64,000 nucleotides of DNA from Acidobacteriota bacterium (GTDB lineage: Bacteria; Acidobacteriota; Vicinamibacteria; Vicinamibacterales; JAFNAJ01). Shown piece by piece: positions 1-64,000 of the stretch. The stretch is from positions 4,900-68,899 of the forward strand of contig JAHDVP010000029.1 of assembly GCA_023384575.1 (NCBI GenBank). The letters run 5' to 3'. Position numbers and translations under genes: made by a program. The notes under the pieces are model-generated. The model searched no databases, had not been told where the DNA came from, and worked only from the letters and a program-made list of their open reading frames with translations. The first letter of the stretch is position 1. Each line of letters starts with the position of its first letter.

Positions 1-86
1 CGGGTTTTCTCTAGAAATCACGTGGTTTCCTCGAGAGAGGCGCGATCAGCCCAAGCTGGCACCGCCTTTGCGAAGGAGAAGGACGT

Positions 87-350
87 ATGAGTGGTGCCGC
101 TGCCGCAGAAGCTCTGCACGCCCGGTTCGATGAAGTGCGCCGGTCGGAGTGGACTCGCCTGGGTCGCAAGGTGTCGACGCTCGACGAGGCGCAGCGGCAA
201 GCCGTGGAATCCATCGTCACGCAGGTCGTGCACGCGCTGGCCGATCGGCCGGCGCGCACCCTGGTGGCGACCGACGAGCCCGGGCTGGGGCAGCTGGCCC
301 TGAGGCTCTTCGGTGTGCGACTCGAACACATCGACGTGTCTGCCCGGTGA
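87..350 (+). CDS. small hypothetical protein (87 aa) with resemblance to the C-terminal dimerisation region of glutamyl-tRNA reductase (HemA)
   Basis: ATG preceded by GAAGGAGAAGG; G/C-rich third positions. The segment VESIVTQVVHALADRP...LALRLFGV resembles the HemA C-terminus. An in-frame TAG at 12-14 shows it is not simply the end of a longer ORF in this frame. Confidence 0.5.
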   Translation: MSGAAAAEALHARFDEVRRSEWTRLGRKVSTLDEAQRQAVESIVTQVVHALADRPARTLVATDEPGLGQLALRLFGVRLEHIDVSAR

Positions 351-606
351 CTGGCGCGCAGTATCGACCTCTTCATGCCTACCGCGGTCGGCTTGCCCAC
401 ACACCAGCCGGCCGTGTCGCTCCGCTTGCTTCGTCCCGCCAGATCCTTGATCCTCAGGGTGCCAGCGCCGGGCAACACGTCGTCGGCGCATCCCCGCGGG
501 GGATGCGCTGACACCGGGCGAGCGGCCCGGACCCCGATTGCGTCTTGCAAGTGCCCGAACGGCCACCGATAATCGAGCCACTTCCCATGTCCCAGGAGGA
601 CATCCC

Positions 607-945
607 ATGCGAGCAATGTTCGGAGCAGCGGTCGTCGTCGCGACGATGACCATCGGCGGTGCGGCCTTCGCGCAGGACGCCAAGGTGGCCGAAGGCGTGA
701 AACTGTACGCGTCGAACAAGTGCGCGATGTGCCACGCCATCGAGGGCAAGGGGAACAAGAAGTTCCCGCTGGATGGCGTCGGCGCGAAGCTGACCGCGGA
801 TCAAATCAAGGAGTGGCTGGTCGATCCGAAGTCGGCCGCTGCCAAGGCGAAATCGGAGGCCAAGCCGCCGATGACGTCGTACGCGAAGCTCTCGGCGGCC
901 GAGATCGATGCGCTCGTCGCCTACATGGTCAGCCTGAAGAAGTAG
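607..945 (+). CDS. periplasmic monoheme class I c-type cytochrome
   Basis: Internal ATG of ORF 538..945, preceded by AGGAGG. Signal-peptide-like MRAMFGAAVVVATMTIGGAAFAQ; single CAMCH heme motif; downstream PPMTSY (candidate Met ligand). Confidence 0.85.
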   Translation: MRAMFGAAVVVATMTIGGAAFAQDAKVAEGVKLYASNKCAMCHAIEGKGNKKFPLDGVGAKLTADQIKEWLVDPKSAAAKAKSEAKPPMTSYAKLSAAEIDALVAYMVSLKK

Positions 946-958
946 GGCAGGATCACGG

Positions 959-2239
959 ATGCGGATCTCCGTCTCCTGGCGGGCGTGGCTCGCCAGTCTG
1001 TGCTTCGTGTCGGTCGGCGTGGCTGCGCAGGAGGTCACGCCGCCGACCAACGACGACTGTCTGATGTGCCATGGCGACGAATCGGCCGTGCGCGAGGACG
1101 GGACGGCGGTCTTCACGCATGCCGAGCGGTTCGCCGCTTCGGTGCACGGGAGCCTCGGCTTCTCGTGCATCGACTGCCACGCCGATCTCGCGTCGGCGGA
1201 GTTGCCGCACGAGGCCAAGCTCGCCGCCGTCGACTGCTCCACGTGCCACGACAGCTCGGACTACGCGAAGAGCGTCCACGGACGCGCGCGAGACGCGGGC
1301 CGGCTCGTCGCGGCGACGTGCGTGAGCTGCCACGGCAGCCACGAGATCCGGCCGTCGTCCGACCCGGAGTCGATGACGTATCACTTCAACCTGCTCCGCA
1401 CGTGCGGTGCTTGCCACGGCGATGCGAACATGGCGGGCATGGAGCCGAGCGACACGGGCATTGTCGCCACGTTCGTCGACAGCACGCACGGCCGTGCCCT
1501 GATGCGGGGTGGCCTGCTCGTGGCCCCGACGTGCGTCTCGTGCCATGGCGCGCACGACATCCTCGGCAAGGGGGAGGCGGAGAGCAAGGTCTACCGCACC
1601 AACGTGCCCGCGACGTGCGGCTCCTGCCACGAGGGGATCCGGGTGACGTTCGCGCGCGGGTTCCACGGCCAGCAGCTGCAGGACGGCAATCCGCGGGCCC
1701 CGGTCTGCTCCGACTGCCACACCGCGCACGCCATTCCGCGAGCCGAGACGCCAGGTTGGCAGCTCGAGGTGATTGGCGAGTGCGGAACCTGTCATCAGGA
1801 CCTTCTGCGGACCTATCGTGATACGTTTCACGGGAAGGTCACCGAGCTGGGCTACCTGCGGGTGGCAACCTGCGCCGACTGCCACGGTGCGCACGAGGTG
1901 CTGCCGAAGACCGACCCGGCCTCGCCCATCCACGCCGCCAACCGTCAGGCGACGTGCAACACGTGTCACCCCGGGACGAACGCGAACTTCGCGCTCTACG
2001 ATCCGCACGCCGACCCGCACGATCGCGATCGCAACCCGTTCCTGTTCTTCACCGCCAGGTTCATGCAGGTGCTGCTTGCCGGCGTGTTCGGGTTCTTTGG
2101 CGTGCACACGAGCCTGTGGTTCTCGAGGGAGTGGCGCGAGCGCAGGCGACACCGGCTGGCACACGCGCCGGCGGCGCGGGCTGCCGGGGGCGGGAGGAAG
2201 GGCACCGACGGCGATCGGGAGAGCGAGACGCATGACTGA
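959..2239 (+). CDS. undecaheme c-type cytochrome with C-terminal membrane anchor
   Basis: Signal peptide. 11 CxxCH motifs: CLMCH, CIDCH, CSTCH, CVSCH, CGACH, CVSCH, CGSCH, CSDCH, CGTCH, CADCH, CNTCH. Hydrophobic C-terminal helix FLFFTARFMQVLLAGVFGFFGV. Overlaps the next gene by 8 nt. Confidence 0.9.
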   Translation: MRISVSWRAWLASLCFVSVGVAAQEVTPPTNDDCLMCHGDESAVREDGTAVFTHAERFAASVHGSLGFSCIDCHADLASAELPHEAKLAAVDCSTCHDSSDYAKSVHGRARDAGRLVAATCVSCHGSHEIRPSSDPESMTYHFNLLRTCGACHGDANMAGMEPSDTGIVATFVDSTHGRALMRGGLLVAPTCVSCHGAHDILGKGEAESKVYRTNVPATCGSCHEGIRVTFARGFHGQQLQDGNPRAPVCSDCHTAHAIPRAETPGWQLEVIGECGTCHQDLLRTYRDTFHGKVTELGYLRVATCADCHGAHEVLPKTDPASPIHAANRQATCNTCHPGTNANFALYDPHADPHDRDRNPFLFFTARFMQVLLAGVFGFFGVHTSLWFSREWRERRRHRLAHAPAARAAGGGRKGTDGDRESETHD

Positions 2240-3098
2240 ACGGGCGGCGGCCGCCGCCGCGACGACGGGCGTGGCGCCCGCCGTGCGGACGCGGTACTAC
2301 AAGCGGTTCGATCGGGTGTCGCGTCTCACGCACGGCCTCCTGATGCTCAGCTTCCTGGGCCTTGCGGCGACCGGCATGCCGCTGCTCTTCAGCGACCAGC
2401 GGTGGGCCTGGGTGCTGTCGCGCGTGTTCGGCGGCTTCGAGATGTCGGGGTTGTTGCACCGGTTCTTCGCGACGATCCTGATCGGTGTCTTCGTCGCGCA
2501 CGTGGGCCGCCTCGTGATGCGGGTGTACCGCGACAAGGACTACTCGATCTTCTGGGGGCCGACGTCGCTTGCGCCGCAGCCACGCGACCTGCGCGAGATG
2601 GTCCAGCACTTCCGCTGGTTCATCGGACAGGGGCCGCGGCCGACGTTCGACCGGTACACCTACTGGGAGAAGTTCGACTACTGGGCCGTGTTCTGGGGCA
2701 TGTTCATCATCGGCGGGTCGGGGCTGATGCTGTGGTTCCCCGGGTTCTTCTCGATCTTCCTCCCTGGCTGGGTCTTCAACATCGCGCTGCTCGTCCACGG
2801 CGAAGAGGCGCTGCTCGCCGTGGGCTTCATCTTCACCATCCACTTCTTCAACGGCCACCTGCGCCCGACGAAGTTCCCGATGGATCTGGTGATCTTCACG
2901 GGGCGCGTGACCGAAGAGGAGTTCCAGCACGAGCGCCCCGGTGAGTTCGCGCGCCTGGCCCGTACTGGTCACCTGTCGGCGCTCGTCACCGACGAGCCGA
3001 CGCCGCGCGTGGTGACACTGGGCCGTACGGTGGGCACCGTGGCGGTGGCCATCGGCCTGACGCTGGTGGTGTTGATCGTCTACGCGGTGATCTTCTGA
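2232..3098 (+). CDS. membrane b-type cytochrome (FdnI/HydC, Ni/Fe-hydrogenase cytochrome b-like)
   Basis: Internal ATG of ORF 1773..3098. Several hydrophobic helices with conserved His (RLTHGLLML, LLHRFFATILIGVFVAHVG, LLVHGEEALLAVGFIFTIHFFNGHLRP). Translationally coupled to the 11-heme gene. Confidence 0.75.
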   Translation: MTERAAAAAATTGVAPAVRTRYYKRFDRVSRLTHGLLMLSFLGLAATGMPLLFSDQRWAWVLSRVFGGFEMSGLLHRFFATILIGVFVAHVGRLVMRVYRDKDYSIFWGPTSLAPQPRDLREMVQHFRWFIGQGPRPTFDRYTYWEKFDYWAVFWGMFIIGGSGLMLWFPGFFSIFLPGWVFNIALLVHGEEALLAVGFIFTIHFFNGHLRPTKFPMDLVIFTGRVTEEEFQHERPGEFARLARTGHLSALVTDEPTPRVVTLGRTVGTVAVAIGLTLVVLIVYAVIF

Positions 3099-3157
3099 CG
3101 AAGCGCGCCCGCGCCCTCTGCGGCCTTCCGGGCCATGCGTGATGGAGGCATTCCGGG

Positions 3158-4528
3158 ATGACTGAACGACGCAAGCTCGTGCGGAACGCGGTGTCCGCCG
3201 CGGGGGCGGTGCTCACAACGGTCAGTGCCGTCCTGTTCCTGACCTTCTTCTTCCTGGATCTCTTGGGTTTGCACGGCAACCCGTACCTCGGCATCTTCTT
3301 CTTCATGATTCTGCCCGGCGTGTTCCTGCTGGGGCTGGCCCTGATCCCGATCGGACTGTGGATCGAGCATCGCCGGCGCCTGGCAGGCCTGCCGCCGAGC
3401 GACTGGCGCTGGCCGAGCGTCGATTTGAACAACGACGCGCATCGCCGGGCGACGGCGATCGTGGGCCTGCTGACCATCGCCAACATCGCGATCGTCTCGC
3501 TCGCGGCGTACCGCGGCGTGGAGTACATGGACTCGACCGAGTTCTGCGGCGAGGTGTGTCACACGGTGATGGAACCGGAGTACGTGTCGTACCTCGATGG
3601 CCCGCACTCGCGCGTGCGCTGCGTCCAGTGCCACATCGGTCCAGGGGCTCCGTGGTTCGTCAAGGCGAAGGTCGACGGCCTTCGCCAGGTGTGGGCCGTC
3701 ACCGTTGGCACCTACGCGACGCCCGTGCCGAGCCCGGTGCACAGTCTCCGGCCGGCGCGCGACACGTGCGAGCAGTGCCACTGGCCCGAGAAGTTCACCG
3801 GCGATCTCGTGCGGCAGTACCGCTCGTTCGGCAACGACGAAGCGAACTCCGAGGACGTGACCGTGCTGCGCCTGCACGTCGGGGGTGGCGGCGAACACTT
3901 CGGGGGGCCGAGCGGCATTCATTGGCACACGAGCGCCCAGAACGTCGTGGAGTACGTCGCGACCGACGAACAGCGCACGGTCATTCCGTGGGTCCGGCTA
4001 ACCGACAGGGAAGGGCGGGTCACCGAGTTCTTCGCCGAGGGTGTGACGGAGGCGGACCTCGCCGGGCACGAGCGCCGGACGATGGATTGCATCGACTGTC
4101 ACAACCGGCCCACGCACCGCTTTGCCGCGACGCCCGATCGGGCCATCGATCTGGCGATCGCGACCGGAGTGGTTCCGGGGGATCTGCCGTATGTGCGCCG
4201 CGAGGCGGTGGCGGTGCTCGCGGCGAGCCACGGCGACCGGGCCACGGCCGAGCGGGCGATCGCGGAGCACCTCTCACAGTTCTACGCGCGGGAGTATGCG
4301 GAGCTCGCCGCCGCCAACGACCCGCGGATTGCGCAGGCGATTGCCGGTACGCAACGGGCGTTCACGCACAACGTCTTCCCGGCGATGCAGGTCACGTGGG
4401 GCACGCACCAGAATCACCTCGGCCATACCGATTTCCCTGGGTGCTTCCGGTGTCACACCGACGAGCACCGAGCCGCCGACGGCCGCACCATCAGTGCCGA
4501 CTGCTCGGTCTGTCATTCGTTCGACTGA
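3158..4528 (+). CDS. inner-membrane hexaheme c-type cytochrome (NapC/NirT-related, ImcH-like architecture)
   Basis: Three N-terminal hydrophobic helices followed by 6 CxxCH motifs: CGEVCH, CVQCH, CEQCH, CIDCH, CFRCH, CSVCH. Confidence 0.85.
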   Translation: MTERRKLVRNAVSAAGAVLTTVSAVLFLTFFFLDLLGLHGNPYLGIFFFMILPGVFLLGLALIPIGLWIEHRRRLAGLPPSDWRWPSVDLNNDAHRRATAIVGLLTIANIAIVSLAAYRGVEYMDSTEFCGEVCHTVMEPEYVSYLDGPHSRVRCVQCHIGPGAPWFVKAKVDGLRQVWAVTVGTYATPVPSPVHSLRPARDTCEQCHWPEKFTGDLVRQYRSFGNDEANSEDVTVLRLHVGGGGEHFGGPSGIHWHTSAQNVVEYVATDEQRTVIPWVRLTDREGRVTEFFAEGVTEADLAGHERRTMDCIDCHNRPTHRFAATPDRAIDLAIATGVVPGDLPYVRREAVAVLAASHGDRATAERAIAEHLSQFYAREYAELAAANDPRIAQAIAGTQRAFTHNVFPAMQVTWGTHQNHLGHTDFPGCFRCHTDEHRAADGRTISADCSVCHSFD

Positions 4529-4761
4529 CCTCATCCGCATGAGCTGCTGAGCTGCCGAATTCCCGGAAGGGGGGTGGTCATCCAGCTCCGCCGTGGCTCA
4601 CCGCTGATCGCCACCCCTCGCTCCCGGTCACGGCTGGAGGCGCGCCGGACGCCGTTCTCAGCTCCCCGTGTGTCCTGCCCGACGGCGGGAGCGCGGGCTG
4701 TGGGCCATGTTCAGCCTCCCGCCGGGCACAAGCGGCCCGGCCGCCCCTGCCGCGGTCGACC

Positions 4762-4777
4762 AGGCATGATCGTTGCA
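4762..4777 (+). promoter_or_regulatory. candidate sigma-54 (-24/-12) promoter upstream of the decaheme/porin genes
   Basis: AGGCAT-GATCG-TTGCA compared with consensus TGGCAC-N5-TTGCW. GG at 4763-4764 and GC at 4775-4776 give exactly 10-nt spacing. Lies 87 nt upstream of the ATG at 4864, in a 335-bp intergenic region. Confidence 0.45.
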
Positions 4778-4863
4778 CAAACGTGGGCGACAGTCGTCTC
4801 GCTGCCGGGATTCCGACAGCTGCCCTTGGACACGTCTGTCTTCAAGCTCGGAGGAGCGATCAC

Positions 4864-5808
4864 ATGCTGTCATCGAGGAATCTCACACGGCTGGGGTTCG
4901 GACTCGCGGTCGCCGCGGGGCTGGCCTTCAGCGGGGTTGTCGGAGGACCGACACCCCTGACGGAGGCGAAGGTCTCCCCGCCCGCGCAAGACGCCGGGGG
5001 CTACGCCGGCGAAGACGCCTGCCTGATGTGCCACGAAGACCAGAAGGACAAGGGCACGGCTCACGGGCGGGCGTTCAACGCGCGCACCCCCGCGGCGCTC
5101 CAGGGCTGCGAGAGCTGCCATGGACCGGGGCAGGCGCACATCGACTCGGGTGGTGACATCGCGACGATCATCAATCCCGCGAAGCTCTCGCCCGACGCGG
5201 CGAGCGACACGTGTACGACCTGTCACAACCGCGAGACCCAGGTGCACTGGGAGGGCAGCCAGCACGACTCCCGGCAGATCGGGTGCCTCTCGTGCCACAG
5301 CGCGCACGCGCCGGTGGGTGAACCCATGCTCAAGGCGAAAGACGAGACGTCGATGTGCGCCACCTGCCACAAGCCCATCGTCAACAAGCAGATGCGGTTC
5401 AACCACATGCCGGTTCGCGAGGGCAAGATGGAGTGCTCGTCGTGCCACAACGTGCACGGGTCGAGCAACGTGAAGCTGCTGAAGGCGGGCTCGACGATCG
5501 ACGAGAGCTGCTGGAGCTGCCACGCCGACAAGCGCGGGCCGTTCCTGTGGGATCATGCGCCGGTGTCGGACAGCTGCACGACCTGCCACGATCCGCACGG
5601 GTCGAACAACGACCGCATGCTCGTCGCCAAGCAGCCGTTCCTCTGCCAGCGGTGTCACGTCACCGCACGCCATCCTCCGACGATCTACGACGGGTACCTG
5701 CTGCAGACCTCGCAGAATGCCAACAAGATCTACGGCCGCTCGTGCGTCGTGTGCCACCAGACGATACACGGGTCGAACGCCCCGTCCGGGAAGACCTTCC
5801 TGCGTTAG
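4864..5808 (+). CDS. MtrA/DmsE/PioA-family periplasmic decaheme c-type cytochrome
   Basis: Internal ATG of ORF 4783..5808 preceded by GGAGGAG; signal peptide. 10 CxxCH motifs in about 314 aa: CLMCH, CESCH, CTTCH, CLSCH, CATCH, CSSCH, CWSCH, CTTCH, CQRCH, CVVCH. Immediately followed by a large beta-barrel gene. Confidence 0.9.
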   Translation: MLSSRNLTRLGFGLAVAAGLAFSGVVGGPTPLTEAKVSPPAQDAGGYAGEDACLMCHEDQKDKGTAHGRAFNARTPAALQGCESCHGPGQAHIDSGGDIATIINPAKLSPDAASDTCTTCHNRETQVHWEGSQHDSRQIGCLSCHSAHAPVGEPMLKAKDETSMCATCHKPIVNKQMRFNHMPVREGKMECSSCHNVHGSSNVKLLKAGSTIDESCWSCHADKRGPFLWDHAPVSDSCTTCHDPHGSNNDRMLVAKQPFLCQRCHVTARHPPTIYDGYLLQTSQNANKIYGRSCVVCHQTIHGSNAPSGKTFLR

Positions 5809-5817
5809 GCGAGGAGA

Positions 5818-8142
5818 ATGGCAATGCGCACCAGACTGACAGCTGTCACTGCGGCGTTGCTGCTGGCCTCCGCGACCTACGCGATGGCCCAGACGACGCC
5901 TTCGGCTCCGGGACCCATCACCCCGAAGTGGGGCACGATCGAGCTCGGCGGGATCTTCGGCGACGTGAGCGGCGACGAAGCCCGGTTCGAGCGGTATCGT
6001 GACGACCGCAACGGGCTCTTCTCGAACGTCAAGTTCAACGTCGACACTCCGACGTACGCGTTCGACGCGACGGCGTACCACATTGGCTACCGCGATCAAC
6101 GCTACGCCCTCAACTACGACCGCAGCCGGGTGAAGTTCACCTTCCTGTGGGACTCGTTGCCGACCAACCTGCTCTACGGGGCGCTCACGCCGTGGAGCCG
6201 GGGGGCCACGCGTCTCGAGCTCGACGACAACGCGCAGCGCGACGCGCAGAACCGCGTGGCGAGCGGCGTGCCGTGCGTCTACCTCTTCCCGTGCACGAAC
6301 CCGACGGCCGCGGCCGTGGCGTTGGCCAATCCATCGATCTACAACCGGCTGGCCACACGCTTCGATCTCGAGAACAAGCGCGACACGGCAGCCTTCGGGC
6401 TCACGATCAACGCCACCGAGGACGTTGACCTGCACCTGAAGTTCGCCACCACCAAGCGCAAGGGCGAGCAGCCGTGGGGGGCGTCGTACTCCTTCGGCAA
6501 CGCCAACGAGATACCGCTGCCGATCGACCAGCGGACCAACGACTTCCAGGCGGCGTTCGAGTGGGCGCGGCCGAAGGGCATGTTCCGCGTCGCCTGGGAC
6601 GGCTCGTGGTTCAACAACGACATCAAGGTCGTCGAGTGGGACAACCCCGTGCGCCTCACGGACTTCGTGAGCGCCACCGGTTCGTTCGACAACTCGGCGT
6701 ACAGCAACTCCAACGGCCCGGCCTTCGGCCGGCTCGCGGGGTGGCCGAACAACACGCTGAACGTGGTGAGCGTGGCCGGCATGTACAAGATGCCGCGCCG
6801 CTCGTCGTTCAACGCCACGCTGCAGTTCTCGAGCCAGGACCAGAACGACGCGCTCATTCCCTGGACCACCAACGGACCGCTGCTCAACGCGCCGGGGCTG
6901 GGCCTGACGACGCTGCCGCGGAGTTCGGCCGAGGCCAGCGCGAAGGGCCTGAACGCGCTCTTCAACTTCACGTCGCGTCCCGTGCGGTACTTCAGCTTCA
7001 ACGCGCGCTACCGCTACAACGACCGTGAGGTGACCACCGCCGATTTCGATGCGCGGTCGAGCACGCGGTTCGACGGCGGCACGGCAAACCACGGGCACAA
7101 CCACCTCTTCAACGTCACCCGGAAGAACTTCGACGTGTCCGGCACCTTCACCCCTCGGGGGTTCGGCGCCGTCCGCGTCGGCTACGGGAACGAGCAGTTC
7201 GAGCGAGAGGGGCGCGGGTTCTCCGATGTCAGCGAGAACATCTTCCGGGTCTCCTACGACCTGATCACGAACCAGTACTTCTCGGCTCGTGCCAGCTTCG
7301 ACACGGGCAAGCGCCGCGGCGAGGGTTTCCACCTCCAGGGCATCGACTACGAGGTCCAGACGGCAGGTGAGCAGCCCGGCCTGCGGTACTACGACGAGGC
7401 CGACCGCGATCGCAAGCGCGGGTCCGTGGTCTTCACCGTGATGCCCACCGACATCGTCGACTTCTACGTCAACGTCGCGATGGGCACCGACAAGTACCTG
7501 GCAGACGACTCGATTCCCCCTGGCCGCGAGTTCTTCGGCCTGATGGACTCGGACGTCGCGAGCTACAACGTCGGCGTCAACGTCATCCCGAACGACCGCG
7601 TGGCCTTCGGCGCGAGCTTCGGACGCGACTCCTTCAGCGCGCTGCAGAAGGCGCGTAACGCCAACCCGCCGCCCGACGCGAGCTGGACCGACCCGAACCG
7701 CAACTGGACACTCGACAACGAGGACACGGTCAACAACTTCAACCTCTACCTCGATGTGGCCAAGATCGCGGGGAACGCCGACCTGCGGCTTGGGTGGGAC
7801 TTCAGCGACTCGGATCAGTCGTTCGCCTACGGCGGCCCGCGCCCGGCCGCGCTGCAGGCGGCGGGTACCTTCATCCCGCTGCCCAACGTCACCAACAGCT
7901 GGAACCGCCTGACCGCTGACGTGAAGTACTTCTTCACGTCGAACGCGGGCCTTGGCGTTGGCTACTTCTACGAGAAGCTCGACATCGAGGACTGGGCGAC
8001 GATCGACACCAACGGGGCCGTCCTGTTCACGCCGGCGACGGGCGAGCCGCGCCTCGACTACCTCGGCGGCCTGCTGACCGGGTACGGCAACCGGCCGTAC
8101 AAGGGCAGCGTCGTGCACGTTCGTCTGCTGTACCTCTTCTGA
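5818..8142 (+). CDS. MtrB/PioB-family outer-membrane beta-barrel (decaheme-associated porin)
   Basis: Signal peptide MAMRTRLTAVTAALLLASATYAMAQ. 774 aa rich in alternating aromatic/polar beta-strand patterns with many N/D/G/Y/F. C-terminal ...VRLLYLF ends in the Phe typical of OMPs. Position directly after the decaheme gene. Confidence 0.85.
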   Translation: MAMRTRLTAVTAALLLASATYAMAQTTPSAPGPITPKWGTIELGGIFGDVSGDEARFERYRDDRNGLFSNVKFNVDTPTYAFDATAYHIGYRDQRYALNYDRSRVKFTFLWDSLPTNLLYGALTPWSRGATRLELDDNAQRDAQNRVASGVPCVYLFPCTNPTAAAVALANPSIYNRLATRFDLENKRDTAAFGLTINATEDVDLHLKFATTKRKGEQPWGASYSFGNANEIPLPIDQRTNDFQAAFEWARPKGMFRVAWDGSWFNNDIKVVEWDNPVRLTDFVSATGSFDNSAYSNSNGPAFGRLAGWPNNTLNVVSVAGMYKMPRRSSFNATLQFSSQDQNDALIPWTTNGPLLNAPGLGLTTLPRSSAEASAKGLNALFNFTSRPVRYFSFNARYRYNDREVTTADFDARSSTRFDGGTANHGHNHLFNVTRKNFDVSGTFTPRGFGAVRVGYGNEQFEREGRGFSDVSENIFRVSYDLITNQYFSARASFDTGKRRGEGFHLQGIDYEVQTAGEQPGLRYYDEADRDRKRGSVVFTVMPTDIVDFYVNVAMGTDKYLADDSIPPGREFFGLMDSDVASYNVGVNVIPNDRVAFGASFGRDSFSALQKARNANPPPDASWTDPNRNWTLDNEDTVNNFNLYLDVAKIAGNADLRLGWDFSDSDQSFAYGGPRPAALQAAGTFIPLPNVTNSWNRLTADVKYFFTSNAGLGVGYFYEKLDIEDWATIDTNGAVLFTPATGEPRLDYLGGLLTGYGNRPYKGSVVHVRLLYLF

Positions 8143-8165
8143 CGCGCTTTCCGCGTGAGCCTCGT

Positions 8166-8193
8166 GGGCCGGTCGTCGTTCGACGACCGGCCC
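8166..8193 (+). terminator. rho-independent terminator after the porin gene
   Basis: Perfect 12-bp stem GGGCCGGTCGTC / GACGACCGGCCC with GTTC loop, followed by the pyrimidine/T-rich stretch GCTCCCTTTCTT. Confidence 0.6.
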
Positions 8194-8463
8194 GCTCCCT
8201 TTCTTGGCTCCTGCGTTCCCCTCCTCGAGGGCGACGCAGCCCGGGGTGTGGACCTGCGTCGGAAGCGCGCGGCCGACTCGACGGCTGCCGGGTTTCCGGA
8301 AGTCCAGGGCTCGAAATCCGCCCAATTGGGGCCTTTTTCGGAAGACGCTGGGTTGGCGTCGGCCTTGCAGGTCCTTCTGGCAAACTCTGGTGCCCCTGCC
8401 CCGCGCGAGCGCTCGCCCGGATCACGGCACGCACCTCGATTGTCGTCGCCTACGGAGGCCCCC

Positions 8464-9684
8464 GTGCCGCACCCCCATTCCGTGCCTGCCGAACGATCTC
8501 CGTCAGAGCCGCCTGGTGCCCCGCCGCTGCGGCTGATGTTCTGGGAGCTCACCAAGGCCTGCAACCTGCGTTGCCAGCACTGCCGGGCCATTCCGGAACT
8601 GTCGCGCTGTTCGGGCGAGCTGACGACGACGGAGGCCTTCGACCTCATCGACCAGATCAGTGAGATCACGCGTCCGGTCCTCATCCTTTCGGGCGGCGAG
8701 CCCCTGTATCGGCCGGACGTCTTCGAGATTGGCGCGTACGGCGTCGCCAAGGGGTTCCGTATGGCCCTGGCGACCAACGGCACGCTCGTTGACCGGGCCA
8801 TCGCGGCGCGCGTCCGTGAGGCCGGCTTCTCGCGGGTGTCCATCAGCCTCGATGGCGCGGAGGCCGTCACGCACGACCGGTTCCGCGGACTCCCAGGGTC
8901 GCACGCGCGGGCGCTCGAAGGCCTCCGGCACCTTCGGGCCGAAGGGGTGTCGGTTCAGATCAACTCGACGGTCGCGCGCCACAACGTCCACGAGCTGCCG
9001 GCGATGCTCGATCTCGCCACCAGCCTCGGCGCCGATGCGCTGCACATCTTCATGCTCGTGCCGGTCGGCTGCGGGGTCGAGCTGGCGGAACGAGAGATGC
9101 TGCCGACCGACGAATACGAGCGGGTGCTGCACTGGTTCTACGACCAGTCCAAGACGACCACGCTCGATCTCAAGGCCACCTGCGCGCCGCACTACTTCCG
9201 CGTGCGGGCGCAGCGCATCGTCGACGAGCGCCGGCAGGGCGATCGGTCGACGCCGTTCATCGCCCACGGCACGCGGATGCACGCCGCGCCCGACCCGGCC
9301 GGCGGCCGCCCGCTGTCGACGATGACGCGAGGCTGCCTGGCCGGCACTGCCGTGTGCTTCGTGTCGAACGAGGGGGAGATCTACCCCTGCGGCTACCTGC
9401 CCGTCAGCGCGGGCAACGTGCGTCGCGTCCGCTTTGCCGACATCTGGCGGTCGGCCAAGGTCTTCACGGATCTTCGCGACTACGACGCGCTCACGGGCAA
9501 GTGCGGCGAGTGCCGCTACACCGGGATCTGCGGGGGCTGCCGGGCACGCGCCTACGCCGATCACGGCGACTACCTCGCCGAGGAGCCCTACTGCAGCTAC
9601 GAACCGGCGCTCGACACGGTCTCGCCGGCGAAGGTCTGGCAGCCGGCCGGCGAGAATCGACTCGCGCACGGGCACCAGCGCTGA
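8464..9684 (+). CDS. radical SAM / SPASM-domain protein, AhbD/NirJ-like (putative heme or heme-d1 maturation)
   Basis: CNLRCQHC radical-SAM cluster motif; C-terminal Cys-rich CGECRYTGICGGCRARAY (SPASM-like). Start chosen at the GTG at 8464 (GGAGG 5 nt upstream). The ATG at 8536 is an alternative. The 8155 start in the ORF track looks like non-coding read-through. Confidence 0.75.
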   Translation: MPHPHSVPAERSPSEPPGAPPLRLMFWELTKACNLRCQHCRAIPELSRCSGELTTTEAFDLIDQISEITRPVLILSGGEPLYRPDVFEIGAYGVAKGFRMALATNGTLVDRAIAARVREAGFSRVSISLDGAEAVTHDRFRGLPGSHARALEGLRHLRAEGVSVQINSTVARHNVHELPAMLDLATSLGADALHIFMLVPVGCGVELAEREMLPTDEYERVLHWFYDQSKTTTLDLKATCAPHYFRVRAQRIVDERRQGDRSTPFIAHGTRMHAAPDPAGGRPLSTMTRGCLAGTAVCFVSNEGEIYPCGYLPVSAGNVRRVRFADIWRSAKVFTDLRDYDALTGKCGECRYTGICGGCRARAYADHGDYLAEEPYCSYEPALDTVSPAKVWQPAGENRLAHGHQR

Positions 9685-9752
9685 ACACACGGCTCGATCG
9701 GGGGTAGAATCGCGCGGGGCGGTGGTATGGCCGCCCCGAGCTGTCCCCGAGC

Positions 9753-11846
9753 ATGCCCAGTTCCCTTCGACTCCTCGTTGCGCCCGGACAGCGCCTGCCC
9801 GTCGACGCCCTTGCCCGGGCGCTCGAGGGACGCGGGTTCTCACCGATCGTGCAGGCGCTCGACACGACCGGCCCGCCGTTTGCCGCGACCGACGGGGTCC
9901 CCACCGTGCTGCTCGTGCCCGACCCGCCACCCCCCGGCGTGCAGTCGACGGTCGACGAGTTCCGGCGTCTGGGACTCGACTTGCTGACGGTGGCCGGCCG
10001 GGGATGGCCGGCCGGGTCGGACGGCGCGCGCCTCGAGCGCCTGCGCCACGGTCACCTCGTCGCCGACGCCGACCTGCCGCCCGGTCTCCTGGCGCTGATC
10101 GTCGATCAGGGTCTCCGCCTGGAGTCGGCGACGCGCCGCCAACATGAGATGGAGGCGGTGCTGGTCAGGAGGCGGCACCAGCAACAGGTCGTCGTGGAAC
10201 TCGGGCAGCAGGCGCTTGCCGCACGGGACGTCCACGAACTGATCGACCGCGGGCTCGACGCCGTGGCCGAGGCGCTCGGCGTGACGATGTCGGCCCTCGT
10301 GGAGCGGGTGCAAGGGTTCGATCTCCAGCTCCGGGCGGGCACGGGCTGGGCGGCCGGCGTGGTCGGGCGCCCCATCTCGGATGCGAGCTTCGAGTCGATG
10401 GTGGGTCTCGGGTTCAAGCGGGGGGAGCCCGTCGTCATCGAGGATGTGTCGTCGTGGGCTGGCGGTGTCGCGCCGCCGCTCCTGCGCCGGCACGGCATCG
10501 TGAGCCTCGCCCTCGCGGCCCTCCCGGGCCCGGATGGGCCCCTCGGCGTGCTGGTGGGGTGCGCCACCAGCCGGCAGACGTTCTCGCGCGAGGACGTGTA
10601 CTTCCTGCAGGCGACCGCCAACGTCCTTGCGGCGGCCATCGACCGTCGCGCCGCCGAGGACGGGCTGATCCAGAGTCAGATCCGGCTGCAGAGCGTGCAG
10701 AAGATGGAGGCGATCGGCCGGTTGGCTGGCGGTATCGCCCACGACTTCAACAACCTCGTGCAGGCCATCGGCGGGTACACCGAGATTCTCCTGAAGCGGC
10801 TGCCCGAGCACGATCCGCTGCATCGCCACGCCGAGGAGATCAAGAAGGCCGGTGACCGCGCGGCGGCGCTGACGCGGCAGCTCCTGGCGTTCAGCCGGCA
10901 GCAGGTCCTGCAGCCGAAGGTGCTGGCCCTCAACTCCGTCGTGCAGAACATCGAGCAGCTTCTGAGGCGGTTGATCGGCGAGGACATCGAGCTCGAGACC
11001 GAGCTCGAGGCCGACCTCGGGTCGGTCAGGGCCGATGCCGCGCAGCTCGAGCAGGTCCTGATGAACCTCGCGGTCAACGCGCGCGACGCGATGCCAGACG
11101 GGGGAACACTGACCATCGAGACCCGCAACGTCGTGTTGACCAAGGCCGACCAGCGAGAGGCCTTCGCCATCAAGACCGGGCCCTATGTCATGCTCGCCGT
11201 GTCGGACACCGGCGTCGGCATGTCACCGGACACCCGGGCGCGGGCCTTCGAGCCCTTCTTCACGACGAAGGCTCCGGGCCAGGGGACAGGGCTCGGCCTG
11301 TCGACCGTCTACGGCGTCGTGAAGCAGAGCGATGGGTACATCTGGGTCGACAGCGAGCCCGAGATGGGCACGCGGGTGCGAATCTACCTGCCACGGGTCG
11401 ACGCCGCGCCCGATCCGACCGAAATCCGCCGCCGGGGGCCTGCGGTGGCCGTGCCGAGGGGCCACGAGACGCTCCTGCTCGTCGAAGACGAGGAAGGTGT
11501 GCGCGAGCTCATCCGGGAGTGGATGGGTGGACACGGCTATACGGTCTTGACGGCCGCGCACGGCAACGAGGCGCTCCAACGGGCCACGTCCTACGACGGT
11601 CCCATCCATCTCCTGATCGCCGACGTGGTGATGCCCCAGATGGGTGGCCCCGCCCTCGCACAGGCGCTCCAGCCGCTCCGCCCGGAGATGCGCATCATCT
11701 ACGTGTCCGGGTACGCCGACGAGGCCATCGGCGACCCCAGGGTGCTCGAGGCCGGGGCGGCCTTTCTCCAGAAGCCGTTCACGCTCGACAGCCTGCTCAG
11801 GAAGGTCCGGGAGATCCTCGACGCGGCCGGCGAGACCGGGCGCTGA
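9753..11846 (+). CDS. hybrid sensor histidine kinase (N-terminal region + GAF + HisKA + HATPase + C-terminal receiver)
   Basis: H-box IAHDFNNLVQAIGGYTEILL; N/G boxes (LMNLAVNARDAMPDGG, DTGVGM, GQGTGLGLS). C-terminal receiver ETLLLVEDEEGVRELI...LLIADVVMPQMGG...KPF. Confidence 0.9.
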   Translation: MPSSLRLLVAPGQRLPVDALARALEGRGFSPIVQALDTTGPPFAATDGVPTVLLVPDPPPPGVQSTVDEFRRLGLDLLTVAGRGWPAGSDGARLERLRHGHLVADADLPPGLLALIVDQGLRLESATRRQHEMEAVLVRRRHQQQVVVELGQQALAARDVHELIDRGLDAVAEALGVTMSALVERVQGFDLQLRAGTGWAAGVVGRPISDASFESMVGLGFKRGEPVVIEDVSSWAGGVAPPLLRRHGIVSLALAALPGPDGPLGVLVGCATSRQTFSREDVYFLQATANVLAAAIDRRAAEDGLIQSQIRLQSVQKMEAIGRLAGGIAHDFNNLVQAIGGYTEILLKRLPEHDPLHRHAEEIKKAGDRAAALTRQLLAFSRQQVLQPKVLALNSVVQNIEQLLRRLIGEDIELETELEADLGSVRADAAQLEQVLMNLAVNARDAMPDGGTLTIETRNVVLTKADQREAFAIKTGPYVMLAVSDTGVGMSPDTRARAFEPFFTTKAPGQGTGLGLSTVYGVVKQSDGYIWVDSEPEMGTRVRIYLPRVDAAPDPTEIRRRGPAVAVPRGHETLLLVEDEEGVRELIREWMGGHGYTVLTAAHGNEALQRATSYDGPIHLLIADVVMPQMGGPALAQALQPLRPEMRIIYVSGYADEAIGDPRVLEAGAAFLQKPFTLDSLLRKVREILDAAGETGR

Positions 11847-11890
11847 GCAGCCGCGCGTCGACCGACCGCTCCGCCAGCGCGGGTCGTCGT

Positions 11891-12760
11891 CTACGTGAGG
11901 ATCTTCCGTGCGATCTCGAAGAGACCGGGTGCCCGCTCGTCGAGCATCGCCAGCCAGGCCGCGTCGATGCCGAGCTCCTCGCAGACCGGGTCGTCGAGGA
12001 TGTCTGCCTGGTCGACGTCGCAGCCGAACCCGTAGCGGTGGGCCAGCCGGTTGGCCGCGTACGCGACCGCCGTCTCGCGGCGCTGCGAGGGCGCTGCCGT
12101 GTACTCGTGGTGGTAGACGACCGGGGCTTCGAGCGACGAGGGGAGCCGCCACCGCCGCAGCGCGAGGCCTCCCATGGCCGCGTGTCTCTCGAGGATCGCG
12201 AGCTCGACGATCGCATCGGGGAGGGGAGTGCCGGTGCGTCGGCGGTGGTCGTGGGCGAGCTTGAGGATGACCAGCTTCCCGATGTCGTGCAGGAGGCCGC
12301 ACAGAAACGCCTCGTCCTGGCCGACGCGCACGCGCTCCGCGAGCAGCCGGGCGACGTAGGCCGTACCGATCGCGTGGTCGACGAGCTGGCCTCCGCGTCC
12401 GCCGTACACCGCGGGGTCGTGCATGCGCGAGGTGAAGCACACGGTGACGACGACGTTGCGGATGGCCGAGGTCCCGAGCCGGACGATGGCCTCGTGGACC
12501 GTCGAGATCTCCTGGAGGGGCGCGCTGAAGGCCGAGTTCGCGAGCCCCAGCACGCGGGAGGCGATAACCTGCTCTTTCGAGACCAGGGCCGACAGGCGCG
12601 AGATCGACACGTCGGGATCGGAGGCGAGCTCGATCACCTGGTGCGCGAGCGCCGGGAGCATCGGGACGACGAGGTCGTCGGTCGTCAGCCAGCCGAAGAG
12701 GTCGTCGGGCGGCAGGGCCGCGTCCGCGACGATCTCGGGGGCGGTGTGGGGATCGGGCAC
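11891..12760 (-). CDS. HDOD domain protein
   Basis: Typical HDOD pattern: LPMLPALAHQVIELASDPDVSISRLSALVSKEQVIASRVLGLANSAF...LLHDIGKLV. Last gene of the cheY-cheX operon. Confidence 0.85.
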   Translation of the reverse strand: MPDPHTAPEIVADAALPPDDLFGWLTTDDLVVPMLPALAHQVIELASDPDVSISRLSALVSKEQVIASRVLGLANSAFSAPLQEISTVHEAIVRLGTSAIRNVVVTVCFTSRMHDPAVYGGRGGQLVDHAIGTAYVARLLAERVRVGQDEAFLCGLLHDIGKLVILKLAHDHRRRTGTPLPDAIVELAILERHAAMGGLALRRWRLPSSLEAPVVYHHEYTAAPSQRRETAVAYAANRLAHRYGFGCDVDQADILDDPVCEELGIDAAWLAMLDERAPGLFEIARKILT

Positions 12761-12797
12761 AGCGGTCTCCAGGGGCGTCGCGCGCCAGCGCGCGGCC

Positions 12798-13259
12798 TCA
12801 GCTCGTCACGATGAGCTCGACGAAGATCTCGTGGTCGTCCATCCTGAACGGCAGCAGGATCCGCCGACCGCGCGTCATCGGCTTGATGTAGAAGTCCGAG
12901 CCCATGGTCACCGTCGGGATCGAGATCGCCCACACGTCACCTTCTTCGGCCATGCGCGTCCTGAACGACCCGGCGATCATGTTCGTGATCTCGCCGATGG
13001 CGTCGGGCACCTCGCCGTTGACCTCCTCGGGAGGCTGACCGAGCATCGCCCCGGCGATCTCTCGTGCGGCGTCGAGCGTGCTGTAGAACGCCACGAGTCC
13101 GGTCGACGACCCCGCGAATCCGATGGTGCCGACGACGTTCGACCCCGGACGAAGCGCCTCGCCTTCGATGGGCAGTCCGCGCATCAGGCTCCGGAACACC
13201 ATGGTCGCGAAGACCTCTTCGGTCGAGGCGACGAGCTTGTCAACGAACACAGGACTCAC
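12798..13259 (-). CDS. cheX: CheX-type chemotaxis (CheY-P) phosphatase
   Basis: 153 aa with CheX-like pattern: VVGTIGFAGSSTGLVAFY...AREIAGAMLG...VPDAIGEITNMIAGSF. Sits directly downstream of cheY. Confidence 0.75.
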   Translation of the reverse strand: MSPVFVDKLVASTEEVFATMVFRSLMRGLPIEGEALRPGSNVVGTIGFAGSSTGLVAFYSTLDAAREIAGAMLGQPPEEVNGEVPDAIGEITNMIAGSFRTRMAEEGDVWAISIPTVTMGSDFYIKPMTRGRRILLPFRMDDHEIFVELIVTS

Positions 13260-13295
13260 GGCAGGTCCTCCTGCAAGAAGCCGACCTCGAGCGCC

Positions 13296-13661
13296 CTACT
13301 TTGCCAGGACGGCGTCGATCTTCTCCTTGATCGTGTCGGGCGTGAACGGCTTGACGACGTAGTTGCTGACCCCCGCCCGCAGGGCCTCGGCGACGTCATC
13401 CTTGGCGGCGTTGGTCGTGACCATGAGGACCGGCAAGTGGGCGCAGGTCTCCATCGTGCGCACCGTGCGGATGAACTCGATGCCGCTCATCTCGGGCATG
13501 TTCCAGTCGGTCACGATCAGGTCCACCTTGGTGGCCGTGAGTTTCTCGATGCCCTCGCGGCCGTTGCCCGCTTCGACGAACTCCTGGTATCCGAGCTTAC
13601 TGAGCGTGTTGATGATGATGCGGCGCATCGTGGACGAGTCATCAACGATCAGAAATCGCAT
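13296..13661 (-). CDS. cheY: single-domain response regulator CheY
   Basis: Internal ATG of ORF 13296..14162. MRFLIVDDSSTMRRII...LIVTDWNMPEMSGIEF...VVKPFTPDTIKEKI, 121 aa. Confidence 0.9.
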   Translation of the reverse strand: MRFLIVDDSSTMRRIIINTLSKLGYQEFVEAGNGREGIEKLTATKVDLIVTDWNMPEMSGIEFIRTVRTMETCAHLPVLMVTTNAAKDDVAEALRAGVSNYVVKPFTPDTIKEKIDAVLAK

Positions 13662-13720
13662 GGGGCGGCTCCGAGGGATGTAAACTGGCGACCGGTGGAC
13701 GTGACGTCCAGCCGAGGGAG

Positions 13721-13748
13721 TAATCGGCGTCGGCGGGGCCGCACTTGA
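13721..13748 (-). promoter_or_regulatory. candidate sigma-28 promoter for cheY-cheX-HDOD
   Basis: Minus strand reads TCAA-N16-GCCGATTA compared with consensus TAAA-N15-GCCGATAA. The -10 element is good and the -35 element is weak. Lies about 60 nt upstream of the cheY ATG. Confidence 0.35.
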
Positions 13749-13821
13749 GTCTTCGTGAGCGGCGTCGCACACGGGAGATGGCCGCGGCGACACGTCGCGC
13801 GGACGCAGGGCGGAGGGCGGG

Positions 13822-14616
13822 ATGTCGAGGGAAGGTGGCCGTTCGGATCTACTGGCGAGAGGCCTCAAGGCCCGGGCGGCGGAACGGGAGCTGACGTTCG
13901 ACGATCTCACGTATCTGAACCGGATGACGACCGTGGGGCAGGTCCTGCCGAACGTCGCGCACGAGCTGAACAACGGCTTCCAGGTGATCGGCGGCCTCGT
14001 CGAGATGCTGGCGAGTCGTGGCGACCTGCCGCCGGATGTCGTCGACAAGGTGGGCCGGATTGGCGCGCAGGTGGCGCGTGCGACCGGACTCGTCCAGGAG
14101 ATTGTGGCTTTCGCGCGCCGCGATGGGGCCGGCATCGGTCTGGTGGACCTCGCCAAGGTCATCGACCGGACACTCGCGATGCGCCGCTACCACCTGGCCC
14201 GTGCGCGGATTGCCGTTCACGTCGAAGCGGGACGCCCGGGGGAGTCGTTCGTGCGCGCCGACGGGCACCACCTGCAGCAGTTGCTGCTCAACCTGCTCGT
14301 CAACGCCGAGCAGTCGCTCGGGGGGCGCGAGGCCCCAGCGATCTCCGTGCGCGTGAACGGGGACGAAGGGTGGGTCGAGTTGGCCGTGACGGACAACGGC
14401 GCGGGCATGGAGGGGCCGCTCTGCGATCTCGCGCGTCAGCCCTTCTTCACCACCCGAGGCGGAGGCGCGGCGGGGCTGGGGCTCTCGGTGGCGGTGGCGC
14501 TCGCGGAACACGAGGGCGGCCGGCTCACGCTCGACAGCCAGCCCGGCCACGGCACGACGGTCAAGCTGCGTCTGCCGCGGGCGCGCCCGGCCGAGGAACG
14601 CCCGTTAGAAGGGTAG
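13822..14616 (+). CDS. soluble sensor histidine kinase (HisKA + HATPase, no TM segments)
   Basis: H-box VAHELNNGFQVIGGLVEML; N box LLLNLLVNAEQS; G boxes DNGAGM and AAGLGLSV. Its stop is 9 nt from the stop of the convergent sigma-54 activator gene. Confidence 0.85.
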   Translation: MSREGGRSDLLARGLKARAAERELTFDDLTYLNRMTTVGQVLPNVAHELNNGFQVIGGLVEMLASRGDLPPDVVDKVGRIGAQVARATGLVQEIVAFARRDGAGIGLVDLAKVIDRTLAMRRYHLARARIAVHVEAGRPGESFVRADGHHLQQLLLNLLVNAEQSLGGREAPAISVRVNGDEGWVELAVTDNGAGMEGPLCDLARQPFFTTRGGGAAGLGLSVAVALAEHEGGRLTLDSQPGHGTTVKLRLPRARPAEERPLEG

Positions 14617-14625
14617 GACCGGTCG

Positions 14626-16038
14626 TCAGGCGGTGGCGGGCTGCTCGTCGGCGAGGTTCAACCGGTGCAGCTTGTCGATGAGCGTGGTCCGGCTCAGCTG
14701 GAGCAGGCGGGCCGCCTGTCGCTTGTTGCCGCCCGTCTTCTCGAGACACCGCAGGATCAGCTCGCGTTCGAGCTGCGAAACCACCGAGGTGAAGCTGATG
14801 CCCTCGTCGGGGATCGCGACGGCCGGAAGCAGCAGCGACCCGCCGGGCTGGGCGATGTCCTCCGGGAGGCTCGTGGGGCGAATCTCCTTCTCCTGGCCGG
14901 TCAGGGCGACGGCGTGCTCGATGGCGTTCTCGAGTTGGCGGATGTTCCCGGGCCAGGAGTAGCTCATCAGGGCCCGGATCGTGTCCTGCGTCAGCGTCCG
15001 AAGCGGCAGGTTGTTGTTGCGGCACGACTTCTGCACGAAATGGCGGGCGAGCAGCGGGATGTCCTCGCGGCGATCCCGCAAGGGCGGCAACGTCAGCGGA
15101 ATCACGTTCAGCCGATAGTACAGATCCTCGCGGAACGCGCCGTCCTTCACCAGCTTGCGCAGGTCGGTGTTGGTCGCAGCGACGATCCTGGCATCGAACT
15201 TGATAGGACGGGATTCGCCGACCCGCTCGATCTCGCGTTCCTGCAGGGCGCGAAGCAGCTTCGCCTGGAGGGGCAGCGGCATCAGCGCCACTTCGTCGAT
15301 GAAGAGCGTGCCGCGGTGGGCGAGCTCGAAGCGACCGATGCGCGCGGCGATCGCCCCGGTGAACGCCCCCTTCGAATGGCCGAAGAGTTCGGCCTCGGCA
15401 AGCGGTTCGGGAATCGCCGCCGCGTTGAAGGCGACGAACCGCTGGTCGGCACGCGGGCTGTTGTGATGAATCGTCCTCGCGATGAGCTCCTTGCCCGTGC
15501 CGGTCTCGCCGTGAATGAGCACGGTGCTGTTCATCGGCGCGACCAGTTCCAGCGTCGAGAACACCTGCTGCATTGGCGCGCTCTGGCCGATGACGCTGTC
15601 GAAACGGTAGCGGTCGCGCAGCTGGGCCCGCAGCTCGGCGTTCTCCTGCTTCAGCCGCCGCTGATCCAGACCGCTCGACAGCACCCGCGACAACTGCGCG
15701 AGCTGGAACGGCTTGATGAGGAAATCGATGGCCCCTCGCTTCATGGCGGCGACCGCTTCGGCGACACCGCCAAAGCCGGTCATCATGACCGCCAGCACCT
15801 CCGGGTAGCGCGTGAGTGCCGCGTCGAGCACCTCCATCCCGTCGGCGTCGGGCAGGCGCAGGTCGATGACGAGCGCGTCGTAGGCGAACGACTTCAGCCG
15901 TTCGAGGGCCTCGGCCGCATCGGCGGCCTGCGCGACCACGAACCCGTCGTTCGTGAGGGCCTCGGCCACCAGCGTGCGAAGATCGGCCTCGTCGTCGACC
16001 ACGAGCACCGTGGACTGCATCTGCGAGTTGAGAGCCAT
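14626..16038 (-). CDS. sigma-54-dependent response regulator (NtrC/FleR/FlrC/FlgR class: receiver + AAA+ + Fis-type HTH)
   Basis: Internal ATG of ORF 14626..16401. Receiver VLVVDDEADL...LVIDLRLPDADG; Walker A GETGTGKE; GAFTGA motif; C-terminal HTH GGNKRQAARLLQLSRTTLIDKL. Confidence 0.9.
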   Translation of the reverse strand: MALNSQMQSTVLVVDDEADLRTLVAEALTNDGFVVAQAADAAEALERLKSFAYDALVIDLRLPDADGMEVLDAALTRYPEVLAVMMTGFGGVAEAVAAMKRGAIDFLIKPFQLAQLSRVLSSGLDQRRLKQENAELRAQLRDRYRFDSVIGQSAPMQQVFSTLELVAPMNSTVLIHGETGTGKELIARTIHHNSPRADQRFVAFNAAAIPEPLAEAELFGHSKGAFTGAIAARIGRFELAHRGTLFIDEVALMPLPLQAKLLRALQEREIERVGESRPIKFDARIVAATNTDLRKLVKDGAFREDLYYRLNVIPLTLPPLRDRREDIPLLARHFVQKSCRNNNLPLRTLTQDTIRALMSYSWPGNIRQLENAIEHAVALTGQEKEIRPTSLPEDIAQPGGSLLLPAVAIPDEGISFTSVVSQLERELILRCLEKTGGNKRQAARLLQLSRTTLIDKLHRLNLADEQPATA

Positions 16039-16126
16039 AGACGCCAGGGGAAGGGAGCCGGAAAACCGTCCATCGAGGCGGGGGAGCACCACCTCTCGCC
16101 GTCCAAAGTCAAGGCATTGTACTCGA

Positions 16127-16168
16127 AATCGGCCACGGGTGGTCCAGAAAATGTCCACGTGGCCGATT
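16127..16168. promoter_or_regulatory. 11-bp perfect inverted repeat (possible operator) in a divergent promoter region
   Basis: AATCGGCCACG (16127-16137) and CGTGGCCGATT (16158-16168) are separated by 20 nt. The repeat sits in the locally AT-richer spacer between the sigma-54 activator gene and the orphan receiver gene. Confidence 0.4.
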
Positions 16169-16206
16169 ATCCGACATAGGTCTCCGGTGTCCGCCCAGGC
16201 CCGCCC

Positions 16207-16764
16207 ATGACGAACCTCTCCCCGCCGCTCGCCCCCTTCGACGTCCTCGTCGTCGACGATGAGCCTGATGTGCTGGACCTGCTGGCCGAGTACTTCCGGA
16301 ATCGTGGGCTTCCCGTCACCGTCGCGACCGACGGACGTGCCGCGGTGGCCGAGCTGGCGCGCGACCCCTCGCGCTTCGGCCTCGTTGTGACCGACTTGCA
16401 CCTGCCGGGTGTCGACGGCCTGGCCGTCCTCGAGGCCGCGCGACGAGCCAACCCGTCGTGCTTCGTGATCATCATCACGGGCTACGCCTCTCTCGACTCA
16501 GCCATCCAGGCCGTCCGCCTCGGGGCCTACGACTACCTGACCAAACCGTTCTCGCTCGGCCAGATCGACATCGTCCTCGAGCGCCTGCACGACCGGCTGG
16601 CGCTCGAGCGGGAGAACCGGCGGCTGCTCAAGCAAATCGGGCAGCGCGACCCGGCCGAAGCCCGTACGCCGGTGCTCGCCCGTCTCGACAGCATCGACGC
16701 CCGGCTCGCCCGCCTCGAAGCGGCGCTCCGGGAACTCGCCGAGCGCCGCACGTTCCCTTCGTGA
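16207..16764 (+). CDS. response regulator receiver protein with C-terminal coiled-coil and no recognisable output domain
   Basis: VLVVDDEPDVLDLL...LVVTDLHLPGVDG...LTKPFSLGQI, followed by a heptad-like tail. Confidence 0.85.
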   Translation: MTNLSPPLAPFDVLVVDDEPDVLDLLAEYFRNRGLPVTVATDGRAAVAELARDPSRFGLVVTDLHLPGVDGLAVLEAARRANPSCFVIIITGYASLDSAIQAVRLGAYDYLTKPFSLGQIDIVLERLHDRLALERENRRLLKQIGQRDPAEARTPVLARLDSIDARLARLEAALRELAERRTFPS

Positions 16765-16895
16765 AGGTGCCCGCAGCCGCGCCTTGGGCGAAGTCGACGA
16801 CCCCCCGGCGGGGGTGTCGGTCTGCCGACGACATCCACGAGGGCAGAATCTGGCCAGTTTCGCGGATTTCACCCGGAATCCGCGTTCCCGCCGCC

Positions 16896-16910
16896 GGGCA
16901 CCCTTCTTGC
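16896..16910 (+). promoter_or_regulatory. sigma-54 (-24/-12) promoter upstream of flgB
   Basis: GGGCAC-CCTTC-TTGC(T); GG at 16897-16898 and GC at 16909-16910 with 10-nt spacing. Lies 67 nt upstream of the flgB ATG. Confidence 0.55.
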
Positions 16911-16976
16911 TCCCCGGCTTGATGGTTCCGGTCGGACGGATCATCGACCGCCGACTGCGAATCTTGAGGGTCCGCG

Positions 16977-17372
16977 ATGAGTGACATCAGCGACGCCGCA
17001 CTTGCCGCCACGCTCCGGCGCTACATGACCGTGGCCGCCGCCAAGCAGGTCGTGGCCGCGGGCAACCTGGCCAACGTCAGCACGCCCGGGTTCAAGGCGC
17101 GCGAACTCGATTTCTCGGCCACCCTCGACCAGAAGGTCCAGGGCCACGTGCTCAAGGTGACCCACCCCGGTCATCAGCAGGCGGGCGGGGCGAGCTCCGC
17201 TCTTGCCACGACCGAAGTACGTGGGCTCGATGCCCGGCGCGACGGCAACACCGTGCACACCGACCGCGAGCTGTTGGCGATGACCCGGGCGGCGGGCGAG
17301 TTCGCGCGGGCGCAGACGGCGCTCGCCGCGAAGTTCCGCCTGGTCCGCTACGCCATCAACGAAGGCCGGTAA
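16977..17372 (+). CDS. flgB: flagellar basal-body rod protein FlgB
   Basis: N-terminal rod motif AAGNLANVSTPGFKARELDF; first gene in the order flgB-flgC-fliE. Confidence 0.9.
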   Translation: MSDISDAALAATLRRYMTVAAAKQVVAAGNLANVSTPGFKARELDFSATLDQKVQGHVLKVTHPGHQQAGGASSALATTEVRGLDARRDGNTVHTDRELLAMTRAAGEFARAQTALAAKFRLVRYAINEGR

Positions 17373-17389
17373 CCGGAAGGGGAATCGCG

Positions 17390-17821
17390 ATGTCCACCCT
17401 CAGTGCCGCCGTCGACGCCGCCGCGAGCGCCCTGGCCGCCGAACGCCTGCGGATCGAGGTGGCGGTTTCGAACCTGGCCAACGCCGAGTCGACCCGCGGA
17501 CCCGACGGCACCGCCTACCGTCGGCGCGACGTCGTGCTCGAGTCGCGACCCGTGGAGTCGTTCGACGCGGCGCTCGGGCGGGCCACGGCGACCGGCGTGC
17601 GCGTGGCGGCGGTCATCGAGGACCAGACCCCGGCGCAGCGCCGCTACGAGCCATCGCACCCGGACGCCGACGCGGAGGGCTACGTTGCACTGCCCAACGT
17701 CAACCCGGCGGAGGAGATGGTCGACATGCTGAGCGCCTCGCGCGCGTACCAGGCCAACCTGACGGCGATTTCGCTCATTCGCGACCTCGTGCAGCGGGCC
17801 CTCGAGCTCGGACGCGGATGA
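17390..17821 (+). CDS. flgC: flagellar basal-body rod protein FlgC
   Basis: VSNLANAESTRGPDG...YVALPNVNPAEEMVDMLSASRAYQANL. Confidence 0.92.
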   Translation: MSTLSAAVDAAASALAAERLRIEVAVSNLANAESTRGPDGTAYRRRDVVLESRPVESFDAALGRATATGVRVAAVIEDQTPAQRRYEPSHPDADAEGYVALPNVNPAEEMVDMLSASRAYQANLTAISLIRDLVQRALELGRG

Positions 17822-17878
17822 GCGGACCGACGCGGGTGAAGGCTGGCGTCCCGCCGTTCTGATGGAGGACGGACCCTC

Positions 17879-18172
17879 ATGATCGAACAACTTGTCGGAC
17901 GCATCCAACCGCTGCCCACCGGCCAGACCGGCGCGACGGGCACGACCGCCGGCGCCCCCGGGTTCAGCGAGGCCCTGCAACGGATGGTCTCGGCGGTCGA
18001 TTCGACCAACGCGGAGGCCAATGGCGCAGTGACGCGCATGCTCGAGGGCCGCGGCGACGTCCACGACGCGATGATCGCGCTGCAGCGCGCCGACCTGACG
18101 CTGCAGCTCACCGTGCAGGTCAAGAACAAGCTGGTGCAGGCGTACCAGGAAATCATGCGCATGCCCGTCTAG
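17879..18172 (+). CDS. fliE: flagellar hook-basal body complex protein FliE
   Basis: 97 aa; C-terminal DVHDAMIALQRADLTLQLTVQVKNKLVQAYQEIMRMPV. Confidence 0.9.
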   Translation: MIEQLVGRIQPLPTGQTGATGTTAGAPGFSEALQRMVSAVDSTNAEANGAVTRMLEGRGDVHDAMIALQRADLTLQLTVQVKNKLVQAYQEIMRMPV

Positions 18173-18205
18173 CGCCGAACCCAACCATCAACGCGTGCGG
18201 CACCC

Positions 18206-19873
18206 GTGAACCCTCAACAGCTCCTCGAACGCCTCACCGCCCTCCGAGGCGGTCTCACCAACGCACAACTGGCATCGCTCGCCGGAGCGTTCGTGCTGGT
18301 CGTCAGCCTCGTCGCGGGGTCGGCCTACTGGCTCAACGCGCCGACCTACCGCCTGCTGTTCTCCGACATGGACGCCGAGTCGGCGTCACAGGTCGCCGAC
18401 CGCCTCCGCTCGCTCGACGTGCCGTACCAATTGACCGACGGCGGCCGGTCGGTCCGCGTGCCGGAGAGCCAGATCGACCAGTTGCGGATCGACTTCGCCT
18501 CGCAGGGGCTGCCGGTGTCGGGACGCATCGGGTTCGAGATCTTCGACCGCACCGCCTTCGGACAGACCGAGTTCCTCGAGCAGGTGAACTACCGCCGGGC
18601 GCTCGAAGGAGAGATCGCCCGGACCATTGCCACGATCGCCGAGGTGGAGGGCGCTCGCGTGCACATCGCGATGGCCCGCGACTCGGTCTTCAGCGCGCGC
18701 CAGCAGCCGGCCAAGGCCTCGGTCGTCGTGAAGCTGCGCAAGGACCGGCCGCTGTCGACGGCGTCCGTGAGCGGCATCACGAGCCTCGTTGCGGCCAGTG
18801 TCGAGGGCCTCCGGCCCGAATCGGTCGTCATCGTCGACAGCTTCGGCCGGCCGCTCTCGCCGCGAGTCGACGACGCGAACGAGCCGCTCGGGTCGGCGCA
18901 GATCGAACGCCAGCAGCGCTACGAGCGCGACCTCGCCGAACGCGTGGTCGCCCTGCTCGAGCCGGTGGTGGGCGTCGACCGGGTCAGAGTGAACGTCGCC
19001 GCGCGCATCAACCTCGATTCCGAGGACCAGCTCGAGGAGCGCTACGAGCCGGCCGGCGTGATCCGCAGCCGTACGGTGACCCTCGAGGGAGGCGCCGGCG
19101 CGGCGCTCGCCCAGGGCGTGGCCGGTGCGCGGGCGAACCTGCCGGGTGCGGTCGAACCGGGCGCAGACCAGCCCTCGACTCCATCGCTGGCCCCGGCGGC
19201 GGCGGCGACGGCGGTCGCCGGGCCGACGCGCAGCGCCGAGACGACCAACTACGAGCTGAGCAAGGTCGTTCGCCACACCGTGCGGCCGCGGGGCGACATC
19301 GCGCGGATCTCGGTGGCGGTGATCCTCGACGACCAGCACGTCGCCCAGAAGGGCGACGACGGGCGTGTGAGCTGGTCGGTCAAGCCGCGCGAGGCCGCCG
19401 AAGTGCAGAAGATCCACGGCCTCGTGGCCGCGGCGGTCGGCCTCGACCCGGCCCGCGGCGACCAGCTGACCGTCGAGAACATCGGCTTCGGCGAGCTGCT
19501 CGAGGACGACCCCCCGGTGCCGGGCTGGTACGAGCGGTTCGGTCCCCAGCTCAACGAGCTCGGCCGGATCTTCGCCGTGATCGTGCTCGGTGGCCTCGCG
19601 TTCGCCTTCGTCGGCCGTCCGCTCGTGCGCCGGGCCCTTCCCATCGCGTCGGCCTCGCGCGTCGAGGCGACGGTGCTGCCGCCGCACCAGCTGCCGCGCA
19701 CGATCGAGGAGCTCGAGGGGGAGATCGAAGCCCAGCTCGACATGGAGGCCGCCGCCCGGCAGTCGGATCGCAAGATGCCGGTGCTGACGAAGCGCGTCGC
19801 GTCGCTCGCGCAGAAGGAGCCTGAGAGCGCCGCGCGTCTGATTCGCACCTGGCTCATCGAGGACAAGAAGTAG
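18206..19873 (+). CDS. fliF: flagellar MS-ring protein FliF
   Basis: 555 aa; N-terminal TM; YscJ/FliF-type repeats (LDVPYQL..GG.SV.VP, ARVHIAMARDSVF); second TM near the C-terminus. Confidence 0.92.
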   Translation: MNPQQLLERLTALRGGLTNAQLASLAGAFVLVVSLVAGSAYWLNAPTYRLLFSDMDAESASQVADRLRSLDVPYQLTDGGRSVRVPESQIDQLRIDFASQGLPVSGRIGFEIFDRTAFGQTEFLEQVNYRRALEGEIARTIATIAEVEGARVHIAMARDSVFSARQQPAKASVVVKLRKDRPLSTASVSGITSLVAASVEGLRPESVVIVDSFGRPLSPRVDDANEPLGSAQIERQQRYERDLAERVVALLEPVVGVDRVRVNVAARINLDSEDQLEERYEPAGVIRSRTVTLEGGAGAALAQGVAGARANLPGAVEPGADQPSTPSLAPAAAATAVAGPTRSAETTNYELSKVVRHTVRPRGDIARISVAVILDDQHVAQKGDDGRVSWSVKPREAAEVQKIHGLVAAAVGLDPARGDQLTVENIGFGELLEDDPPVPGWYERFGPQLNELGRIFAVIVLGGLAFAFVGRPLVRRALPIASASRVEATVLPPHQLPRTIEELEGEIEAQLDMEAAARQSDRKMPVLTKRVASLAQKEPESAARLIRTWLIEDKK

Positions 19874-19875
19874 CC

Positions 19876-20898
19876 ATGCCGACGATCACGATGCCTGCGG
19901 AGCTGCCCGGCCTGAAGAAGGCAGCCATCCTGACGCTCATGCTCGGCGAGGAAACCGCCGGGAGCGTGTTCAAGCATCTCCACGAGGACGAAATAGAACG
20001 GGTGGCCCGGGAGGTCGCCGCCCTCGGGGCGGTGGCGCCCGAGACCGGCACGCAGATCCTCGAAGAGTTCCACCACATGTGGCAGGCGGCCGACTACCTG
20101 ACCCGCGGCGGCGTGGAGTACGCCCAGAAGCTGCTGGTCAAGTCGCTCGGGACGGAGATGGCCCGCCGCGTCCTCGAACGGGTGGTCAAGTCGTTCGAGT
20201 CGTCCATGGCGTTCAACTGCCTCGAGAAGGCCGATCCGCAGCAGTTGTCGAAGTTCATCCTCAGCGAGCACCCGCAGACGATCGCGCTCATCCTCGCGCA
20301 CCTGAAGCCCGCGCAGGCGGCGCAGCTGCTCTACTCGCTTCCCGAGGACCTGCGCGTCGAGGTCATCACGCGCATGGCGAGCCTCGACGAGATCTCGCCG
20401 GAGGTCATCTCGCGGATCTCGGCGGTCATCGAACAGCGCCTGAAGAGCCTCGGTGGCTCGACGCACGAGTCGTACGGCGGCGTACGCGCCGTCGCCGAGC
20501 TGCTCAACCGCCTCGACCGGGTCGTCAGCCAGCCGGTCCTCGAAGCCATCGAGAACCAGTCGCCCGACCTCGCCGTGTCGATTCGCAATCTCATGTTCGT
20601 GTTCGACGACCTGCTGCACGTCGAGGACACGGCCCTGCGGGAGATCATCCAGCGCGCCGACAAGAAGGTGCTGACGATCGCGCTCAAGGGGGCGAGCGAG
20701 GACATCCGCAACCGGTTCTTCCAGAACATGTCGAAGCGGGCGGCTGAGATGGTGCGCGAGGAGATGGACGTGCTCGGCGCCGTCCGGCTGCGTGAGGTCG
20801 AGAAGGCCCAGCACGAGATCGTCGCCATCGCTCGCAAGCTCGAGGAAGAGGGCCTGCTCGTGACGGGCGCGGCCGCAGGCGAGCCGTATGTCGTCTAG
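19876..20898 (+). CDS. fliG: flagellar motor switch protein FliG
   Basis: KKAAILTLMLGEETAGSVFKHL...; EHPQTIALILAHL; C-terminal torque-helix region RNRFFQNMSKRAAEMVREEMD. Confidence 0.93.
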   Translation: MPTITMPAELPGLKKAAILTLMLGEETAGSVFKHLHEDEIERVAREVAALGAVAPETGTQILEEFHHMWQAADYLTRGGVEYAQKLLVKSLGTEMARRVLERVVKSFESSMAFNCLEKADPQQLSKFILSEHPQTIALILAHLKPAQAAQLLYSLPEDLRVEVITRMASLDEISPEVISRISAVIEQRLKSLGGSTHESYGGVRAVAELLNRLDRVVSQPVLEAIENQSPDLAVSIRNLMFVFDDLLHVEDTALREIIQRADKKVLTIALKGASEDIRNRFFQNMSKRAAEMVREEMDVLGAVRLREVEKAQHEIVAIARKLEEEGLLVTGAAAGEPYVV

Positions 20899-21631
20899 GG
20901 CCCGGCGTCTCACCGCGCCGCCACTCGTCCAGCCGTTCGACTGGCTCGACAACGCGGGCCCGCCCGATCCCGACCTGTGGTGCGACCTCGGGACGATCGC
21001 GGCGCCGCGCCAGCGCCGGCCAGGGGGCGCAGCGAGCCTGGCCGTTGCAGGGGACCAGACCGGGCCGGACCGCGAGGGACGAGCGGCGCTCGACGCACAG
21101 GCCCACCTCGCGGCCCTCGAGCGCGAAGCGTTCACCAAGGGCTACGCGCAGGGCGAACGTGCAGGGGTCGAGGCCGGCGCGAAGCGCGCGGAGGGCATGC
21201 TCCGGCGCCTCGCCGAGACGCTCGACGACCTCTCACGGCTCCGCACGACCATGATTCGTGACACGGAGCGCCAGATGGTGCAGCTCGCCCTCGCCATCGC
21301 GCGGCGCCTGGTGCAGCGTGAGATCTCGCTCGACTCCGAGATCGTCGCGGCCATGGCGCACGTCGCGCTCGATCGGCTGGGCGACAGCGCGCCGGCGACC
21401 ATCCGCCTGCACCCGGACGACTACGCCACCGTCATGGCGGCGCGAGGCGCCGAGTGGGCCGGGACCCAGGTCACCGTCGTGCCCGATGCCGCGGTGGCGC
21501 GCGGCGGCTGCGTGGTCGAGTCGGCCTTCGGCCTGATCGACGCCAGCGTGGGCGCGCAGTTCGCCGAAATCGAACGCGCGCTGCTCGGTGAGGATGCCGG
21601 CGACGTCGAGGTGGGATCCGATGCGGCCTGA
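20888..21631 (+). CDS. fliH: flagellar export apparatus protein FliH
   Basis: Position between fliG and fliI. FliH-like central/C-terminal region: AFTKGYAQGERAGVEAG...LALAIARRLVQREI...VESAFGLIDASV. Confidence 0.8.
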   Translation: MSSRARRLTAPPLVQPFDWLDNAGPPDPDLWCDLGTIAAPRQRRPGGAASLAVAGDQTGPDREGRAALDAQAHLAALEREAFTKGYAQGERAGVEAGAKRAEGMLRRLAETLDDLSRLRTTMIRDTERQMVQLALAIARRLVQREISLDSEIVAAMAHVALDRLGDSAPATIRLHPDDYATVMAARGAEWAGTQVTVVPDAAVARGGCVVESAFGLIDASVGAQFAEIERALLGEDAGDVEVGSDAA

Positions 21632-22937
21632 CGGGTTCTCGCTCGCGCGGTACTTCGAGCGTGCGCGCCGCGTGGATCCGCTGCCAGTGACCGGGCGGGT
21701 CGTCAGAACGGTGGGCTTGCTCGTCGAGTCGCGGGGGCCCCGCGCGTCGGTGGGCGACCTCTGCGACCTCCTCCGCGAAGACGGGACACGCGGCCTGTCG
21801 CTCGAAGTCGTCGGGTTTCGCGAGGGCCATCTCCAGACCGTGCCGCTCGGCAGCACGTCGGGGATCAGGCCCGGCGACCGGATCGTCGCGCGACGCGGGG
21901 CCGCCGCCGTGGCGGTCGGCGACGCCCTGCTCGGCCGGGTCGTCGACGGCCTCGGCCAGCCGCTCGACGGCCGGGGGCCCATCGAGGGCGTCGACACCTA
22001 TCCGCTCCAGCCTCCGCCGCTCAACCCGCTCGCGCGCGACCCGATCGTCGCGCCGCTCGCGACGGGTGTCAGGGCCATCGATGCGCTGCTCACCTGCGGG
22101 CGGGGCCAGCGTGTCGGCCTGTTCGGCGGCAGCGGTGTGGGCAAGAGCACGCTGCTCGGCATGATGGCGCGGGGCACCGCCGCCGACGTCTCCGTCATCG
22201 CGCTCGTCGGCGAACGAGGCCGGGAGGTCCGGAGCTTCCTCGAACACGATCTGGGCGCCGAGGGGCTCGCACGCTCGGTGGTCGTCGTGTCGACCTCCGA
22301 CAACCCGCCTCTCGTGCGGCTGCGCGCCGCGTACGCCGCGACGTCGGCGGCCGAGTACTTCCGCGACCAGGGCAAGAACGTGCTGCTCATGATGGACTCG
22401 GTCACCCGCTTCGCGATGGCGCAGCGCGAGGTGGGGCTCGCCGCCGGGGAGCCGCCGACCGCCAAGGGCTACCCCCCGTCGGTCTTCGCGCTGCTGCCGA
22501 GCCTGCTCGAGCGGGCCGGGAACGTTCGCGGGCGGGGCAGCATCACGGCCATCTACACCGTGCTCGTCGAGGGCGACGACCACACCGAGCCGGTCGCCGA
22601 CCACGTGCGCGCGATCCTCGACGGGCACGTCGTGCTGTCGCGCGAGATCGCGTCGCGCAACCAGTACCCGGCCATCGACGTGCTTCAGTCGGTGAGCCGG
22701 ACGATGCCCGACGTGACGAGCGTGGAGCACCGCGTCAAGGCCGGGCAGGTGCGCGAGTGGATGGCGACCATCCGCGACAGCGAGGACCTCGTGAGTGTCG
22801 GGGCCTACGTGCCGGGGAGCAACCCGCGCATCGACGAGGCCCTGGCCAAGCGCGAGGTCATCGAGCACTTCCTCCGCCAGCCAGCCGACCGCCTGCAGTC
22901 GTTCGACGGCGCGGTCGAGGACCTGCGGAGCCTCTGA
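21621..22937 (+). CDS. fliI: flagellum-specific ATPase FliI
   Basis: Walker [13 protein letters not shown]; Walker [10 protein letters not shown]. Internal ATG 21621 overlaps the end of fliH. Confidence 0.93.
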
Positions 22938-23016
22938 CGGCGCGAGGATGCGCCGGGGCGTGAGGTGGCCGGAGGCCATCGCACGGAATCGACCGGGGCC
23001 GGCGGAGCCGGCGAAC

Positions 23017-23050
23017 GCACGGCGCGGGGCAGGGACGCCCGGCGCCGTGC
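23017..23050 (+). other. strong RNA/DNA hairpin with AGGGAC loop in the fliI-fliJ spacer
   Basis: GCACGGCGC-g-GGGC-AGGGAC-GCCC-g-GCGCCGTGC: 13 base pairs with one G/G mismatch and a GGA-containing hexaloop. Confidence 0.5.
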
Positions 23051-23110
23051 GACACCGACAGGCGCGGTCGGGCGGCCGTCAACTGGCGCCACCGGGCCGC
23101 GCGAGGCGCG

Positions 23111-23569
23111 ATGAGACGATTCGTGTTCCGGGCCGAGGTCGCCCTCGCCCTCAGACGCCGGCAGGAGGACGAGGCCAAGCGGGCGCTCGCGGCGGCCGAG
23201 GGCCGGCTGCGCACCGCCCAGAGGGCGCACTTCGCGGCCACCGACGCGCTGGCTTCGACGCTGAAGCGCGCGTCCGAGGCCGATGGGAAAGCCGGCAGCG
23301 TGACCGTCGGCGTGTGGTACCGGAATTGGATCGTTCGTCAGAAGCAGGACGTCGCCCTCGCCGCGCAGGCCGTGGCCCGGTGCCAGGCCGACGCGGACCT
23401 GGCGCGGAGCCACCTGATGATGGCGAGGCGCAAGCGGAAGTCTCTGGAGCGGTTTCGCGAGCGGGCGCTCGCGGCCCACGTGCGTGCAGAGCACGTCGAA
23501 GAGCAGAAGGCGCTCGATGCCCTCGGCACGATGCGCTTCGCCATGGCGAAGCAGGGAGGATCTCAGTGA
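23111..23569 (+). CDS. fliJ: flagellar export chaperone/stalk protein FliJ
   Basis: 152 aa, all-helical and charge-rich ([24 protein letters not shown]...[12 protein letters not shown]). Position after fliI. Confidence 0.75.
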
Positions 23570-23913
23570 TTGTCAACCCCGTCAGCGGCGCCGTCGCGGC
23601 CACCGGGTCGAATCCGACCGCCGCGCCCCAGAAGACGCTCGGCCAGGACGCGTTCCTGAAGCTGCTCATCACGCAACTGCAGTATCAGGATCCCACCCAG
23701 CCCAAGAACGACACCGAGTTCATCGCGCAACTGGCGCAGTTCAGCTCGCTCGAGAAGCTGACCGAGATCTCGGCTTCGATCCGGGCGCTCGAGCGGGCCC
23801 TGCTCGTCGACACGTCGTCGCCGGCCGCTCCCGGCGCCACGCCGTCCACACCATCGGCGCCTCCTGCTGCCACGCCGTCGGCAGGTGATGCGTCCACCGG
23901 AGGAATCGTCTAA
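23566..23913 (+). CDS. flgD: flagellar hook capping/assembly protein FlgD (short form, 115 aa)
   Basis: GTG start overlapping the fliJ stop (GTGA), with GGGAGGA upstream. FlgD N-terminal motif [41 protein letters not shown], then a P/A/S/T-rich tail. The stop overlaps the flgE ATG (TAATG). Confidence 0.8.
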
Positions 23914-25196
23914 TGGCTGTCGGCTCATTCTCCGCCGGGCTGTCGGGGTTGAATGCCAACTCGACCTACCTCAGTGTCATCGGCAACAACCTCGCGAACA
24001 TCAACACCGTCGGGTTCAAGGCCAGCACCGTGCGCTTCACCGACCTCGTGAGCCAGCGCATCGGCGGCACGAGCACCAACCCGATGCAGGTCGGCCTCGG
24101 CGTGGCCACGGGCTCGATCTCGCCGGTCTTCAGCCAGGGCTCGATCGACAACTCGAGGGAGCCCACCAACGTCGCCATCCAGGGCAACGGCTTCTTCGTC
24201 GTGCGCGGCAACGAGGGCCTCGCGTACACCCGCGCGGGCGACTTCAGCTTCGACAGCGACGGGCGGCTCGTCACGCAGGACGGCTGGGCGGTGCAGGGCT
24301 ACACGCAGCTCGATCCGATCACTGGCGAGGTCGTCACCACCGGGGCCCTCACCGACATCGTCGTGCCGCCCGGCGCGCTGCGCCAGCCCAAGCCGACGAC
24401 CGTGTTCTCGACGGTCACCAACCTCGACGCGAACGCCACCGTCGGGCCGCCGCCGACCACCTTCACGACGTCCGTCCAGATCTACGACGCCCTCGGCAGC
24501 CCGCACATCGCCACCATCACCTACGAGAACACGGGCCCCGGCGCCTGGTCGTACATCATCTCCGTGCCGGGCGAGGACGTCGTCGGAGGCACGGCGGGCA
24601 CGCCGTTTGAGATCGCCAACGGCACGATTCAGTTCGACGCCACCGGGCGGCTCGATCCCGCCGTGGGCCTCAACGGCGGGGCGCCCGCCGACCTGACCAT
24701 CCTCACCCCCAACTGGGCCAACGGCGCGGCGCCGAACGAGATGACCTGGGATCTCGTCGACGCCAACGGCATCGGGACGCTCTCGGGGTTCTCGTCGCCT
24801 TCAGCCACCTCGTCGAAGAGCCAGAACGGCGCGTCGGCCGGGCAGGTCAGCGACATCAGCATCTCGCCGGACGGGTCGATCGTCGCGACGTTCGGCGCGG
24901 GCCAGAACGTGGTCGTCGGCCAGCTGGCCCTCGCGAGCTTCAACAACCCGAAGGGCCTCGTGAAGATGGGGAGCAACCGGTTCGGCGAGAGCGAGGCGGC
25001 TGGATTGCCGAACATCGGCACCCCGGGCACCGGAGGACGCGGCACGGTCATCGGCAATGCCCTCGAAGGGTCCAACGTCGACATCGCGCAGGAGTTCACC
25101 CAGATGATCCTGGCGCAGCGCGGCTACCAGGCCAACGCCAAGACCATCACCACGTCCGACGAACTGCTGCTCGACACCTTGCAGCTGAAGCGATAA
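23913..25196 (+). CDS. flgE: flagellar hook protein FlgE
   Basis: N-terminal FSAGLSGLNANSTYLSVIGNNLANINTVGFK; C-terminal LEGSNVDIAQEFTQMILAQRGYQANAKTITTSDELL. Confidence 0.93.
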   Translation: MAVGSFSAGLSGLNANSTYLSVIGNNLANINTVGFKASTVRFTDLVSQRIGGTSTNPMQVGLGVATGSISPVFSQGSIDNSREPTNVAIQGNGFFVVRGNEGLAYTRAGDFSFDSDGRLVTQDGWAVQGYTQLDPITGEVVTTGALTDIVVPPGALRQPKPTTVFSTVTNLDANATVGPPPTTFTTSVQIYDALGSPHIATITYENTGPGAWSYIISVPGEDVVGGTAGTPFEIANGTIQFDATGRLDPAVGLNGGAPADLTILTPNWANGAAPNEMTWDLVDANGIGTLSGFSSPSATSSKSQNGASAGQVSDISISPDGSIVATFGAGQNVVVGQLALASFNNPKGLVKMGSNRFGESEAAGLPNIGTPGTGGRGTVIGNALEGSNVDIAQEFTQMILAQRGYQANAKTITTSDELLLDTLQLKR

Positions 25197-25213
25197 GCGG
25201 AGGGCGCGCGTAA

Positions 25214-26854
25214 GTGCGCCCCGCCGCCCTCGTGCGGAGACGTCGCGTGACCGTGCCATTCGTGTCGATCGTTCCGGTGCCGGCCGCTGCCGGGCCGACA
25301 GGGCCTCAGCGTGGCGCCGGCAGTGCCCCTTCAGGGACGGGGTCGTTCGGCGACCTGATGGGCGAACTCGGCGGCGGAGAGCCAGACGCTCTCCCGGCGG
25401 CCGGGCCGCCGTCGGTCGCCGGGCCAGGCCCGGTGGGCGCATCGCCGCCAGGCGATGCCGCGCCCGAGAGCTCACCGGGGCCGGAGGAAGCGACCGGCCT
25501 CGTCCCGTCGTTGCCGACCGAGACGTTACCGTCTCAGGTGTTCGTGGCGATCGCCGGCCCCGACCCGGTTCCAGTCGGCGAAGTCGGTCCGGCTCCGGTC
25601 ACTTCGGAGGGCGGGGGTGTCGGGATGCCGACCACTGCGGTGCCTTCGGGCCACCCGGCGGCTGCCTTCGCCACGCCGCAAGGGTCGATGCCTCCGGCCC
25701 ACCCGGAGCCTGCGTTCGCAGCGCCGCCGGGCTCGGGGCCCCCGTCCCACGCCATGCCGGGCCCCGGCCCGGTTGCGCGCGACGCCGTCCCGTCGCCGCC
25801 GGGGCCTGTCGCGTCGGCGTCCGCAGAGGCCGCCATTGCGGAGTCGCAACCGGTGGGCCAGCCCGCTCCCGGAGCGGAGAAGCCCGGGTTGCCGCTCGCG
25901 CCACCAGACGGGCAACCACCCGCCGACGGGGCGCTGCGGCCGGAACTCACCGGGACGGCGGGTCGGCCGCTGGCAGCGGCTGTGACAGCTTCTGGACGTC
26001 CAGCCGAGGCGCCAGCAAGTCCGCCCACCACCGGCTCCGAGTGGACGCCCCCGCCACCGAGCACGCCCCCGCCAGCGAGTACGTCTCCTGGGTCGCCGGC
26101 CCAGGCACCTCCCGTCGCGGACCCTGCGCGAGGGCCTCGACCATCCGGGGGGTCTCGGACGTTGGTCGACGTGCAGAGAACCGGGTCGACGCCGGCCCCG
26201 CCGACAGCGCCGCCGGCTCCGGAGACCGGCGGCATCACGCCCACCTCGTCACCGGGGTTCAGCGAAGCCTTCGACGATTTCCAGAACCCCCGGGGCGACG
26301 GTGCTCAGCAGGAGGTCACGGGGCGTCCTGCGTCCGAGGGACCGCGCCTGAGCTCGACATCTGCGGTCTTCGAGGGCAAGGCGCTGATCGCCGAGCTGAT
26401 CCGCCAGACTGGTCCGGTGTCGGCGTATCGGGGAGGCGACATCCCGGCCGGAAGCCAGGCGGCGGGCACCGGTACGGCCAGCGGCGAGGTGCCGCAACAA
26501 GTCATTCGGGCGATCCGCCTGCAGTGGAACCGGGGGGTCGGCGAGGCGCGCCTCAGGTTGCACCCCGAACACCTCGGCGAGGTGACGATCACGCTCAAGG
26601 TCGAGGCCGGGCAGGTCGCCGCGTCGCTCCGTACCGAGACCGCAGCGGCCCAGCAGTGGATCGAGACCCACCAGCAGGATCTTCGCGCCGCGCTCAAGGA
26701 GCAGGGGCTCAATCTGGCCGGGTTCGTCGTCCGGCGCGACCGCGACGACCAGTCGGAGGGGCGCCAGCCGGGACGGGAGGGGGATACCGAACCCCGGCGT
26801 CGCCGTCAACCGTTGGCCGGTGAGGAGGCGCCTCGGTTCGAGGTCGTCGTCTAA
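25214..26854 (+). CDS. fliK: flagellar hook-length control protein FliK
   Basis: Long Pro/Ala/Gly/Ser-rich linker plus C-terminal Flg_hook-type domain (ARLRLHPEHLGEVTITLKVEAGQVAASLRTETAAAQQWIETHQQDLRAALKEQGL). The exact start is uncertain. Confidence 0.8.
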   Translation: MRPAALVRRRRVTVPFVSIVPVPAAAGPTGPQRGAGSAPSGTGSFGDLMGELGGGEPDALPAAGPPSVAGPGPVGASPPGDAAPESSPGPEEATGLVPSLPTETLPSQVFVAIAGPDPVPVGEVGPAPVTSEGGGVGMPTTAVPSGHPAAAFATPQGSMPPAHPEPAFAAPPGSGPPSHAMPGPGPVARDAVPSPPGPVASASAEAAIAESQPVGQPAPGAEKPGLPLAPPDGQPPADGALRPELTGTAGRPLAAAVTASGRPAEAPASPPTTGSEWTPPPPSTPPPASTSPGSPAQAPPVADPARGPRPSGGSRTLVDVQRTGSTPAPPTAPPAPETGGITPTSSPGFSEAFDDFQNPRGDGAQQEVTGRPASEGPRLSSTSAVFEGKALIAELIRQTGPVSAYRGGDIPAGSQAAGTGTASGEVPQQVIRAIRLQWNRGVGEARLRLHPEHLGEVTITLKVEAGQVAASLRTETAAAQQWIETHQQDLRAALKEQGLNLAGFVVRRDRDDQSEGRQPGREGDTEPRRRRQPLAGEEAPRFEVVV

Positions 26855-26887
26855 CGCTGTCGGCCGAGCGTCACGTCGGCCGATGTG

Positions 26888-26920
26888 GCGGCCGGGCTCG
26901 ACCCGGCCGCTGTCTTCTGC
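26888..26920 (+). terminator. rho-independent terminator after fliK
   Basis: 9-bp stem GCGGCCGGG / CCCGGCCGC with loop CTCGA, followed by TGTCTTCTGC. Confidence 0.5.
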
Positions 26921-26966
26921 CCAGAGAATCCCTTCGTTTCAGCCACATCCGTCGCACCGTCCGCTC

Positions 26967-26980
26967 GGCACCGCCTTTGC
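26967..26980 (+). promoter_or_regulatory. sigma-54 (-24/-12) promoter upstream of fliL
   Basis: (C)GGCAC-CGCCT-TTGC(T); GG at 26967-26968 and GC at 26979-26980. Lies 59 nt upstream of the fliL ATG. Confidence 0.55.
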
Positions 26981-27038
26981 TGTCCCCTGGTGGCGAGCGT
27001 TGTCCCGTCACCCCTGACGGGGCGCGGAGCGACAGCCG

Positions 27039-27554
27039 ATGAGCGACAAGACGCCAGCGAACGCGAAGTCCTCCCCAGACCCGGCCCCCAAGAAGGGCGG
27101 CCTTCTGAAGAAACTCATTCTCCTCTTCATGGCACTGGCCATCGTCGGTGGTGGGGCGGCCGGGGGCTTCCTGTGGTGGCAGGGACAGTCGGCGCACGCC
27201 GAGGGCGCGCAGGCGCCGCCGCCGGCCGAGCCGAACGCCGTGCTGCCGCTCGAACCCTTCGTGGTGAACCTCTCCGACCAGGCGGGCTCGCGGTTCCTGC
27301 GGGTCAATCTCCGGCTGCTCCTCCTCACGCCTCGGGGGCAGCGCGACCTGAAGGCCTTGATCGAGAACGAGGTGGTGATGGCCAGGCTCAGATCGGCGCT
27401 GCTGGAGTTGCTGAGCACCAAGACGGCCGACGAGCTCGTGACCGCCGAGGGCAAAGACGAGTTGAAGCGCGAGATCGTCGCGCAGGCCGCCGGCATTCTC
27501 TCCGAGGTCGAGGTCCGCGATGTCCTCTTCTCCGAGTTCGTCGTCCAGTTCTGA
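27039..27554 (+). CDS. fliL: flagellar basal body-associated protein FliL
   Basis: Single N-terminal TM (LILLFMALAIVGGGAAGGFLWW). FliL pattern PLEPFVVNLSD...RFLRVNLRLLL...DVLFSEFVVQF. Confidence 0.88.
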   Translation: MSDKTPANAKSSPDPAPKKGGLLKKLILLFMALAIVGGGAAGGFLWWQGQSAHAEGAQAPPPAEPNAVLPLEPFVVNLSDQAGSRFLRVNLRLLLLTPRGQRDLKALIENEVVMARLRSALLELLSTKTADELVTAEGKDELKREIVAQAAGILSEVEVRDVLFSEFVVQF

Positions 27555-27843
27555 CGTGTCGGCGGTGTCGGGCGACTCGCTGGAGACTCCCGCATTCTCG
27601 CCGTTTGCCGACGTGCGGTGCCCGATCAGTGTGGTACTCGGCACCGGCACGGTCACGGTGAGGCAGTGCCTCGGGCTGAGGCGAGCGAGCGTCCTGCGTC
27701 TCGATCAGTCGGCCGGCGAGGACCTCAGCCTCCAGGTCGGCGGCGTGGTCATCGCGCGGGGCGAGATCGTCATTGTCGAGGACAGCACGGCTCTCCGCCT
27801 GACGGAGATCGCCCCGGGGCCGATCGGCGAGGAGCGCGCGTGA
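27520..27843 (+). CDS. fliN: short FliN-type switch protein (SpoA domain only)
   Basis: 107 aa. SpoA-like core ISVVLGTGTVTVRQCLGLRRASVLRLDQSAGEDLSLQVGGVVIARGEIVIVEDSTALRLTEI. The start is uncertain: ATG 27520 overlaps fliL by 35 nt, and GTG 27556 is an alternative. Confidence 0.75.
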   Translation: MSSSPSSSSSSDVSAVSGDSLETPAFSPFADVRCPISVVLGTGTVTVRQCLGLRRASVLRLDQSAGEDLSLQVGGVVIARGEIVIVEDSTALRLTEIAPGPIGEERA

Positions 27844-28208
27844 TGTGGCTCGCGCAGGTCGTGGCGACCGAGCCGGTGCCCTGGCCTCCTCAAGGGGGAG
27901 GACTGTGGCGCAGCGTGGTCGCGCTGCTCGTGGTGTTCGGCCTGCTGGCGCTGTTCGTCTGGCTGATGCGCCGCGGGACGTTCGGCCTGCCGGCGGCGAA
28001 GCGCCGGCCGGCCGACGTCCGAATCGAGTCGGCCGTCTCGCTCGGCGAGCGCCGTTCGCTTGCGATCGTCAACGTCGAAGGGCGGCGACTGCTGCTCGGT
28101 CTGTCGTCGATGCAGGTCACCCTGTTGACGGAACTCGGCCCTTCGGCCGATGGCTTCGCGCGGACGCTCGACGCCGAGGTAAGCAAGGCGCGTGGAGGGC
28201 AGCCGTGA
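27843..28208 (+). CDS. fliO: flagellar biosynthesis protein FliO
   Basis: Internal ATG overlapping the fliN stop. Single TM (VVALLVVFGLLALFVWLM). The stretch LGERRSLAIVNVEGRRLLLGLSSMQVTLL is typical of FliO. Position before fliP. Confidence 0.75.
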   Translation: MWLAQVVATEPVPWPPQGGGLWRSVVALLVVFGLLALFVWLMRRGTFGLPAAKRRPADVRIESAVSLGERRSLAIVNVEGRRLLLGLSSMQVTLLTELGPSADGFARTLDAEVSKARGGQP

Positions 28209-28951
28209 CACGCGCCGCCAGGAGGGCCGCGCTCGTCGCGGTCCTCATCGCGATCGCGGGCGTCGCGCCGGTTGCCGCGCAGACCCCGCCGGCTCTCGAC
28301 CTGAACGTCGAGGGTGTGGGCACGGTGTCGGCGCCCCTTCAGATCGTCCTGCTGCTCACCCTCCTGTCGTTCGTCCCGGCCATGCTCATCACGATGACCT
28401 CGTTCACCCGAATCGTCATCGTGTTCCACTTCTTGAGGCAGGCGCTCGGGACGATGGAGGCGCCGTCGAACCAGGTCCTGATCGGGCTGTCGCTCTTCCT
28501 GACGTTCTTCATCATGGCGCCGGTCGGCGAGCGCATCAACGCCGACGCACTGCAGCCGGCTCTCGACGGGCAAATCACCGTGACCGAGGCGCTGACGCGG
28601 GCGACGCCGCCCCTGCGCGAGTTCATGCTGCGACAGACGCGCGAGACCGATCTCGCGCTCTTCGTCGAGATCGGCCGCATCGAGCGGCCGGAGTCCCCCG
28701 ACGACCTGCCCATGCGCGTCGTCATTCCCGCCTTCGTCATCTCGGAGTTGAAGACCGGGTTCCAGATGGGCTTCTTCCTGTTCCTGCCGTTCCTGCTCAT
28801 CGACCTCGTCGTCTCGACGACGCTGCTGTCGATGGGCATGATGATGCTGCCGCCCGCGATGATCTCGCTGCCGTTCAAGATCATGCTCTTCGTGATGATC
28901 GACGGCTGGAACCTCGTGGTCGGCTCGGTCGTACGCAGCTTCGTGTTCTAG
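28205..28951 (+). CDS. fliP: flagellar export apparatus protein FliP
   Basis: GTG overlapping the fliO stop. Highly conserved LLLTLLSFVPAMLITMTSFTRIVIVFHFLRQALG...PAFVISELKTGFQMGFFLFLPFLLIDLVV. Confidence 0.93.
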   Translation: MTRAARRAALVAVLIAIAGVAPVAAQTPPALDLNVEGVGTVSAPLQIVLLLTLLSFVPAMLITMTSFTRIVIVFHFLRQALGTMEAPSNQVLIGLSLFLTFFIMAPVGERINADALQPALDGQITVTEALTRATPPLREFMLRQTRETDLALFVEIGRIERPESPDDLPMRVVIPAFVISELKTGFQMGFFLFLPFLLIDLVVSTTLLSMGMMMLPPAMISLPFKIMLFVMIDGWNLVVGSVVRSFVF

Positions 28952-28961
28952 CGAGACGGTC

Positions 28962-29231
28962 ATGTCAGAAACCCTCATCGTCGGCATCATGCGGCAGTCG
29001 ATCGAGCTGGCCGTGATGGTGAGCCTGCCCATGCTCCTGGCCGGCCTGGCGGCGGGCGTGCTCGTGAGCATCTTCCAGACGGTGACGTCGATCCAGGACA
29101 ACGTCCTGGCCTTCATCCCCCGGGCGGCCGCGATCTTCATCGTGTTCGCGCTGACCTTCCCGTGGATGCTGCGCCTCGTGGTCGGCTTCACGCGCGGCCT
29201 CTTCGCCCGGCTGCCGGAGCTGATCCGGTGA
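28962..29231 (+). CDS. fliQ: flagellar export apparatus protein FliQ
   Basis: 89 aa, two TM helices; LAGLAAGVLVSIFQTVTSIQDNVLAFIPR. Confidence 0.92.
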   Translation: MSETLIVGIMRQSIELAVMVSLPMLLAGLAAGVLVSIFQTVTSIQDNVLAFIPRAAAIFIVFALTFPWMLRLVVGFTRGLFARLPELIR

Positions 29232-29986
29232 TCGAGTTCGCGCCCGTGACGCGCCTGGGCCTGTTGCTCGTTCGGCCGGGGTTCCTGGTGATGGCGGTGC
29301 CGGCCTTCGGCTCGGGCTTTGCGCCACCGGTCGTGCGGATCGGGCTCATGGTGGCGTTGTCGCTGCTGCTCATGCCGTTTGTCGCGCTCCCCGACCAGCT
29401 GCCACCCGCCGGGCTGGCCGTGGTCGTCGCGCGCGAGGCGATCATCGGCCTCTCGCTGGCGATGGCCGTCCGCGTCTTGATCGCGGCGACCGAACTCGCG
29501 GGCAATGCCATGGGCTTCAACATGGGCTTCTTCCTCGCCGCCGTCGTCGACCCGCAGAGCGGCGTCCAGAACAAGGTGCTCTCGGCCGCGTACGCGACGT
29601 TCGCCCTGGTGGTGTTCTTCGCCATCGACGGACACCACGCGGTGCTGCGGGCGCTGGCGGCGTCGTACGACATCCTGCCCGTGGGGATTGGCCGGATCGA
29701 TGGGCCCATCGCGGCGATCGTCGGGCGCCTGCTCGGTGTCGTCTTCCTGCTCGGCGTGCAGCTGGCGGCGCCCGTGCTCGTGGTGCTGTTCGTCGTGGAG
29801 CTGGCGCTCGGGCTGATGTCGCGTCTCGCCCCTCAAATGAACCTGATGATGCTCGGCATGCCGCTGCGGGTGGCCATCGGCCTGACCGTGATGGCGTCGA
29901 CCCTGCATCTCGTGCCGCGCCTGCTCGCCTCGACGCTGGGGACGACGCTCGAGCTGAGCGAGCGGCTCGCGCGCGCGTTCCAGTAG
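29228..29986 (+). CDS. fliR: flagellar export apparatus protein FliR
   Basis: GTG overlapping the fliQ stop (GTGA). Polytopic membrane protein; conserved gene order. Confidence 0.88.
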   Translation: MIEFAPVTRLGLLLVRPGFLVMAVPAFGSGFAPPVVRIGLMVALSLLLMPFVALPDQLPPAGLAVVVAREAIIGLSLAMAVRVLIAATELAGNAMGFNMGFFLAAVVDPQSGVQNKVLSAAYATFALVVFFAIDGHHAVLRALAASYDILPVGIGRIDGPIAAIVGRLLGVVFLLGVQLAAPVLVVLFVVELALGLMSRLAPQMNLMMLGMPLRVAIGLTVMASTLHLVPRLLASTLGTTLELSERLARAFQ

Positions 29987-29992
29987 ACGGCC

Positions 29993-31057
29993 ATGGCGCA
30001 GGACCGTACCGAGCAACCCACCGCGCGACGGCTGCGGGACGCCCGCAAGAAGGGGCAGCTCGCCCGCAGCCGGGAGGTGGTCGGCGCCGCCCAGCTCGCC
30101 GCGGTGCTGGTCGTCCTGGTGTGGGCGGGTCGGTACCTCGTCGAAGGCCTCGGGCAGGAAATCGTCGCCGGAATCGAGCGCATGGGCCAGTCGCCCCTGC
30201 GAACGCTGTCGCCCGGCGACCTCGTCGGCTTCGCGGTCTCCGGCGCGAAGGCCATCGGACTCTACGCGGGGCCCGTGGCCGTGGCGTCGGCCGTGGCGGT
30301 CGTCGCGGCGTCGGTGGCCCAGGGCGGGTGGAACGTCGCCTCGGAGGCGCTGACGCTCAACTGGAGCAACCTCAGCCCCATGAAGGGGCTCGGCAAGCTG
30401 AAGCTCACCCACTCGGGCCCGCTGCTCGCCAAGATCCTGCTCGGCCTCACGGCCCTGGTCTGGCTCTCGAGCGGGGTCCTCGTCGACCTCGCCGAGGCGG
30501 CCCCCTGGATGCTCAGGCTCCCGGCGATCCGGACCGTGGCGTTCGGGTGGGACGAATCGCTGCGGCTCGTCAAGCTCGCCCTGGTGGTGCTGGTCGCGAT
30601 TGCCGCCGCCGACTACGGCGTGACCCGGTGGCAGCACCAGAAGTCGCTGAAAATGACCAAGCAGGAGGTCAAAGACGACCTCAAGCTCACCGAGGGCAAT
30701 CCCGAGATCAAGGCGCGGATCCGGCGGGCGCAGCGCGACGCGGCCCGGCGCCGCATGATGGCCGACGTGCCGAAGGCGACCGTCGTCATCACCAACCCGA
30801 CCCACTACGCCGTCGCGCTCGAGTACCGACGCGAGACGATGGTCGCGCCCAGGGTCGTCGCGAAGGGCCGCAACCTGATCGCCGCGAAGATCCGCGAGAT
30901 CGCTCGCGCACACGACGTGCCCATCGTCGAGAACGTGCCGCTCGCGCAGTCGCTGTACAAGGCGACCGAGGTTGGCGAGACCATTCCGGGCGAGCTCTTC
31001 GGCGCGGTGGCCGAAGTACTCGCGTACCTGATTCGACTGAAGCAGTTCGCGCGCTGA
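29993..31057 (+). CDS. flhB: flagellar export switch protein FlhB
   Basis: N-terminal DRTEQPTARRLRDARKKGQLARSRE; autocleavage motif NPTHYAVAL; C-terminal PLAQSLY. Confidence 0.93.
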   Translation: MAQDRTEQPTARRLRDARKKGQLARSREVVGAAQLAAVLVVLVWAGRYLVEGLGQEIVAGIERMGQSPLRTLSPGDLVGFAVSGAKAIGLYAGPVAVASAVAVVAASVAQGGWNVASEALTLNWSNLSPMKGLGKLKLTHSGPLLAKILLGLTALVWLSSGVLVDLAEAAPWMLRLPAIRTVAFGWDESLRLVKLALVVLVAIAAADYGVTRWQHQKSLKMTKQEVKDDLKLTEGNPEIKARIRRAQRDAARRRMMADVPKATVVITNPTHYAVALEYRRETMVAPRVVAKGRNLIAAKIREIARAHDVPIVENVPLAQSLYKATEVGETIPGELFGAVAEVLAYLIRLKQFAR

Positions 31058-31075
31058 CGCAACGGATGCCGTGCC

Positions 31076-33112
31076 ATGCATGACGCGACCTCGAAGTTCG
31101 GCTTCGCCTCCCTCCTGATGCCGATGGGCGTCGTGGCGGTCGTCGGGCTGATGATCATCCCGCTGCCCCCCTTGCTGCTCGACCTGCTGCTGTCGATCGA
31201 CATCGGGCTCTCGGTCGTGCTGCTGCTCACGGCGGTCTATATCAAGGAGCCGATCGAGTTCTCGGTCTTCCCGTCGCTGCTCCTGCTGTTGACGCTCTTC
31301 CGGCTGGCCCTCAACGTCGCCGGCACGCGCCTGATCCTGCTGCACGGCGGCGAGGGCATCGATGCCGCGGGCCACGTGATCATGTCGTTCGGGCAGTTCG
31401 TCGTCGGCGGCAACTTCGTCATCGGCGTCGTCATCTTCCTGATCCTCATCGCCATCCAGTACGTCGTCATCAACCACGGCGCGGTCCGCATCTCGGAGGT
31501 GACGGCGCGCTTCACCCTCGATGCGCTGCCGGGCAAGCAGATGTCGATCGACGCCGACTTGAACGCCGGCCTGATCGACGAGCAGCAGGCGAGGACGCGG
31601 CGCGAGCGGATCCGCCGCGAGGCCGATTTCTACGGGGCCATGGACGGCGCCATCCGCTTCACGCAGCGCGACGCCGTCGCCGCCCTGCTCATCACCGTCG
31701 TCAACATCGTCGCCGGACTGATCATCGGTGTCCTCCAGCACGGGCTCGACCTCGCGACGGCCGCCCGCACCTATACGCTGCTGACGGTGGGCGAGGGGCT
31801 CGTCACGGCCATCCCGGCGCTGCTCGTGTCGATGTCCGGGGGCCTCATCACGACGCGGGCCGCATCCGAAGCTCACCTCGGCGACGAGGTCGCCTCGCAG
31901 CTGCTCTCGCGCTCGAAGCCGCTTGCCGTCGGCGCCGGGGTGCTCTTCGCCCTCGCCTTGATCCCCGGCCTGCCGAAGCTGTCGTTCTTCGCGGTGGCCG
32001 GGGTGCTCGGCGTCGCGGCGTGGGCCAACCGGGCCGCGGTCGCGCCGGCGAGCGAGGAACTGGCGCCCGTGGCCGCGCCACCGCCCGACCCGCTCGAGGG
32101 GCTCATCACCGTCGATCCCCTCGGCATCGAGGTCGGCTACGCGCTCATCGCGCTCGTCGACGAGAAGCAGGGAGGAACGCTCCTCACCCGGATCCGGTCG
32201 ATTCGCAAGCAGATTGCCGGCGACACCGGCATGGTGGTGCCACCGGTGCACGTCGCCGACAACCTGCAGCTCGGGCCGCGCGTGTATTCGATCCTCGTGA
32301 AAGGCATCGAGGTCGCCCGCGGCGAGCTCTATCCCGAGCGCTTCCTGGCCATCAATCCGGGAACGGCCACCGTGCCCGTCGAGGGCACGGCGACCCGCGA
32401 ACCCGCCTTCGGTCTGCCGGCCTGGTGGATCCCGGCCGAGCACCGCGATCGGGCGACGGCCACCGGCTACACGGTCGTCGACCCGACGACGGCGCTCTCG
32501 ACACACCTGTCCGAGGTCATCCGCGGGTTCCTGCCCGACCTGCTCGGACGCCAGCAGACGCGCGAGCTGATCGATCGCGTGGCGCAGTTCGCGCCCAAGC
32601 TCGTCGAAGAGCTCGTGCCGAAGGTGGTGTCCGTCGGTGAGGTGCAGCGCGTGCTGCGCAGCCTCCTGCGCGAGCGGGTGCCGATTCGCGACCTCGCCAC
32701 CATCCTCGAGACCATCGGAGACGTCGCCTCCGTCACGAAGGACCCCGACGTCATCACCGAGCACGTGCGCGCGTCGCTCGGGCGCGCGATCTGCCGCGTC
32801 CACCAGAACGAACAGGGCGAGCTGCCGACCATCAACTTCTCGCCGGCCCTCGAGGAGCGGCTCCTGCAGTCGATCGTGCGGACCGATCAGGGCTCGGTCC
32901 TTGCGATCGACCCGGGCGACGCCCAGGGCATGGCCACCCGGATCGCGCGGGCCCTCGAGACGGCGGTGGCACAGCCTGTGCTTCTCTGCACTCCAGCGTT
33001 GCGTCCCCACCTGTGGCGGCTCTTCACACGGGTGCTGCCCCAGGTGGGGGTGCTGTCACACAACGAGATTCCACCGCATGTGCGGGTCACGCCCATCGCG
33101 GTCCTCGAGTGA
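31076..33112 (+). CDS. flhA: flagellar export gate protein FlhA
   Basis: 678 aa. Conserved FVIGVVIFLILIAIQYVVINHGAVRISEVTARFTLDALPGKQMSIDADLNAG. Confidence 0.95.
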   Translation: MHDATSKFGFASLLMPMGVVAVVGLMIIPLPPLLLDLLLSIDIGLSVVLLLTAVYIKEPIEFSVFPSLLLLLTLFRLALNVAGTRLILLHGGEGIDAAGHVIMSFGQFVVGGNFVIGVVIFLILIAIQYVVINHGAVRISEVTARFTLDALPGKQMSIDADLNAGLIDEQQARTRRERIRREADFYGAMDGAIRFTQRDAVAALLITVVNIVAGLIIGVLQHGLDLATAARTYTLLTVGEGLVTAIPALLVSMSGGLITTRAASEAHLGDEVASQLLSRSKPLAVGAGVLFALALIPGLPKLSFFAVAGVLGVAAWANRAAVAPASEELAPVAAPPPDPLEGLITVDPLGIEVGYALIALVDEKQGGTLLTRIRSIRKQIAGDTGMVVPPVHVADNLQLGPRVYSILVKGIEVARGELYPERFLAINPGTATVPVEGTATREPAFGLPAWWIPAEHRDRATATGYTVVDPTTALSTHLSEVIRGFLPDLLGRQQTRELIDRVAQFAPKLVEELVPKVVSVGEVQRVLRSLLRERVPIRDLATILETIGDVASVTKDPDVITEHVRASLGRAICRVHQNEQGELPTINFSPALEERLLQSIVRTDQGSVLAIDPGDAQGMATRIARALETAVAQPVLLCTPALRPHLWRLFTRVLPQVGVLSHNEIPPHVRVTPIAVLE

Positions 33113-33114
33113 CC

Positions 33115-34170
33115 ATGCATCTCAAGCGATATCAGAGCGGAAGCGTCAGGGACGCCCTGGCCCGTGCCCGCGCCGACCTCGGTCCCGGGGCCCTGGTGCT
33201 CTCAACCCGGCTCGTCGCCGCGCCCGGGCTCGCCGGGTGGGTCGGCCGGCGGGTGGTCGAGGTGACCGCCGCCATCGATCGGGGGGTGTCGGAAAACCGA
33301 CCCCCTGACGGTCCCGTCGCCGAGCCGTCCCCCGACCCCGCCCCGGTGGCGGCTCGAGGCTCGTCCTGGTCGTTGTGGCGGCGCGCCGACGCTCAGGAGT
33401 GTACCGAGGCCGTCGTGGCCCGTCTCTGCGCCACGGGCCTGCACCGCTCGTTGGCCGAGGACGTGGCCGGACGCCTGCCGCGCCGCCAGCGGCGCGACGT
33501 GCCGGTGAGCGTCCTGCGTCAGGCGCTCGCCGACCAGCTGTCGCAGTGGGCCGCCGGCGATGAGGAACACGCAAGCGTCGAGGTGTTCGTGGGGCCCCCT
33601 GGGGCCGGCAAGACCACGACGGTGGCGAAGATCGCCGCCCAGGAACGAGCCCGGCACGGTGCGAGGCTCGGGCTCGTCGCGGCCGACGGATTCCGCGTCG
33701 GCGCGGTGGAGCAGCTGCGTCTGTACGCCGACATCATCGGCTCTCCGTTCGTCATCGCGCGAAGCGCCAGCGAACTGGGCGATGCGCTGGAGACGTGCCG
33801 GGGCACGTGGCTGGTCGATACCGCCGGCCGGTCGCCCGGCGACGACCAGGCAGCGGCCCTGTTCGACGTGATCGCTGGAGCCGCAGGCGTGCGGACGCAC
33901 CTCGTCCTCCCGGCGAGCCTGCCCGTGCGTGCGGCCGAGCGCGTGCTGTCGCAATTCGAGGCCGCGCGCCCGAGCCGCGTCGTGCTCACAAGGGCCGACG
34001 AGGTCGAGACGCTTGCCCCGCTCGTCGATCTCTGTCGCGAGCGCGACCTGCCCATTTCGTATCTCGGTACCGGCCAGCGTGTGCCCGAGGACCTGGCGCG
34101 TGCCACGGCGGCGACGCTCGCCCTGCACCTGCTGGGCGAACCCGCGGCGGCCAACGGAGCGCAGGCATGA
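33115..34170 (+). CDS. flhF: flagellar placement GTPase FlhF (SRP-type)
   Basis: Internal ATG of ORF 33013..34170. GPPGAGKTTTVAKIA, DTAGRSP, LTRADE motifs. Confidence 0.88.
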   Translation: MHLKRYQSGSVRDALARARADLGPGALVLSTRLVAAPGLAGWVGRRVVEVTAAIDRGVSENRPPDGPVAEPSPDPAPVAARGSSWSLWRRADAQECTEAVVARLCATGLHRSLAEDVAGRLPRRQRRDVPVSVLRQALADQLSQWAAGDEEHASVEVFVGPPGAGKTTTVAKIAAQERARHGARLGLVAADGFRVGAVEQLRLYADIIGSPFVIARSASELGDALETCRGTWLVDTAGRSPGDDQAAALFDVIAGAAGVRTHLVLPASLPVRAAERVLSQFEAARPSRVVLTRADEVETLAPLVDLCRERDLPISYLGTGQRVPEDLARATAATLALHLLGEPAAANGAQA

Positions 34171-35030
34171 ACACCAGCAAGGACGACGCCGGCGGGCGCC
34201 GTGGCGTGGTCACGGTCGCCGTCACCAGCGGGAAGGGTGGTGTCGGCAAGACCAACGTCGTGGTGAACCTGGCCGTGGCGCTGGCCAGGCTGCGCAACCG
34301 CGTGGCGATCCTCGATGCGGACTTCGGCCTGGGCAACGTCGACGTCCTGCTCGGGCTCACGCCGGCGCACCACCTGGGCCATCTGCTCGTCGGCCAGAAG
34401 GCGATGGAGGACATCGTCGTCGAGGGGCCGCTTGGCATCCGCGTGGTGCCGGCGAGCTCGGGGTTGCGTGAGCTGACGGCCCTGACCCCGGCTCAGTGGC
34501 AGCGGCTGCGCGAGGGCATCGACTCGCTCGCCGCGTCGCTCGATTTCCTGCTGATCGACACGGGCGCCGGCATCTCGAGCAACGTCGTGGACCTGCTGGC
34601 CGGGTCGGAGCGCGTTCTCGTCGTGACCTCGCTCGAGCCGACGGCCGTCGTCGATGCCTACGCCATGATCAAGGTCGTGACCTCGTTTGACGCGGCCAAG
34701 GAGATTGGCGTTCTCATCAACGGGGCGCGCGACGCGGCCGAGGCCGACCTGGTCTATCGCCAGCTCGAGGTCGCGGCCACCCGCTTCCTGCACCGGCGGC
34801 TCAAGTCGTATGGCTTCGTCGCACAGGACCCGGCCCTGCGCGATGCGGTGCTCCGGCAGCGGGCGCTGGTCGACATCGATCCGCAGGCTCCTGCCAGCCG
34901 CTGCTTCAAGATCCTCGCCTCGCGCGTGGCCAGCCTGGCGCCGCTCGGCGGCCCAGGGCTGCGCCTCGTGCCACGACTCGAACGGGCGGGCGGACGCCTG
35001 ACCGGCGTGGAGGCCCCGCAGTGCGCATGA
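34167..35030 (+). CDS. flhG: MinD/ParA-type ATPase FlhG (FleN)
   Basis: ATGA overlap with flhF. Deviant Walker A SGKGGVGKTNVVVNLA; ILDADFGLGNVDVLLGL. Confidence 0.88.
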   Translation: MNTSKDDAGGRRGVVTVAVTSGKGGVGKTNVVVNLAVALARLRNRVAILDADFGLGNVDVLLGLTPAHHLGHLLVGQKAMEDIVVEGPLGIRVVPASSGLRELTALTPAQWQRLREGIDSLAASLDFLLIDTGAGISSNVVDLLAGSERVLVVTSLEPTAVVDAYAMIKVVTSFDAAKEIGVLINGARDAAEADLVYRQLEVAATRFLHRRLKSYGFVAQDPALRDAVLRQRALVDIDPQAPASRCFKILASRVASLAPLGGPGLRLVPRLERAGGRLTGVEAPQCA

Positions 35031-35767
35031 CGACCCCGGCTCCGACTCTCGCGGATCGCGACCAACTGGTCATCGCCCACGTCGGTCTCGTCAAGGCGCT
35101 CGCTCACCGGCTGGCGCAGCGCCTGCCGTCGCAGGTCGAACTGAACGACCTGATCAGCGTCGGTGTGCTCGGTCTCATCGATGCGGCCGGACGATACCGT
35201 CCGTCGATGGGGGTGCCGTTTGACGCGTTCGCCCGTCGCCGCGTGCAGGGGGCGATGCTCGACGCCCTGCGCGATCTCGACTGGGCGCCGCGGTCGCTGC
35301 GCCGGATGCGTCGCGATCTCGACGCGACCGTCGCCCGGCTGCGTCACGACCTCGCCCGCGAGCCCGACGAGGACGAGATCGCCGGCGCCATGTCGCTGTC
35401 GTCGGAGGAATACGCGAAGATGCTCGACCAGGTCCGCTCGCTCGAGGTCGGGGCCATCCGGCAGCTCGACGCCACCGGCGAGGACGGCACACCGCTGATC
35501 GAAGTGGTCGTCGATCCCGAGCACGGGCCAGAGGCCCAGCTCGAGCGGACCGAGCTGCGGCGGCTGCTCGCCACCGCCATCATGGAATTGCCCGAGCGCG
35601 AGCGGCACATCCTCGCGATGTACTACGAGGAAGAGATGACCATGGCCGAAATCGGCGCGGTCATCGGCGTCTGCGAGTCGCGCGTGTCGCAGCTGCGGTC
35701 GCTCGCGCTCTCGCGCCTGCGGACGAGCATGAGGCGCCTGCTCGCCCGACCGGAGCCATCGGCATGA
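35027..35767 (+). CDS. fliA: flagellar sigma factor FliA (sigma-28)
   Basis: ATGA overlap with flhG (a GTG at 35021 is also possible). Region 2: LISVGVLGLIDAAGRY...FDAFARRRVQGAMLDALR. Region 4: ERERHILAMYYEEEMTMAEIGAVIGVCESRVSQL. Confidence 0.9.
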   Translation: MTTPAPTLADRDQLVIAHVGLVKALAHRLAQRLPSQVELNDLISVGVLGLIDAAGRYRPSMGVPFDAFARRRVQGAMLDALRDLDWAPRSLRRMRRDLDATVARLRHDLAREPDEDEIAGAMSLSSEEYAKMLDQVRSLEVGAIRQLDATGEDGTPLIEVVVDPEHGPEAQLERTELRRLLATAIMELPERERHILAMYYEEEMTMAEIGAVIGVCESRVSQLRSLALSRLRTSMRRLLARPEPSA

Positions 35768-36750
35768 GCAAGATCCTGTCGCAGGAAGAAATCGACGCCC
35801 TGCTGACCTCGGCCGTCGAGATCGAGCGGTCGACGCGGGCGGCGCCCGACGAGGCCCACGACTCGATCATCGTCTACAACTTCCGGCGTCCCGACCGGGT
35901 CTCGAAGGAGCAGATCCGGTCGCTGCACTTCCTGCACGACCGGTTCGCGCGCAACGTGTCCACCTCGATGTCGGCGTACCTGCGAGCGGTCACCGACGTC
36001 AACATCGCCTCGGTCGAGCAGTTCACGTACTCCGAGTTCCTGATGTCGCTGCCCGACCCGACCGCGTTCTACGCCGTGTCCATGAACCCGCTGGACGGGC
36101 TGCTGGCGCTCGAGCTCAATCCCAACGTCGCCTTCACGATGATCGACCGCATGCTCGGCGGGACGGGGCGGGGAGTGGTCCTCTCGCGGGCCCTGACCGA
36201 GATCGAGCAGAACGTCATCGACGCGGTCGTGAAGCTCATCGTCGACAACCTCACCGACACGTGGCACGGCATCGTCGACGTCACGTTCAAGATCAGCGGA
36301 CGCGAGACACGGCCGCAGATGCTGCAGATTGCGGCGCCGAACGAGGTCGTCGTGCTGCTCGGGTTCGACATCCGCATCGGCGACGCGCGCGGGATGCTGA
36401 ACATCTGCATCCCCGCGGCCGCGATTGAATCGGTCGGCTCGAGCTTCACGCAGAGCTGGCATCGGACGAGGCGAGAGCCCACGGCAGCCGACCGCGTGCA
36501 CCTCTACACGAACCTGGCGCGGGTGAAGCTGCCGGTCACGGCATCGCTCGAGACCACACTCGCGGCCAGGGAGCTGATCGAGCTGCGGGCCGGCGACGTG
36601 CTGTCCCTGGGCCGGCCCGTGCGGCAGTCGCTCGACGTCCGCGTCCGGGGCAGCGTCAAGTTCCGCGGCCGGCTCGTGCGCGACGGGCTTCGCGCGGGTG
36701 TGCGCATCGATCAGGCCGACGGCGGAGCCGTCGGCCACGAGGCAACGTAG
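35764..36750 (+). CDS. fliM: flagellar motor switch protein FliM
   Basis: ATGA overlap with fliA. N-terminal CheY-P binding-like LSQEEIDALL; YNFRRPDRVSKEQIRSLHFLHDRFARN. Confidence 0.92.
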   Translation: MSKILSQEEIDALLTSAVEIERSTRAAPDEAHDSIIVYNFRRPDRVSKEQIRSLHFLHDRFARNVSTSMSAYLRAVTDVNIASVEQFTYSEFLMSLPDPTAFYAVSMNPLDGLLALELNPNVAFTMIDRMLGGTGRGVVLSRALTEIEQNVIDAVVKLIVDNLTDTWHGIVDVTFKISGRETRPQMLQIAAPNEVVVLLGFDIRIGDARGMLNICIPAAAIESVGSSFTQSWHRTRREPTAADRVHLYTNLARVKLPVTASLETTLAARELIELRAGDVLSLGRPVRQSLDVRVRGSVKFRGRLVRDGLRAGVRIDQADGGAVGHEAT

Positions 36751-37569
36751 ATGCCCAGCGACCATGCCCTCACATCTGCCCTGACCGCCGCCCTCGTCGA
36801 GGAGCTGGCGATCGTCCTCGGGGCGCTCGTCGGCGAGGCCGGCCAGGCCTCGCCCGCGTCCGCGCCCGCCGGTCGGTCCGTCGAATGGGTGGCCAGCTCG
36901 ACGTTCGGCGGTCCGGTCGAAGGGAGCGTCGCCATCGGGTTCAGCCGCGACGACGGGGCGAGCCTCGCGAAGGCGGTGATGGGGTTCGACGACGTGCCCG
37001 ACGACACGGCGGTCGTCGACATGATCCAGGAGATCGCGGCACAGGCGTTCTCGGCGCTGGGTCAGCGGACCGAGGCGGCCGGCGCCAGCCTCGCCCCTGC
37101 CGTCGTCACATCGACCGCGCCCGCCTCGGGCACGTCCTCCTTCGTCGTCACCCTTGGTGCCACCCTGGCCCCGGTCGTCACGTGCTGGTGCGAGGCCGCG
37201 CGTGTCGCGGCGGCAGCGCCCGTGTCCCCATCTGCCGCGGCCGGCGCTGACGCGCCGGCGGGGCGTGCGGAGGCGACCATCCCGCTAGCCCACGCCACCC
37301 CCGACAACCTCGAGGTCATCCTCGACATCGACCTGCCGCTGACCGTGCGCTTCGGCGTGACCGAGATGACGCTCGACGCGCTGACCCGGCTCGGTCCGGG
37401 CTCCGTGATCGACCTCGGTCGGTCACCCGACGATCCGGTCGAGGTTCTGGTCAATGGGCGGCTCGTCGCGCGGGGAGAGGTCGTCGTCGTCGCCGGCAAT
37501 TATGGCGTGAGAATCCACGAAGTCGTGAGTGCCGCCGATCGGATCCGCAGCCTCGGCAGCCCGGCATGA
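36751..37569 (+). CDS. fliY: long FliN/FliY-family switch protein (CheC-like N-region + C-terminal SpoA domain)
   Basis: C-terminal LEVILDIDLPLTVRFGVTEMTLDALTRLGPGSVIDLGRSPDDPVEVLVNGRLVARGEVVVVAGNYGVRI. The 190-aa N-terminal region includes DMIQEIAAQAFSALG. Starts directly after the fliM stop. Confidence 0.8.
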   Translation: MPSDHALTSALTAALVEELAIVLGALVGEAGQASPASAPAGRSVEWVASSTFGGPVEGSVAIGFSRDDGASLAKAVMGFDDVPDDTAVVDMIQEIAAQAFSALGQRTEAAGASLAPAVVTSTAPASGTSSFVVTLGATLAPVVTCWCEAARVAAAAPVSPSAAAGADAPAGRAEATIPLAHATPDNLEVILDIDLPLTVRFGVTEMTLDALTRLGPGSVIDLGRSPDDPVEVLVNGRLVARGEVVVVAGNYGVRIHEVVSAADRIRSLGSPA

Positions 37570-37630
37570 GTTTCGCAGTGCCGTCTCCCGACGCCACCGG
37601 CCTTCGCTGGTGGCGGAGGGACGGCTCATC

Positions 37631-38110
37631 ATGACCTACTTCGTCGGCGCCGCATGTGTCGTGCTGCTCGTGCAGCTCGTGTTCCTCTGGAAACTCGTAC
37701 GGGCGCTGGGGCGGCTGGAGTCGCTCGAAGAGCGCGTCGCCCACTTCGGCGATGCGATGTCGCTGCTCACCGAGACCGCCGATGCCGGGTTCCGGTCGGT
37801 CGCGGGCGAAGTCGAGCGTCTCGCCGCCGCTGACCGTCGTCTGCGCGCCGCCAAGGCCGAGCGGATCGCCGAAGCGATCCGCCAGGGGCAGGCGGTCGCC
37901 AGCGTCGCCGTCGGCGAGCAGGTGTCGGAGGGCGAGGTGCGGCTGCGCGCGCACCTGCAGCCGGCGGCGGCCGACCGAGTCCACGATGCTCCCGTGCCGA
38001 AGCCGCGCAGGAAGGTTCGAACCCCTCAGCCCGCAAGGGCCGTCCGGCAAGCGGCGCCGACGCGTCCGGTGCCCGCCGCAGGCGAGCTGTTTGAATCGCA
38101 TCTGCTTTGA
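37631..38110 (+). CDS. hypothetical single-pass membrane protein with coiled-coil (function unknown)
   Basis: Internal ATG of ORF 37529..38110 preceded by GGAGGG. TM helix YFVGAACVVLLVQLVFLWKLV followed by a helical, charged region. Codon bias is consistent with coding. Confidence 0.55.
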   Translation: MTYFVGAACVVLLVQLVFLWKLVRALGRLESLEERVAHFGDAMSLLTETADAGFRSVAGEVERLAAADRRLRAAKAERIAEAIRQGQAVASVAVGEQVSEGEVRLRAHLQPAAADRVHDAPVPKPRRKVRTPQPARAVRQAAPTRPVPAAGELFESHLL

Positions 38111-38178
38111 GCAGAGACGCACCGGGACGGACGCCGGGTGGCGACACCGGGCGCGGCACGGTGTGCAGAGTTGACACG

Positions 38179-39021
38179 ATGGCGAGATGTGCGCATCAGC
38201 AATGTGGGCGATGGCGACCCGACCGACTCGCGCGGGCGGGCCATCTCGGCGTCGCCCTGGGTGATGTCTGGTTCTGCTCACGTGCCTGCCTGGCCGCGCA
38301 CACCCGGATCCTGCTCGAGGACGAGGCCACCACCGTCGAAACCCCAGCGCGTGGCGTGGGGCGGGCCACGGCGCTGCGCCTCGGCGTGTACCTGCTCGCG
38401 CACCAGGTCCTCACGGGGGAGACGCTTCGCATCGCCCTGCGCGAGCAGCGTCAGAGCGGCCGGCGCCTCGGGGCGGAACTGGTCGCACTCGGACTCGCCT
38501 CACAGGACGAAGTGGTGCGTGCGCTGGCGGCGCAGGCCGGCATCGGCTATCTGACCAGCGTCGATCTCCGGCGCGTGGCGGCCGGACCGGGCGACCTGTC
38601 ACGGGAAGCCGTTCGGGCCATCGGCGTCGTACCGATCGACGCGACCGAGGCCGGGCGCCGTCTCCGCGTGGTCTGTCAGGCCCCGCTGCCGCGGCTGGCG
38701 CTGGCCGCCCTCCGCCACATGACGGGCGGGCAGGTCGAGGCGTTCCTCGTCTCGGATGACCTGTGGCGTCAGGTGCGCGAGCAGTACGCGCAGGACCGCC
38801 CGTCGACGGCGGTCGCCCCGCCGGTGCGCACCATTCCGGCGGCGGCGGAGCGGATCGCCGACGCCGCGCGGCGCGGCACTCTCCGCCGCATGCAGCACGC
38901 CCGCTGCGATCCGTTCGTCTGGGTACGGCTCGAAGGCGACGATCTCAGGGAGGACCTGCTGTTGTCGGCCGAATCGAGCAGGAAGGACATGCCATGGCCG
39001 GTGGTGCCTACGTCGCACTGA
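38179..39021 (+). CDS. stand-alone Cys4 zinc-finger + MshEN/T2SS-E N-terminal domain protein (putative c-di-GMP receptor)
   Basis: Two tandem 24-aa motifs, RLGVYLLAHQVLTGETLRIALREQ and RLGAELVALGLASQDEVVRALAAQ, with a 5-aa spacer (nt 38377-38535). CX4C...FCSRAC at the N-terminus. The start is uncertain (ATG 38179; TTG 38107 in the track). The 3' end overlaps flgF by 28 nt. Confidence 0.65.
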   Translation: MARCAHQQCGRWRPDRLARAGHLGVALGDVWFCSRACLAAHTRILLEDEATTVETPARGVGRATALRLGVYLLAHQVLTGETLRIALREQRQSGRRLGAELVALGLASQDEVVRALAAQAGIGYLTSVDLRRVAAGPGDLSREAVRAIGVVPIDATEAGRRLRVVCQAPLPRLALAALRHMTGGQVEAFLVSDDLWRQVREQYAQDRPSTAVAPPVRTIPAAAERIADAARRGTLRRMQHARCDPFVWVRLEGDDLREDLLLSAESSRKDMPWPVVPTSH

Positions 39022-39719
39022 GTGGCTTGCGGTCGCGGATCGAGCAACTCGATCGCCTCGCCTCCGACCTCGCCAACGTCGGCACGGCGGGCTACAAGTC
39101 GGAGCGCGTCACGACGGTGAGTGCCGAGCGGCCCGGCTTCGGGACGGTGCTGCAGTCGGCCATCGACGTCGCGCCGGGCCCTGGGCGGCTCGACCTCCGG
39201 TCGGGCCCGCTGACGACGACGGGACGCGATCTCGACTTCGCCATCGAGGGGCGGGGGTTCTTCGTGGTCGACACGCCGGCCGGGCCCCGTTACACCCGGA
39301 ACGGGCAGTTCACGCGCAGCACCGACGGCACGCTGACGACCGCCGACGGCATGCCGGTGCAGGGTGCGTCTGGCGCCCCGTTGCGACTGCCGGCCGGAGC
39401 CCTCGAGGTGGGGACCGATGGCACGCTTCGCGCAGGTGGGGTGGTGGCGGGCCGATTGCGGGTCGTCGACTTCGACTCGCACGTCGGGCTCGCCCGCGAA
39501 GAGGCGGGGCGCTTCCGCGCGCCGGCGAGCCTGACACCCCGGGAGAGCGACGGACACCACGTGAAGAGCGCAACCCTCGAGCAGTCAAACGTTTCCGTGG
39601 TCGACCGCGTCGCGCAACTCACGGAGGTCACGCGCGGGTTCGAAGCGCTGCAGCGCGGGCTGTCCATCCTGATGAACGACGTGGAAGGGCGGGCCATCAA
39701 CGAATTCGGGCGTCGGTAG
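38994..39719 (+). CDS. flgF: flagellar basal-body rod protein FlgF
   Basis: Internal ATG of ORF 38763..39719. SDLANVGTAGYKSERV; RDLDFAIEGRGFFVV; C-terminal LEQSNVSVVDRVAQLTEVTRGFEA. Confidence 0.88.
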   Translation: MAGGAYVALSGLRSRIEQLDRLASDLANVGTAGYKSERVTTVSAERPGFGTVLQSAIDVAPGPGRLDLRSGPLTTTGRDLDFAIEGRGFFVVDTPAGPRYTRNGQFTRSTDGTLTTADGMPVQGASGAPLRLPAGALEVGTDGTLRAGGVVAGRLRVVDFDSHVGLAREEAGRFRAPASLTPRESDGHHVKSATLEQSNVSVVDRVAQLTEVTRGFEALQRGLSILMNDVEGRAINEFGRR

Positions 39720-39785
39720 GCCGACACCCCGGCATTCGGTCAATCGGCCGGACGGACGAGCACTTGAGCGGGCCGCGAGGACACC

Positions 39786-40574
39786 ATGATTCGAGCACTC
39801 TACACGGCGGCGAGCGGGATGAACGCCCAGCAGACCAACATCGACAACATTGCGCACAACCTGTCGAACGTGAACACGGCCGGCTTCAAGAAGAGCCGCG
39901 TGGAGTTCGAGGACCTGGTCTACCAGCAGATCACGCAGCCCGGCAGCCCCACGTCGACGAGCGGGGAGTCGCCGACGGGACTGTTGATCGGCCTCGGGAC
40001 CCGCGCGGTGGCGACCGCGCGCGATTTCGCGCAGGGCAACATGCGGGCAACGAGCGCGCCGCTCGACCTCGCCATCGAGGGACGCGGGTTCTTTCAGGTC
40101 ACGCTGCCCGACGGGCAACTCGGGTACACCCGCAGCGGGGCACTGCACCTCAACAACGAGGGTGGACTCGTGACCGCCGAGGGCTACCGCATCGAGCCTC
40201 AGATAGCGATTCCCGAGAACGCCACGTCCGTGAGCATCTCGAAAGACGGCATCGTCTCGGTGGCGCTCGCTGGCCAGACGGCTTCACAGGAGGTCGGAAC
40301 GATCGAGCTGGCCGCGTTCGTCAATCCGGCGGGATTGCAGGCCATCGGCGGCAACGTCTTCGTGCCGACGACCGCGTCGGGTGAGCCCACGACCGGGGTG
40401 CCTGGGACCGACGGCATCGGCACGGTGCTGCAGGGGTTTCTCGAGGAGTCGAACGTGAGCGTCGTCGAGGAGATGGTCAACATGATCCTCGGCCAGCGGG
40501 CGTACGAAGCCAATTCGCGCGTGGTGCGCGCGGCCGACGAGATGCTCGGCCAGGTCAACCAGATGGCCAGGTAG
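39786..40574 (+). CDS. flgG: flagellar distal rod protein FlgG
   Basis: MIRALYTAASGMNAQQTNIDNIAHNLSNVNTAGFKKSR...LEESNVSVVEEMVNMILGQRAYEANSR. Confidence 0.95.
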   Translation: MIRALYTAASGMNAQQTNIDNIAHNLSNVNTAGFKKSRVEFEDLVYQQITQPGSPTSTSGESPTGLLIGLGTRAVATARDFAQGNMRATSAPLDLAIEGRGFFQVTLPDGQLGYTRSGALHLNNEGGLVTAEGYRIEPQIAIPENATSVSISKDGIVSVALAGQTASQEVGTIELAAFVNPAGLQAIGGNVFVPTTASGEPTTGVPGTDGIGTVLQGFLEESNVSVVEEMVNMILGQRAYEANSRVVRAADEMLGQVNQMAR

Positions 40575-40576
40575 CG

Positions 40577-41266
40577 ATGGTCAGGCGCCTGTTCCTCGCC
40601 GCGTGGTGCCTCGCGCTCGCCGGAGGGCCGGTCGCGGCCGCCGACGGCGGCGCCCCGCTGGCGGTGGCGCTGGTGGCGGCCGTCCAGGCCCGGATGGGCG
40701 AGCACGTCGAGGTCACGATCGACCAGGTGCGCGTCGTCACGGCCGTCCCCGAGCAGGACGGGCGGCTCTTCGCCGACCCTCAACCGGGGAGTCACGTCGG
40801 AGGGAAGGTCCGCTTCGCCCTGCGCTTCATCGGTGACGACGGGCGGCTGCACGTCGGGGCGGCCGAGTGCGTCGTGCGCGTCTCGGGACCGATGGCCCGC
40901 CTGGCGCACGACGTCGAGCGCGGCCACGTCCTGCGCCCCGAGGACATCGAGGTGGTCCACGCCGACGTCGGGCGCATGCCGCTGCAGCCGCTCGACGGGG
41001 CGGTCGTGGGCCACCGGACGCGACGCGCCCTGCGGATGGGCGAACACCTGCGCGCGGCTCTCGTCGAGCAGGTGTCGCTCGTGCGCAGCGGCGATCGGCT
41101 GGTGGTGCGCGTCCGCGTCGGCGAGGTCGAGGTCACGACGACGGCGATCGCGTCGCAGCACGGCCAGGTAGGAGAGATCATCCGGGCGGTGAACGCCGAC
41201 ACGGGACGCCGGCTGCGGGTGCGCGTCACTGGGCCGGCCGAAGGAGAGGTCATCCATGCATCCTAG
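40577..41266 (+). CDS. flgA: flagellar P-ring assembly chaperone FlgA
   Basis: Signal peptide. SAF-like C-terminal region (VRSGDRLVVRVRVGEVEVTTTAIASQHGQVGEIIRAVNADTGRRLRVRV). Position before flgH-flgI. Confidence 0.8.
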   Translation: MVRRLFLAAWCLALAGGPVAAADGGAPLAVALVAAVQARMGEHVEVTIDQVRVVTAVPEQDGRLFADPQPGSHVGGKVRFALRFIGDDGRLHVGAAECVVRVSGPMARLAHDVERGHVLRPEDIEVVHADVGRMPLQPLDGAVVGHRTRRALRMGEHLRAALVEQVSLVRSGDRLVVRVRVGEVEVTTTAIASQHGQVGEIIRAVNADTGRRLRVRVTGPAEGEVIHAS

Positions 41267-41972
41267 GCGTCGCCCGTCGGCGGTGCTCGTTGTCGCGGCA
41301 CTCGTCGTCTTCGGCGTGGCACACGCGTCCGCCCAGGCGCGCGGCGACAAGCCGCCACGCCCGAGCGACAACTACGACGAGCTCTATCACCGGTACCTCA
41401 GCGAGGCCCGCGCGACGGAGCGCGGCCCGGTGGACGGCCCGCCGGCGTTCCACTGGATGAGCGGCCTGGCGTTCGATCCGAGAGCGCGGGCCGTGAACGA
41501 CCTCCTCACGATCCGCATCGTCGAGAACATCGAGGCGATTGGATCGGCCGATTCGGCACTCAGCAAGAACAGCAGCGCGACCGCGTCGGTGACCAAGCTG
41601 TTCGGTCTCGAGACGAAGTTCCCCGACTGGCTCGACCCCACGAACCTGGCCAACCCGCGGAGTGATTCCCAGTTCAAGGGCAGCGGCGCCACGAGCCGGT
41701 CGAGCGAGCTGACGGCGACCATGACGGCGCGCGTGGTCGAGGTCCTGCCAAACGGCGACCTGGTGCTCGAGGGGGCTCGCGAGATCGACATCAACGGCGA
41801 TCGTCAGATCATCGTCCTGACCGGGGTCGTCCGTCCGAACGACATCGGGCGCAACAACGTGGTGATGTCGCCGGCCATCGGACAGCTCCGCATCCGGTAC
41901 TTCGGGCGAGGGCTCATTCGCGACAACCTGCAACCGGGATGGCTGGTGCGGGTCCTGAACAAGGTGTTCTGA
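41256..41972 (+). CDS. flgH: flagellar L-ring protein FlgH
   Basis: DPRARAVNDLLTIRIVENI...GNLANPRSDSQFKGSGATSRSSELTATMTARVVEVLPNGDLVLEGAREIDING. Confidence 0.92.
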   Translation: MHPRRRPSAVLVVAALVVFGVAHASAQARGDKPPRPSDNYDELYHRYLSEARATERGPVDGPPAFHWMSGLAFDPRARAVNDLLTIRIVENIEAIGSADSALSKNSSATASVTKLFGLETKFPDWLDPTNLANPRSDSQFKGSGATSRSSELTATMTARVVEVLPNGDLVLEGAREIDINGDRQIIVLTGVVRPNDIGRNNVVMSPAIGQLRIRYFGRGLIRDNLQPGWLVRVLNKVF

Positions 41973-41993
41973 CGTGCGGCACGAGGTGACGAC

Positions 41994-43112
41994 ATGCGAC
42001 GCGTGATCGCGCTCATGGCGGTGGTGGCGGCGATGGCTTGGCTCGCGCCGGGCGCAAGCGCCGGAACGGGCGGCGTGGTGCGCGTCAAGGACGTGGCCAC
42101 ACTCCACGGCGTGCAGCCGATGCCGCTCATCGGGTACGGGCTCGTCGTCGGCCTGAACAAGACCGGCGACCGGCGGCAGACGATTTTCTCCGCGCAGACG
42201 CTGGCCAACATGCTCGAGAAGCTCGGCGTGGTCGTGCCGGGACAGCAGATCAAGGTGGAGAACATCGCGGCGGTACTGGTCACCGCGGAGTTGCCACCGT
42301 TTGCGAGGCCGGGGGCCCGCCTCGACCTGACCGTCTCGGCGATTGGCGACGCCCGCAGCCTGCAGGGCGGGACGTTGATTGCGACGCCGCTGCGCGGGCC
42401 GGATGGTTCGGTCCACGCCCTCGCGCAGGGACCGCTCACGCTCGGGGGATTCGGCGGGGGGACGGGAGGCAACTCCGTCCAGGTCAACCACCTGACAGCC
42501 GGGCGCGTGCCCAACGGCGGTCTCGTGCAGGTGGGCCAGAACGCCGTGCTGCCCGACACGGGCCTCCTGATGCTGTCGCTGCTCGAGCCGGACTACGCCA
42601 CGGCGAGCCGCCTCGCCGACGCGATTGCGGGCGAGTTCGGCCGTGGCGCCGCGCGCGCCGTCGATCCGGCGACGGTGGCCGTCACCGTGCCCGCGGAGTT
42701 CCGCGGCGCCGTCGCGGACCTCATGGCCCGCCTCGAGCCGTTGACGCTCGACGTCGACGTGCCCGCCCGGGTGGTCATCAACGAACGAACCGGAACGGTC
42801 GTCGTCGGGGCGAACGTGCGCATCGGGACCGCCGCCGTCGCCCACGGCAACCTCTCCGTCAGGATCAGCACCCGCTACGCCGTATCGCAGCCGGCGCCCT
42901 TCTCCGACCGCGGCGAGACCATCGTGGTGCCCGACGAGCAGGTTGAGGTCGAGGAAACGGACGCGCGGCTCGTGACGCTTTCCGAAGGGACCACGCTCGA
43001 CGCCGTCGTGCGGGCCCTGAACGCGCTCGGGGCGACGCCGCGAGACGTCATCGCCATCATGCAGGCCCTCAAGGCGGCCGGCGCCCTGCGGGCGGATCTC
43101 GTCATCATCTGA
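41994..43112 (+). CDS. flgI: flagellar P-ring protein FlgI
   Basis: VRVKDVATLHGVQPMPLIGYGLVVGLNKTGD...SLQGGTLIATPLRGPDG...ALKAAGALRADLVII. Confidence 0.95.
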   Translation: MRRVIALMAVVAAMAWLAPGASAGTGGVVRVKDVATLHGVQPMPLIGYGLVVGLNKTGDRRQTIFSAQTLANMLEKLGVVVPGQQIKVENIAAVLVTAELPPFARPGARLDLTVSAIGDARSLQGGTLIATPLRGPDGSVHALAQGPLTLGGFGGGTGGNSVQVNHLTAGRVPNGGLVQVGQNAVLPDTGLLMLSLLEPDYATASRLADAIAGEFGRGAARAVDPATVAVTVPAEFRGAVADLMARLEPLTLDVDVPARVVINERTGTVVVGANVRIGTAAVAHGNLSVRISTRYAVSQPAPFSDRGETIVVPDEQVEVEETDARLVTLSEGTTLDAVVRALNALGATPRDVIAIMQALKAAGALRADLVII

Positions 43113-43148
43113 CCCCTGGAGCGGCGAGCGGACCGGGCTGACGCACCC

Positions 43149-44105
43149 ATGTCGATCGACCTCCTGCAGAACGTTCCGGTGCCGCTTCGCACCGAGTCCC
43201 GGCCGGGCGAGGCCCCGAGCGAGGCGGAGCGCGCGCGCCTGTCGGCCATCGCCCAGGAGTTCGAGGCGATGCTCATGCTGCAGATGGTGCGCCAGATGCG
43301 GCAGTCGCTGCTCGACGAGCAGGACGACCAGGGACTCGGCCTGGGGCGCTCGACGATGACGGACACCATCGACGTCGAGTTGGCGCGGCATCTCGCGGCC
43401 GCCGGCGGGCTCGGTCTGGCGCGAGGCATCGAGGAGGGACTCTGGAAGGCCGCACGGCCGGGGGATGGGGGAGCCGGGCTCGTGCCAGCGGGAGGCCGGC
43501 CCGATGCGATCGGTCGCGGTCGAGGTCCCGTCACCCTCCCGGCCCTGGGTGTCGGTCCGTCGACCGTTCTGCCGAGCGCCACCACGGGGCCGCCGAGTGC
43601 CGCGGCGTCGAACGGCGAAGCGGCCTTTCGAGTGCCGCTGGCTGAACGCGTCAGTTCGGCCTTCGGCTGGCGCAGCGACCCGTTCCACGGCCAGCACCGC
43701 TTCCACGGGGGCATCGACATCGCGGCGGCCTACGGGCGCGAAGTGCCGACGGCCGCGCCCGGGCGGGTGGTCTTTGCTGGAGAACAGGGCGCCTACGGAC
43801 TGCTGGTCACGGTCGCGCACGCCGACGGCGTGACGACCCGCTACGCGCACCTGTCGTCGGTCGATGTGAAGGTTGGCCAGGAACTTGCTGCAGGTCAGGT
43901 GGTTGGCCGCGTCGGGCAGACTGGCCGGGCGACCGGCCCGCACCTGCACTTCGAGGTGCTGGTCGACGGCCGCCGGGTCGATCCGGTGCTCGTCGCCGAG
44001 GGGCGTGTGCCCGGGTTAAAGTCTCTCGGGCCGGGTGTCGATTACCCCTCCGACCGGGTCCAGGTGTCGGCTGGTCCGGCGAATGGAGATGACCATGAAG
44101 ATTGA
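43149..44105 (+). CDS. flgJ: FlgJ-like rod-binding domain fused to an M23 (LytM-type) peptidase domain
   Basis: N-terminal rod-binding motif AIAQEFEAMLMLQMVRQMRQS. C-terminal FGWRSDPFHGQHRFHGGIDIAA...GRVGQTGRATGPHLHFEV. Confidence 0.8.
   Translation: MSIDLLQNVPVPLRTESRPGEAPSEAERARLSAIAQEFEAMLMLQMVRQMRQSLLDEQDDQGLGLGRSTMTDTIDVELARHLAAAGGLGLARGIEEGLWKAARPGDGGAGLVPAGGRPDAIGRGRGPVTLPALGVGPSTVLPSATTGPPSAAASNGEAAFRVPLAERVSSAFGWRSDPFHGQHRFHGGIDIAAAYGREVPTAAPGRVVFAGEQGAYGLLVTVAHADGVTTRYAHLSSVDVKVGQELAAGQVVGRVGQTGRATGPHLHFEVLVDGRRVDPVLVAEGRVPGLKSLGPGVDYPSDRVQVSAGPANGDDHED
44017..44044 (+). promoter_or_regulatory. candidate sigma-28 promoter for flgM (inside the 3' end of flgJ)
   Basis: TAAA-N16-GTCGATTA. 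Shares TAAAG and the 11-mer CGATTACCCCT with both flagellin promoters. Lies about 50 nt upstream of the flgM ATG. Confidence 0.5.
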
Positions 44106-44394
44106 CGGCAACCGCCCAGACCAGCTCGGGGCGGCCAACCAGGCCGAGGCGGCGGAGCGCGCCCAGCAGAACCGGACCACGCGGGCCGGCCGGCCTGGGG
44201 GCGACAACGCGGACCGCGTCGACCTGTCGCCCGATGCCCGCCTGCTCAACTCGGCCGTGGCGGCCGTGAAGGCCGCGCCCGACATTCGGCTCGATGTCGT
44301 CGAGCGCGCCAAACAGAAACTCGCGGTCGGAGAACTGGGCAACGACCCGCTTCGCCTCGCCGATCGCATGATCGACAGCCTGCTGTCACGGTAG
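44095..44394 (+). CDS. flgM: anti-sigma-28 factor FlgM
   Basis: Internal ATG preceded by GGAGA. 99 aa; C-terminal DVVERAKQKLAVGELGNDPLRLADRMIDSLL is typical of FlgM. Confidence 0.8.
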   Translation: MKIDGNRPDQLGAANQAEAAERAQQNRTTRAGRPGGDNADRVDLSPDARLLNSAVAAVKAAPDIRLDVVERAKQKLAVGELGNDPLRLADRMIDSLLSR

Positions 44395-44407
44395 CCGCCC
44401 GGCGGCG

Positions 44408-44809
44408 GTGCCCGGACGGCCGGCCCTCAGGGAGTCGCTCGTGACTGCTGCCGTTTCCGGTCCGGTTGCCGCGCTCGACGGCCTGCGCGAGGCCCTCGAC
44501 GCCGTCGCGGAGGCGCTCGTGGCCGCCAGGCCCGACGACCTGCTCGCCGTCGAGGGACAGCTGGCCGCTGCGGTCGGCCGTCTGCCGTCGATGCTTCCGG
44601 CCACCCTCCTTCCAGACGACCGCCGACTCCTTCGCGACCGCGTCGCGCGAGCGCACGCCGCGCTGATTCGTTGCCGGCGCCTGGGCGCCTCGCTCGGCCA
44701 GCTCGTCGAGACGACGCTCGCGGCGCACGGGCTCGCCGGCGGGTACGATCGGGGCGGCCTCGGGGCCACCGTCACCGCGCGCGTCGGCGCGCTCGACACG
44801 AGGGGCTAG
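44408..44809 (+). CDS. FlgN-like flagellar export chaperone (tentative)
   Basis: Small helical protein between flgM and flgK, the canonical flgN position. GTG 44441 with AGGGAG upstream is an alternative start. Confidence 0.5.
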   Translation: MPGRPALRESLVTAAVSGPVAALDGLREALDAVAEALVAARPDDLLAVEGQLAAAVGRLPSMLPATLLPDDRRLLRDRVARAHAALIRCRRLGASLGQLVETTLAAHGLAGGYDRGGLGATVTARVGALDTRG

Positions 44810-46216
44810 ATGTCTCTGTTCGGCATGCTCTCCGCGGCGGCGCGCTCGCTCGACACGCATCGATTCGGCCTCGACGTCGTCGGCCAGAACATCGCCAACG
44901 TCAACACCCAGGGGTACACCAGGCGGGTCGCGTTACTGGCCGACGTGCCGCCGCCCGACCGGTACAGTGCCGGTCGCGGCGTCGAGGTGACCGGGTTGCG
45001 GGCCCTGCGCGACCGCTTCATCGAACAGCGCCTCAGGGCCGAGGTGCCAGCCGAGCAGCGCGAGGCGGCGGTTGCCGCGTCGCTCAGTGTCGTCGAGGTG
45101 GCGCTCGGGGCCCCTGGCCGCTCGATCGACAAGAACCTCAACGACTTCTTCGACGGCTTCGCGCGCCTGGCCGAGGCGCCGACGTCGGCGACGGCTCGCC
45201 AGGAGGTCGTGCTCCAGGGGCAGACGCTCGCGGCGGCCTTTCGCGACATGGCGGCCCGCCTCGAGGCCTCGCAGCGCGATACCGACACGCGCGTGCGCGC
45301 CTCCGTCGACCAGATCAACGATCTCGCGACGCGCATCGCCCGGCTGAACGCCTCGTTGTCGGGCGTGCCGCCCGGCAGCGGCGAAGCGCTCCACCTGCGC
45401 GACCAGGTGAACCTCGCGGTGCAGGACCTGAGCCGTCTCGTCGAGGTCGAGGCCATCGAGCGGCCGGACGGGGGATGGGACGTGTCGGTGGCCAGCGGCA
45501 AGCCGCTCGTCATCGGCGAGAACGCCTACCACCTGTCGGTGTCGACCGACCCGGCGACCGGGTTCGCGGGCGTTCTCGCGGTGGACGGTGCAGACATCAC
45601 GGCGCAGGTCCGTACCGGAGCGCTCGGCGGCTACCTCCACGTGCGTGACGGGCTCGTGCCCCAGTATCAGGCGGCGCTCGACGAGCTGGCCTACATCGTG
45701 GCGGAGAGCGTCAACGCCCTGCACGCCGGGGGCTTCGATGTGAACGGTGATCCGGGCGGCGTGTTCTTCACGATCAACGTCACGCCCGTGCCGGGCTTCC
45801 CGCACCGCGGGGCGGCCGCGAGCCTGGCGGTGGACGCCGCGCTCACCGCGCCTGGAGGCGAGTCGCGCGTGGCCGCGTCCGCCACTGGGGAAGTCGGCGA
45901 CAACGAGGTGGCGAGGGCGCTGGCCCGGCTGCGTGAGGAGCCGGTGCTCGGCGGCGGGACGGCGACGTTCAACGACGGCTGGGCGCAGCTCGTGTATCGC
46001 GTCGGGCGCGACACGTCAGCCGCCTTCGACGAGCAGCACATCCGCAGTGAAGTGCTGCGTCAGGTCGAGAACCTGCGTGACGCCGTCTCCGGCGTCTCGC
46101 TCGACGAGGAAGCGGCCGACATGCTCCGGTTCCAGCGCGCGTACGAAGCCAATGCGCGGTTCTTCCGGTCGGTCGACGACACGTTGTCGGTGCTGATGCG
46201 GATGGTCGGCGCCTGA
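44810..46216 (+). CDS. flgK: hook-associated protein 1 FlgK
   Basis: N-terminal LDVVGQNIANVNTQGYTRR; C-terminal VSLDEEAADMLRFQRAYEANARFF. Confidence 0.92.
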   Translation: MSLFGMLSAAARSLDTHRFGLDVVGQNIANVNTQGYTRRVALLADVPPPDRYSAGRGVEVTGLRALRDRFIEQRLRAEVPAEQREAAVAASLSVVEVALGAPGRSIDKNLNDFFDGFARLAEAPTSATARQEVVLQGQTLAAAFRDMAARLEASQRDTDTRVRASVDQINDLATRIARLNASLSGVPPGSGEALHLRDQVNLAVQDLSRLVEVEAIERPDGGWDVSVASGKPLVIGENAYHLSVSTDPATGFAGVLAVDGADITAQVRTGALGGYLHVRDGLVPQYQAALDELAYIVAESVNALHAGGFDVNGDPGGVFFTINVTPVPGFPHRGAAASLAVDAALTAPGGESRVAASATGEVGDNEVARALARLREEPVLGGGTATFNDGWAQLVYRVGRDTSAAFDEQHIRSEVLRQVENLRDAVSGVSLDEEAADMLRFQRAYEANARFFRSVDDTLSVLMRMVGA

Positions 46217-46243
46217 GGCCGGCCGGGTCCGGCACCCCGGGGC

Positions 46244-47131
46244 ATGACGATGCGAGTGACCTTCAACACGGCGTTTCGTAACGGGATCCGCGACATCAAC
46301 CGGGCGGCCGAGGAGATGATCAAGCGCCAGCGCGAGGTGTCGTCGCAGCGCCGGGTCCACGTGCCGAGCGACGACCCCTCGGCGGCGTCGGCGATCGTCG
46401 GCGAACGCAACCAGATGCGTGGCGTCGACCAGTACGTCAGTACGTCCAACTCCGTCGAGTCGCGACTGCGCGTCGTCGATACGATCCTCTCGGATGTCAT
46501 CAAGAACCTCACCGCGGCGCAGACCACGGCCGCGGCCGGCCGCAGCACGGTGCTCAGTGCGACGCAGCGCCAGGCGCTGGCACTCGAGGTGCGCGGCATC
46601 CGCGACGCGCTGCTCGCCGACGTGAACGCCGAGTACGGCGGCAGTCATCTGTTCTCGGGCACGCGCACGACCACCGCGCCCTTCACGCGCGACGGGGCCG
46701 GCACCATCGGACCCTACGCCGGCAACGCCGAGGCGGCGCGGCTCGACATCGATCGTTCGCGCGAGGTGGAGGTCACCTTCGACGGGGGCGCGCTCGTCGG
46801 CGATTTGTTCGATAGCCTCGACACCCTCGCGGCGGCCATCGAGGCGGGCGACATGCCGGCCATCGACGCCGGCATGGAGCGGCTCAACGAGGCGTTCGAC
46901 CGCGCGACCCGCCTCCAGAGTCGCGTCGGGAACACGCTCGGCGATCTCGACGATCATCGCGCCCGGCTCGACCAGATGAAGCGGGCCAGCGACGTCCGGC
47001 GCTCGCAGCTCGAAGACGCGAACCTCGTCGAATCGATCAGCGCCATGCAGCAGGCGGAGACGGCGCATCGCGCCGCGCTCGGGGCCTTCAGCAACGCGGC
47101 GCGCCTGTCGCTCCTCGATTACCTCCGGTGA
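46244..47131 (+). CDS. flgL: hook-associated protein 3 FlgL
   Basis: Flagellin-like N-terminus (RVHVPSDDPSAASAIV) and C-terminus (ISAMQQAETAHRAALGAFSNAARLSLLDYL). Position after flgK. Confidence 0.88.
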   Translation: MTMRVTFNTAFRNGIRDINRAAEEMIKRQREVSSQRRVHVPSDDPSAASAIVGERNQMRGVDQYVSTSNSVESRLRVVDTILSDVIKNLTAAQTTAAAGRSTVLSATQRQALALEVRGIRDALLADVNAEYGGSHLFSGTRTTTAPFTRDGAGTIGPYAGNAEAARLDIDRSREVEVTFDGGALVGDLFDSLDTLAAAIEAGDMPAIDAGMERLNEAFDRATRLQSRVGNTLGDLDDHRARLDQMKRASDVRRSQLEDANLVESISAMQQAETAHRAALGAFSNAARLSLLDYLR

Positions 47132-47589
47132 CGACGACCATGGAGACTTCCTCAACGGCGGCCCCCGATCTGCGCGTGTCGAGCCCCTTTGGCGAGTACG
47201 TGGTGGACCCTCGCGACGTGGTCGCATTTCCCTCGGGCGTCCCGGGATTCGAGACCTGCCGCCGGTTCGTCCTGCTGTCGTCGCCTTCGTTCGCGCCGAT
47301 GCAGCTGCTCCAGTCGGTCGAGGGGCCGGCCGCATCGTTTCTCGTCATCGATCCTCGGCTCGTGCTGCCTCAGTTTCGCGCGGTGGTCGGGCACACCGAC
47401 CTCGCACGGCTCGGCGCCACCGAGACCACGGTGCTGTTGTGGCTCTCGCTCGTGTCGTTCGACTCGTCTGGGCAGGCCTACGCCAACCTGCGGGCGCCGA
47501 TCGTGATCAACCCCGAGCGGATGCTCGGTTACCAGGTGATGCCGCACAACAGCTTGTACCCCATGCGACATCCCCTCGCCTCGGAGTGA
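47128..47589 (+). CDS. fliW: flagellar assembly factor FliW
   Basis: VAFPSGVPGFETCRRFVLL...MQLLQSVEGPAASFLVIDP...NLRAPIVINPERMLGYQVM. Confidence 0.88.
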   Translation: MTTTMETSSTAAPDLRVSSPFGEYVVDPRDVVAFPSGVPGFETCRRFVLLSSPSFAPMQLLQSVEGPAASFLVIDPRLVLPQFRAVVGHTDLARLGATETTVLLWLSLVSFDSSGQAYANLRAPIVINPERMLGYQVMPHNSLYPMRHPLASE

Positions 47590-47598
47590 GGTGCGCCG

Positions 47599-47850
47599 GT
47601 GCTGGTGTTCACCCGCAAGCGCAACGAGACCATCATGATCGGCGATGGGGTCGAGGTCCGCGTCCTGCGCATCGGCCGCGAGGGCGTCCGGCTCGGCGTG
47701 TCGGCGCCGCCCGACGTCCCAGTGCATCGCCGCGAGATCTACGACCAGATTCGTGACGAGAACCGGCGCGCCGTCCCGTCCGCCGATGCGGCCGCCCAGC
47801 TGGCCGAGCGCCTGCGCCGGGCGCCGATGGCGGTCAAGGGCACGGAGTAG
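47599..47850 (+). CDS. csrA: carbon storage regulator / flagellin translational repressor CsrA
   Basis: (M)LVFTRKRNETIMIGDGVEVRVLRIGREGVRLGVSAPPDVPVHRREIY. GTG start; immediately downstream of fliW. Confidence 0.92.
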   Translation: MLVFTRKRNETIMIGDGVEVRVLRIGREGVRLGVSAPPDVPVHRREIYDQIRDENRRAVPSADAAAQLAERLRRAPMAVKGTE

Positions 47851-47854
47851 GTCC

Positions 47855-48856
47855 GTGCCGGTCGTCGACTGGCGCGAAGTCGACCAGGGGCGCATGGCGT
47901 CGCTCTTCGACCGCGAGGCCGCCCGCTGGCGCGAGCGTCTGGACTGGGACTACGCACCGACGCGCCGCATGGCCGACGGCGCGCGCTCGGCCGGTTCGCT
48001 GCCCGGCTTCGTCGCCCTCGACGATCGGTCGGGGAACGTCACCGGCTGGACGTTCTTCCTCGTCCACCGCGGCGCCCTGCAGATCGGGGCGCTGGTCGCG
48101 GAACGGGCGGACGTGGTCCGGTTGCTGCTCGATCGCGTCCTCGACTCGCCCGAAGCTTCCCTCGCCCAGCGTTACCAGGTGTTCGGATTCCCCGTGAGCG
48201 GGAGTCTCGAGGTCGCGCTGCTTCGGCGCCGGTTCGTCGTCGAGCCGTACCACTACCTGGCGAGCGGACTCTCCGGGCTCATGGCCGCCGGTGAGGCGCC
48301 GCTCGACGCGGCGACGGCGGTGAGCACCGACGATCTGCCCCGGGCGGCGCGGCTGCTGGCCCGCGCGTATGCTGGCTCGGCCTCGGCCAGGGTCTTCGCC
48401 CCGGGAGGACGCCTCGACGAGTGGGCCGGATACCTCGGCCAGCTTCGGCACACCGAAGCCTGCGGCCGCTGGATGCCGGAGGCGTGCCTCGCCGTGCGTC
48501 ATCCCCACGACGATCGCCTCACCGCCCTGGTCGTGACCACGCGCATCGCCGAGCGGACCGCGCACATCGCGCAGATCGTGGTCGACCCGCTCGAACGGGC
48601 TCGAGGACTCGGCACGGCGCTCGTGCGTGCCGCGGCGGGCGCAGCCGCACGGGCCGGCACGACCCGTCTCTCACTGCTCGTCGCCAGCCACAACGCGGCG
48701 GCGCGGTCGCTCTACGCCAGACTCGGCTTCGCCGAGCAGGCGACGTTCCTGTTCGCCGACCGTCCTCGTCTGACTCGAGGGGCGGGTCTGCCGCAACTCG
48801 CGAGCGGCGCGACCTCGCCCGCGCCGACCGCCGTGGCGGACGCGGCGCAGGCGTGA
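47855..48856 (+). CDS. GNAT-family N-acetyltransferase (about 333 aa, apparently two-lobed)
   Basis: C-terminal acetyl-CoA motif region IAQIVVDPLERARGLGTALVRAAAGAAARAG...ARSLYARLGF. GTG 47855 lies 4 nt after the csrA stop. ATG 47894 is an alternative start. Confidence 0.7.
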   Translation: MPVVDWREVDQGRMASLFDREAARWRERLDWDYAPTRRMADGARSAGSLPGFVALDDRSGNVTGWTFFLVHRGALQIGALVAERADVVRLLLDRVLDSPEASLAQRYQVFGFPVSGSLEVALLRRRFVVEPYHYLASGLSGLMAAGEAPLDAATAVSTDDLPRAARLLARAYAGSASARVFAPGGRLDEWAGYLGQLRHTEACGRWMPEACLAVRHPHDDRLTALVVTTRIAERTAHIAQIVVDPLERARGLGTALVRAAAGAAARAGTTRLSLLVASHNAAARSLYARLGFAEQATFLFADRPRLTRGAGLPQLASGATSPAPTAVADAAQA

Positions 48857-48953
48857 TGGTGGCGCCGCCGACGTGGCGGCGCGCACCTGACGCCTCGCGC
48901 CGGCCACCAGTCTGGCGGCCGGCGAGCGGGGTACCGAAGCCGAGGTGGGCAGA

Positions 48954-49427
48954 TCAGCCGCGACGGTCCACGAGCTCCGCGCTCGCGGCCGTGTCGCTCG
49001 TGACGCGGCGGTAGGCGGCCAGCGTCGCCTCGCCAGCTTCCAGGTCTTTCGCCAGGTCTCGCTTGGTCCTGGCGTCGAGCTCGAGCTGCGCGAGGGTGCG
49101 GTGGTCGACCTCGGCGATGGCGTCGAGGCGCGTGCGGGCCAGTCGGTGCCGCTCGGCGACCTCGTCGAATCCGTCCACCCGGCGGGCCGCGCCGAGGCAT
49201 TCGTGCAGACGGCCCCTGGCTCTGCCCAGGACCGCTTCTTCCGCATCGATCTCGCCCCAGACCACGGCGCGATCGTGCGTCAGCGCGAGGACGCGATCGA
49301 GGTCGCCGCGCGTGGCGGCGTCGAGCTGGGCGTGCGCCAGCGTCTCGAGACGCTCGAGCGCGTCGAGCTCCCGCTCGACACCGGCTCGATACGCGGCGAG
49401 GAGGCTCGGCAGGTCGCGGTCGGGCAT
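48954..49427 (-). CDS. FliT/FlgN-like helical protein (putative flagellar export chaperone)
   Basis: 157-aa all-helical acidic protein immediately downstream of fliS, the canonical fliT position. Function is inferred from position and composition only. Confidence 0.45.
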   Translation of the reverse strand: MPDRDLPSLLAAYRAGVERELDALERLETLAHAQLDAATRGDLDRVLALTHDRAVVWGEIDAEEAVLGRARGRLHECLGAARRVDGFDEVAERHRLARTRLDAIAEVDHRTLAQLELDARTKRDLAKDLEAGEATLAAYRRVTSDTAASAELVDRRG

Positions 49428-49440
49428 GAACGGCTCCGGC

Positions 49441-49836
49441 CTATCGGAGGTCGGCGCCCTGCTGCGAGGCGAGGCTCGCCCAGGCGTCGCGGAGCGGTCG
49501 GAGGACGCGCAGGCAGTCGTCGAGCGGCGCGGGGGCCAGCGACGTGTTGGCCTGCACGATCTGGTCGACGACGTAGGTGTACAACGAGTCGAGCGAGGCG
49601 GCGACCTCGCCGCCGTCGTCCATCGAGAGCGTGCTCTGCAAGTGGGTCACGATGGCGTAGGCTTTGTCGATCGCGGCGCGCTTGGTCACGAGGTCGCGTG
49701 CGACCATCGCCGCGCGGGCCTGGGCGATCGAGCTGATGGCCCCGTCGTACAGCATGACCACCAGCTCGACTGGCGACCGGGACGTGACCTGGACTTCCTG
49801 GTAGGCCGAGGCGGCTCGAGCCATCGATGCGTGCAT
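49441..49836 (-). CDS. fliS: flagellin-specific chaperone FliS
   Basis: Internal ATG of ORF 49441..50127. AYQEVQVTSRSPVELVVMLYDGAISSIAQA...AIDKAYAIVTHLQSTL...LDSLYTYV. Confidence 0.88.
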   Translation of the reverse strand: MHASMARAASAYQEVQVTSRSPVELVVMLYDGAISSIAQARAAMVARDLVTKRAAIDKAYAIVTHLQSTLSMDDGGEVAASLDSLYTYVVDQIVQANTSLAPAPLDDCLRVLRPLRDAWASLASQQGADLR

Positions 49837-49864
49837 ACGACGTGGACCTCTTTCGCGGCGTCGG

Positions 49865-51190
49865 TCAGAAGAGACGATACGCGCTCCCGAGCGAACCGAG
49901 CGACGACTGTTGCTGGTTGAGCGCGGCGATGGCCTGGTCGGCCGCGATGAACTCGCGCTGCAGCGCCTCCCGCCTGATCGCCAGGCGGTCTTCCATGGCG
50001 CTGATGCGCTTCGAAAGAGCCTGCACCTGGCCGTCGAGGCGCTGCGTGGCGTTCGGCACCAGGCCCCCGGCGCTGGTGTACTGATCGATCGTGCCGACGA
50101 GCGTGCCGAATGCGCCTCCCCGCCCATCGGTGCCGCGGAAGACCTGCTCGACGTCGACGCGGCCGCTGGCGACCGCCGCCTCGAAGCGGGTGGCGTCGAA
50201 CTTCAGCTCGCCCGTGCGGGTCAGCTCGAAGCCCACTTCGGCCAGCGACTCGAAGCGGCCTCCCGCGTAGGCTGTCGTCAGGTCGGTCACGAGCGTTCGC
50301 CGCAGGCCGCGCAACAGGGCATCGCGGCCGAGGTTGTTCGTCTCACCCCGGTTGGCCGCGGCCTGCTGCTCGTTGATGAACTTGTTGGCGTCGTTGAAGG
50401 CCGTGACGAGGCGCTGGATGAGCGTCTTGACCGAGTCGAGGCTCGCCGTGATGGTCAACGTGACCGGGTTGTCCGGGTCCGCCTTCAGCACCGTGAACGA
50501 GGTGCCCGAGATGACCCCGTCGAACACGTTGCTCGAGCTCGTCGCCTCGACGCCGTTGAGCAGGATGCGCGCGTCGGTCGCTTCCTGGGCGTTGGTGGCG
50601 GCAAACGAGAAGCCGCTCGTGCCGGAGTCCACGGCGAAGGCCCCGTCGACGCCGGTGTCGCGCCCGGTCAGCATCACCTGATATCCCGTGGAGTTCCTCA
50701 CCACCGACGCGGTCACGCCGATGCCCTGGGTCCGATTGATCGCTGCCGCGAACTGCTCGAGCGTCACACCCTCGTCCAGCGTGACGTCGACACCGCCGAT
50801 TGTCAGAGTCCCTGGTCCCGCGACGATCGTCGTGTCGCGGTCGGCGTACCCGCCGGCGGACACCGTCACCTGGGCCCGGGCCAGCGTCAGCACCGTGACT
50901 TCGTAGGTGCCCGGCGGGGCAGTCGACCCCGACGCGACGGCCAGTCGGGTCGGGTCTGAGACCGTGGTCTGGGTGCCGTTGAAGGCGTCGAGCCTCGTGA
51001 GGTCGCTCACGGCCGAGCGCAGCGTGCCCAGGCGCGACGCCAGCGTGCTGAAGAGGGTCTTCTGCGACTCGAGCGTCTTCTTCTGGGTCTCGAGCTGGGC
51101 CACCGGCAGGCGTTCCTGCTGCATGATGGCGCTCAGCACGGCGTTGAAGTCGATGTTGTTGAACCCGCTCAGGGTGATTGGCGACCCCAT
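49865..51190 (-). CDS. fliD: flagellar filament cap protein FliD
   Basis: N-terminal ITLSGFNNIDFNAVLSAIMQQERLP; C-terminal RISAMEDRLAIRREALQREFIAADQAIAALNQQ. Confidence 0.92.
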   Translation of the reverse strand: MGSPITLSGFNNIDFNAVLSAIMQQERLPVAQLETQKKTLESQKTLFSTLASRLGTLRSAVSDLTRLDAFNGTQTTVSDPTRLAVASGSTAPPGTYEVTVLTLARAQVTVSAGGYADRDTTIVAGPGTLTIGGVDVTLDEGVTLEQFAAAINRTQGIGVTASVVRNSTGYQVMLTGRDTGVDGAFAVDSGTSGFSFAATNAQEATDARILLNGVEATSSSNVFDGVISGTSFTVLKADPDNPVTLTITASLDSVKTLIQRLVTAFNDANKFINEQQAAANRGETNNLGRDALLRGLRRTLVTDLTTAYAGGRFESLAEVGFELTRTGELKFDATRFEAAVASGRVDVEQVFRGTDGRGGAFGTLVGTIDQYTSAGGLVPNATQRLDGQVQALSKRISAMEDRLAIRREALQREFIAADQAIAALNQQQSSLGSLGSAYRLF

Positions 51191-51431
51191 GGCGTTCCTC
51201 CCCTTACCCTCGGAACCGGCCGGATGGGCGAAGGTTCATGCGTACGCGTCGCCCGGGGAGGGGAGCCGCCCCGCGGGCGACGAAGACGGCGCCGTCGATG
51301 TCGTGAGGCCGACATGCGGACGGCGAAGACACGGCCGCCCGTCCTGGGGGCCGTGCCTCGCGGGTGAAGCTCCCGTGGGCGCGGCACGGGCGCTGGCGCT
51401 CGCCAGGGGTGCTCGTCACGCACGGGAGAAT

Positions 51432-51447
51432 AGCAAACTCCATTCCG
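51432..51447 (-). promoter_or_regulatory. weak candidate sigma-54 promoter upstream of fliD
   Basis: Minus strand reads CGGAAT-GGAGT-TTGCT with correct GG-N10-GC spacing. It lies about 240 nt upstream of the fliD ATG, so the leader would be long. Confidence 0.3.
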
Positions 51448-51468
51448 CTCGATCCGTCGTCAAGTCAA

Positions 51469-51495
51469 CCGATGGACGGCTCCGCCGTCCACCGG
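51469..51495 (-). terminator. terminator hairpin after the downstream flagellin gene
   Basis: Minus strand reads CCGGTGGACGGC-GGA-GCCGTCCATCGG: a 12-bp stem with one G-U pair, followed by TTGACTTG. Confidence 0.5.
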
Positions 51496-51504
51496 TCACG
51501 AGGT

Positions 51505-52311
51505 CTACTGCCTGAGCAGGGCCAGCACCGAGGCCGTCTGCTGGTTGGCCTGGGCCAGGGCGGCGATGCCGCTCTGGTTCAGGATGCTGTACCTGGTCAG
51601 GTTCGCCGACTCCTCGGCGATGTTGGCGTCGCGAATGCGGCTCTCGGCGGCCTTCGTGTTGACGATCTGCGACTGCGCGAGTGAGATGGCATACGAGAGC
51701 CGGTTCTGGATCTGGCCCACCTCGCCCTGCACCGTGCCGAGCGTCGAGATGGCCGTCGCGAGCGTCGTCAGGGCCGCCTGCGCGTTCTCGGCCGTCGTGA
51801 GGTCGCCCGTCAGGCCGAGTCCTGCGGTGGTCACGGCGGTGATGGTGCCCGAGACGATGCCGTTGGCCGCCGTCGCCTCGGAGCTCACGAACACGGAGAA
51901 CCCGCCGCCGGTCGTGAGGCCGGCCACGGCCGCCTCGCGGTCGATCTCGGCGATGACGTCCTGGAACTCATTGTTCAGCGTGTCGCGGCTGCCCGTGAAC
52001 GAGGCCGAGGCGGCCTGCGTCGCGAGCACGGCCATCCGGTCGAGCAGCTTCGAGATGTTGTCGAGGGCGCCGTCCTTGATCTGGAGCGTCGACAGGCCGT
52101 CGTTCGCGTTCCGGATGCCCTGGGTCGTGATGGCCACCTGCGAGCGGTAGGCGTTCGCCACGGCGAGGCCAGCGGCGTCGTCGCCCGAGTTGTTGATGCG
52201 GAAGCCGCTCGAGACGCGGGTCAGCGCCTGGCGCAGCCCGATGTTCGTGGCGTAGAGGTTCGCCTGTGCGTTGACCGATGCGATGTTGGTGACGACAGAA
52301 AAGCTGGCCAT
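51505..52311 (-). CDS. fliC: flagellin (short, 268 aa, D0/D1-only type)
   Basis: N-terminal MASFSVVTNIASVNAQANL...SSGFRINNSGDDAAGLAVAN; C-terminal IRDANIAEESANLTRYSILNQSGIAALAQANQ. Confidence 0.95.
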   Translation of the reverse strand: MASFSVVTNIASVNAQANLYATNIGLRQALTRVSSGFRINNSGDDAAGLAVANAYRSQVAITTQGIRNANDGLSTLQIKDGALDNISKLLDRMAVLATQAASASFTGSRDTLNNEFQDVIAEIDREAAVAGLTTGGGFSVFVSSEATAANGIVSGTITAVTTAGLGLTGDLTTAENAQAALTTLATAISTLGTVQGEVGQIQNRLSYAISLAQSQIVNTKAAESRIRDANIAEESANLTRYSILNQSGIAALAQANQQTASVLALLRQ

Positions 52312-52335
52312 GACTGATCCTCCGTGATTCCCGCC

Positions 52336-52351
52336 CCGGCTTCCCTGCCGG
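52336..52351 (-). promoter_or_regulatory. GGA-loop hairpin in the flagellin leader (candidate CsrA binding site)
   Basis: Minus strand reads CCGGC-AGGGAA-GCCGG, 24 nt upstream of the ATG. A second GGA sits in the SD (ACGGAGGAUCAGUCAUG). The identical hairpin is present in the paralogous leader. Confidence 0.55.
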
Positions 52352-52394
52352 AGACTGGCCGCGACGCCCGGTCGCGGTATCCGTGTCGCAGGGG

Positions 52395-52421
52395 TAATCG
52401 GACACCCCGCGCGGACCTTTA
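52395..52421 (-). promoter_or_regulatory. sigma-28 promoter of the downstream flagellin gene
   Basis: Minus strand reads TAAA-N15-TCCGATTA compared with consensus TAAA-N15-GCCGATAA. Confidence 0.7.
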
Positions 52422-52475
52422 ACCGGGAACACGACGAGCCGCGCCGGCCGCTGTCAGCCGGGCGGGACGAAGGGA

Positions 52476-52503
52476 GGGAGAGGCGTTCCGGAACGCCTCT
52501 CCC
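52476..52503. terminator. palindromic terminator hairpin between the two flagellin genes
   Basis: GGGAGAGGCGTTC-CG-GAACGCCTCTCCC: a perfect 13-bp palindrome. On the minus strand it is followed by TCCCTTCGTCCC. Confidence 0.6.
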
Positions 52504-52532
52504 TCGTGGAGGTCAGTGCGACGGTGTCGCGC

Positions 52533-53336
52533 TTACCGCAGCAGGGCCAGGACCGCGGCCGTCTGCTGGTTGGCCTGGGCCAGGGCCGCGATGCCGCTCT
52601 GGTTCAGGATGCTGAAGCGCGTGAGGTTGGCCGACTCTTCCGCGATGTTCGCGTCGCGGATGCGGCTCTCGGCGGCCTTCGTGTTCACCATCTGCGACTG
52701 CGCGAGCGAGATGGCGTAGGTCAGCCGGTTCTGGATCTGGCCCACCTGGCCCTGGACCTCGCCGAGGCTCTCGATGGCCGTCTTCACCTGGGTGAGCGCC
52801 GTCTGGGCGTTCCCCGAGGACGTGAGGTCACCGGTCAGCCCGAGGGCGGTCGAGGTGACGGCCGAGATGGTGCCGGCAACGACGCCGTCCGACGCGGTCG
52901 CTTCCGAGCTCACGAAGACGGAGAACCCGCCACCGGTTGACAGCTTCGCGACGTTCGCCTCGCGGTCGATCTCGGCGATGACGTCCTGGAACTCGTTGTC
53001 GAGCGTCGTCAGGCTGCCGGTGAACGAGGCCGAGGCCGCCTGGGTGGCCAGCGTCGCCATCCGGTCGAGGAGCTTGGAGATGTTGTCGAGCGCGCCGTCC
53101 TTGATCTGCAGGGTCGACAAGCCGTCGTTGGCGTTGCGCATGCCCTGGTTGATGATCGCGACGTCGGAGCGGTAGCGGTTGGCCACCGCGAGGCCGGCGG
53201 CGTCGTCGCCGGAGCTGTTGATCCGGAAGCCGCTCGACACGCGGGTGAGGGCCGTCCTCAACCCGACGTTGGTCGCGTAGAGGTTGGCCTGCGCATTGCT
53301 TGCTGCAACGTTGGTGACGACTGAGAACGATGCCAT
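52533..53336 (-). CDS. fliC: flagellin (short, 267 aa, paralog of 51505..52311)
   Basis: Same conserved N- and C-termini as the neighbouring flagellin. The two differ mainly in the central Ser/Thr/Ala/Gly-rich segment. Confidence 0.95.
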   Translation of the reverse strand: MASFSVVTNVAASNAQANLYATNVGLRTALTRVSSGFRINSSGDDAAGLAVANRYRSDVAIINQGMRNANDGLSTLQIKDGALDNISKLLDRMATLATQAASASFTGSLTTLDNEFQDVIAEIDREANVAKLSTGGGFSVFVSSEATASDGVVAGTISAVTSTALGLTGDLTSSGNAQTALTQVKTAIESLGEVQGQVGQIQNRLTYAISLAQSQMVNTKAAESRIRDANIAEESANLTRFSILNQSGIAALAQANQQTAAVLALLR

Positions 53337-53364
53337 GACTGTGTCCTCCTTGAGCGTTGCGAGT

Positions 53365-53380
53365 CCGGCTTCCCTGCCGG
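53365..53380 (-). promoter_or_regulatory. GGA-loop hairpin in the flagellin leader (candidate CsrA binding site)
   Basis: Minus strand reads CCGGC-AGGGAA-GCCGG, identical to 52336-52351. The SD region is CAAGGAGGACACAGUCAUG. Confidence 0.55.
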
Positions 53381-53426
53381 CCTCGTGGGGGTGGCTGCAA
53401 CCACCCGTTTGCTCTTGCCACAGGGG

Positions 53427-53453
53427 TAATCGGACATGGCGTCAGGTTCTTTA
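53427..53453 (-). promoter_or_regulatory. sigma-28 promoter of the upstream flagellin gene
   Basis: Minus strand reads TAAA-N15-TCCGATTA, with the same -35/-10 as the other flagellin promoter. Confidence 0.7.
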
Positions 53454-53569
53454 GTCGGCATCCCGACACCCCCACGGATTCCTTTCCGGCTCGCGACCGG
53501 AGGGAATCTGTGGGCGTCGGAATCCCGACGTCGGCGACGCCGGCGCGACAGCTTGTGCGGGGAACGCCC

Positions 53570-54193
53570 ATGCCCATGATTCTCCTCGACGGTCACCCAC
53601 TCACCGTCGATGCCGATGCGACCTCATCCTGGGGACGACTGCTCGAGACCGTCGACCGTCAGCTCAGCCCCAGCCAGCTCATCGTCACCGATGTCAGCTT
53701 CGACGGCATCGACGAACCGGCCTTCCGCGACCCGGCCGTCCTCGGCAGGCAACTGGCCGATCTCGCCACGGTCGCCATCGGCTCAGGAACCCCCGCCGAG
53801 CTGATGACCCGGTGCCTCGGCGACGCGGTGGCGGCCATCGACCCGCTCTGTCAGGCCAGCCTCGCGGTGGGCGAGCTCTTCCGCGGGACCGACCTCGCCA
53901 GCGCCAATCGGGGACTCGTCGAGGTAGCCGAGGGGCTCACGACGCTCACCAGCATCGTCGGCGCGGCAGGGCTGGCCTTGAAGGTCGACCTGAACGACGT
54001 GGCCTACGGCGACCGCAGCGCCCTGGCCGCCGTCAACGAGTTGACCGCGTTGGTCGAACAGGTCATCGGGGCCCAGCAGCGCGCCGACTGGATCGCCCTC
54101 GCCGACATCCTTCAGTACGACATCGAACCCGCCCTGCGCGGCTGGGGGCCGCTGCTCGAAACGTTCGTCCGCCCGGTCGCGCCGGTCGCCTGA
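53570..54193 (+). CDS. hypothetical protein (207 aa), first gene of the glycosylation/stator gene string
   Basis: Internal ATG of ORF 53357..54193. Coding-like codon bias. I recognise no motif. Confidence 0.55.
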   Translation: MPMILLDGHPLTVDADATSSWGRLLETVDRQLSPSQLIVTDVSFDGIDEPAFRDPAVLGRQLADLATVAIGSGTPAELMTRCLGDAVAAIDPLCQASLAVGELFRGTDLASANRGLVEVAEGLTTLTSIVGAAGLALKVDLNDVAYGDRSALAAVNELTALVEQVIGAQQRADWIALADILQYDIEPALRGWGPLLETFVRPVAPVA

Positions 54194-54238
54194 TCGGCGT
54201 CCGCTCCGGTCGCGGTAGAATCGGCGCGGTCCTTCGCG

Positions 54239-55420
54239 ATGTCCTCGAGCGTCCCGCTTCCGTTCGTTCCGTTCGTCCGGCCGGCCATCACCGACGCCGA
54301 GATCGAAGATCTCGTGGCGGTGCTGAGATCGGGGTGGCTGACGACCGGGCCCCAGGTGAAGGAGTTCGAGGCGAGGTTCGCCGACTACGTCGGGGCCGCG
54401 CACGCGGTGGCGGTCAACTCCTGCACCGCGGCGTTGCACCTGTCGTTGCTGTCGGCGGGTGTCGGGCCAGGCGACGAGGTCGTCACGACGCCGCTCACCT
54501 TCTGCTCGACGGCGAACGTGATTCTGCACGCGGGGGCGACCCCGGTGTTCGCCGACGTCGATCCGGGCTCAATGAACCTCGATCCTGCCGCAGCCGCCGA
54601 GGCGATCACGCCCAGGACGAAGCTGCTGCTGCCCGTGCACCTGGGGGGAAGGCCGGCCGACATCCCGTCGTTCCGGACGCTGGCCGCCAGGCGGGGCCTC
54701 ACGTTGGTCGAGGACGCGGCGCACTGCGTCGAAGGGTGGGTCGCCGGGGAGAAAGTCGGGACGACCGCCGACTACTCCTGCTTCAGCTTCTACGCTACGA
54801 AGAACCTCACAACCGGCGAAGGCGGCATGGTGACGACAGCCGACGAGGCGGCGGCGCGGTGGATGCGCATCGCCGCGCTCCATGGCATGAGCCGCGACGC
54901 CTGGGCGCGCTACGGCCGGGGGGGCACGGCCTTTTACGACGTCGTCACGCCGGGGTTCAAGTACAACATGATGGACCTGCAGGCCGCCCTCGGCCTCCGT
55001 CAGTTGCAGCGGCTCGCGGAGATGCAGACCCGGCGTGCCGCGGTGTGGGAGTACTACGACGATCAGCTGGCCGAGCTGCCCTTGCGGCGCCCGCCGCCGG
55101 TGCCAGCCGGCGACGTCCACGCTCGACATCTTTATATGGTGCTCGTCGACGAGCGAGAAGCGGCCATGACCCGCGACGAGCTGTACGAAGGGCTCGCCGG
55201 CCTGGGGGTCGGCGCGAGCGTGCACTTCAGGGCGGTTCACCTGCATTCGTATTATCGCGACCGGTTCGGGTTCGAACCCGGCCAGTTCCCGCACGCCGAG
55301 TCGATTTCGAGCCGGACGTTGTCACTGCCGCTCTCGGGAGCGACGACCGATCAGGACGCCGAGCGCGTCGTCGCGGCCCTGCGGCAACTGCTGTCGCGGG
55401 CCCGCCGGAGTCGCGGCTGA
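54239..55420 (+). CDS. DegT/DnrJ/EryC1/StrS-family PLP-dependent sugar aminotransferase (PseC/SpsC-like)
   Basis: FVRPAITDAEIEDLVAVLRSGWLTTGPQVKEFE...AVNSCTAALHLSLL...SFYATKNLTTGEGG (Lys for PLP). Confidence 0.85.
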   Translation: MSSSVPLPFVPFVRPAITDAEIEDLVAVLRSGWLTTGPQVKEFEARFADYVGAAHAVAVNSCTAALHLSLLSAGVGPGDEVVTTPLTFCSTANVILHAGATPVFADVDPGSMNLDPAAAAEAITPRTKLLLPVHLGGRPADIPSFRTLAARRGLTLVEDAAHCVEGWVAGEKVGTTADYSCFSFYATKNLTTGEGGMVTTADEAAARWMRIAALHGMSRDAWARYGRGGTAFYDVVTPGFKYNMMDLQAALGLRQLQRLAEMQTRRAAVWEYYDDQLAELPLRRPPPVPAGDVHARHLYMVLVDEREAAMTRDELYEGLAGLGVGASVHFRAVHLHSYYRDRFGFEPGQFPHAESISSRTLSLPLSGATTDQDAERVVAALRQLLSRARRSRG

Positions 55421-56436
55421 TGGCCCGGGTGCGAGCGGGCCAGCTCCGCACGCGCCTGGCGGTTGTCTTTCGCGTGGCGGCCGGTCCGCGACAGGGGTAC
55501 GGCCATCTCGTCCGGTCGCGGCGGCTCGCGCACGCCCTCGGGGTACCGTGGGTGGTGTCGATTCGAGGCGGTCCGGCCGCGAGAGACGTGGCGTGGGCGC
55601 TCGGGGGCCTTGTCGACGAACGCCCCGTGCGGGACCTGATCGACGAGAGGCGTCCCGCGGTGCTGGTCGTCGACGATCCGGCCCGAGCCCCCGCCGAGGC
55701 GGTCATTCGGCTCGCCCGGCGCGCTGGCGTGGCGACCCTGGGCCTCCACGACCTCGGGCTTGGCTGTCTCGACGCCGACGTGGTCGTCGACGGCAGTCTG
55801 CCCGGCGGACCGGCGCTCGCCCGGGTCGAGGCCCGGAGGAGGCGAACCGGCCCACGCTACGCGGTGGTCGACCCGTACACCTGCGACGTTCGCCGGCGGG
55901 TCGACCGCCGACCACGCTGGGACATCGTGGTCTCGCTCGGCGGGGGAGGGCGCGCGACGCTCGCGCTGGCAGTGGCCCGTCGACTGGCTCAGAGAAGCCC
56001 CGCCGCTCGCGTGGTGGTCACGACCGGATTCGTGGAGAGGCCCGGCAACTCCGCCCCCGTCGGCGTGGTGTGGTGGCCGCGGGGCCGTTCGATCGTGCGC
56101 GCGATCGCCAGCGCACGGGTGGCCGTGCTCGGTGGAGGAGTGACGGCCTACGAGGCCGCGGCGCTCGGCGTCCCGGCCGTCCTCGTGGATGTCGTGAGAG
56201 CCCAGCGTCCGACCGTGCGGGCATTTGCGCGGTGTGGGGCCGCCGTCGCCGGTGGGTCCATCACCAGAAGGGTCACGGGGGCCGCCCTCGAACGCCTGGT
56301 CGCCCGCGTCGAACGGCTGCTCCGGTCGCCCGCCCGGCAGCGAGCCATGGCCGCCGCAGGCCGGTCCCTCGTCGACGGCCGCGGCGCCGTCCGCGTCGCC
56401 GCGCTCGTTCGGCGTCTGGCTGGAGGCCGGCGATGA
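55420..56436 (+). CDS. PseG/SpsG-like UDP-sugar hydrolase (GT-B fold, glycosyltransferase 28 C-terminal-like)
   Basis: Internal ATG of ORF 53812..56436 overlapping the upstream stop. VVFRVAAGPRQGYGHLVRSRRLAHAL matches the PseG N-terminal G-x-GH-x-x-R pattern. C-terminal GGGVTAYEAAALGVPAV. Confidence 0.65.
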   Translation: MARVRAGQLRTRLAVVFRVAAGPRQGYGHLVRSRRLAHALGVPWVVSIRGGPAARDVAWALGGLVDERPVRDLIDERRPAVLVVDDPARAPAEAVIRLARRAGVATLGLHDLGLGCLDADVVVDGSLPGGPALARVEARRRRTGPRYAVVDPYTCDVRRRVDRRPRWDIVVSLGGGGRATLALAVARRLAQRSPAARVVVTTGFVERPGNSAPVGVVWWPRGRSIVRAIASARVAVLGGGVTAYEAAALGVPAVLVDVVRAQRPTVRAFARCGAAVAGGSITRRVTGAALERLVARVERLLRSPARQRAMAAAGRSLVDGRGAVRVAALVRRLAGGRR

Positions 56437-57125
56437 CGCGTTGTCGCGCGGTGCTGTTCGACATGGACGACACGTTGTACCCGGAGCGACGGTTCGCGTT
56501 GAGCGGGTTTCGGGCCGTCGCGCACGAGGTCGAACGTCGAGTCGACGTGCCGGCGCGAGAGGTGTTCGCCGAGCTGCGCCGGGCGCTCAGCGACGGCGCG
56601 CGAGCCGCCGCCTTTCAGCGAGTGTGCGGCCGTTTCGCCCTCGATCCGACGATCGTCCCCGACCTCGTGCGGGTGCTGCGGACGCACCCGGCCCGGCTGC
56701 GGCTGCCGCGAGAGGCCGAGCGTCTGCTGGTGAGGCTCCGCTCCCGCTTCCGGCTCGCGATCGTCACCAACGGGCCCGTCGAGATGCAGCGGAGCAAGGT
56801 CGAGGCGCTCGGACTGCGACGCCTGGTCGACGAGGTCATCTACGCCGTCGAACACGGAGGCGTCGGCAAGCCCGACGCGGCGCCCTTTCTCGCGGCGCTC
56901 GACCGCCTCGATGTGGAGGTCGATCGTGCGGTCCACGTTGGTGATGATCCCGAGCGCGATGTGGCCGGCGGTCGGGCCGTCGGCCTGAAGACGGTACGCG
57001 TGCGCTGGCTGACGCGCGATCGATTCCAGCCGACGCCGGAGGACGAAGCCGATGAGGTCGTGGACCGCCTCGATGAGGTGCCAGCGGCGCTCGACCGGCT
57101 CTGCGGAGGAGACGATGCTGCTTGA
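56433..57125 (+). CDS. HAD-superfamily hydrolase/phosphatase
   Basis: ATGA overlap with the upstream gene. Motif I VLFDMDDTLY; later IVTNG; GKPDAAPF; VGDDPERDV. Confidence 0.8.
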   Translation: MTRCRAVLFDMDDTLYPERRFALSGFRAVAHEVERRVDVPAREVFAELRRALSDGARAAAFQRVCGRFALDPTIVPDLVRVLRTHPARLRLPREAERLLVRLRSRFRLAIVTNGPVEMQRSKVEALGLRRLVDEVIYAVEHGGVGKPDAAPFLAALDRLDVEVDRAVHVGDDPERDVAGGRAVGLKTVRVRWLTRDRFQPTPEDEADEVVDRLDEVPAALDRLCGGDDAA

Positions 57126-58164
57126 GATTGCCGGCCGCGAGATCGCGGCGGGGCACCCGCTCTTCGTCGTGGCCGAGATCGGGCTCAACCACGGCGGGCA
57201 CCTCGACGCGGCCCTGGCGCTGGTCGACGCGGCGGCGGCGGCCGGCGCCGCGGCCGTGAAGCTGCAGACGCTGCACGCAGAGCGGCTGGTGGCGCCGTCG
57301 TGTCCGCCGCCGCAGCACGTGCGCGCCGCGTCGCTCGTCGACTTCTTCCGCCAGTTCGAACTCGACGAGGAGGCGCACCGGGCCGTGGCCGCCCGCGCGC
57401 GTTCCGGGGGCCTCGCGTTCATCTCCACGCCGTTTGACGAAGCGGCCGTCGAGCTGCTCGAGCGCGTCGGGTGCGACGCGTTCAAGATCGCGAGCGGCGA
57501 CCTCACCCACCTGCAGCTCGTCGAGCGGGTCGCTCGTTCGCGGCGGCCGATGATCCTGTCGACGGGCATGGCCGAGCTCGAGGAGGTGGGCGAGGCGCTC
57601 GAGTGCGCGCGCGGGGCGGGTGCCGTCGAGCTGGCCATCCTGCACTGCGTGTCGGCCTATCCCGTTCCCGCGGGACACGAGAACCTGGCGGCGATCTCCA
57701 CGCTCGCGCGGACGTTCGGGGTGCCCGTGGGCCTGTCCGACCACGGCGTCGACGAGCTGGCGCCCGCGATCACCGTGGCTCTTGGCGGCGCAATCTACGA
57801 GCGGCACATCGTCGCCGCCGACGGCGTCGGCGCCGTCGACCAGGCCGTGTCGTCGACGCCGGCCGGCCTGGCCCGGGCGATCGCGCTCGCCGAGCGGGCG
57901 CGCCGGGCGATTGGCGACGGGCGGAAGACCTGCCTGCCGATCGAGGAGCCCAATCGCGTCCCGTCGCGGCGGGCCCTCTACGCCAGCCGGCCCATCCCCG
58001 TCGGAACCGTTCTCGAGGCCACCGACCTCGTCGCCCTGCGTCCGCTCGCGGGAATCGATGCCCGCTTGTGGCGGTCGGTCATCGGGCAGACGGCGGTCCG
58101 TCCGGTGGCACCCGGAACCCCGGTGCAGGCCGATGACCTGGGAGGGAGCCCATGCGGCGCCTGA
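57115..58164 (+). CDS. NeuB-family nonulosonic acid synthase (pseudaminic/legionaminic/N-acetylneuraminic acid synthase-like) with SAF domain
   Basis: Internal ATG preceded by GGAGGAG. PLFVVAEIGLNHGGHLDAALALVDAAAAAGAAAVKLQT...FKIASGDLTHLQL...MILSTGMA...LHCVSAYP. The C-terminal segment is SAF-like. Confidence 0.85.
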   Translation: MLLEIAGREIAAGHPLFVVAEIGLNHGGHLDAALALVDAAAAAGAAAVKLQTLHAERLVAPSCPPPQHVRAASLVDFFRQFELDEEAHRAVAARARSGGLAFISTPFDEAAVELLERVGCDAFKIASGDLTHLQLVERVARSRRPMILSTGMAELEEVGEALECARGAGAVELAILHCVSAYPVPAGHENLAAISTLARTFGVPVGLSDHGVDELAPAITVALGGAIYERHIVAADGVGAVDQAVSSTPAGLARAIALAERARRAIGDGRKTCLPIEEPNRVPSRRALYASRPIPVGTVLEATDLVALRPLAGIDARLWRSVIGQTAVRPVAPGTPVQADDLGGSPCGA

Positions 58165-59165
58165 ATGTCCTCGTGACGGCGGCGTCGCGACGGGTGGCCC
58201 TCGTCAGGGCCTTCAAGCGGGCGCTCTCCCGCCTGGGCGTCCAGGGCGAGGTGCTCGTCACCGACGTCAACCCGCTCTCGCCCGCGGTGCACGTCGCCGA
58301 CCGCGCCATCCGCGTGCCCCTCGCGACGGATCCCGACTACATCGGCTGTCTCCGCGCCATTTGCCGCCGGGAATCGGTCGGTCTCCTAATCCCGACCATC
58401 GACGACGAGCTCGTGGCGTTTGGCAGCGCCCTCGAGGCGTTCGCCTCCGACGGCGTGGCCGTCTCGGCCTCGCCGCTCCTCACGGCGGAGATCTGCAACG
58501 ACAAGCTGCGCACCTGCCGTCACCTGCGTGAGCACGGTGTGGCGGCAGCCGAGTCGTGCTCACCCGACGACCTCCCGGCCGACCCGCAGTTCCCGCTCTT
58601 CGTGAAGCCTCGGGGCGGCCGGGGCGGGATTGGGGCCTATGTCGTGCGAAATGCCAGGGAGCTCGACTTCTTCACGGGCTACGTGGCCAATCCCGTGGTG
58701 CAGACCTATCTCGACGGACCGGAGTTCACGCTCGACCTGCTGTGCGATTTCGACGGGCGTGCCCTCGCGGTGGTACCGCGCGAGCGGGTCGTCATCAGGG
58801 CCGGCGTCATCGACCGGGGCCGCACCGTGCGCGACGAGTCGCTCATCGGCCTGGCGCTCGCGTGTGCGGGCGTTCTGCCGTTCCGCGGTGCCGTCAACAT
58901 TCAGTGCCGCGTGGTCGACGGGACGCCGACCGTCTTCGAGATCAACCCGCGGTTCTCCGGCGGGATTCCCCTCACGATCGAGGCCGGGGCCGACTTCCCA
59001 CGCTGGCTGGTCGAGCTCGCGCTCGGGCGGCCGGTGGTCCCGGCGATCGGGCAGTTCACCGACGGTCTCTGGATGACGGCGTACGAATCGGCCATCTTCC
59101 TGGCCGCTCACCGCCTCGACTCGCTCGAGCACCCCGCGACGCCAGGACGCGAGCCCGTCGGCTGA
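58152..59165 (+). CDS. ATP-grasp domain protein
   Basis: RRLNVLVTAASRRVALVRAFK...NDKLRTCRHLREHGV...FPLFVKPRGGRGGIG...FEINPRFSGG. Confidence 0.75.
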   Translation: MRRLNVLVTAASRRVALVRAFKRALSRLGVQGEVLVTDVNPLSPAVHVADRAIRVPLATDPDYIGCLRAICRRESVGLLIPTIDDELVAFGSALEAFASDGVAVSASPLLTAEICNDKLRTCRHLREHGVAAAESCSPDDLPADPQFPLFVKPRGGRGGIGAYVVRNARELDFFTGYVANPVVQTYLDGPEFTLDLLCDFDGRALAVVPRERVVIRAGVIDRGRTVRDESLIGLALACAGVLPFRGAVNIQCRVVDGTPTVFEINPRFSGGIPLTIEAGADFPRWLVELALGRPVVPAIGQFTDGLWMTAYESAIFLAAHRLDSLEHPATPGREPVG

Positions 59166-59869
59166 TGGGTGCGACGACCCCGGTGCTCGTCGTCCTGCAG
59201 GCGCGCATGGGGTCGACGCGACTGCCGGGCAAGGTCCTGCGGCCTCTCGCAGGGCACACCTTGCTGTCGCATTGTGTCCGCCGGCTCGTGGCGGCCGATG
59301 TCGGCCCAGTCGTCGTCGCGACGACGCGGCGCGACGAAGACGATGCCGTGGTCGACGAGGCGAGGCGGCTGGGCGTGGCCTGGGCCCGGGGGGCTGACGC
59401 GGATGTGCTGCAGCGGTTCGCGCTCGTGGCCGATTTGTGGAACGCGGAGGTCGTGATTCGGGCCACGGCCGACAACCCGGTCGTCGATGTCGGGGCGCCC
59501 GCGCGGGCGCTGCAGTGGATGGCGGCGGGTGCCGATTACGTCGTGGAAGACGGGCTGCCCGTGGGCGCGGCGGTAGAGGTCATGAGACGCAGTGTCCTGG
59601 ATCGAGCGCATCGCGAGGCGACGACGGCCCACGATCGTGAGCACGTCACGCCGTACGTGAAGGCGCGACCGGACGAGTTTCGAATCGAGAGGCCGGCGGT
59701 TCCGGCCGCCCTCAGCCGATCGGACCTGCGGCTGACGGTCGACACGCGATCCGACCTGATCTTCGTGGAGCGGGTGCTCGAGGCGGCAGGCGGCGAGGCG
59801 GCGCTGGTGCCGCTCGCCCGCGTCATCGAGCACGCCGTGCGGCTGACGCGGCCCCTGGAGGAGTCATGA
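59165..59869 (+). CDS. cytidylyltransferase (SpsF/PseF-type CMP-sugar synthetase family)
   Basis: Internal ATG of ORF 58556..59869. VLVVLQARMGSTRLPGKVLRPLAGHTLL...RATADNPVVD...REHVTPYV. Confidence 0.75.
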   Translation: MGATTPVLVVLQARMGSTRLPGKVLRPLAGHTLLSHCVRRLVAADVGPVVVATTRRDEDDAVVDEARRLGVAWARGADADVLQRFALVADLWNAEVVIRATADNPVVDVGAPARALQWMAAGADYVVEDGLPVGAAVEVMRRSVLDRAHREATTAHDREHVTPYVKARPDEFRIERPAVPAALSRSDLRLTVDTRSDLIFVERVLEAAGGEAALVPLARVIEHAVRLTRPLEES

Positions 59870-60114
59870 TTCCCGTCACGCGGCTCGACGGCACGCCGAT
59901 GATCGTGAACACCGAGCAGGTGGCCTGGATCGAGTACGTTCCGGACACGGTGATCGCGCTCATGAACGGCGAGAAGCTCATCGTGCGGGAGTCGCCCGAG
60001 ACCATCGTCGAGCGCGTCAGGGACTTCAAGCGGGCCGTGAGCAGCGGCGGGCGGGTGCTGTCCCACCCGGCGCTCGGCGTGGTCGAACCGGCGGCGAAGG
60101 GAGAGGAGTGGTGA
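59866..60114 (+). CDS. flbD: flagellar protein FlbD
   Basis: MIPVTRLDGTPMIVNTEQVAWIEYVPDTVIALMNGEKLIVRESPETIVERV. ATGA overlap with the cytidylyltransferase gene. Position before motA. Confidence 0.85.
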   Translation: MIPVTRLDGTPMIVNTEQVAWIEYVPDTVIALMNGEKLIVRESPETIVERVRDFKRAVSSGGRVLSHPALGVVEPAAKGEEW

Positions 60115-60914
60115 ACCGCAAGCGACGATTCGATCTGACGTCGGTGATCGGCGTGCCGATCGGGTTGGGGTTCATCCTCGTGGGACAGATCCTCGAGGGG
60201 GGCACCGTCGCGTCGATCCTCCAGGTGACGGCGGCGGTCATCGTCTTCGGCGGGACTCTCGGCGCCGTGCTCCTCGGATTCTCGACGACCGACGTCAGGC
60301 AGGCGTGGCGGGCCCTTCCCGACGTGTTCCTCGATCGCGAGCCGCCGACTCAGGAGACCATCGCCCAGATCACGCGCTTCGCCGTCAAGGCCCGCAAGGA
60401 CGGCATCATGTCGCTCGAAGACGACGTCGACAGGCTGTCGGACTCGTTTCTGCGACGCGGGCTCTCGCTGGCCGTCGACGGCACGAGTCCCAACACGCTG
60501 CGGTCGATGCTCGAGAACGAGAGCGCCTCGCGCGACGACCTCGAAGAGGTCCCGGCCAAGGTGTACGAGTCCGCGGGCGGGTACGCGCCGACCATCGGGA
60601 TCCTGGGCGCGGTGCTGGGCCTGATTCACGTGATGGAGAACCTCTCGGATCCGACGAAGCTCGGCGCGGGCATCGCCGTGGCGTTCGTCGCCACCGTGTA
60701 CGGCGTCGGGTCGGCCAACCTGATCTTCCTGCCGATCGCGACCAAGCTGCGGGCCAAGGCGCGCCGGTCGGCGAAGCGTCGCGAACTCGTCGTTGAAGGC
60801 ATTCTCGCCATCCAGGAAGGCATGAACCCGCGGCTCATCGACCAGAAGCTGCACGGCCTCCTGGGCGTCGACGTGCCCGCCAAGGGCACCCGCGCCGAGA
60901 GCAAGGCGGCGTGA
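60108..60914 (+). CDS. motA: flagellar stator protein MotA
   Basis: Four TM helices. GYAPTIGILGAVLGLIHVMENL...GAGIAVAFVATVYGVGSANLIFLPIA. Confidence 0.92.
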   Translation: MVNRKRRFDLTSVIGVPIGLGFILVGQILEGGTVASILQVTAAVIVFGGTLGAVLLGFSTTDVRQAWRALPDVFLDREPPTQETIAQITRFAVKARKDGIMSLEDDVDRLSDSFLRRGLSLAVDGTSPNTLRSMLENESASRDDLEEVPAKVYESAGGYAPTIGILGAVLGLIHVMENLSDPTKLGAGIAVAFVATVYGVGSANLIFLPIATKLRAKARRSAKRRELVVEGILAIQEGMNPRLIDQKLHGLLGVDVPAKGTRAESKAA

Positions 60915-60917
60915 CGC

Positions 60918-61745
60918 ATGAAACGCCGACGCAAACCCGAACCGCACCTCAGCCACGAGCGGTGGCTCGTGTCGTACGCCGACTTCATCACGTTGCTCTT
61001 CGCGTTTTTCACGACGATGTACGCCATCTCCACGGTCGACGCTCAGAAGCTCAACCAGATGGTCGAGTCGATGCAGGCGGCGTTCACGAAGGGCTCGTCG
61101 CCTGTTGGTGGCGCAGGTGGCGGGTCGGAGTCGGGTGTCGGCCCGGCACGGATCCCCGCGCCGCCACGCACGTGGACGCCGCCCGCCAGTGGCCAGAAGG
61201 ACGAGGCCTCGGTCGAGGAAGTGCGAGCGCGTCTCGCCATGGAACTCGACCAGCAGATCGATCAGGGACTCGTCCAGATCGAGATCGATCCGCGCGGCCT
61301 GGTCGTGTCGATTCGTGAGGCCGGCAGCTTTGCCACCGGCCGCGCCGACCTGTCGACCGTCGCGCAGGCACTGCTCGTGAGCGTCGCGGCCGGGTTGCGT
61401 GACGTCGGCAACTTCGTGCGCGTCGAAGGGCACACCGACAACGTGCCCATCCACACCGATCGGTTCCGCTCCAACTGGGAGCTCTCGACCGCGCGAGCGA
61501 CCAACGTCGTCGCGTTCTTCCTCGACCAGGGCCTCGAGCCGGGGCGCCTGTCGGCGGCGGGGTACGCGGAATACCACCCGCGGGTGCCGAACGACGCCGA
61601 CGGCAACCGCGCCCGGAACCGTCGCATCGACGTCGTCGTGCTGAACCCTCAGACCAGCCGGCGAGAGGAGCCAGGGGCACAGGCCAGCTTCACGCCGTCG
61701 ACCTCGGCCGACACGTCGAGCTCGGTTGCCCGCGGTCTGCCCTGA
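60918..61745 (+). CDS. motB: flagellar stator protein MotB (OmpA-like C-terminal domain)
   Basis: ERWLVSYADFITLLFAFF (plug/TM with conserved Asp). C-terminal VEGHTDNVPI...SNWELSTARATNV...NRARNRRIDVVV. Confidence 0.92.
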   Translation: MKRRRKPEPHLSHERWLVSYADFITLLFAFFTTMYAISTVDAQKLNQMVESMQAAFTKGSSPVGGAGGGSESGVGPARIPAPPRTWTPPASGQKDEASVEEVRARLAMELDQQIDQGLVQIEIDPRGLVVSIREAGSFATGRADLSTVAQALLVSVAAGLRDVGNFVRVEGHTDNVPIHTDRFRSNWELSTARATNVVAFFLDQGLEPGRLSAAGYAEYHPRVPNDADGNRARNRRIDVVVLNPQTSRREEPGAQASFTPSTSADTSSSVARGLP

Positions 61746-61849
61746 GCCGCAGACCGCCTGCCCCCGCGATCCGATTCGACGCTGGGCCGCCAGCCTGAAG
61801 CCGGTGGCCGCCAGCCAGGTTTCCGAATCAGGGGTAATATCGGCGCTGC

Positions 61850-63490
61850 ATGCGCATCGCCCTCCTGCAGCTGAACCCGACCGTCGGGGCGCTCGACCTC
61901 AACGCCGCCCGCATCGTCGATGGCGTGCGATGGGTCGGGCGCGAGGTCGACCTCGCCATCACGCCCGAGATGTCGCTCAGCGGCTATCCCCCACGCGACC
62001 TGCTGCTCGACTCGTCGTACGTCCGGACGGCGTGGGACCTGGTCGGGAGAATGGCTGCCGACCTTGCCGGGTGCGCTCCCGTGCTCGTCGGCCTGCCCGT
62101 GGTCAACGACGGTGAGGGCCGCCCGCTGTTCAACGGCGCGGCATTGCTGCGCGCGGGGGCCGTGGCCCACGTGTTCCACAAGTCGCTGCTGCCGACCTAT
62201 GACGTGTTCGACGAGGACCGCTACTTCGAGCCGGGTGAGCGGAGCGACGTCGTGGAGATTGGTGGGCACGCGGTCGCCGTCAGCATCTGCGAGGACATCT
62301 GGAACGACCGTGATTTCTGGCAGCGACGCCGTTATCACCGCGATCCGATCGAGGAGGCGCGGCGAGCCGGCGCCGACCTGCTCGTCAACATGTCGGCGTC
62401 ACCGTTTGCGGTCGGCAAACCCCGCCTGCGCGAACGCATGCTGACCGAACTGGCCCGTAAGCACCGGCTCTCGGTGGCTTACGTCAACCAGGTCGGCGGC
62501 AACGACGACCTCGTGTTCGACGGGCGCAGCACCGTGGTCGGGCCAGACGGCCAGATCCTGGCGCGGGCGGCGGCATTCGCCGAGGAGACCGTGGTCGTCG
62601 ACCTCCGGGCGCCAACGCCTCCCCCTGCCTCGCTCGACCATCCGGCCGAGGAGGAGGTGTTCGACGCGCTGGTCCTCGGCACGCGTGACTACGTGCGGAA
62701 GTGCGGGTTCCGGGGCGTCCTGCTCGGGCTGTCAGGCGGCATCGACTCGGCGCTCGTGGCGGCGATCGCGGTCGCCGCCGTGGGGCCCGACCGCGTGCTG
62801 GGTGTCATGATGCCCTCACCGTTCTCGAGCGAGGGCAGCCTCGCTGACGCCGCGGCCCTCGCACGCGGCCTGGGCATCCGCACACGAACGCTGCCCATCG
62901 CACCCATCATGGCGGCCTTCGATCGGACGCTCGGCGAGGCCTTCGCCGACTACGATCGCGATGTCACCGAGGAGAACATCCAGGCCCGGATTCGCGGCAA
63001 CCTGCTGATGGCGCTGTCGAACAAGTACGGCGCGCTGCTCCTGACGACCGGCAACAAGTCGGAGCTCGCCGTGGGCTACTGCACGCTCTACGGCGACATG
63101 TCCGGCGGGCTCGCGGTGATTGCCGACGTGCCGAAGACCATGGTGTACCGGATCGCGCGCTGGCTGAACCGCGATCACGAGGTGGTGCCGCCGGCGTCGC
63201 TTACGAAGCCCCCGTCCGCCGAACTCCGCCCCAACCAGACCGACCAGGACTCCCTGCCTCCGTACGACGTGCTCGACGCCATCCTCGAGCGGCACATCGA
63301 GCGGCACGCGACCTTCGACGACCTCGTCACGGCGGGGTTCGAGCGTGACGTCGTTCGCCAGGTCATGCGGCTCGTCCGAACGGCGGAGTTCAAGCGCAAA
63401 CAGGCCGCGCCAGGTCTCAAAGTGACCGACCGCGCGTTCGGCAGCGGGTGGCGCATGCCGATCGCGCGAGGTGACTGGGAGCCGGCCTGA
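61850..63490 (+). CDS. nadE: glutamine-dependent NAD+ synthetase (nitrilase-like domain + NAD synthetase domain)
   Basis: MRIALLQLNPTVG...CEDIW (C-N hydrolase domain). LGLSGGIDSALVA (PP-loop SGGxDS). ELRPNQTDQDSLPPYDVLD. Confidence 0.92.
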   Translation: MRIALLQLNPTVGALDLNAARIVDGVRWVGREVDLAITPEMSLSGYPPRDLLLDSSYVRTAWDLVGRMAADLAGCAPVLVGLPVVNDGEGRPLFNGAALLRAGAVAHVFHKSLLPTYDVFDEDRYFEPGERSDVVEIGGHAVAVSICEDIWNDRDFWQRRRYHRDPIEEARRAGADLLVNMSASPFAVGKPRLRERMLTELARKHRLSVAYVNQVGGNDDLVFDGRSTVVGPDGQILARAAAFAEETVVVDLRAPTPPPASLDHPAEEEVFDALVLGTRDYVRKCGFRGVLLGLSGGIDSALVAAIAVAAVGPDRVLGVMMPSPFSSEGSLADAAALARGLGIRTRTLPIAPIMAAFDRTLGEAFADYDRDVTEENIQARIRGNLLMALSNKYGALLLTTGNKSELAVGYCTLYGDMSGGLAVIADVPKTMVYRIARWLNRDHEVVPPASLTKPPSAELRPNQTDQDSLPPYDVLDAILERHIERHATFDDLVTAGFERDVVRQVMRLVRTAEFKRKQAAPGLKVTDRAFGSGWRMPIARGDWEPA

Positions 63491-63642
63491 CGTCAACGGC
63501 CCCTCAAGTTTCGTCCCGAACCGCCGATTGGGCCGCTGTTGGGCCCGTGTGTCCGCCGGGCCTCGCGGCACGAGCCCGATGCGAGTGCCACCGCGCCTCG
63601 GCCCGCGACGGGCCGCGCGGAGCGCCCCATGGGAGGTTGTCG

Positions 63643-64000
63643 ATGTCGACGGTCGATCGTGGCCCGCTTTCGGATCGCCCAGCGGTGGTCCCGCGCCTGG
63701 GGTGGATACTCCCTCGCCAGGCGATGGCGGCGGCGCTGGCCGCTCAGCGCCTGCACGGAGGTGGGGAGCCAGCGTTGATCGCGCGCCTGGCGGTCGAACT
63801 CGTCGAGCGGGCGCTGGCCGGCGCCTCGGCCGCGCTCTTTGCCTGCGACGGCGCCGGAGTCGTCTCGCGGCGCGCCGCCGGGCCGCGGTGGCGGGCCGCC
63901 GAGCGCGAGGACTCGTCGTGGCTGATCGAGCAGACCGGCGCCATCGCGCGGCTCGTGCGCGCGTCGTCGACCGCCTGGGGACAGCTGGCGGGTGCCAGGG
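63643..64000 (+). CDS. 5' fragment of an uncharacterised gene running off the window
   Basis: ATG preceded by GGGAGG (7-nt spacer). The frame stays open to the window end with G/C-rich third positions. It is absent from the ORF track, presumably because no stop lies in the window. Confidence 0.4.
   Translation, partial: MSTVDRGPLSDRPAVVPRLGWILPRQAMAAALAAQRLHGGGEPALIARLAVELVERALAGASAALFACDGAGVVSRRAAGPRWRAAEREDSSWLIEQTGAIARLVRASSTAWGQLAGAR

Follow-up and report, generated by a model that had tools for sequence, protein, structure and literature searches.

The gene analyzed in this study belongs to a flagellar cluster in a 64,000-nt contig stretch of an Acidobacteriota bacterium (hereafter, the window). 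The genes around it, all on the + strand, are fliA (35021..35767), encoding a sigma-28-type sigma factor, fliM (35764..36750), a gene for a long FliN/FliY-like switch protein (36751..37569), a FipA-like gene (37631..38110), the gene of interest, named here the MshEN gene (38179..39021), and flgF (38994..39719), whose first 28 nt are also the last 28 nt of the MshEN gene. The neighborhood is that given in the first-pass annotation, but the identities of the two upstream genes, listed there as a fliY-like and an unknown gene, had to be revised. The former is the long FliN/FliY-like gene, assigned by the FliMN_C domain (8e-23) and by FliN/FliY NCBIfam matches, with a weak CheX-like N-terminus (0.013, Pfam), and the latter is the FipA-like gene. 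A second, short FliN is encoded in the window at 27520-27843. A generic scan of 34900-40700 revealed no promoter or terminator consensus between the MshEN gene and its neighbors; it found no promoter-like site and a single terminator-like site, within flgF. The sigma-28 promoter consensus has no match in the whole window. In the family described below, the MshEN gene often overlaps its neighbors and is apparently co-transcribed in a fliA-fliM-fliN...flgF-flgG operon.

The open reading frame proposed at 38107-39021 (+) is present, but its mechanical start (TTG 38107) is displaced. All aligned homologs begin with M-[AP]-R-C, and thus the true start is ATG 38179, at the equivalent of the homologs' MARCA. 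The coding sequence from this codon to the stop at 39021 has a GC3 of 0.83, similar to that of the adjoining genes, and encodes a protein of 280 aa, for which an AF2 model was obtained with pLDDT 89 and pTM 0.82. Three parts can be told apart, namely a conserved Cys4 region at the N-terminus, an MshEN domain that is complete, and a small C-terminal domain, also conserved; the protein has no enzymatic output domain. As had been noted, the T2SS-E N-terminal fold is not followed by a secretion ATPase: the protein stops at residue 280 with no T2SSE match in Pfam and NCBIfam scans, and the TIGR02538 PilB match in the NCBIfam scan is confined to its residues 2-139.

The MshEN domain (38356..38793, +), comprising a four-helix MshEN_N and an alpha/beta MshEN_C (= T2SSE_N1), was delineated by Pfam, a PDB profile search, and Foldseek. 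The Pfam search suggested earlier (T2SSE_N, PF05157 MshEN) gave a significant match, with 30 bits vs the curated GA of 23.1, at aa 140-208. The 53-residue c-di-GMP-binding signature (38377..38535, +) is formed by two 24-residue MshEN_N motifs, RLGVYLLAHQVLTGETLRIALREQ (aa 67-90) and RLGAELVALGLASQDEVVRALAAQ (aa 96-119), separated by the spacer RQSGR (aa 91-95), exactly at the positions previously reported, and is recognized by the NCBIfam model NF053729 'c-di-GMP_motif' (49.5 bits vs a cutoff of 38, E 2.6e-13). The known consensus, two copies of RLGxx(L/V/I)(L/V/I)xxG(L/V/I)(L/V/I)xxxxLxxxLxxQ with a 5-residue spacer, is present with three substitutions, none counted in our tally at the Arg, Gly, or Gln positions: Q10 in copy 1, in place of G, A, or S, and A12 and V17 in copy 2, as correctly listed in the first-pass annotation. 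This double match is far beyond chance.

Some MshEN domains have lost c-di-GMP binding, and for XpsE the loss is attributed to particular residue changes (Wang et al. 2016). At seven of the eight positions concerned the residue of the window protein is identical, and the eighth, V rather than L at position 17 of motif 2 (MshE L54 in the alignment), is motif-compatible. The family profile matches PilF with E 4.6e-37 in the PDB profile search, covering positions 57-205, and MshE (5HTL) with E 2.9e-12; the c-di-GMP-binding domains of PilF, PilB, and MshE as a group lie between 1e-12 and 1e-37, whereas the non-binding XpsE reaches just E 0.7-0.9. Foldseek with the AF2 model retrieved 5HTL, 8PDK, and 9GLG, all c-di-GMP-bound, with E 1e-7 to 1e-8 and TMt 0.68-0.73, the best TM of 0.73 being that to MshE with bound c-di-GMP.

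The family has about 450 cluster representatives. The survey was limited to Acidobacteriota, with the taxonomy taken from MAG titles, and its loci fall into three deep clades, namely the Vicinamibacterales type, which includes the window (clade a), the Terriglobia type (clade b), and a third, unclassified one (clade c). A single-protein search of genome contigs found no relative. Gene order was compared in about 60 loci: 36 unique loci and two gene tables of the Vicinamibacterales type, 17 loci of the Terriglobia type, and eight of the third clade. The conservation of the gene in syntenic flagellar clusters, one of the checks proposed earlier, was observed in every examined locus of all three clades. 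The MshEN gene lies 3' of fliA-fliM-fliN, except for three loci (L045, L054, and L056) in which it directly follows fliA, and flgF-flgG lie 3' of it in most loci. In at least eight Terriglobia loci the next gene encodes an HDOD protein, commonly followed by CheY-like REC and CheX genes, with cheX one to three genes downstream of the MshEN gene. Identity between family members is as low as 22-29% with synteny preserved, and a chance reading frame in a genome of 70% GC was rejected on these grounds. A truncated or pseudogenized PilB/GspE was rejected as well, since the length and all three parts are kept in the ~450 cluster representatives and the gene never occurs in a pilus or T2SS context. 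MshEN-only matches from Myxococcota and Deltaproteobacteria (L039, L065-L067) have no flagellar genes nearby and were not accepted as family members. The literature searched describes neither this family nor any flagellar operon with an MshEN protein, and the database names are generic throughout ('hypothetical protein' or 'T2SS protein E N-terminal domain'), which bears out the earlier remark that such a link to the flagellum is possibly undescribed.

Pattern scans were made on the smaller alignments A2, A4, A7, and A8, as A1 and A6 were too diverse. In clade a (n=153), G3 is conserved in 100%, Q24 in 94-100%, and L6 and L21 in 93-98% of sequences; L6, L17, and L21 together range over 83-98%, and R1 is found in 79%, plus K in 9-13%. 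These predicted c-di-GMP contact residues are under selection in the 153 clade-a sequences. In Terriglobia, the first residue of motif 1 is P, similar to the PLG motif start of the c-di-GMP-binding PA14_29490, and motif 2 begins with N in 66% of cases; in the third clade, S, N, or T replaces the initial R of motif 2. Clade a conserves the putative contact residues, whereas clades b and c have less canonical ones; given these diverged motif starts, c-di-GMP binding is less certain outside the clade of the window.

The N-terminal part (38179..38331, +), defined by conservation, contains zinc-ribbon-like hairpins with C4, C9, C33, and C37 and a helix at 35-51. Four cysteines are present, as previously noticed, but the spacing given for them was one off: the pattern is C4-x4-C9-x23-C33-x3-C37, with F32 inside x23. 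In clade a, the four cysteines, G24, and W31 are each at least 90% conserved. When all clades are taken together, C9, C33, and C37 do not vary, and conservation of C4, G24, and W31 stays at 90% or more. The suggested FCS/TRASH type holds for the cysteine pattern, which ends in W[FY]CSxxC, matching (F/Y)CSxxC of zf-FCS/TRASH, but not for HMM searches, in which five N-terminal fragments from all clades had no match to zf-FCS, TRASH, or YHS at E<=10. The resemblance is thus one of pattern, and the zinc ribbon is putative. The protein had also been described as MshEN-only, which is contradicted by the conserved C-terminal domain at aa ~215-265 (38821..38973, +), identified by conservation and the AF2 model. 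It has a helix at 219-231 followed by three strands, with 'RCDPFvWVRLEG' including W248, invariant in all clades, and the invariant R250. It has no Pfam or PDB match, and Foldseek on the full model gave MshEN structures only and nothing for either flanking domain. When N- and C-terminal fragments were scanned in isolation against Pfam, only noise was returned, and therefore neither the zinc ribbon nor the C-terminal domain can be named.

The protein encoded by the FipA-like gene has a single N-terminal transmembrane helix, a coiled or long helix, and a small HTH-like cytoplasmic C-terminal domain. Its invariant G86, E102 (+16), and L105 (+19) have the spacing of G110, E126, and L129 of VpFipA (PMC11620751). 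FipA (DUF2802) is a partner of FlhF, with homologs reported to be widespread among γ-proteobacteria (PMC11620751). The upstream protein resembles FipA of Vibrio, Pseudomonas, and Shewanella in the transmembrane helix, the coiled helix, the G/E/L spacing, and the flhF/flhG cluster, but does not reach the gathering score of Pfam DUF2802 (33.5 bits; the best match has 18.4, and four of 30 members match weakly), and its partnership with FlhF is putative. The related DUF6115 exceeded its GA of 27 in third-clade members only (34.5 and 29.7 bits), and Foldseek with the model of the FipA-like protein produced only weak HTH matches (E > 0.3). In clades a and c, which carry flhF (and flhG in clade a), the FipA-like gene is next to the MshEN gene, frequently with an overlap; at the locus level it co-occurs with flhF and was seen only where flhF is present.

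Several known c-di-GMP systems are similar to the window protein in part. MshE of V. cholerae (5HTL), PilF GSPII-B of T. thermophilus (8PDK), and PilB of Geobacter and Myxococcus have the same fold and 53-residue double motif, and presumably the same binding mode; unlike them, the window protein has no ATPase, its MshEN domain is flanked by the Cys4 ribbon and the novel C-terminal domain, and its gene lies in a flagellar rather than a pilus or T2SS cluster. Another non-ATPase MshEN protein, P. aeruginosa PA3740, is linked to swarming (Wang et al. 2016 supplement). It likewise combines MshEN lacking an ATPase or other known output domain with a motility connection, but its architecture as listed (MshEN - xT2SSE_N1 with no further domains, in β- and γ-proteobacteria; Wang et al. 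2016) sets it apart from the window protein with its extra domains. In E. coli NfrB, a GT2-MshEN glycosyltransferase whose MshEN region aligns with the window protein (NCBIfam PRK11234, partial match, 9.8e-12), the use of MshEN is also non-ATPase, but the output is enzymatic, exopolysaccharide synthesis. MshEN is tied to CheY-P signaling in (MshEN_N)2-CheX of Geobacter lovleyi (Glov_2742) and in CheA with an inserted MshEN_N (Wang et al. 2016 Suppl. Table 4). Those fusions contain the MshEN_N subdomain only, whereas here MshEN is complete and the proteins are separate, with CheX encoded downstream in Terriglobia and the FliY-like gene upstream in the window. Together with the HDOD, CheY-like REC, and CheX neighbors, we count the fusions as a link to switch signaling. 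They also show, along with c-di-GMP binding by FliI (Wang et al. 2016 main text), that the inputs to flagella assumed in the first-pass annotation, PilZ proteins or FleQ, are indeed known but do not make a complete list. Finally, the role proposed below, that of a small c-di-GMP receptor on the motor or switch, would be like that of YcgR, MotI (DgrA), and FlgZ. Their receptor fold is unrelated: the fold of the 280-aa protein is MshEN, no PilZ family matched it at E<=1 in Pfam, and neither PilZ nor another known c-di-GMP receptor was detected among the scanned window ORFs.

Control of swimming by c-di-GMP is central to bacterial lifestyle switching, and most proteins known to connect c-di-GMP directly with the flagellum are PilZ proteins, regulators of the FleQ/FlrA type, or FliI. 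In soil, Acidobacteriota belong to the most abundant bacteria; to our knowledge, almost nothing is known about the regulation of their motility. A family fixed in the flagellar operon of three deep clades and built on the other widespread c-di-GMP receptor fold is a concrete candidate for such a link, and its Cys4 region and C-terminal domain offer two uncharacterized domains for function assignment. We infer from the comparisons above both c-di-GMP binding and an effect on the flagellum, and suggest, with a probability of roughly 0.6, that the product of the MshEN gene is a c-di-GMP effector dedicated to the flagellum and conserved across Acidobacteriota. The 280-aa protein probably connects c-di-GMP with the flagellum by a novel route that does not involve PilZ. 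[quoted passage not shown] This partner would most likely be the switch complex, with FliM and FliN/FliY, or the CheY/CheX/HDOD signaling module that belongs to it. The protein would then be a functional analog of the PilZ brakes YcgR and MotI on a different receptor fold. In the clades with FlhF/FlhG, it is paired with the FipA-like membrane anchor, which may localize it at the nascent flagellar pole; this gene would carry the FlhF-FipA polarity module into Acidobacteriota. The full scheme, a third and hitherto unrecognized class of flagellar c-di-GMP effector after the PilZ brakes and the FleQ/FlrA type, in which a zinc-ribbon-MshEN-CTD protein fixed in the acidobacterial flagellar operon acts as the direct connection between c-di-GMP and either the switch complex or the CheY/CheX/HDOD module, plus a FipA-like polar anchor in FlhF lineages, is put forward tentatively, with slightly less than even odds.

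As gene order alone is compatible with the C-ring, FliA, FlhF/FipA, or the export gate as the target and cannot separate them, other readings were considered. The MshEN protein could dock on the cytoplasmic domain of the FipA-like protein, in the way GspE-N1 docks on GspL, and c-di-GMP could thereby influence how FlhF initiates flagella, places them, or sets their number. The architecture and G/E/L signature of the upstream protein, its gene's adjacency to the MshEN gene in the flhF-carrying clades, and the structures of T2SSE_N1 with the GspL/EpsL cytoplasmic domain (PDB 2BH1, 4PHT) speak for such docking. However, all 16 Terriglobia loci with an upstream flank retain the MshEN gene with no flhF or FipA-like gene within 7 kb upstream (in L040, flhA abuts fliA), and hence the core function cannot require FlhF or FipA; we regard this reading as unlikely. 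Less likely still would be an RsiG-like regulator of FliA that binds this sigma factor and keeps late flagellar genes off at high c-di-GMP. In Streptomyces, RsiG sequesters the FliA-family sigma factor WhiG using c-di-GMP. The MshEN gene shares the transcription unit of fliA in all cases, anti-sigma factors commonly have zinc-binding modules, and the FipA-like partner contains an HTH similar to sigma region 4 (3HUG, E 0.0038; weak Sigma70_r4_2 matches in 18 of 30 members). But the cluster already encodes a canonical FlgM, no similarity between the protein and known anti-sigma domains was detected, and the immediate neighbor in most loci is fliN rather than fliA. The HTH has no specific resemblance to FliA of the window: hhalign of the FipA-like profile against it was empty, and mimicry of FliA region 4 was dropped.

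We favor the switch or the CheY module as the target. A different objection is that the protein might be a non-signaling structural or assembly factor whose MshEN fold, like XpsE/GspE N1, only mediates protein-protein contacts and has lost c-di-GMP binding. Such losses are documented (Wang et al. 2016), many family members lack a precomputed Pfam MshEN match, and the Arg of motif 2 is missing in clades b and c. This account, which we find improbable, would nevertheless leave the conserved G, L, and Q ligand-contact positions unexplained; further, the family profile is much nearer to the binders than to XpsE, and the window protein retains both motif Arg and both motif Gln residues.

The ORF claimed in the first-pass annotation at 38107-39021 (+) is present in the window. 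Since the homologues uniformly open with M-[AP]-R-C-A, the true start of the MshEN gene is ATG 38179, yielding a product of 280 aa; the gene stops at TGA 39019-39021 and overlaps the flgF start (ATG 38994) by 28 nt. The two proposed 24-residue segments and their RQSGR spacer lie exactly where they had been placed (residues 67-119, nt 38377-38535), and both MshEN profiles score above cutoff: the 53-position NCBIfam model NF053729 'c-di-GMP_motif' matches end to end (49.5 bits, cutoff 38, E 2.6e-13), and Pfam MshEN (PF05157) covers the alpha/beta half following the double motif (30 bits, GA 23.1). A family profile was built from 38 members. Among MshEN domains it recovers those of PilF from T. 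thermophilus (4.6e-37) and PilB from Geobacter (2e-15) as well as that of V. cholerae MshE 5HTL (2.9e-12); it matches the non-binding XpsE only at E 0.7-0.9. The AlphaFold2 model (pLDDT 89, pTM 0.82) can be superposed on MshE and PilF-GSPII-B, both bound to c-di-GMP, at a target-normalised TM of 0.68-0.73. All features that can be tested place the protein in the MshEN domain family.

The full MshEN domain (residues ~60-205) is followed by no ATPase, as had been claimed, and by no other Pfam domain; identification as a secretion ATPase was rejected, as was that as a PilZ protein. The preceding Cys4 part (residues 1-51) comprises two short beta-hairpins and then a helix, with C4, C9, C33, and C37 in the pattern 'CxxxxC...W[FY]CSxxC'. 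In the three-clade comparison C9, C33, and C37 never vary, and conservation of C4, G24, and W31 is 90% or higher. The C-terminal domain (residues ~215-265), a helix and three strands, carries the motif 'RCDPFvWVRLEG', and its W248 does not vary in any clade. Neither part has a Pfam family, even at E 10, or a matching PDB sequence; the FCS/TRASH label once given to the N-terminus thus describes a likeness of pattern and not an established family membership.

The first search identified 155 full-length relatives at E <= 0.001, with 37-94% identity among the 120 matches listed. When 1.84 billion representatives were searched exhaustively with a profile, 123 matches came up at E <= 1e-30, together with a second tier of proteins that are likewise full-length, share the architecture, and are 22-29% identical; the profile of this tier led to 294 further clusters. 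All members are named 'hypothetical protein' or 'T2SS protein E, N-terminal domain' in their sources. Genome titles assign them to Acidobacteriota, in three clades: Vicinamibacterales (including the window), Terriglobia/Acidobacteriaceae, and unclassified Acidobacteriota. The same acidobacterial flagellar locus occurs in two MAGs titled Bifidobacterium, L023 (CALQBJ020000004.1) and L029 (CAYLTD010000043.1); these labels are almost certainly wrong, L023 and the Acidobacteriota MAG L024 being nearly collinear.

The synteny check found the MshEN gene conserved in flagellar clusters of all three clades. The Vicinamibacterales-type order (36 unique loci and two gene tables without DNA) is flhA-flhF-flhG-fliA-fliM-fliN/Y-[small TM protein]-MshEN-flgF-flgG-flgA-flgH-flgI, and that of the third clade (eight loci) is flhF...fliA-fliM-fliN-[small TM protein]-MshEN-flgF-flgG. 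The Terriglobia-type loci (17) have fliA-fliM-fliN-MshEN, often followed by HDOD, CheY-like REC, and CheX genes and then flgF-flgG; three have the order fliA-MshEN. Among the Terriglobia loci, an HDOD gene lies directly 3' of the MshEN gene in L045 (7885-8670) and L046 (7916-8839), as well as in L047, L049, L052, L054, L055, and L056; commonly, genes for a CheY-like receiver and CheX then come between it and flgF. In the window, a separate pair of HDOD (11891-12760, -) and CheX (12798-13259, -) genes lies 25 kb upstream of the MshEN gene. Overlaps between adjacent genes are frequent around this gene; from fliA to flgG the window shows no promoter consensus, and the one terminator-like site of the scanned stretch falls within flgF.

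The window contains a complete flagellar supercluster, which opens with a sigma-54 activator and extends through flgB/C, fliF-G-H-I-J-K, flgE, fliL, a short fliN, and fliP...flhA, and later through flgK/L, fliW-csrA, fliS-fliD, flagellins, and glycosylation genes to motAB. It has two FliN-type genes, a short canonical FliN upstream of fliP (27520-27843, +) and, after fliM, a FliY-like protein of 272 aa whose N-terminus weakly resembles CheX (36751-37569, +). Among the window ORFs scanned, the MshEN protein is the sole recognisable c-di-GMP receptor. What the analysis shows is an intact MshEN module that lacks an enzymatic output, is flanked by two further conserved domains, and is always encoded within the flagellar operon. 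A 2016 catalogue (Wang 2016) includes non-ATPase MshEN proteins such as PA3740 as well as links of MshEN to chemotaxis proteins; in the papers searched we found no description of this architecture, its flagellar-operon residence, or its distribution in Acidobacteriota.

The double motif was located in 274 family sequences, and its residues were tabulated by clade. In the window's clade (n=153) it is canonical, with R (79%) or K (9-13%) at position 1, G3 in 100%, L6 and L21 in 93-98%, Q24 in 94-100%, and a 5-residue spacer in 151 of 153. The window protein retains both Arg, both Gly, both Gln, and the Leu triads (one Leu being Val), among them all positions altered in XpsE and held responsible for its loss of binding. 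In Terriglobia (n=115), position 1 is P in motif 1 and N (66%), R (14%), or D (10%) in motif 2; in the third clade motif 2 begins with S, N, or T. P likewise opens motif 1, as part of PLG, in the c-di-GMP-binding protein PA14_29490 (alignment in Wang 2016). Since the contact residues are kept in the window's clade and position 1 varies elsewhere, c-di-GMP binding is likely for the former and less certain for Terriglobia and the third clade.

The gene directly upstream (37631-38110, +) encodes a protein that begins with a TM helix, continues as a long helix, and ends in a small HTH-like part; counterparts occur in L001 (7564-7989), L059 (6547-7020), and L042 (3-413). The profile of its family gives a weak match to ECF sigma region 4 (3HUG, E 0.0038), and of 30 members 18 touch Sigma70_r4_2, four DUF2802, and four DUF6115; in the third clade the counterparts score above the DUF6115 gathering threshold and match DUF2802 at 0.002-0.05. 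DUF2802 is the domain of FipA, a membrane-anchored FlhF partner that Vibrio, Pseudomonas, and Shewanella need for polar flagellation and whose homologues were reported as widespread among γ-proteobacteria (PMC11620751). The small TM protein of the window shares the FipA architecture (residues 1-5 outside, TM helix, coil, conserved C-terminal domain), and the invariant G, E (+16), and L (+19) of its family have the spacing of VpFipA G110, E126, and L129. The gene is found in both clades whose loci carry flhF; Terriglobia loci have neither it nor flhF/flhG between flhA and fliA, in agreement with the reported FipA-FlhF co-occurrence. The small TM protein looks like a FipA homologue; its DUF2802 match is weak.

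The earlier reading of the MshEN protein as a link from c-di-GMP to the flagellum is supported as far as computation allows. We suggest that c-di-GMP binds MshEN_N and that the bound form would alter the contacts that MshEN_C, the putative zinc ribbon, and the C-terminal domain make with a flagellar partner. The favoured candidate is the switch complex or its CheY/CheX/HDOD module, because fliM-fliN(Y) consistently precedes the MshEN gene, Terriglobia loci have HDOD, cheY-like, and cheX genes inserted beside it, and MshEN_N-CheX and MshEN_N-CheA fusions exist elsewhere (Wang 2016). A function centred on FlhF and FipA is weakened by retention of the MshEN gene at loci without flhF and fipA. For the alternative of an anti-sigma factor acting on FliA, the only pointers are gene position and a zinc motif, and the cluster itself encodes FlgM. 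The conserved ligand-contact residues are difficult to square with a degenerate, structural role.

Next to the flagellar cluster of this Vicinamibacterales-type genome, genes for three multihaem c-type cytochromes and for an outer-membrane porin of the MtrB/PioB type (959-8142, +) form a set resembling an Mtr/Pio-like extracellular electron-transfer module; a cytochrome b561-like ORF overlaps the first cytochrome gene, and a radical SAM/SPASM gene comes next (8155-9684). Directly upstream of motA/motB, where YcgR-like proteins sometimes sit, is a 240-aa ORF with gene-like GC3 (59108-59833, -), in which no Pfam match and no PilZ domain was detected. Beside two flagellin genes, the DegT-type aminotransferase, HAD hydrolase, NeuB, and ATP-grasp genes at 54239-59165 (+) are consistent with a nonulosonic-acid flagellin glycosylation island.
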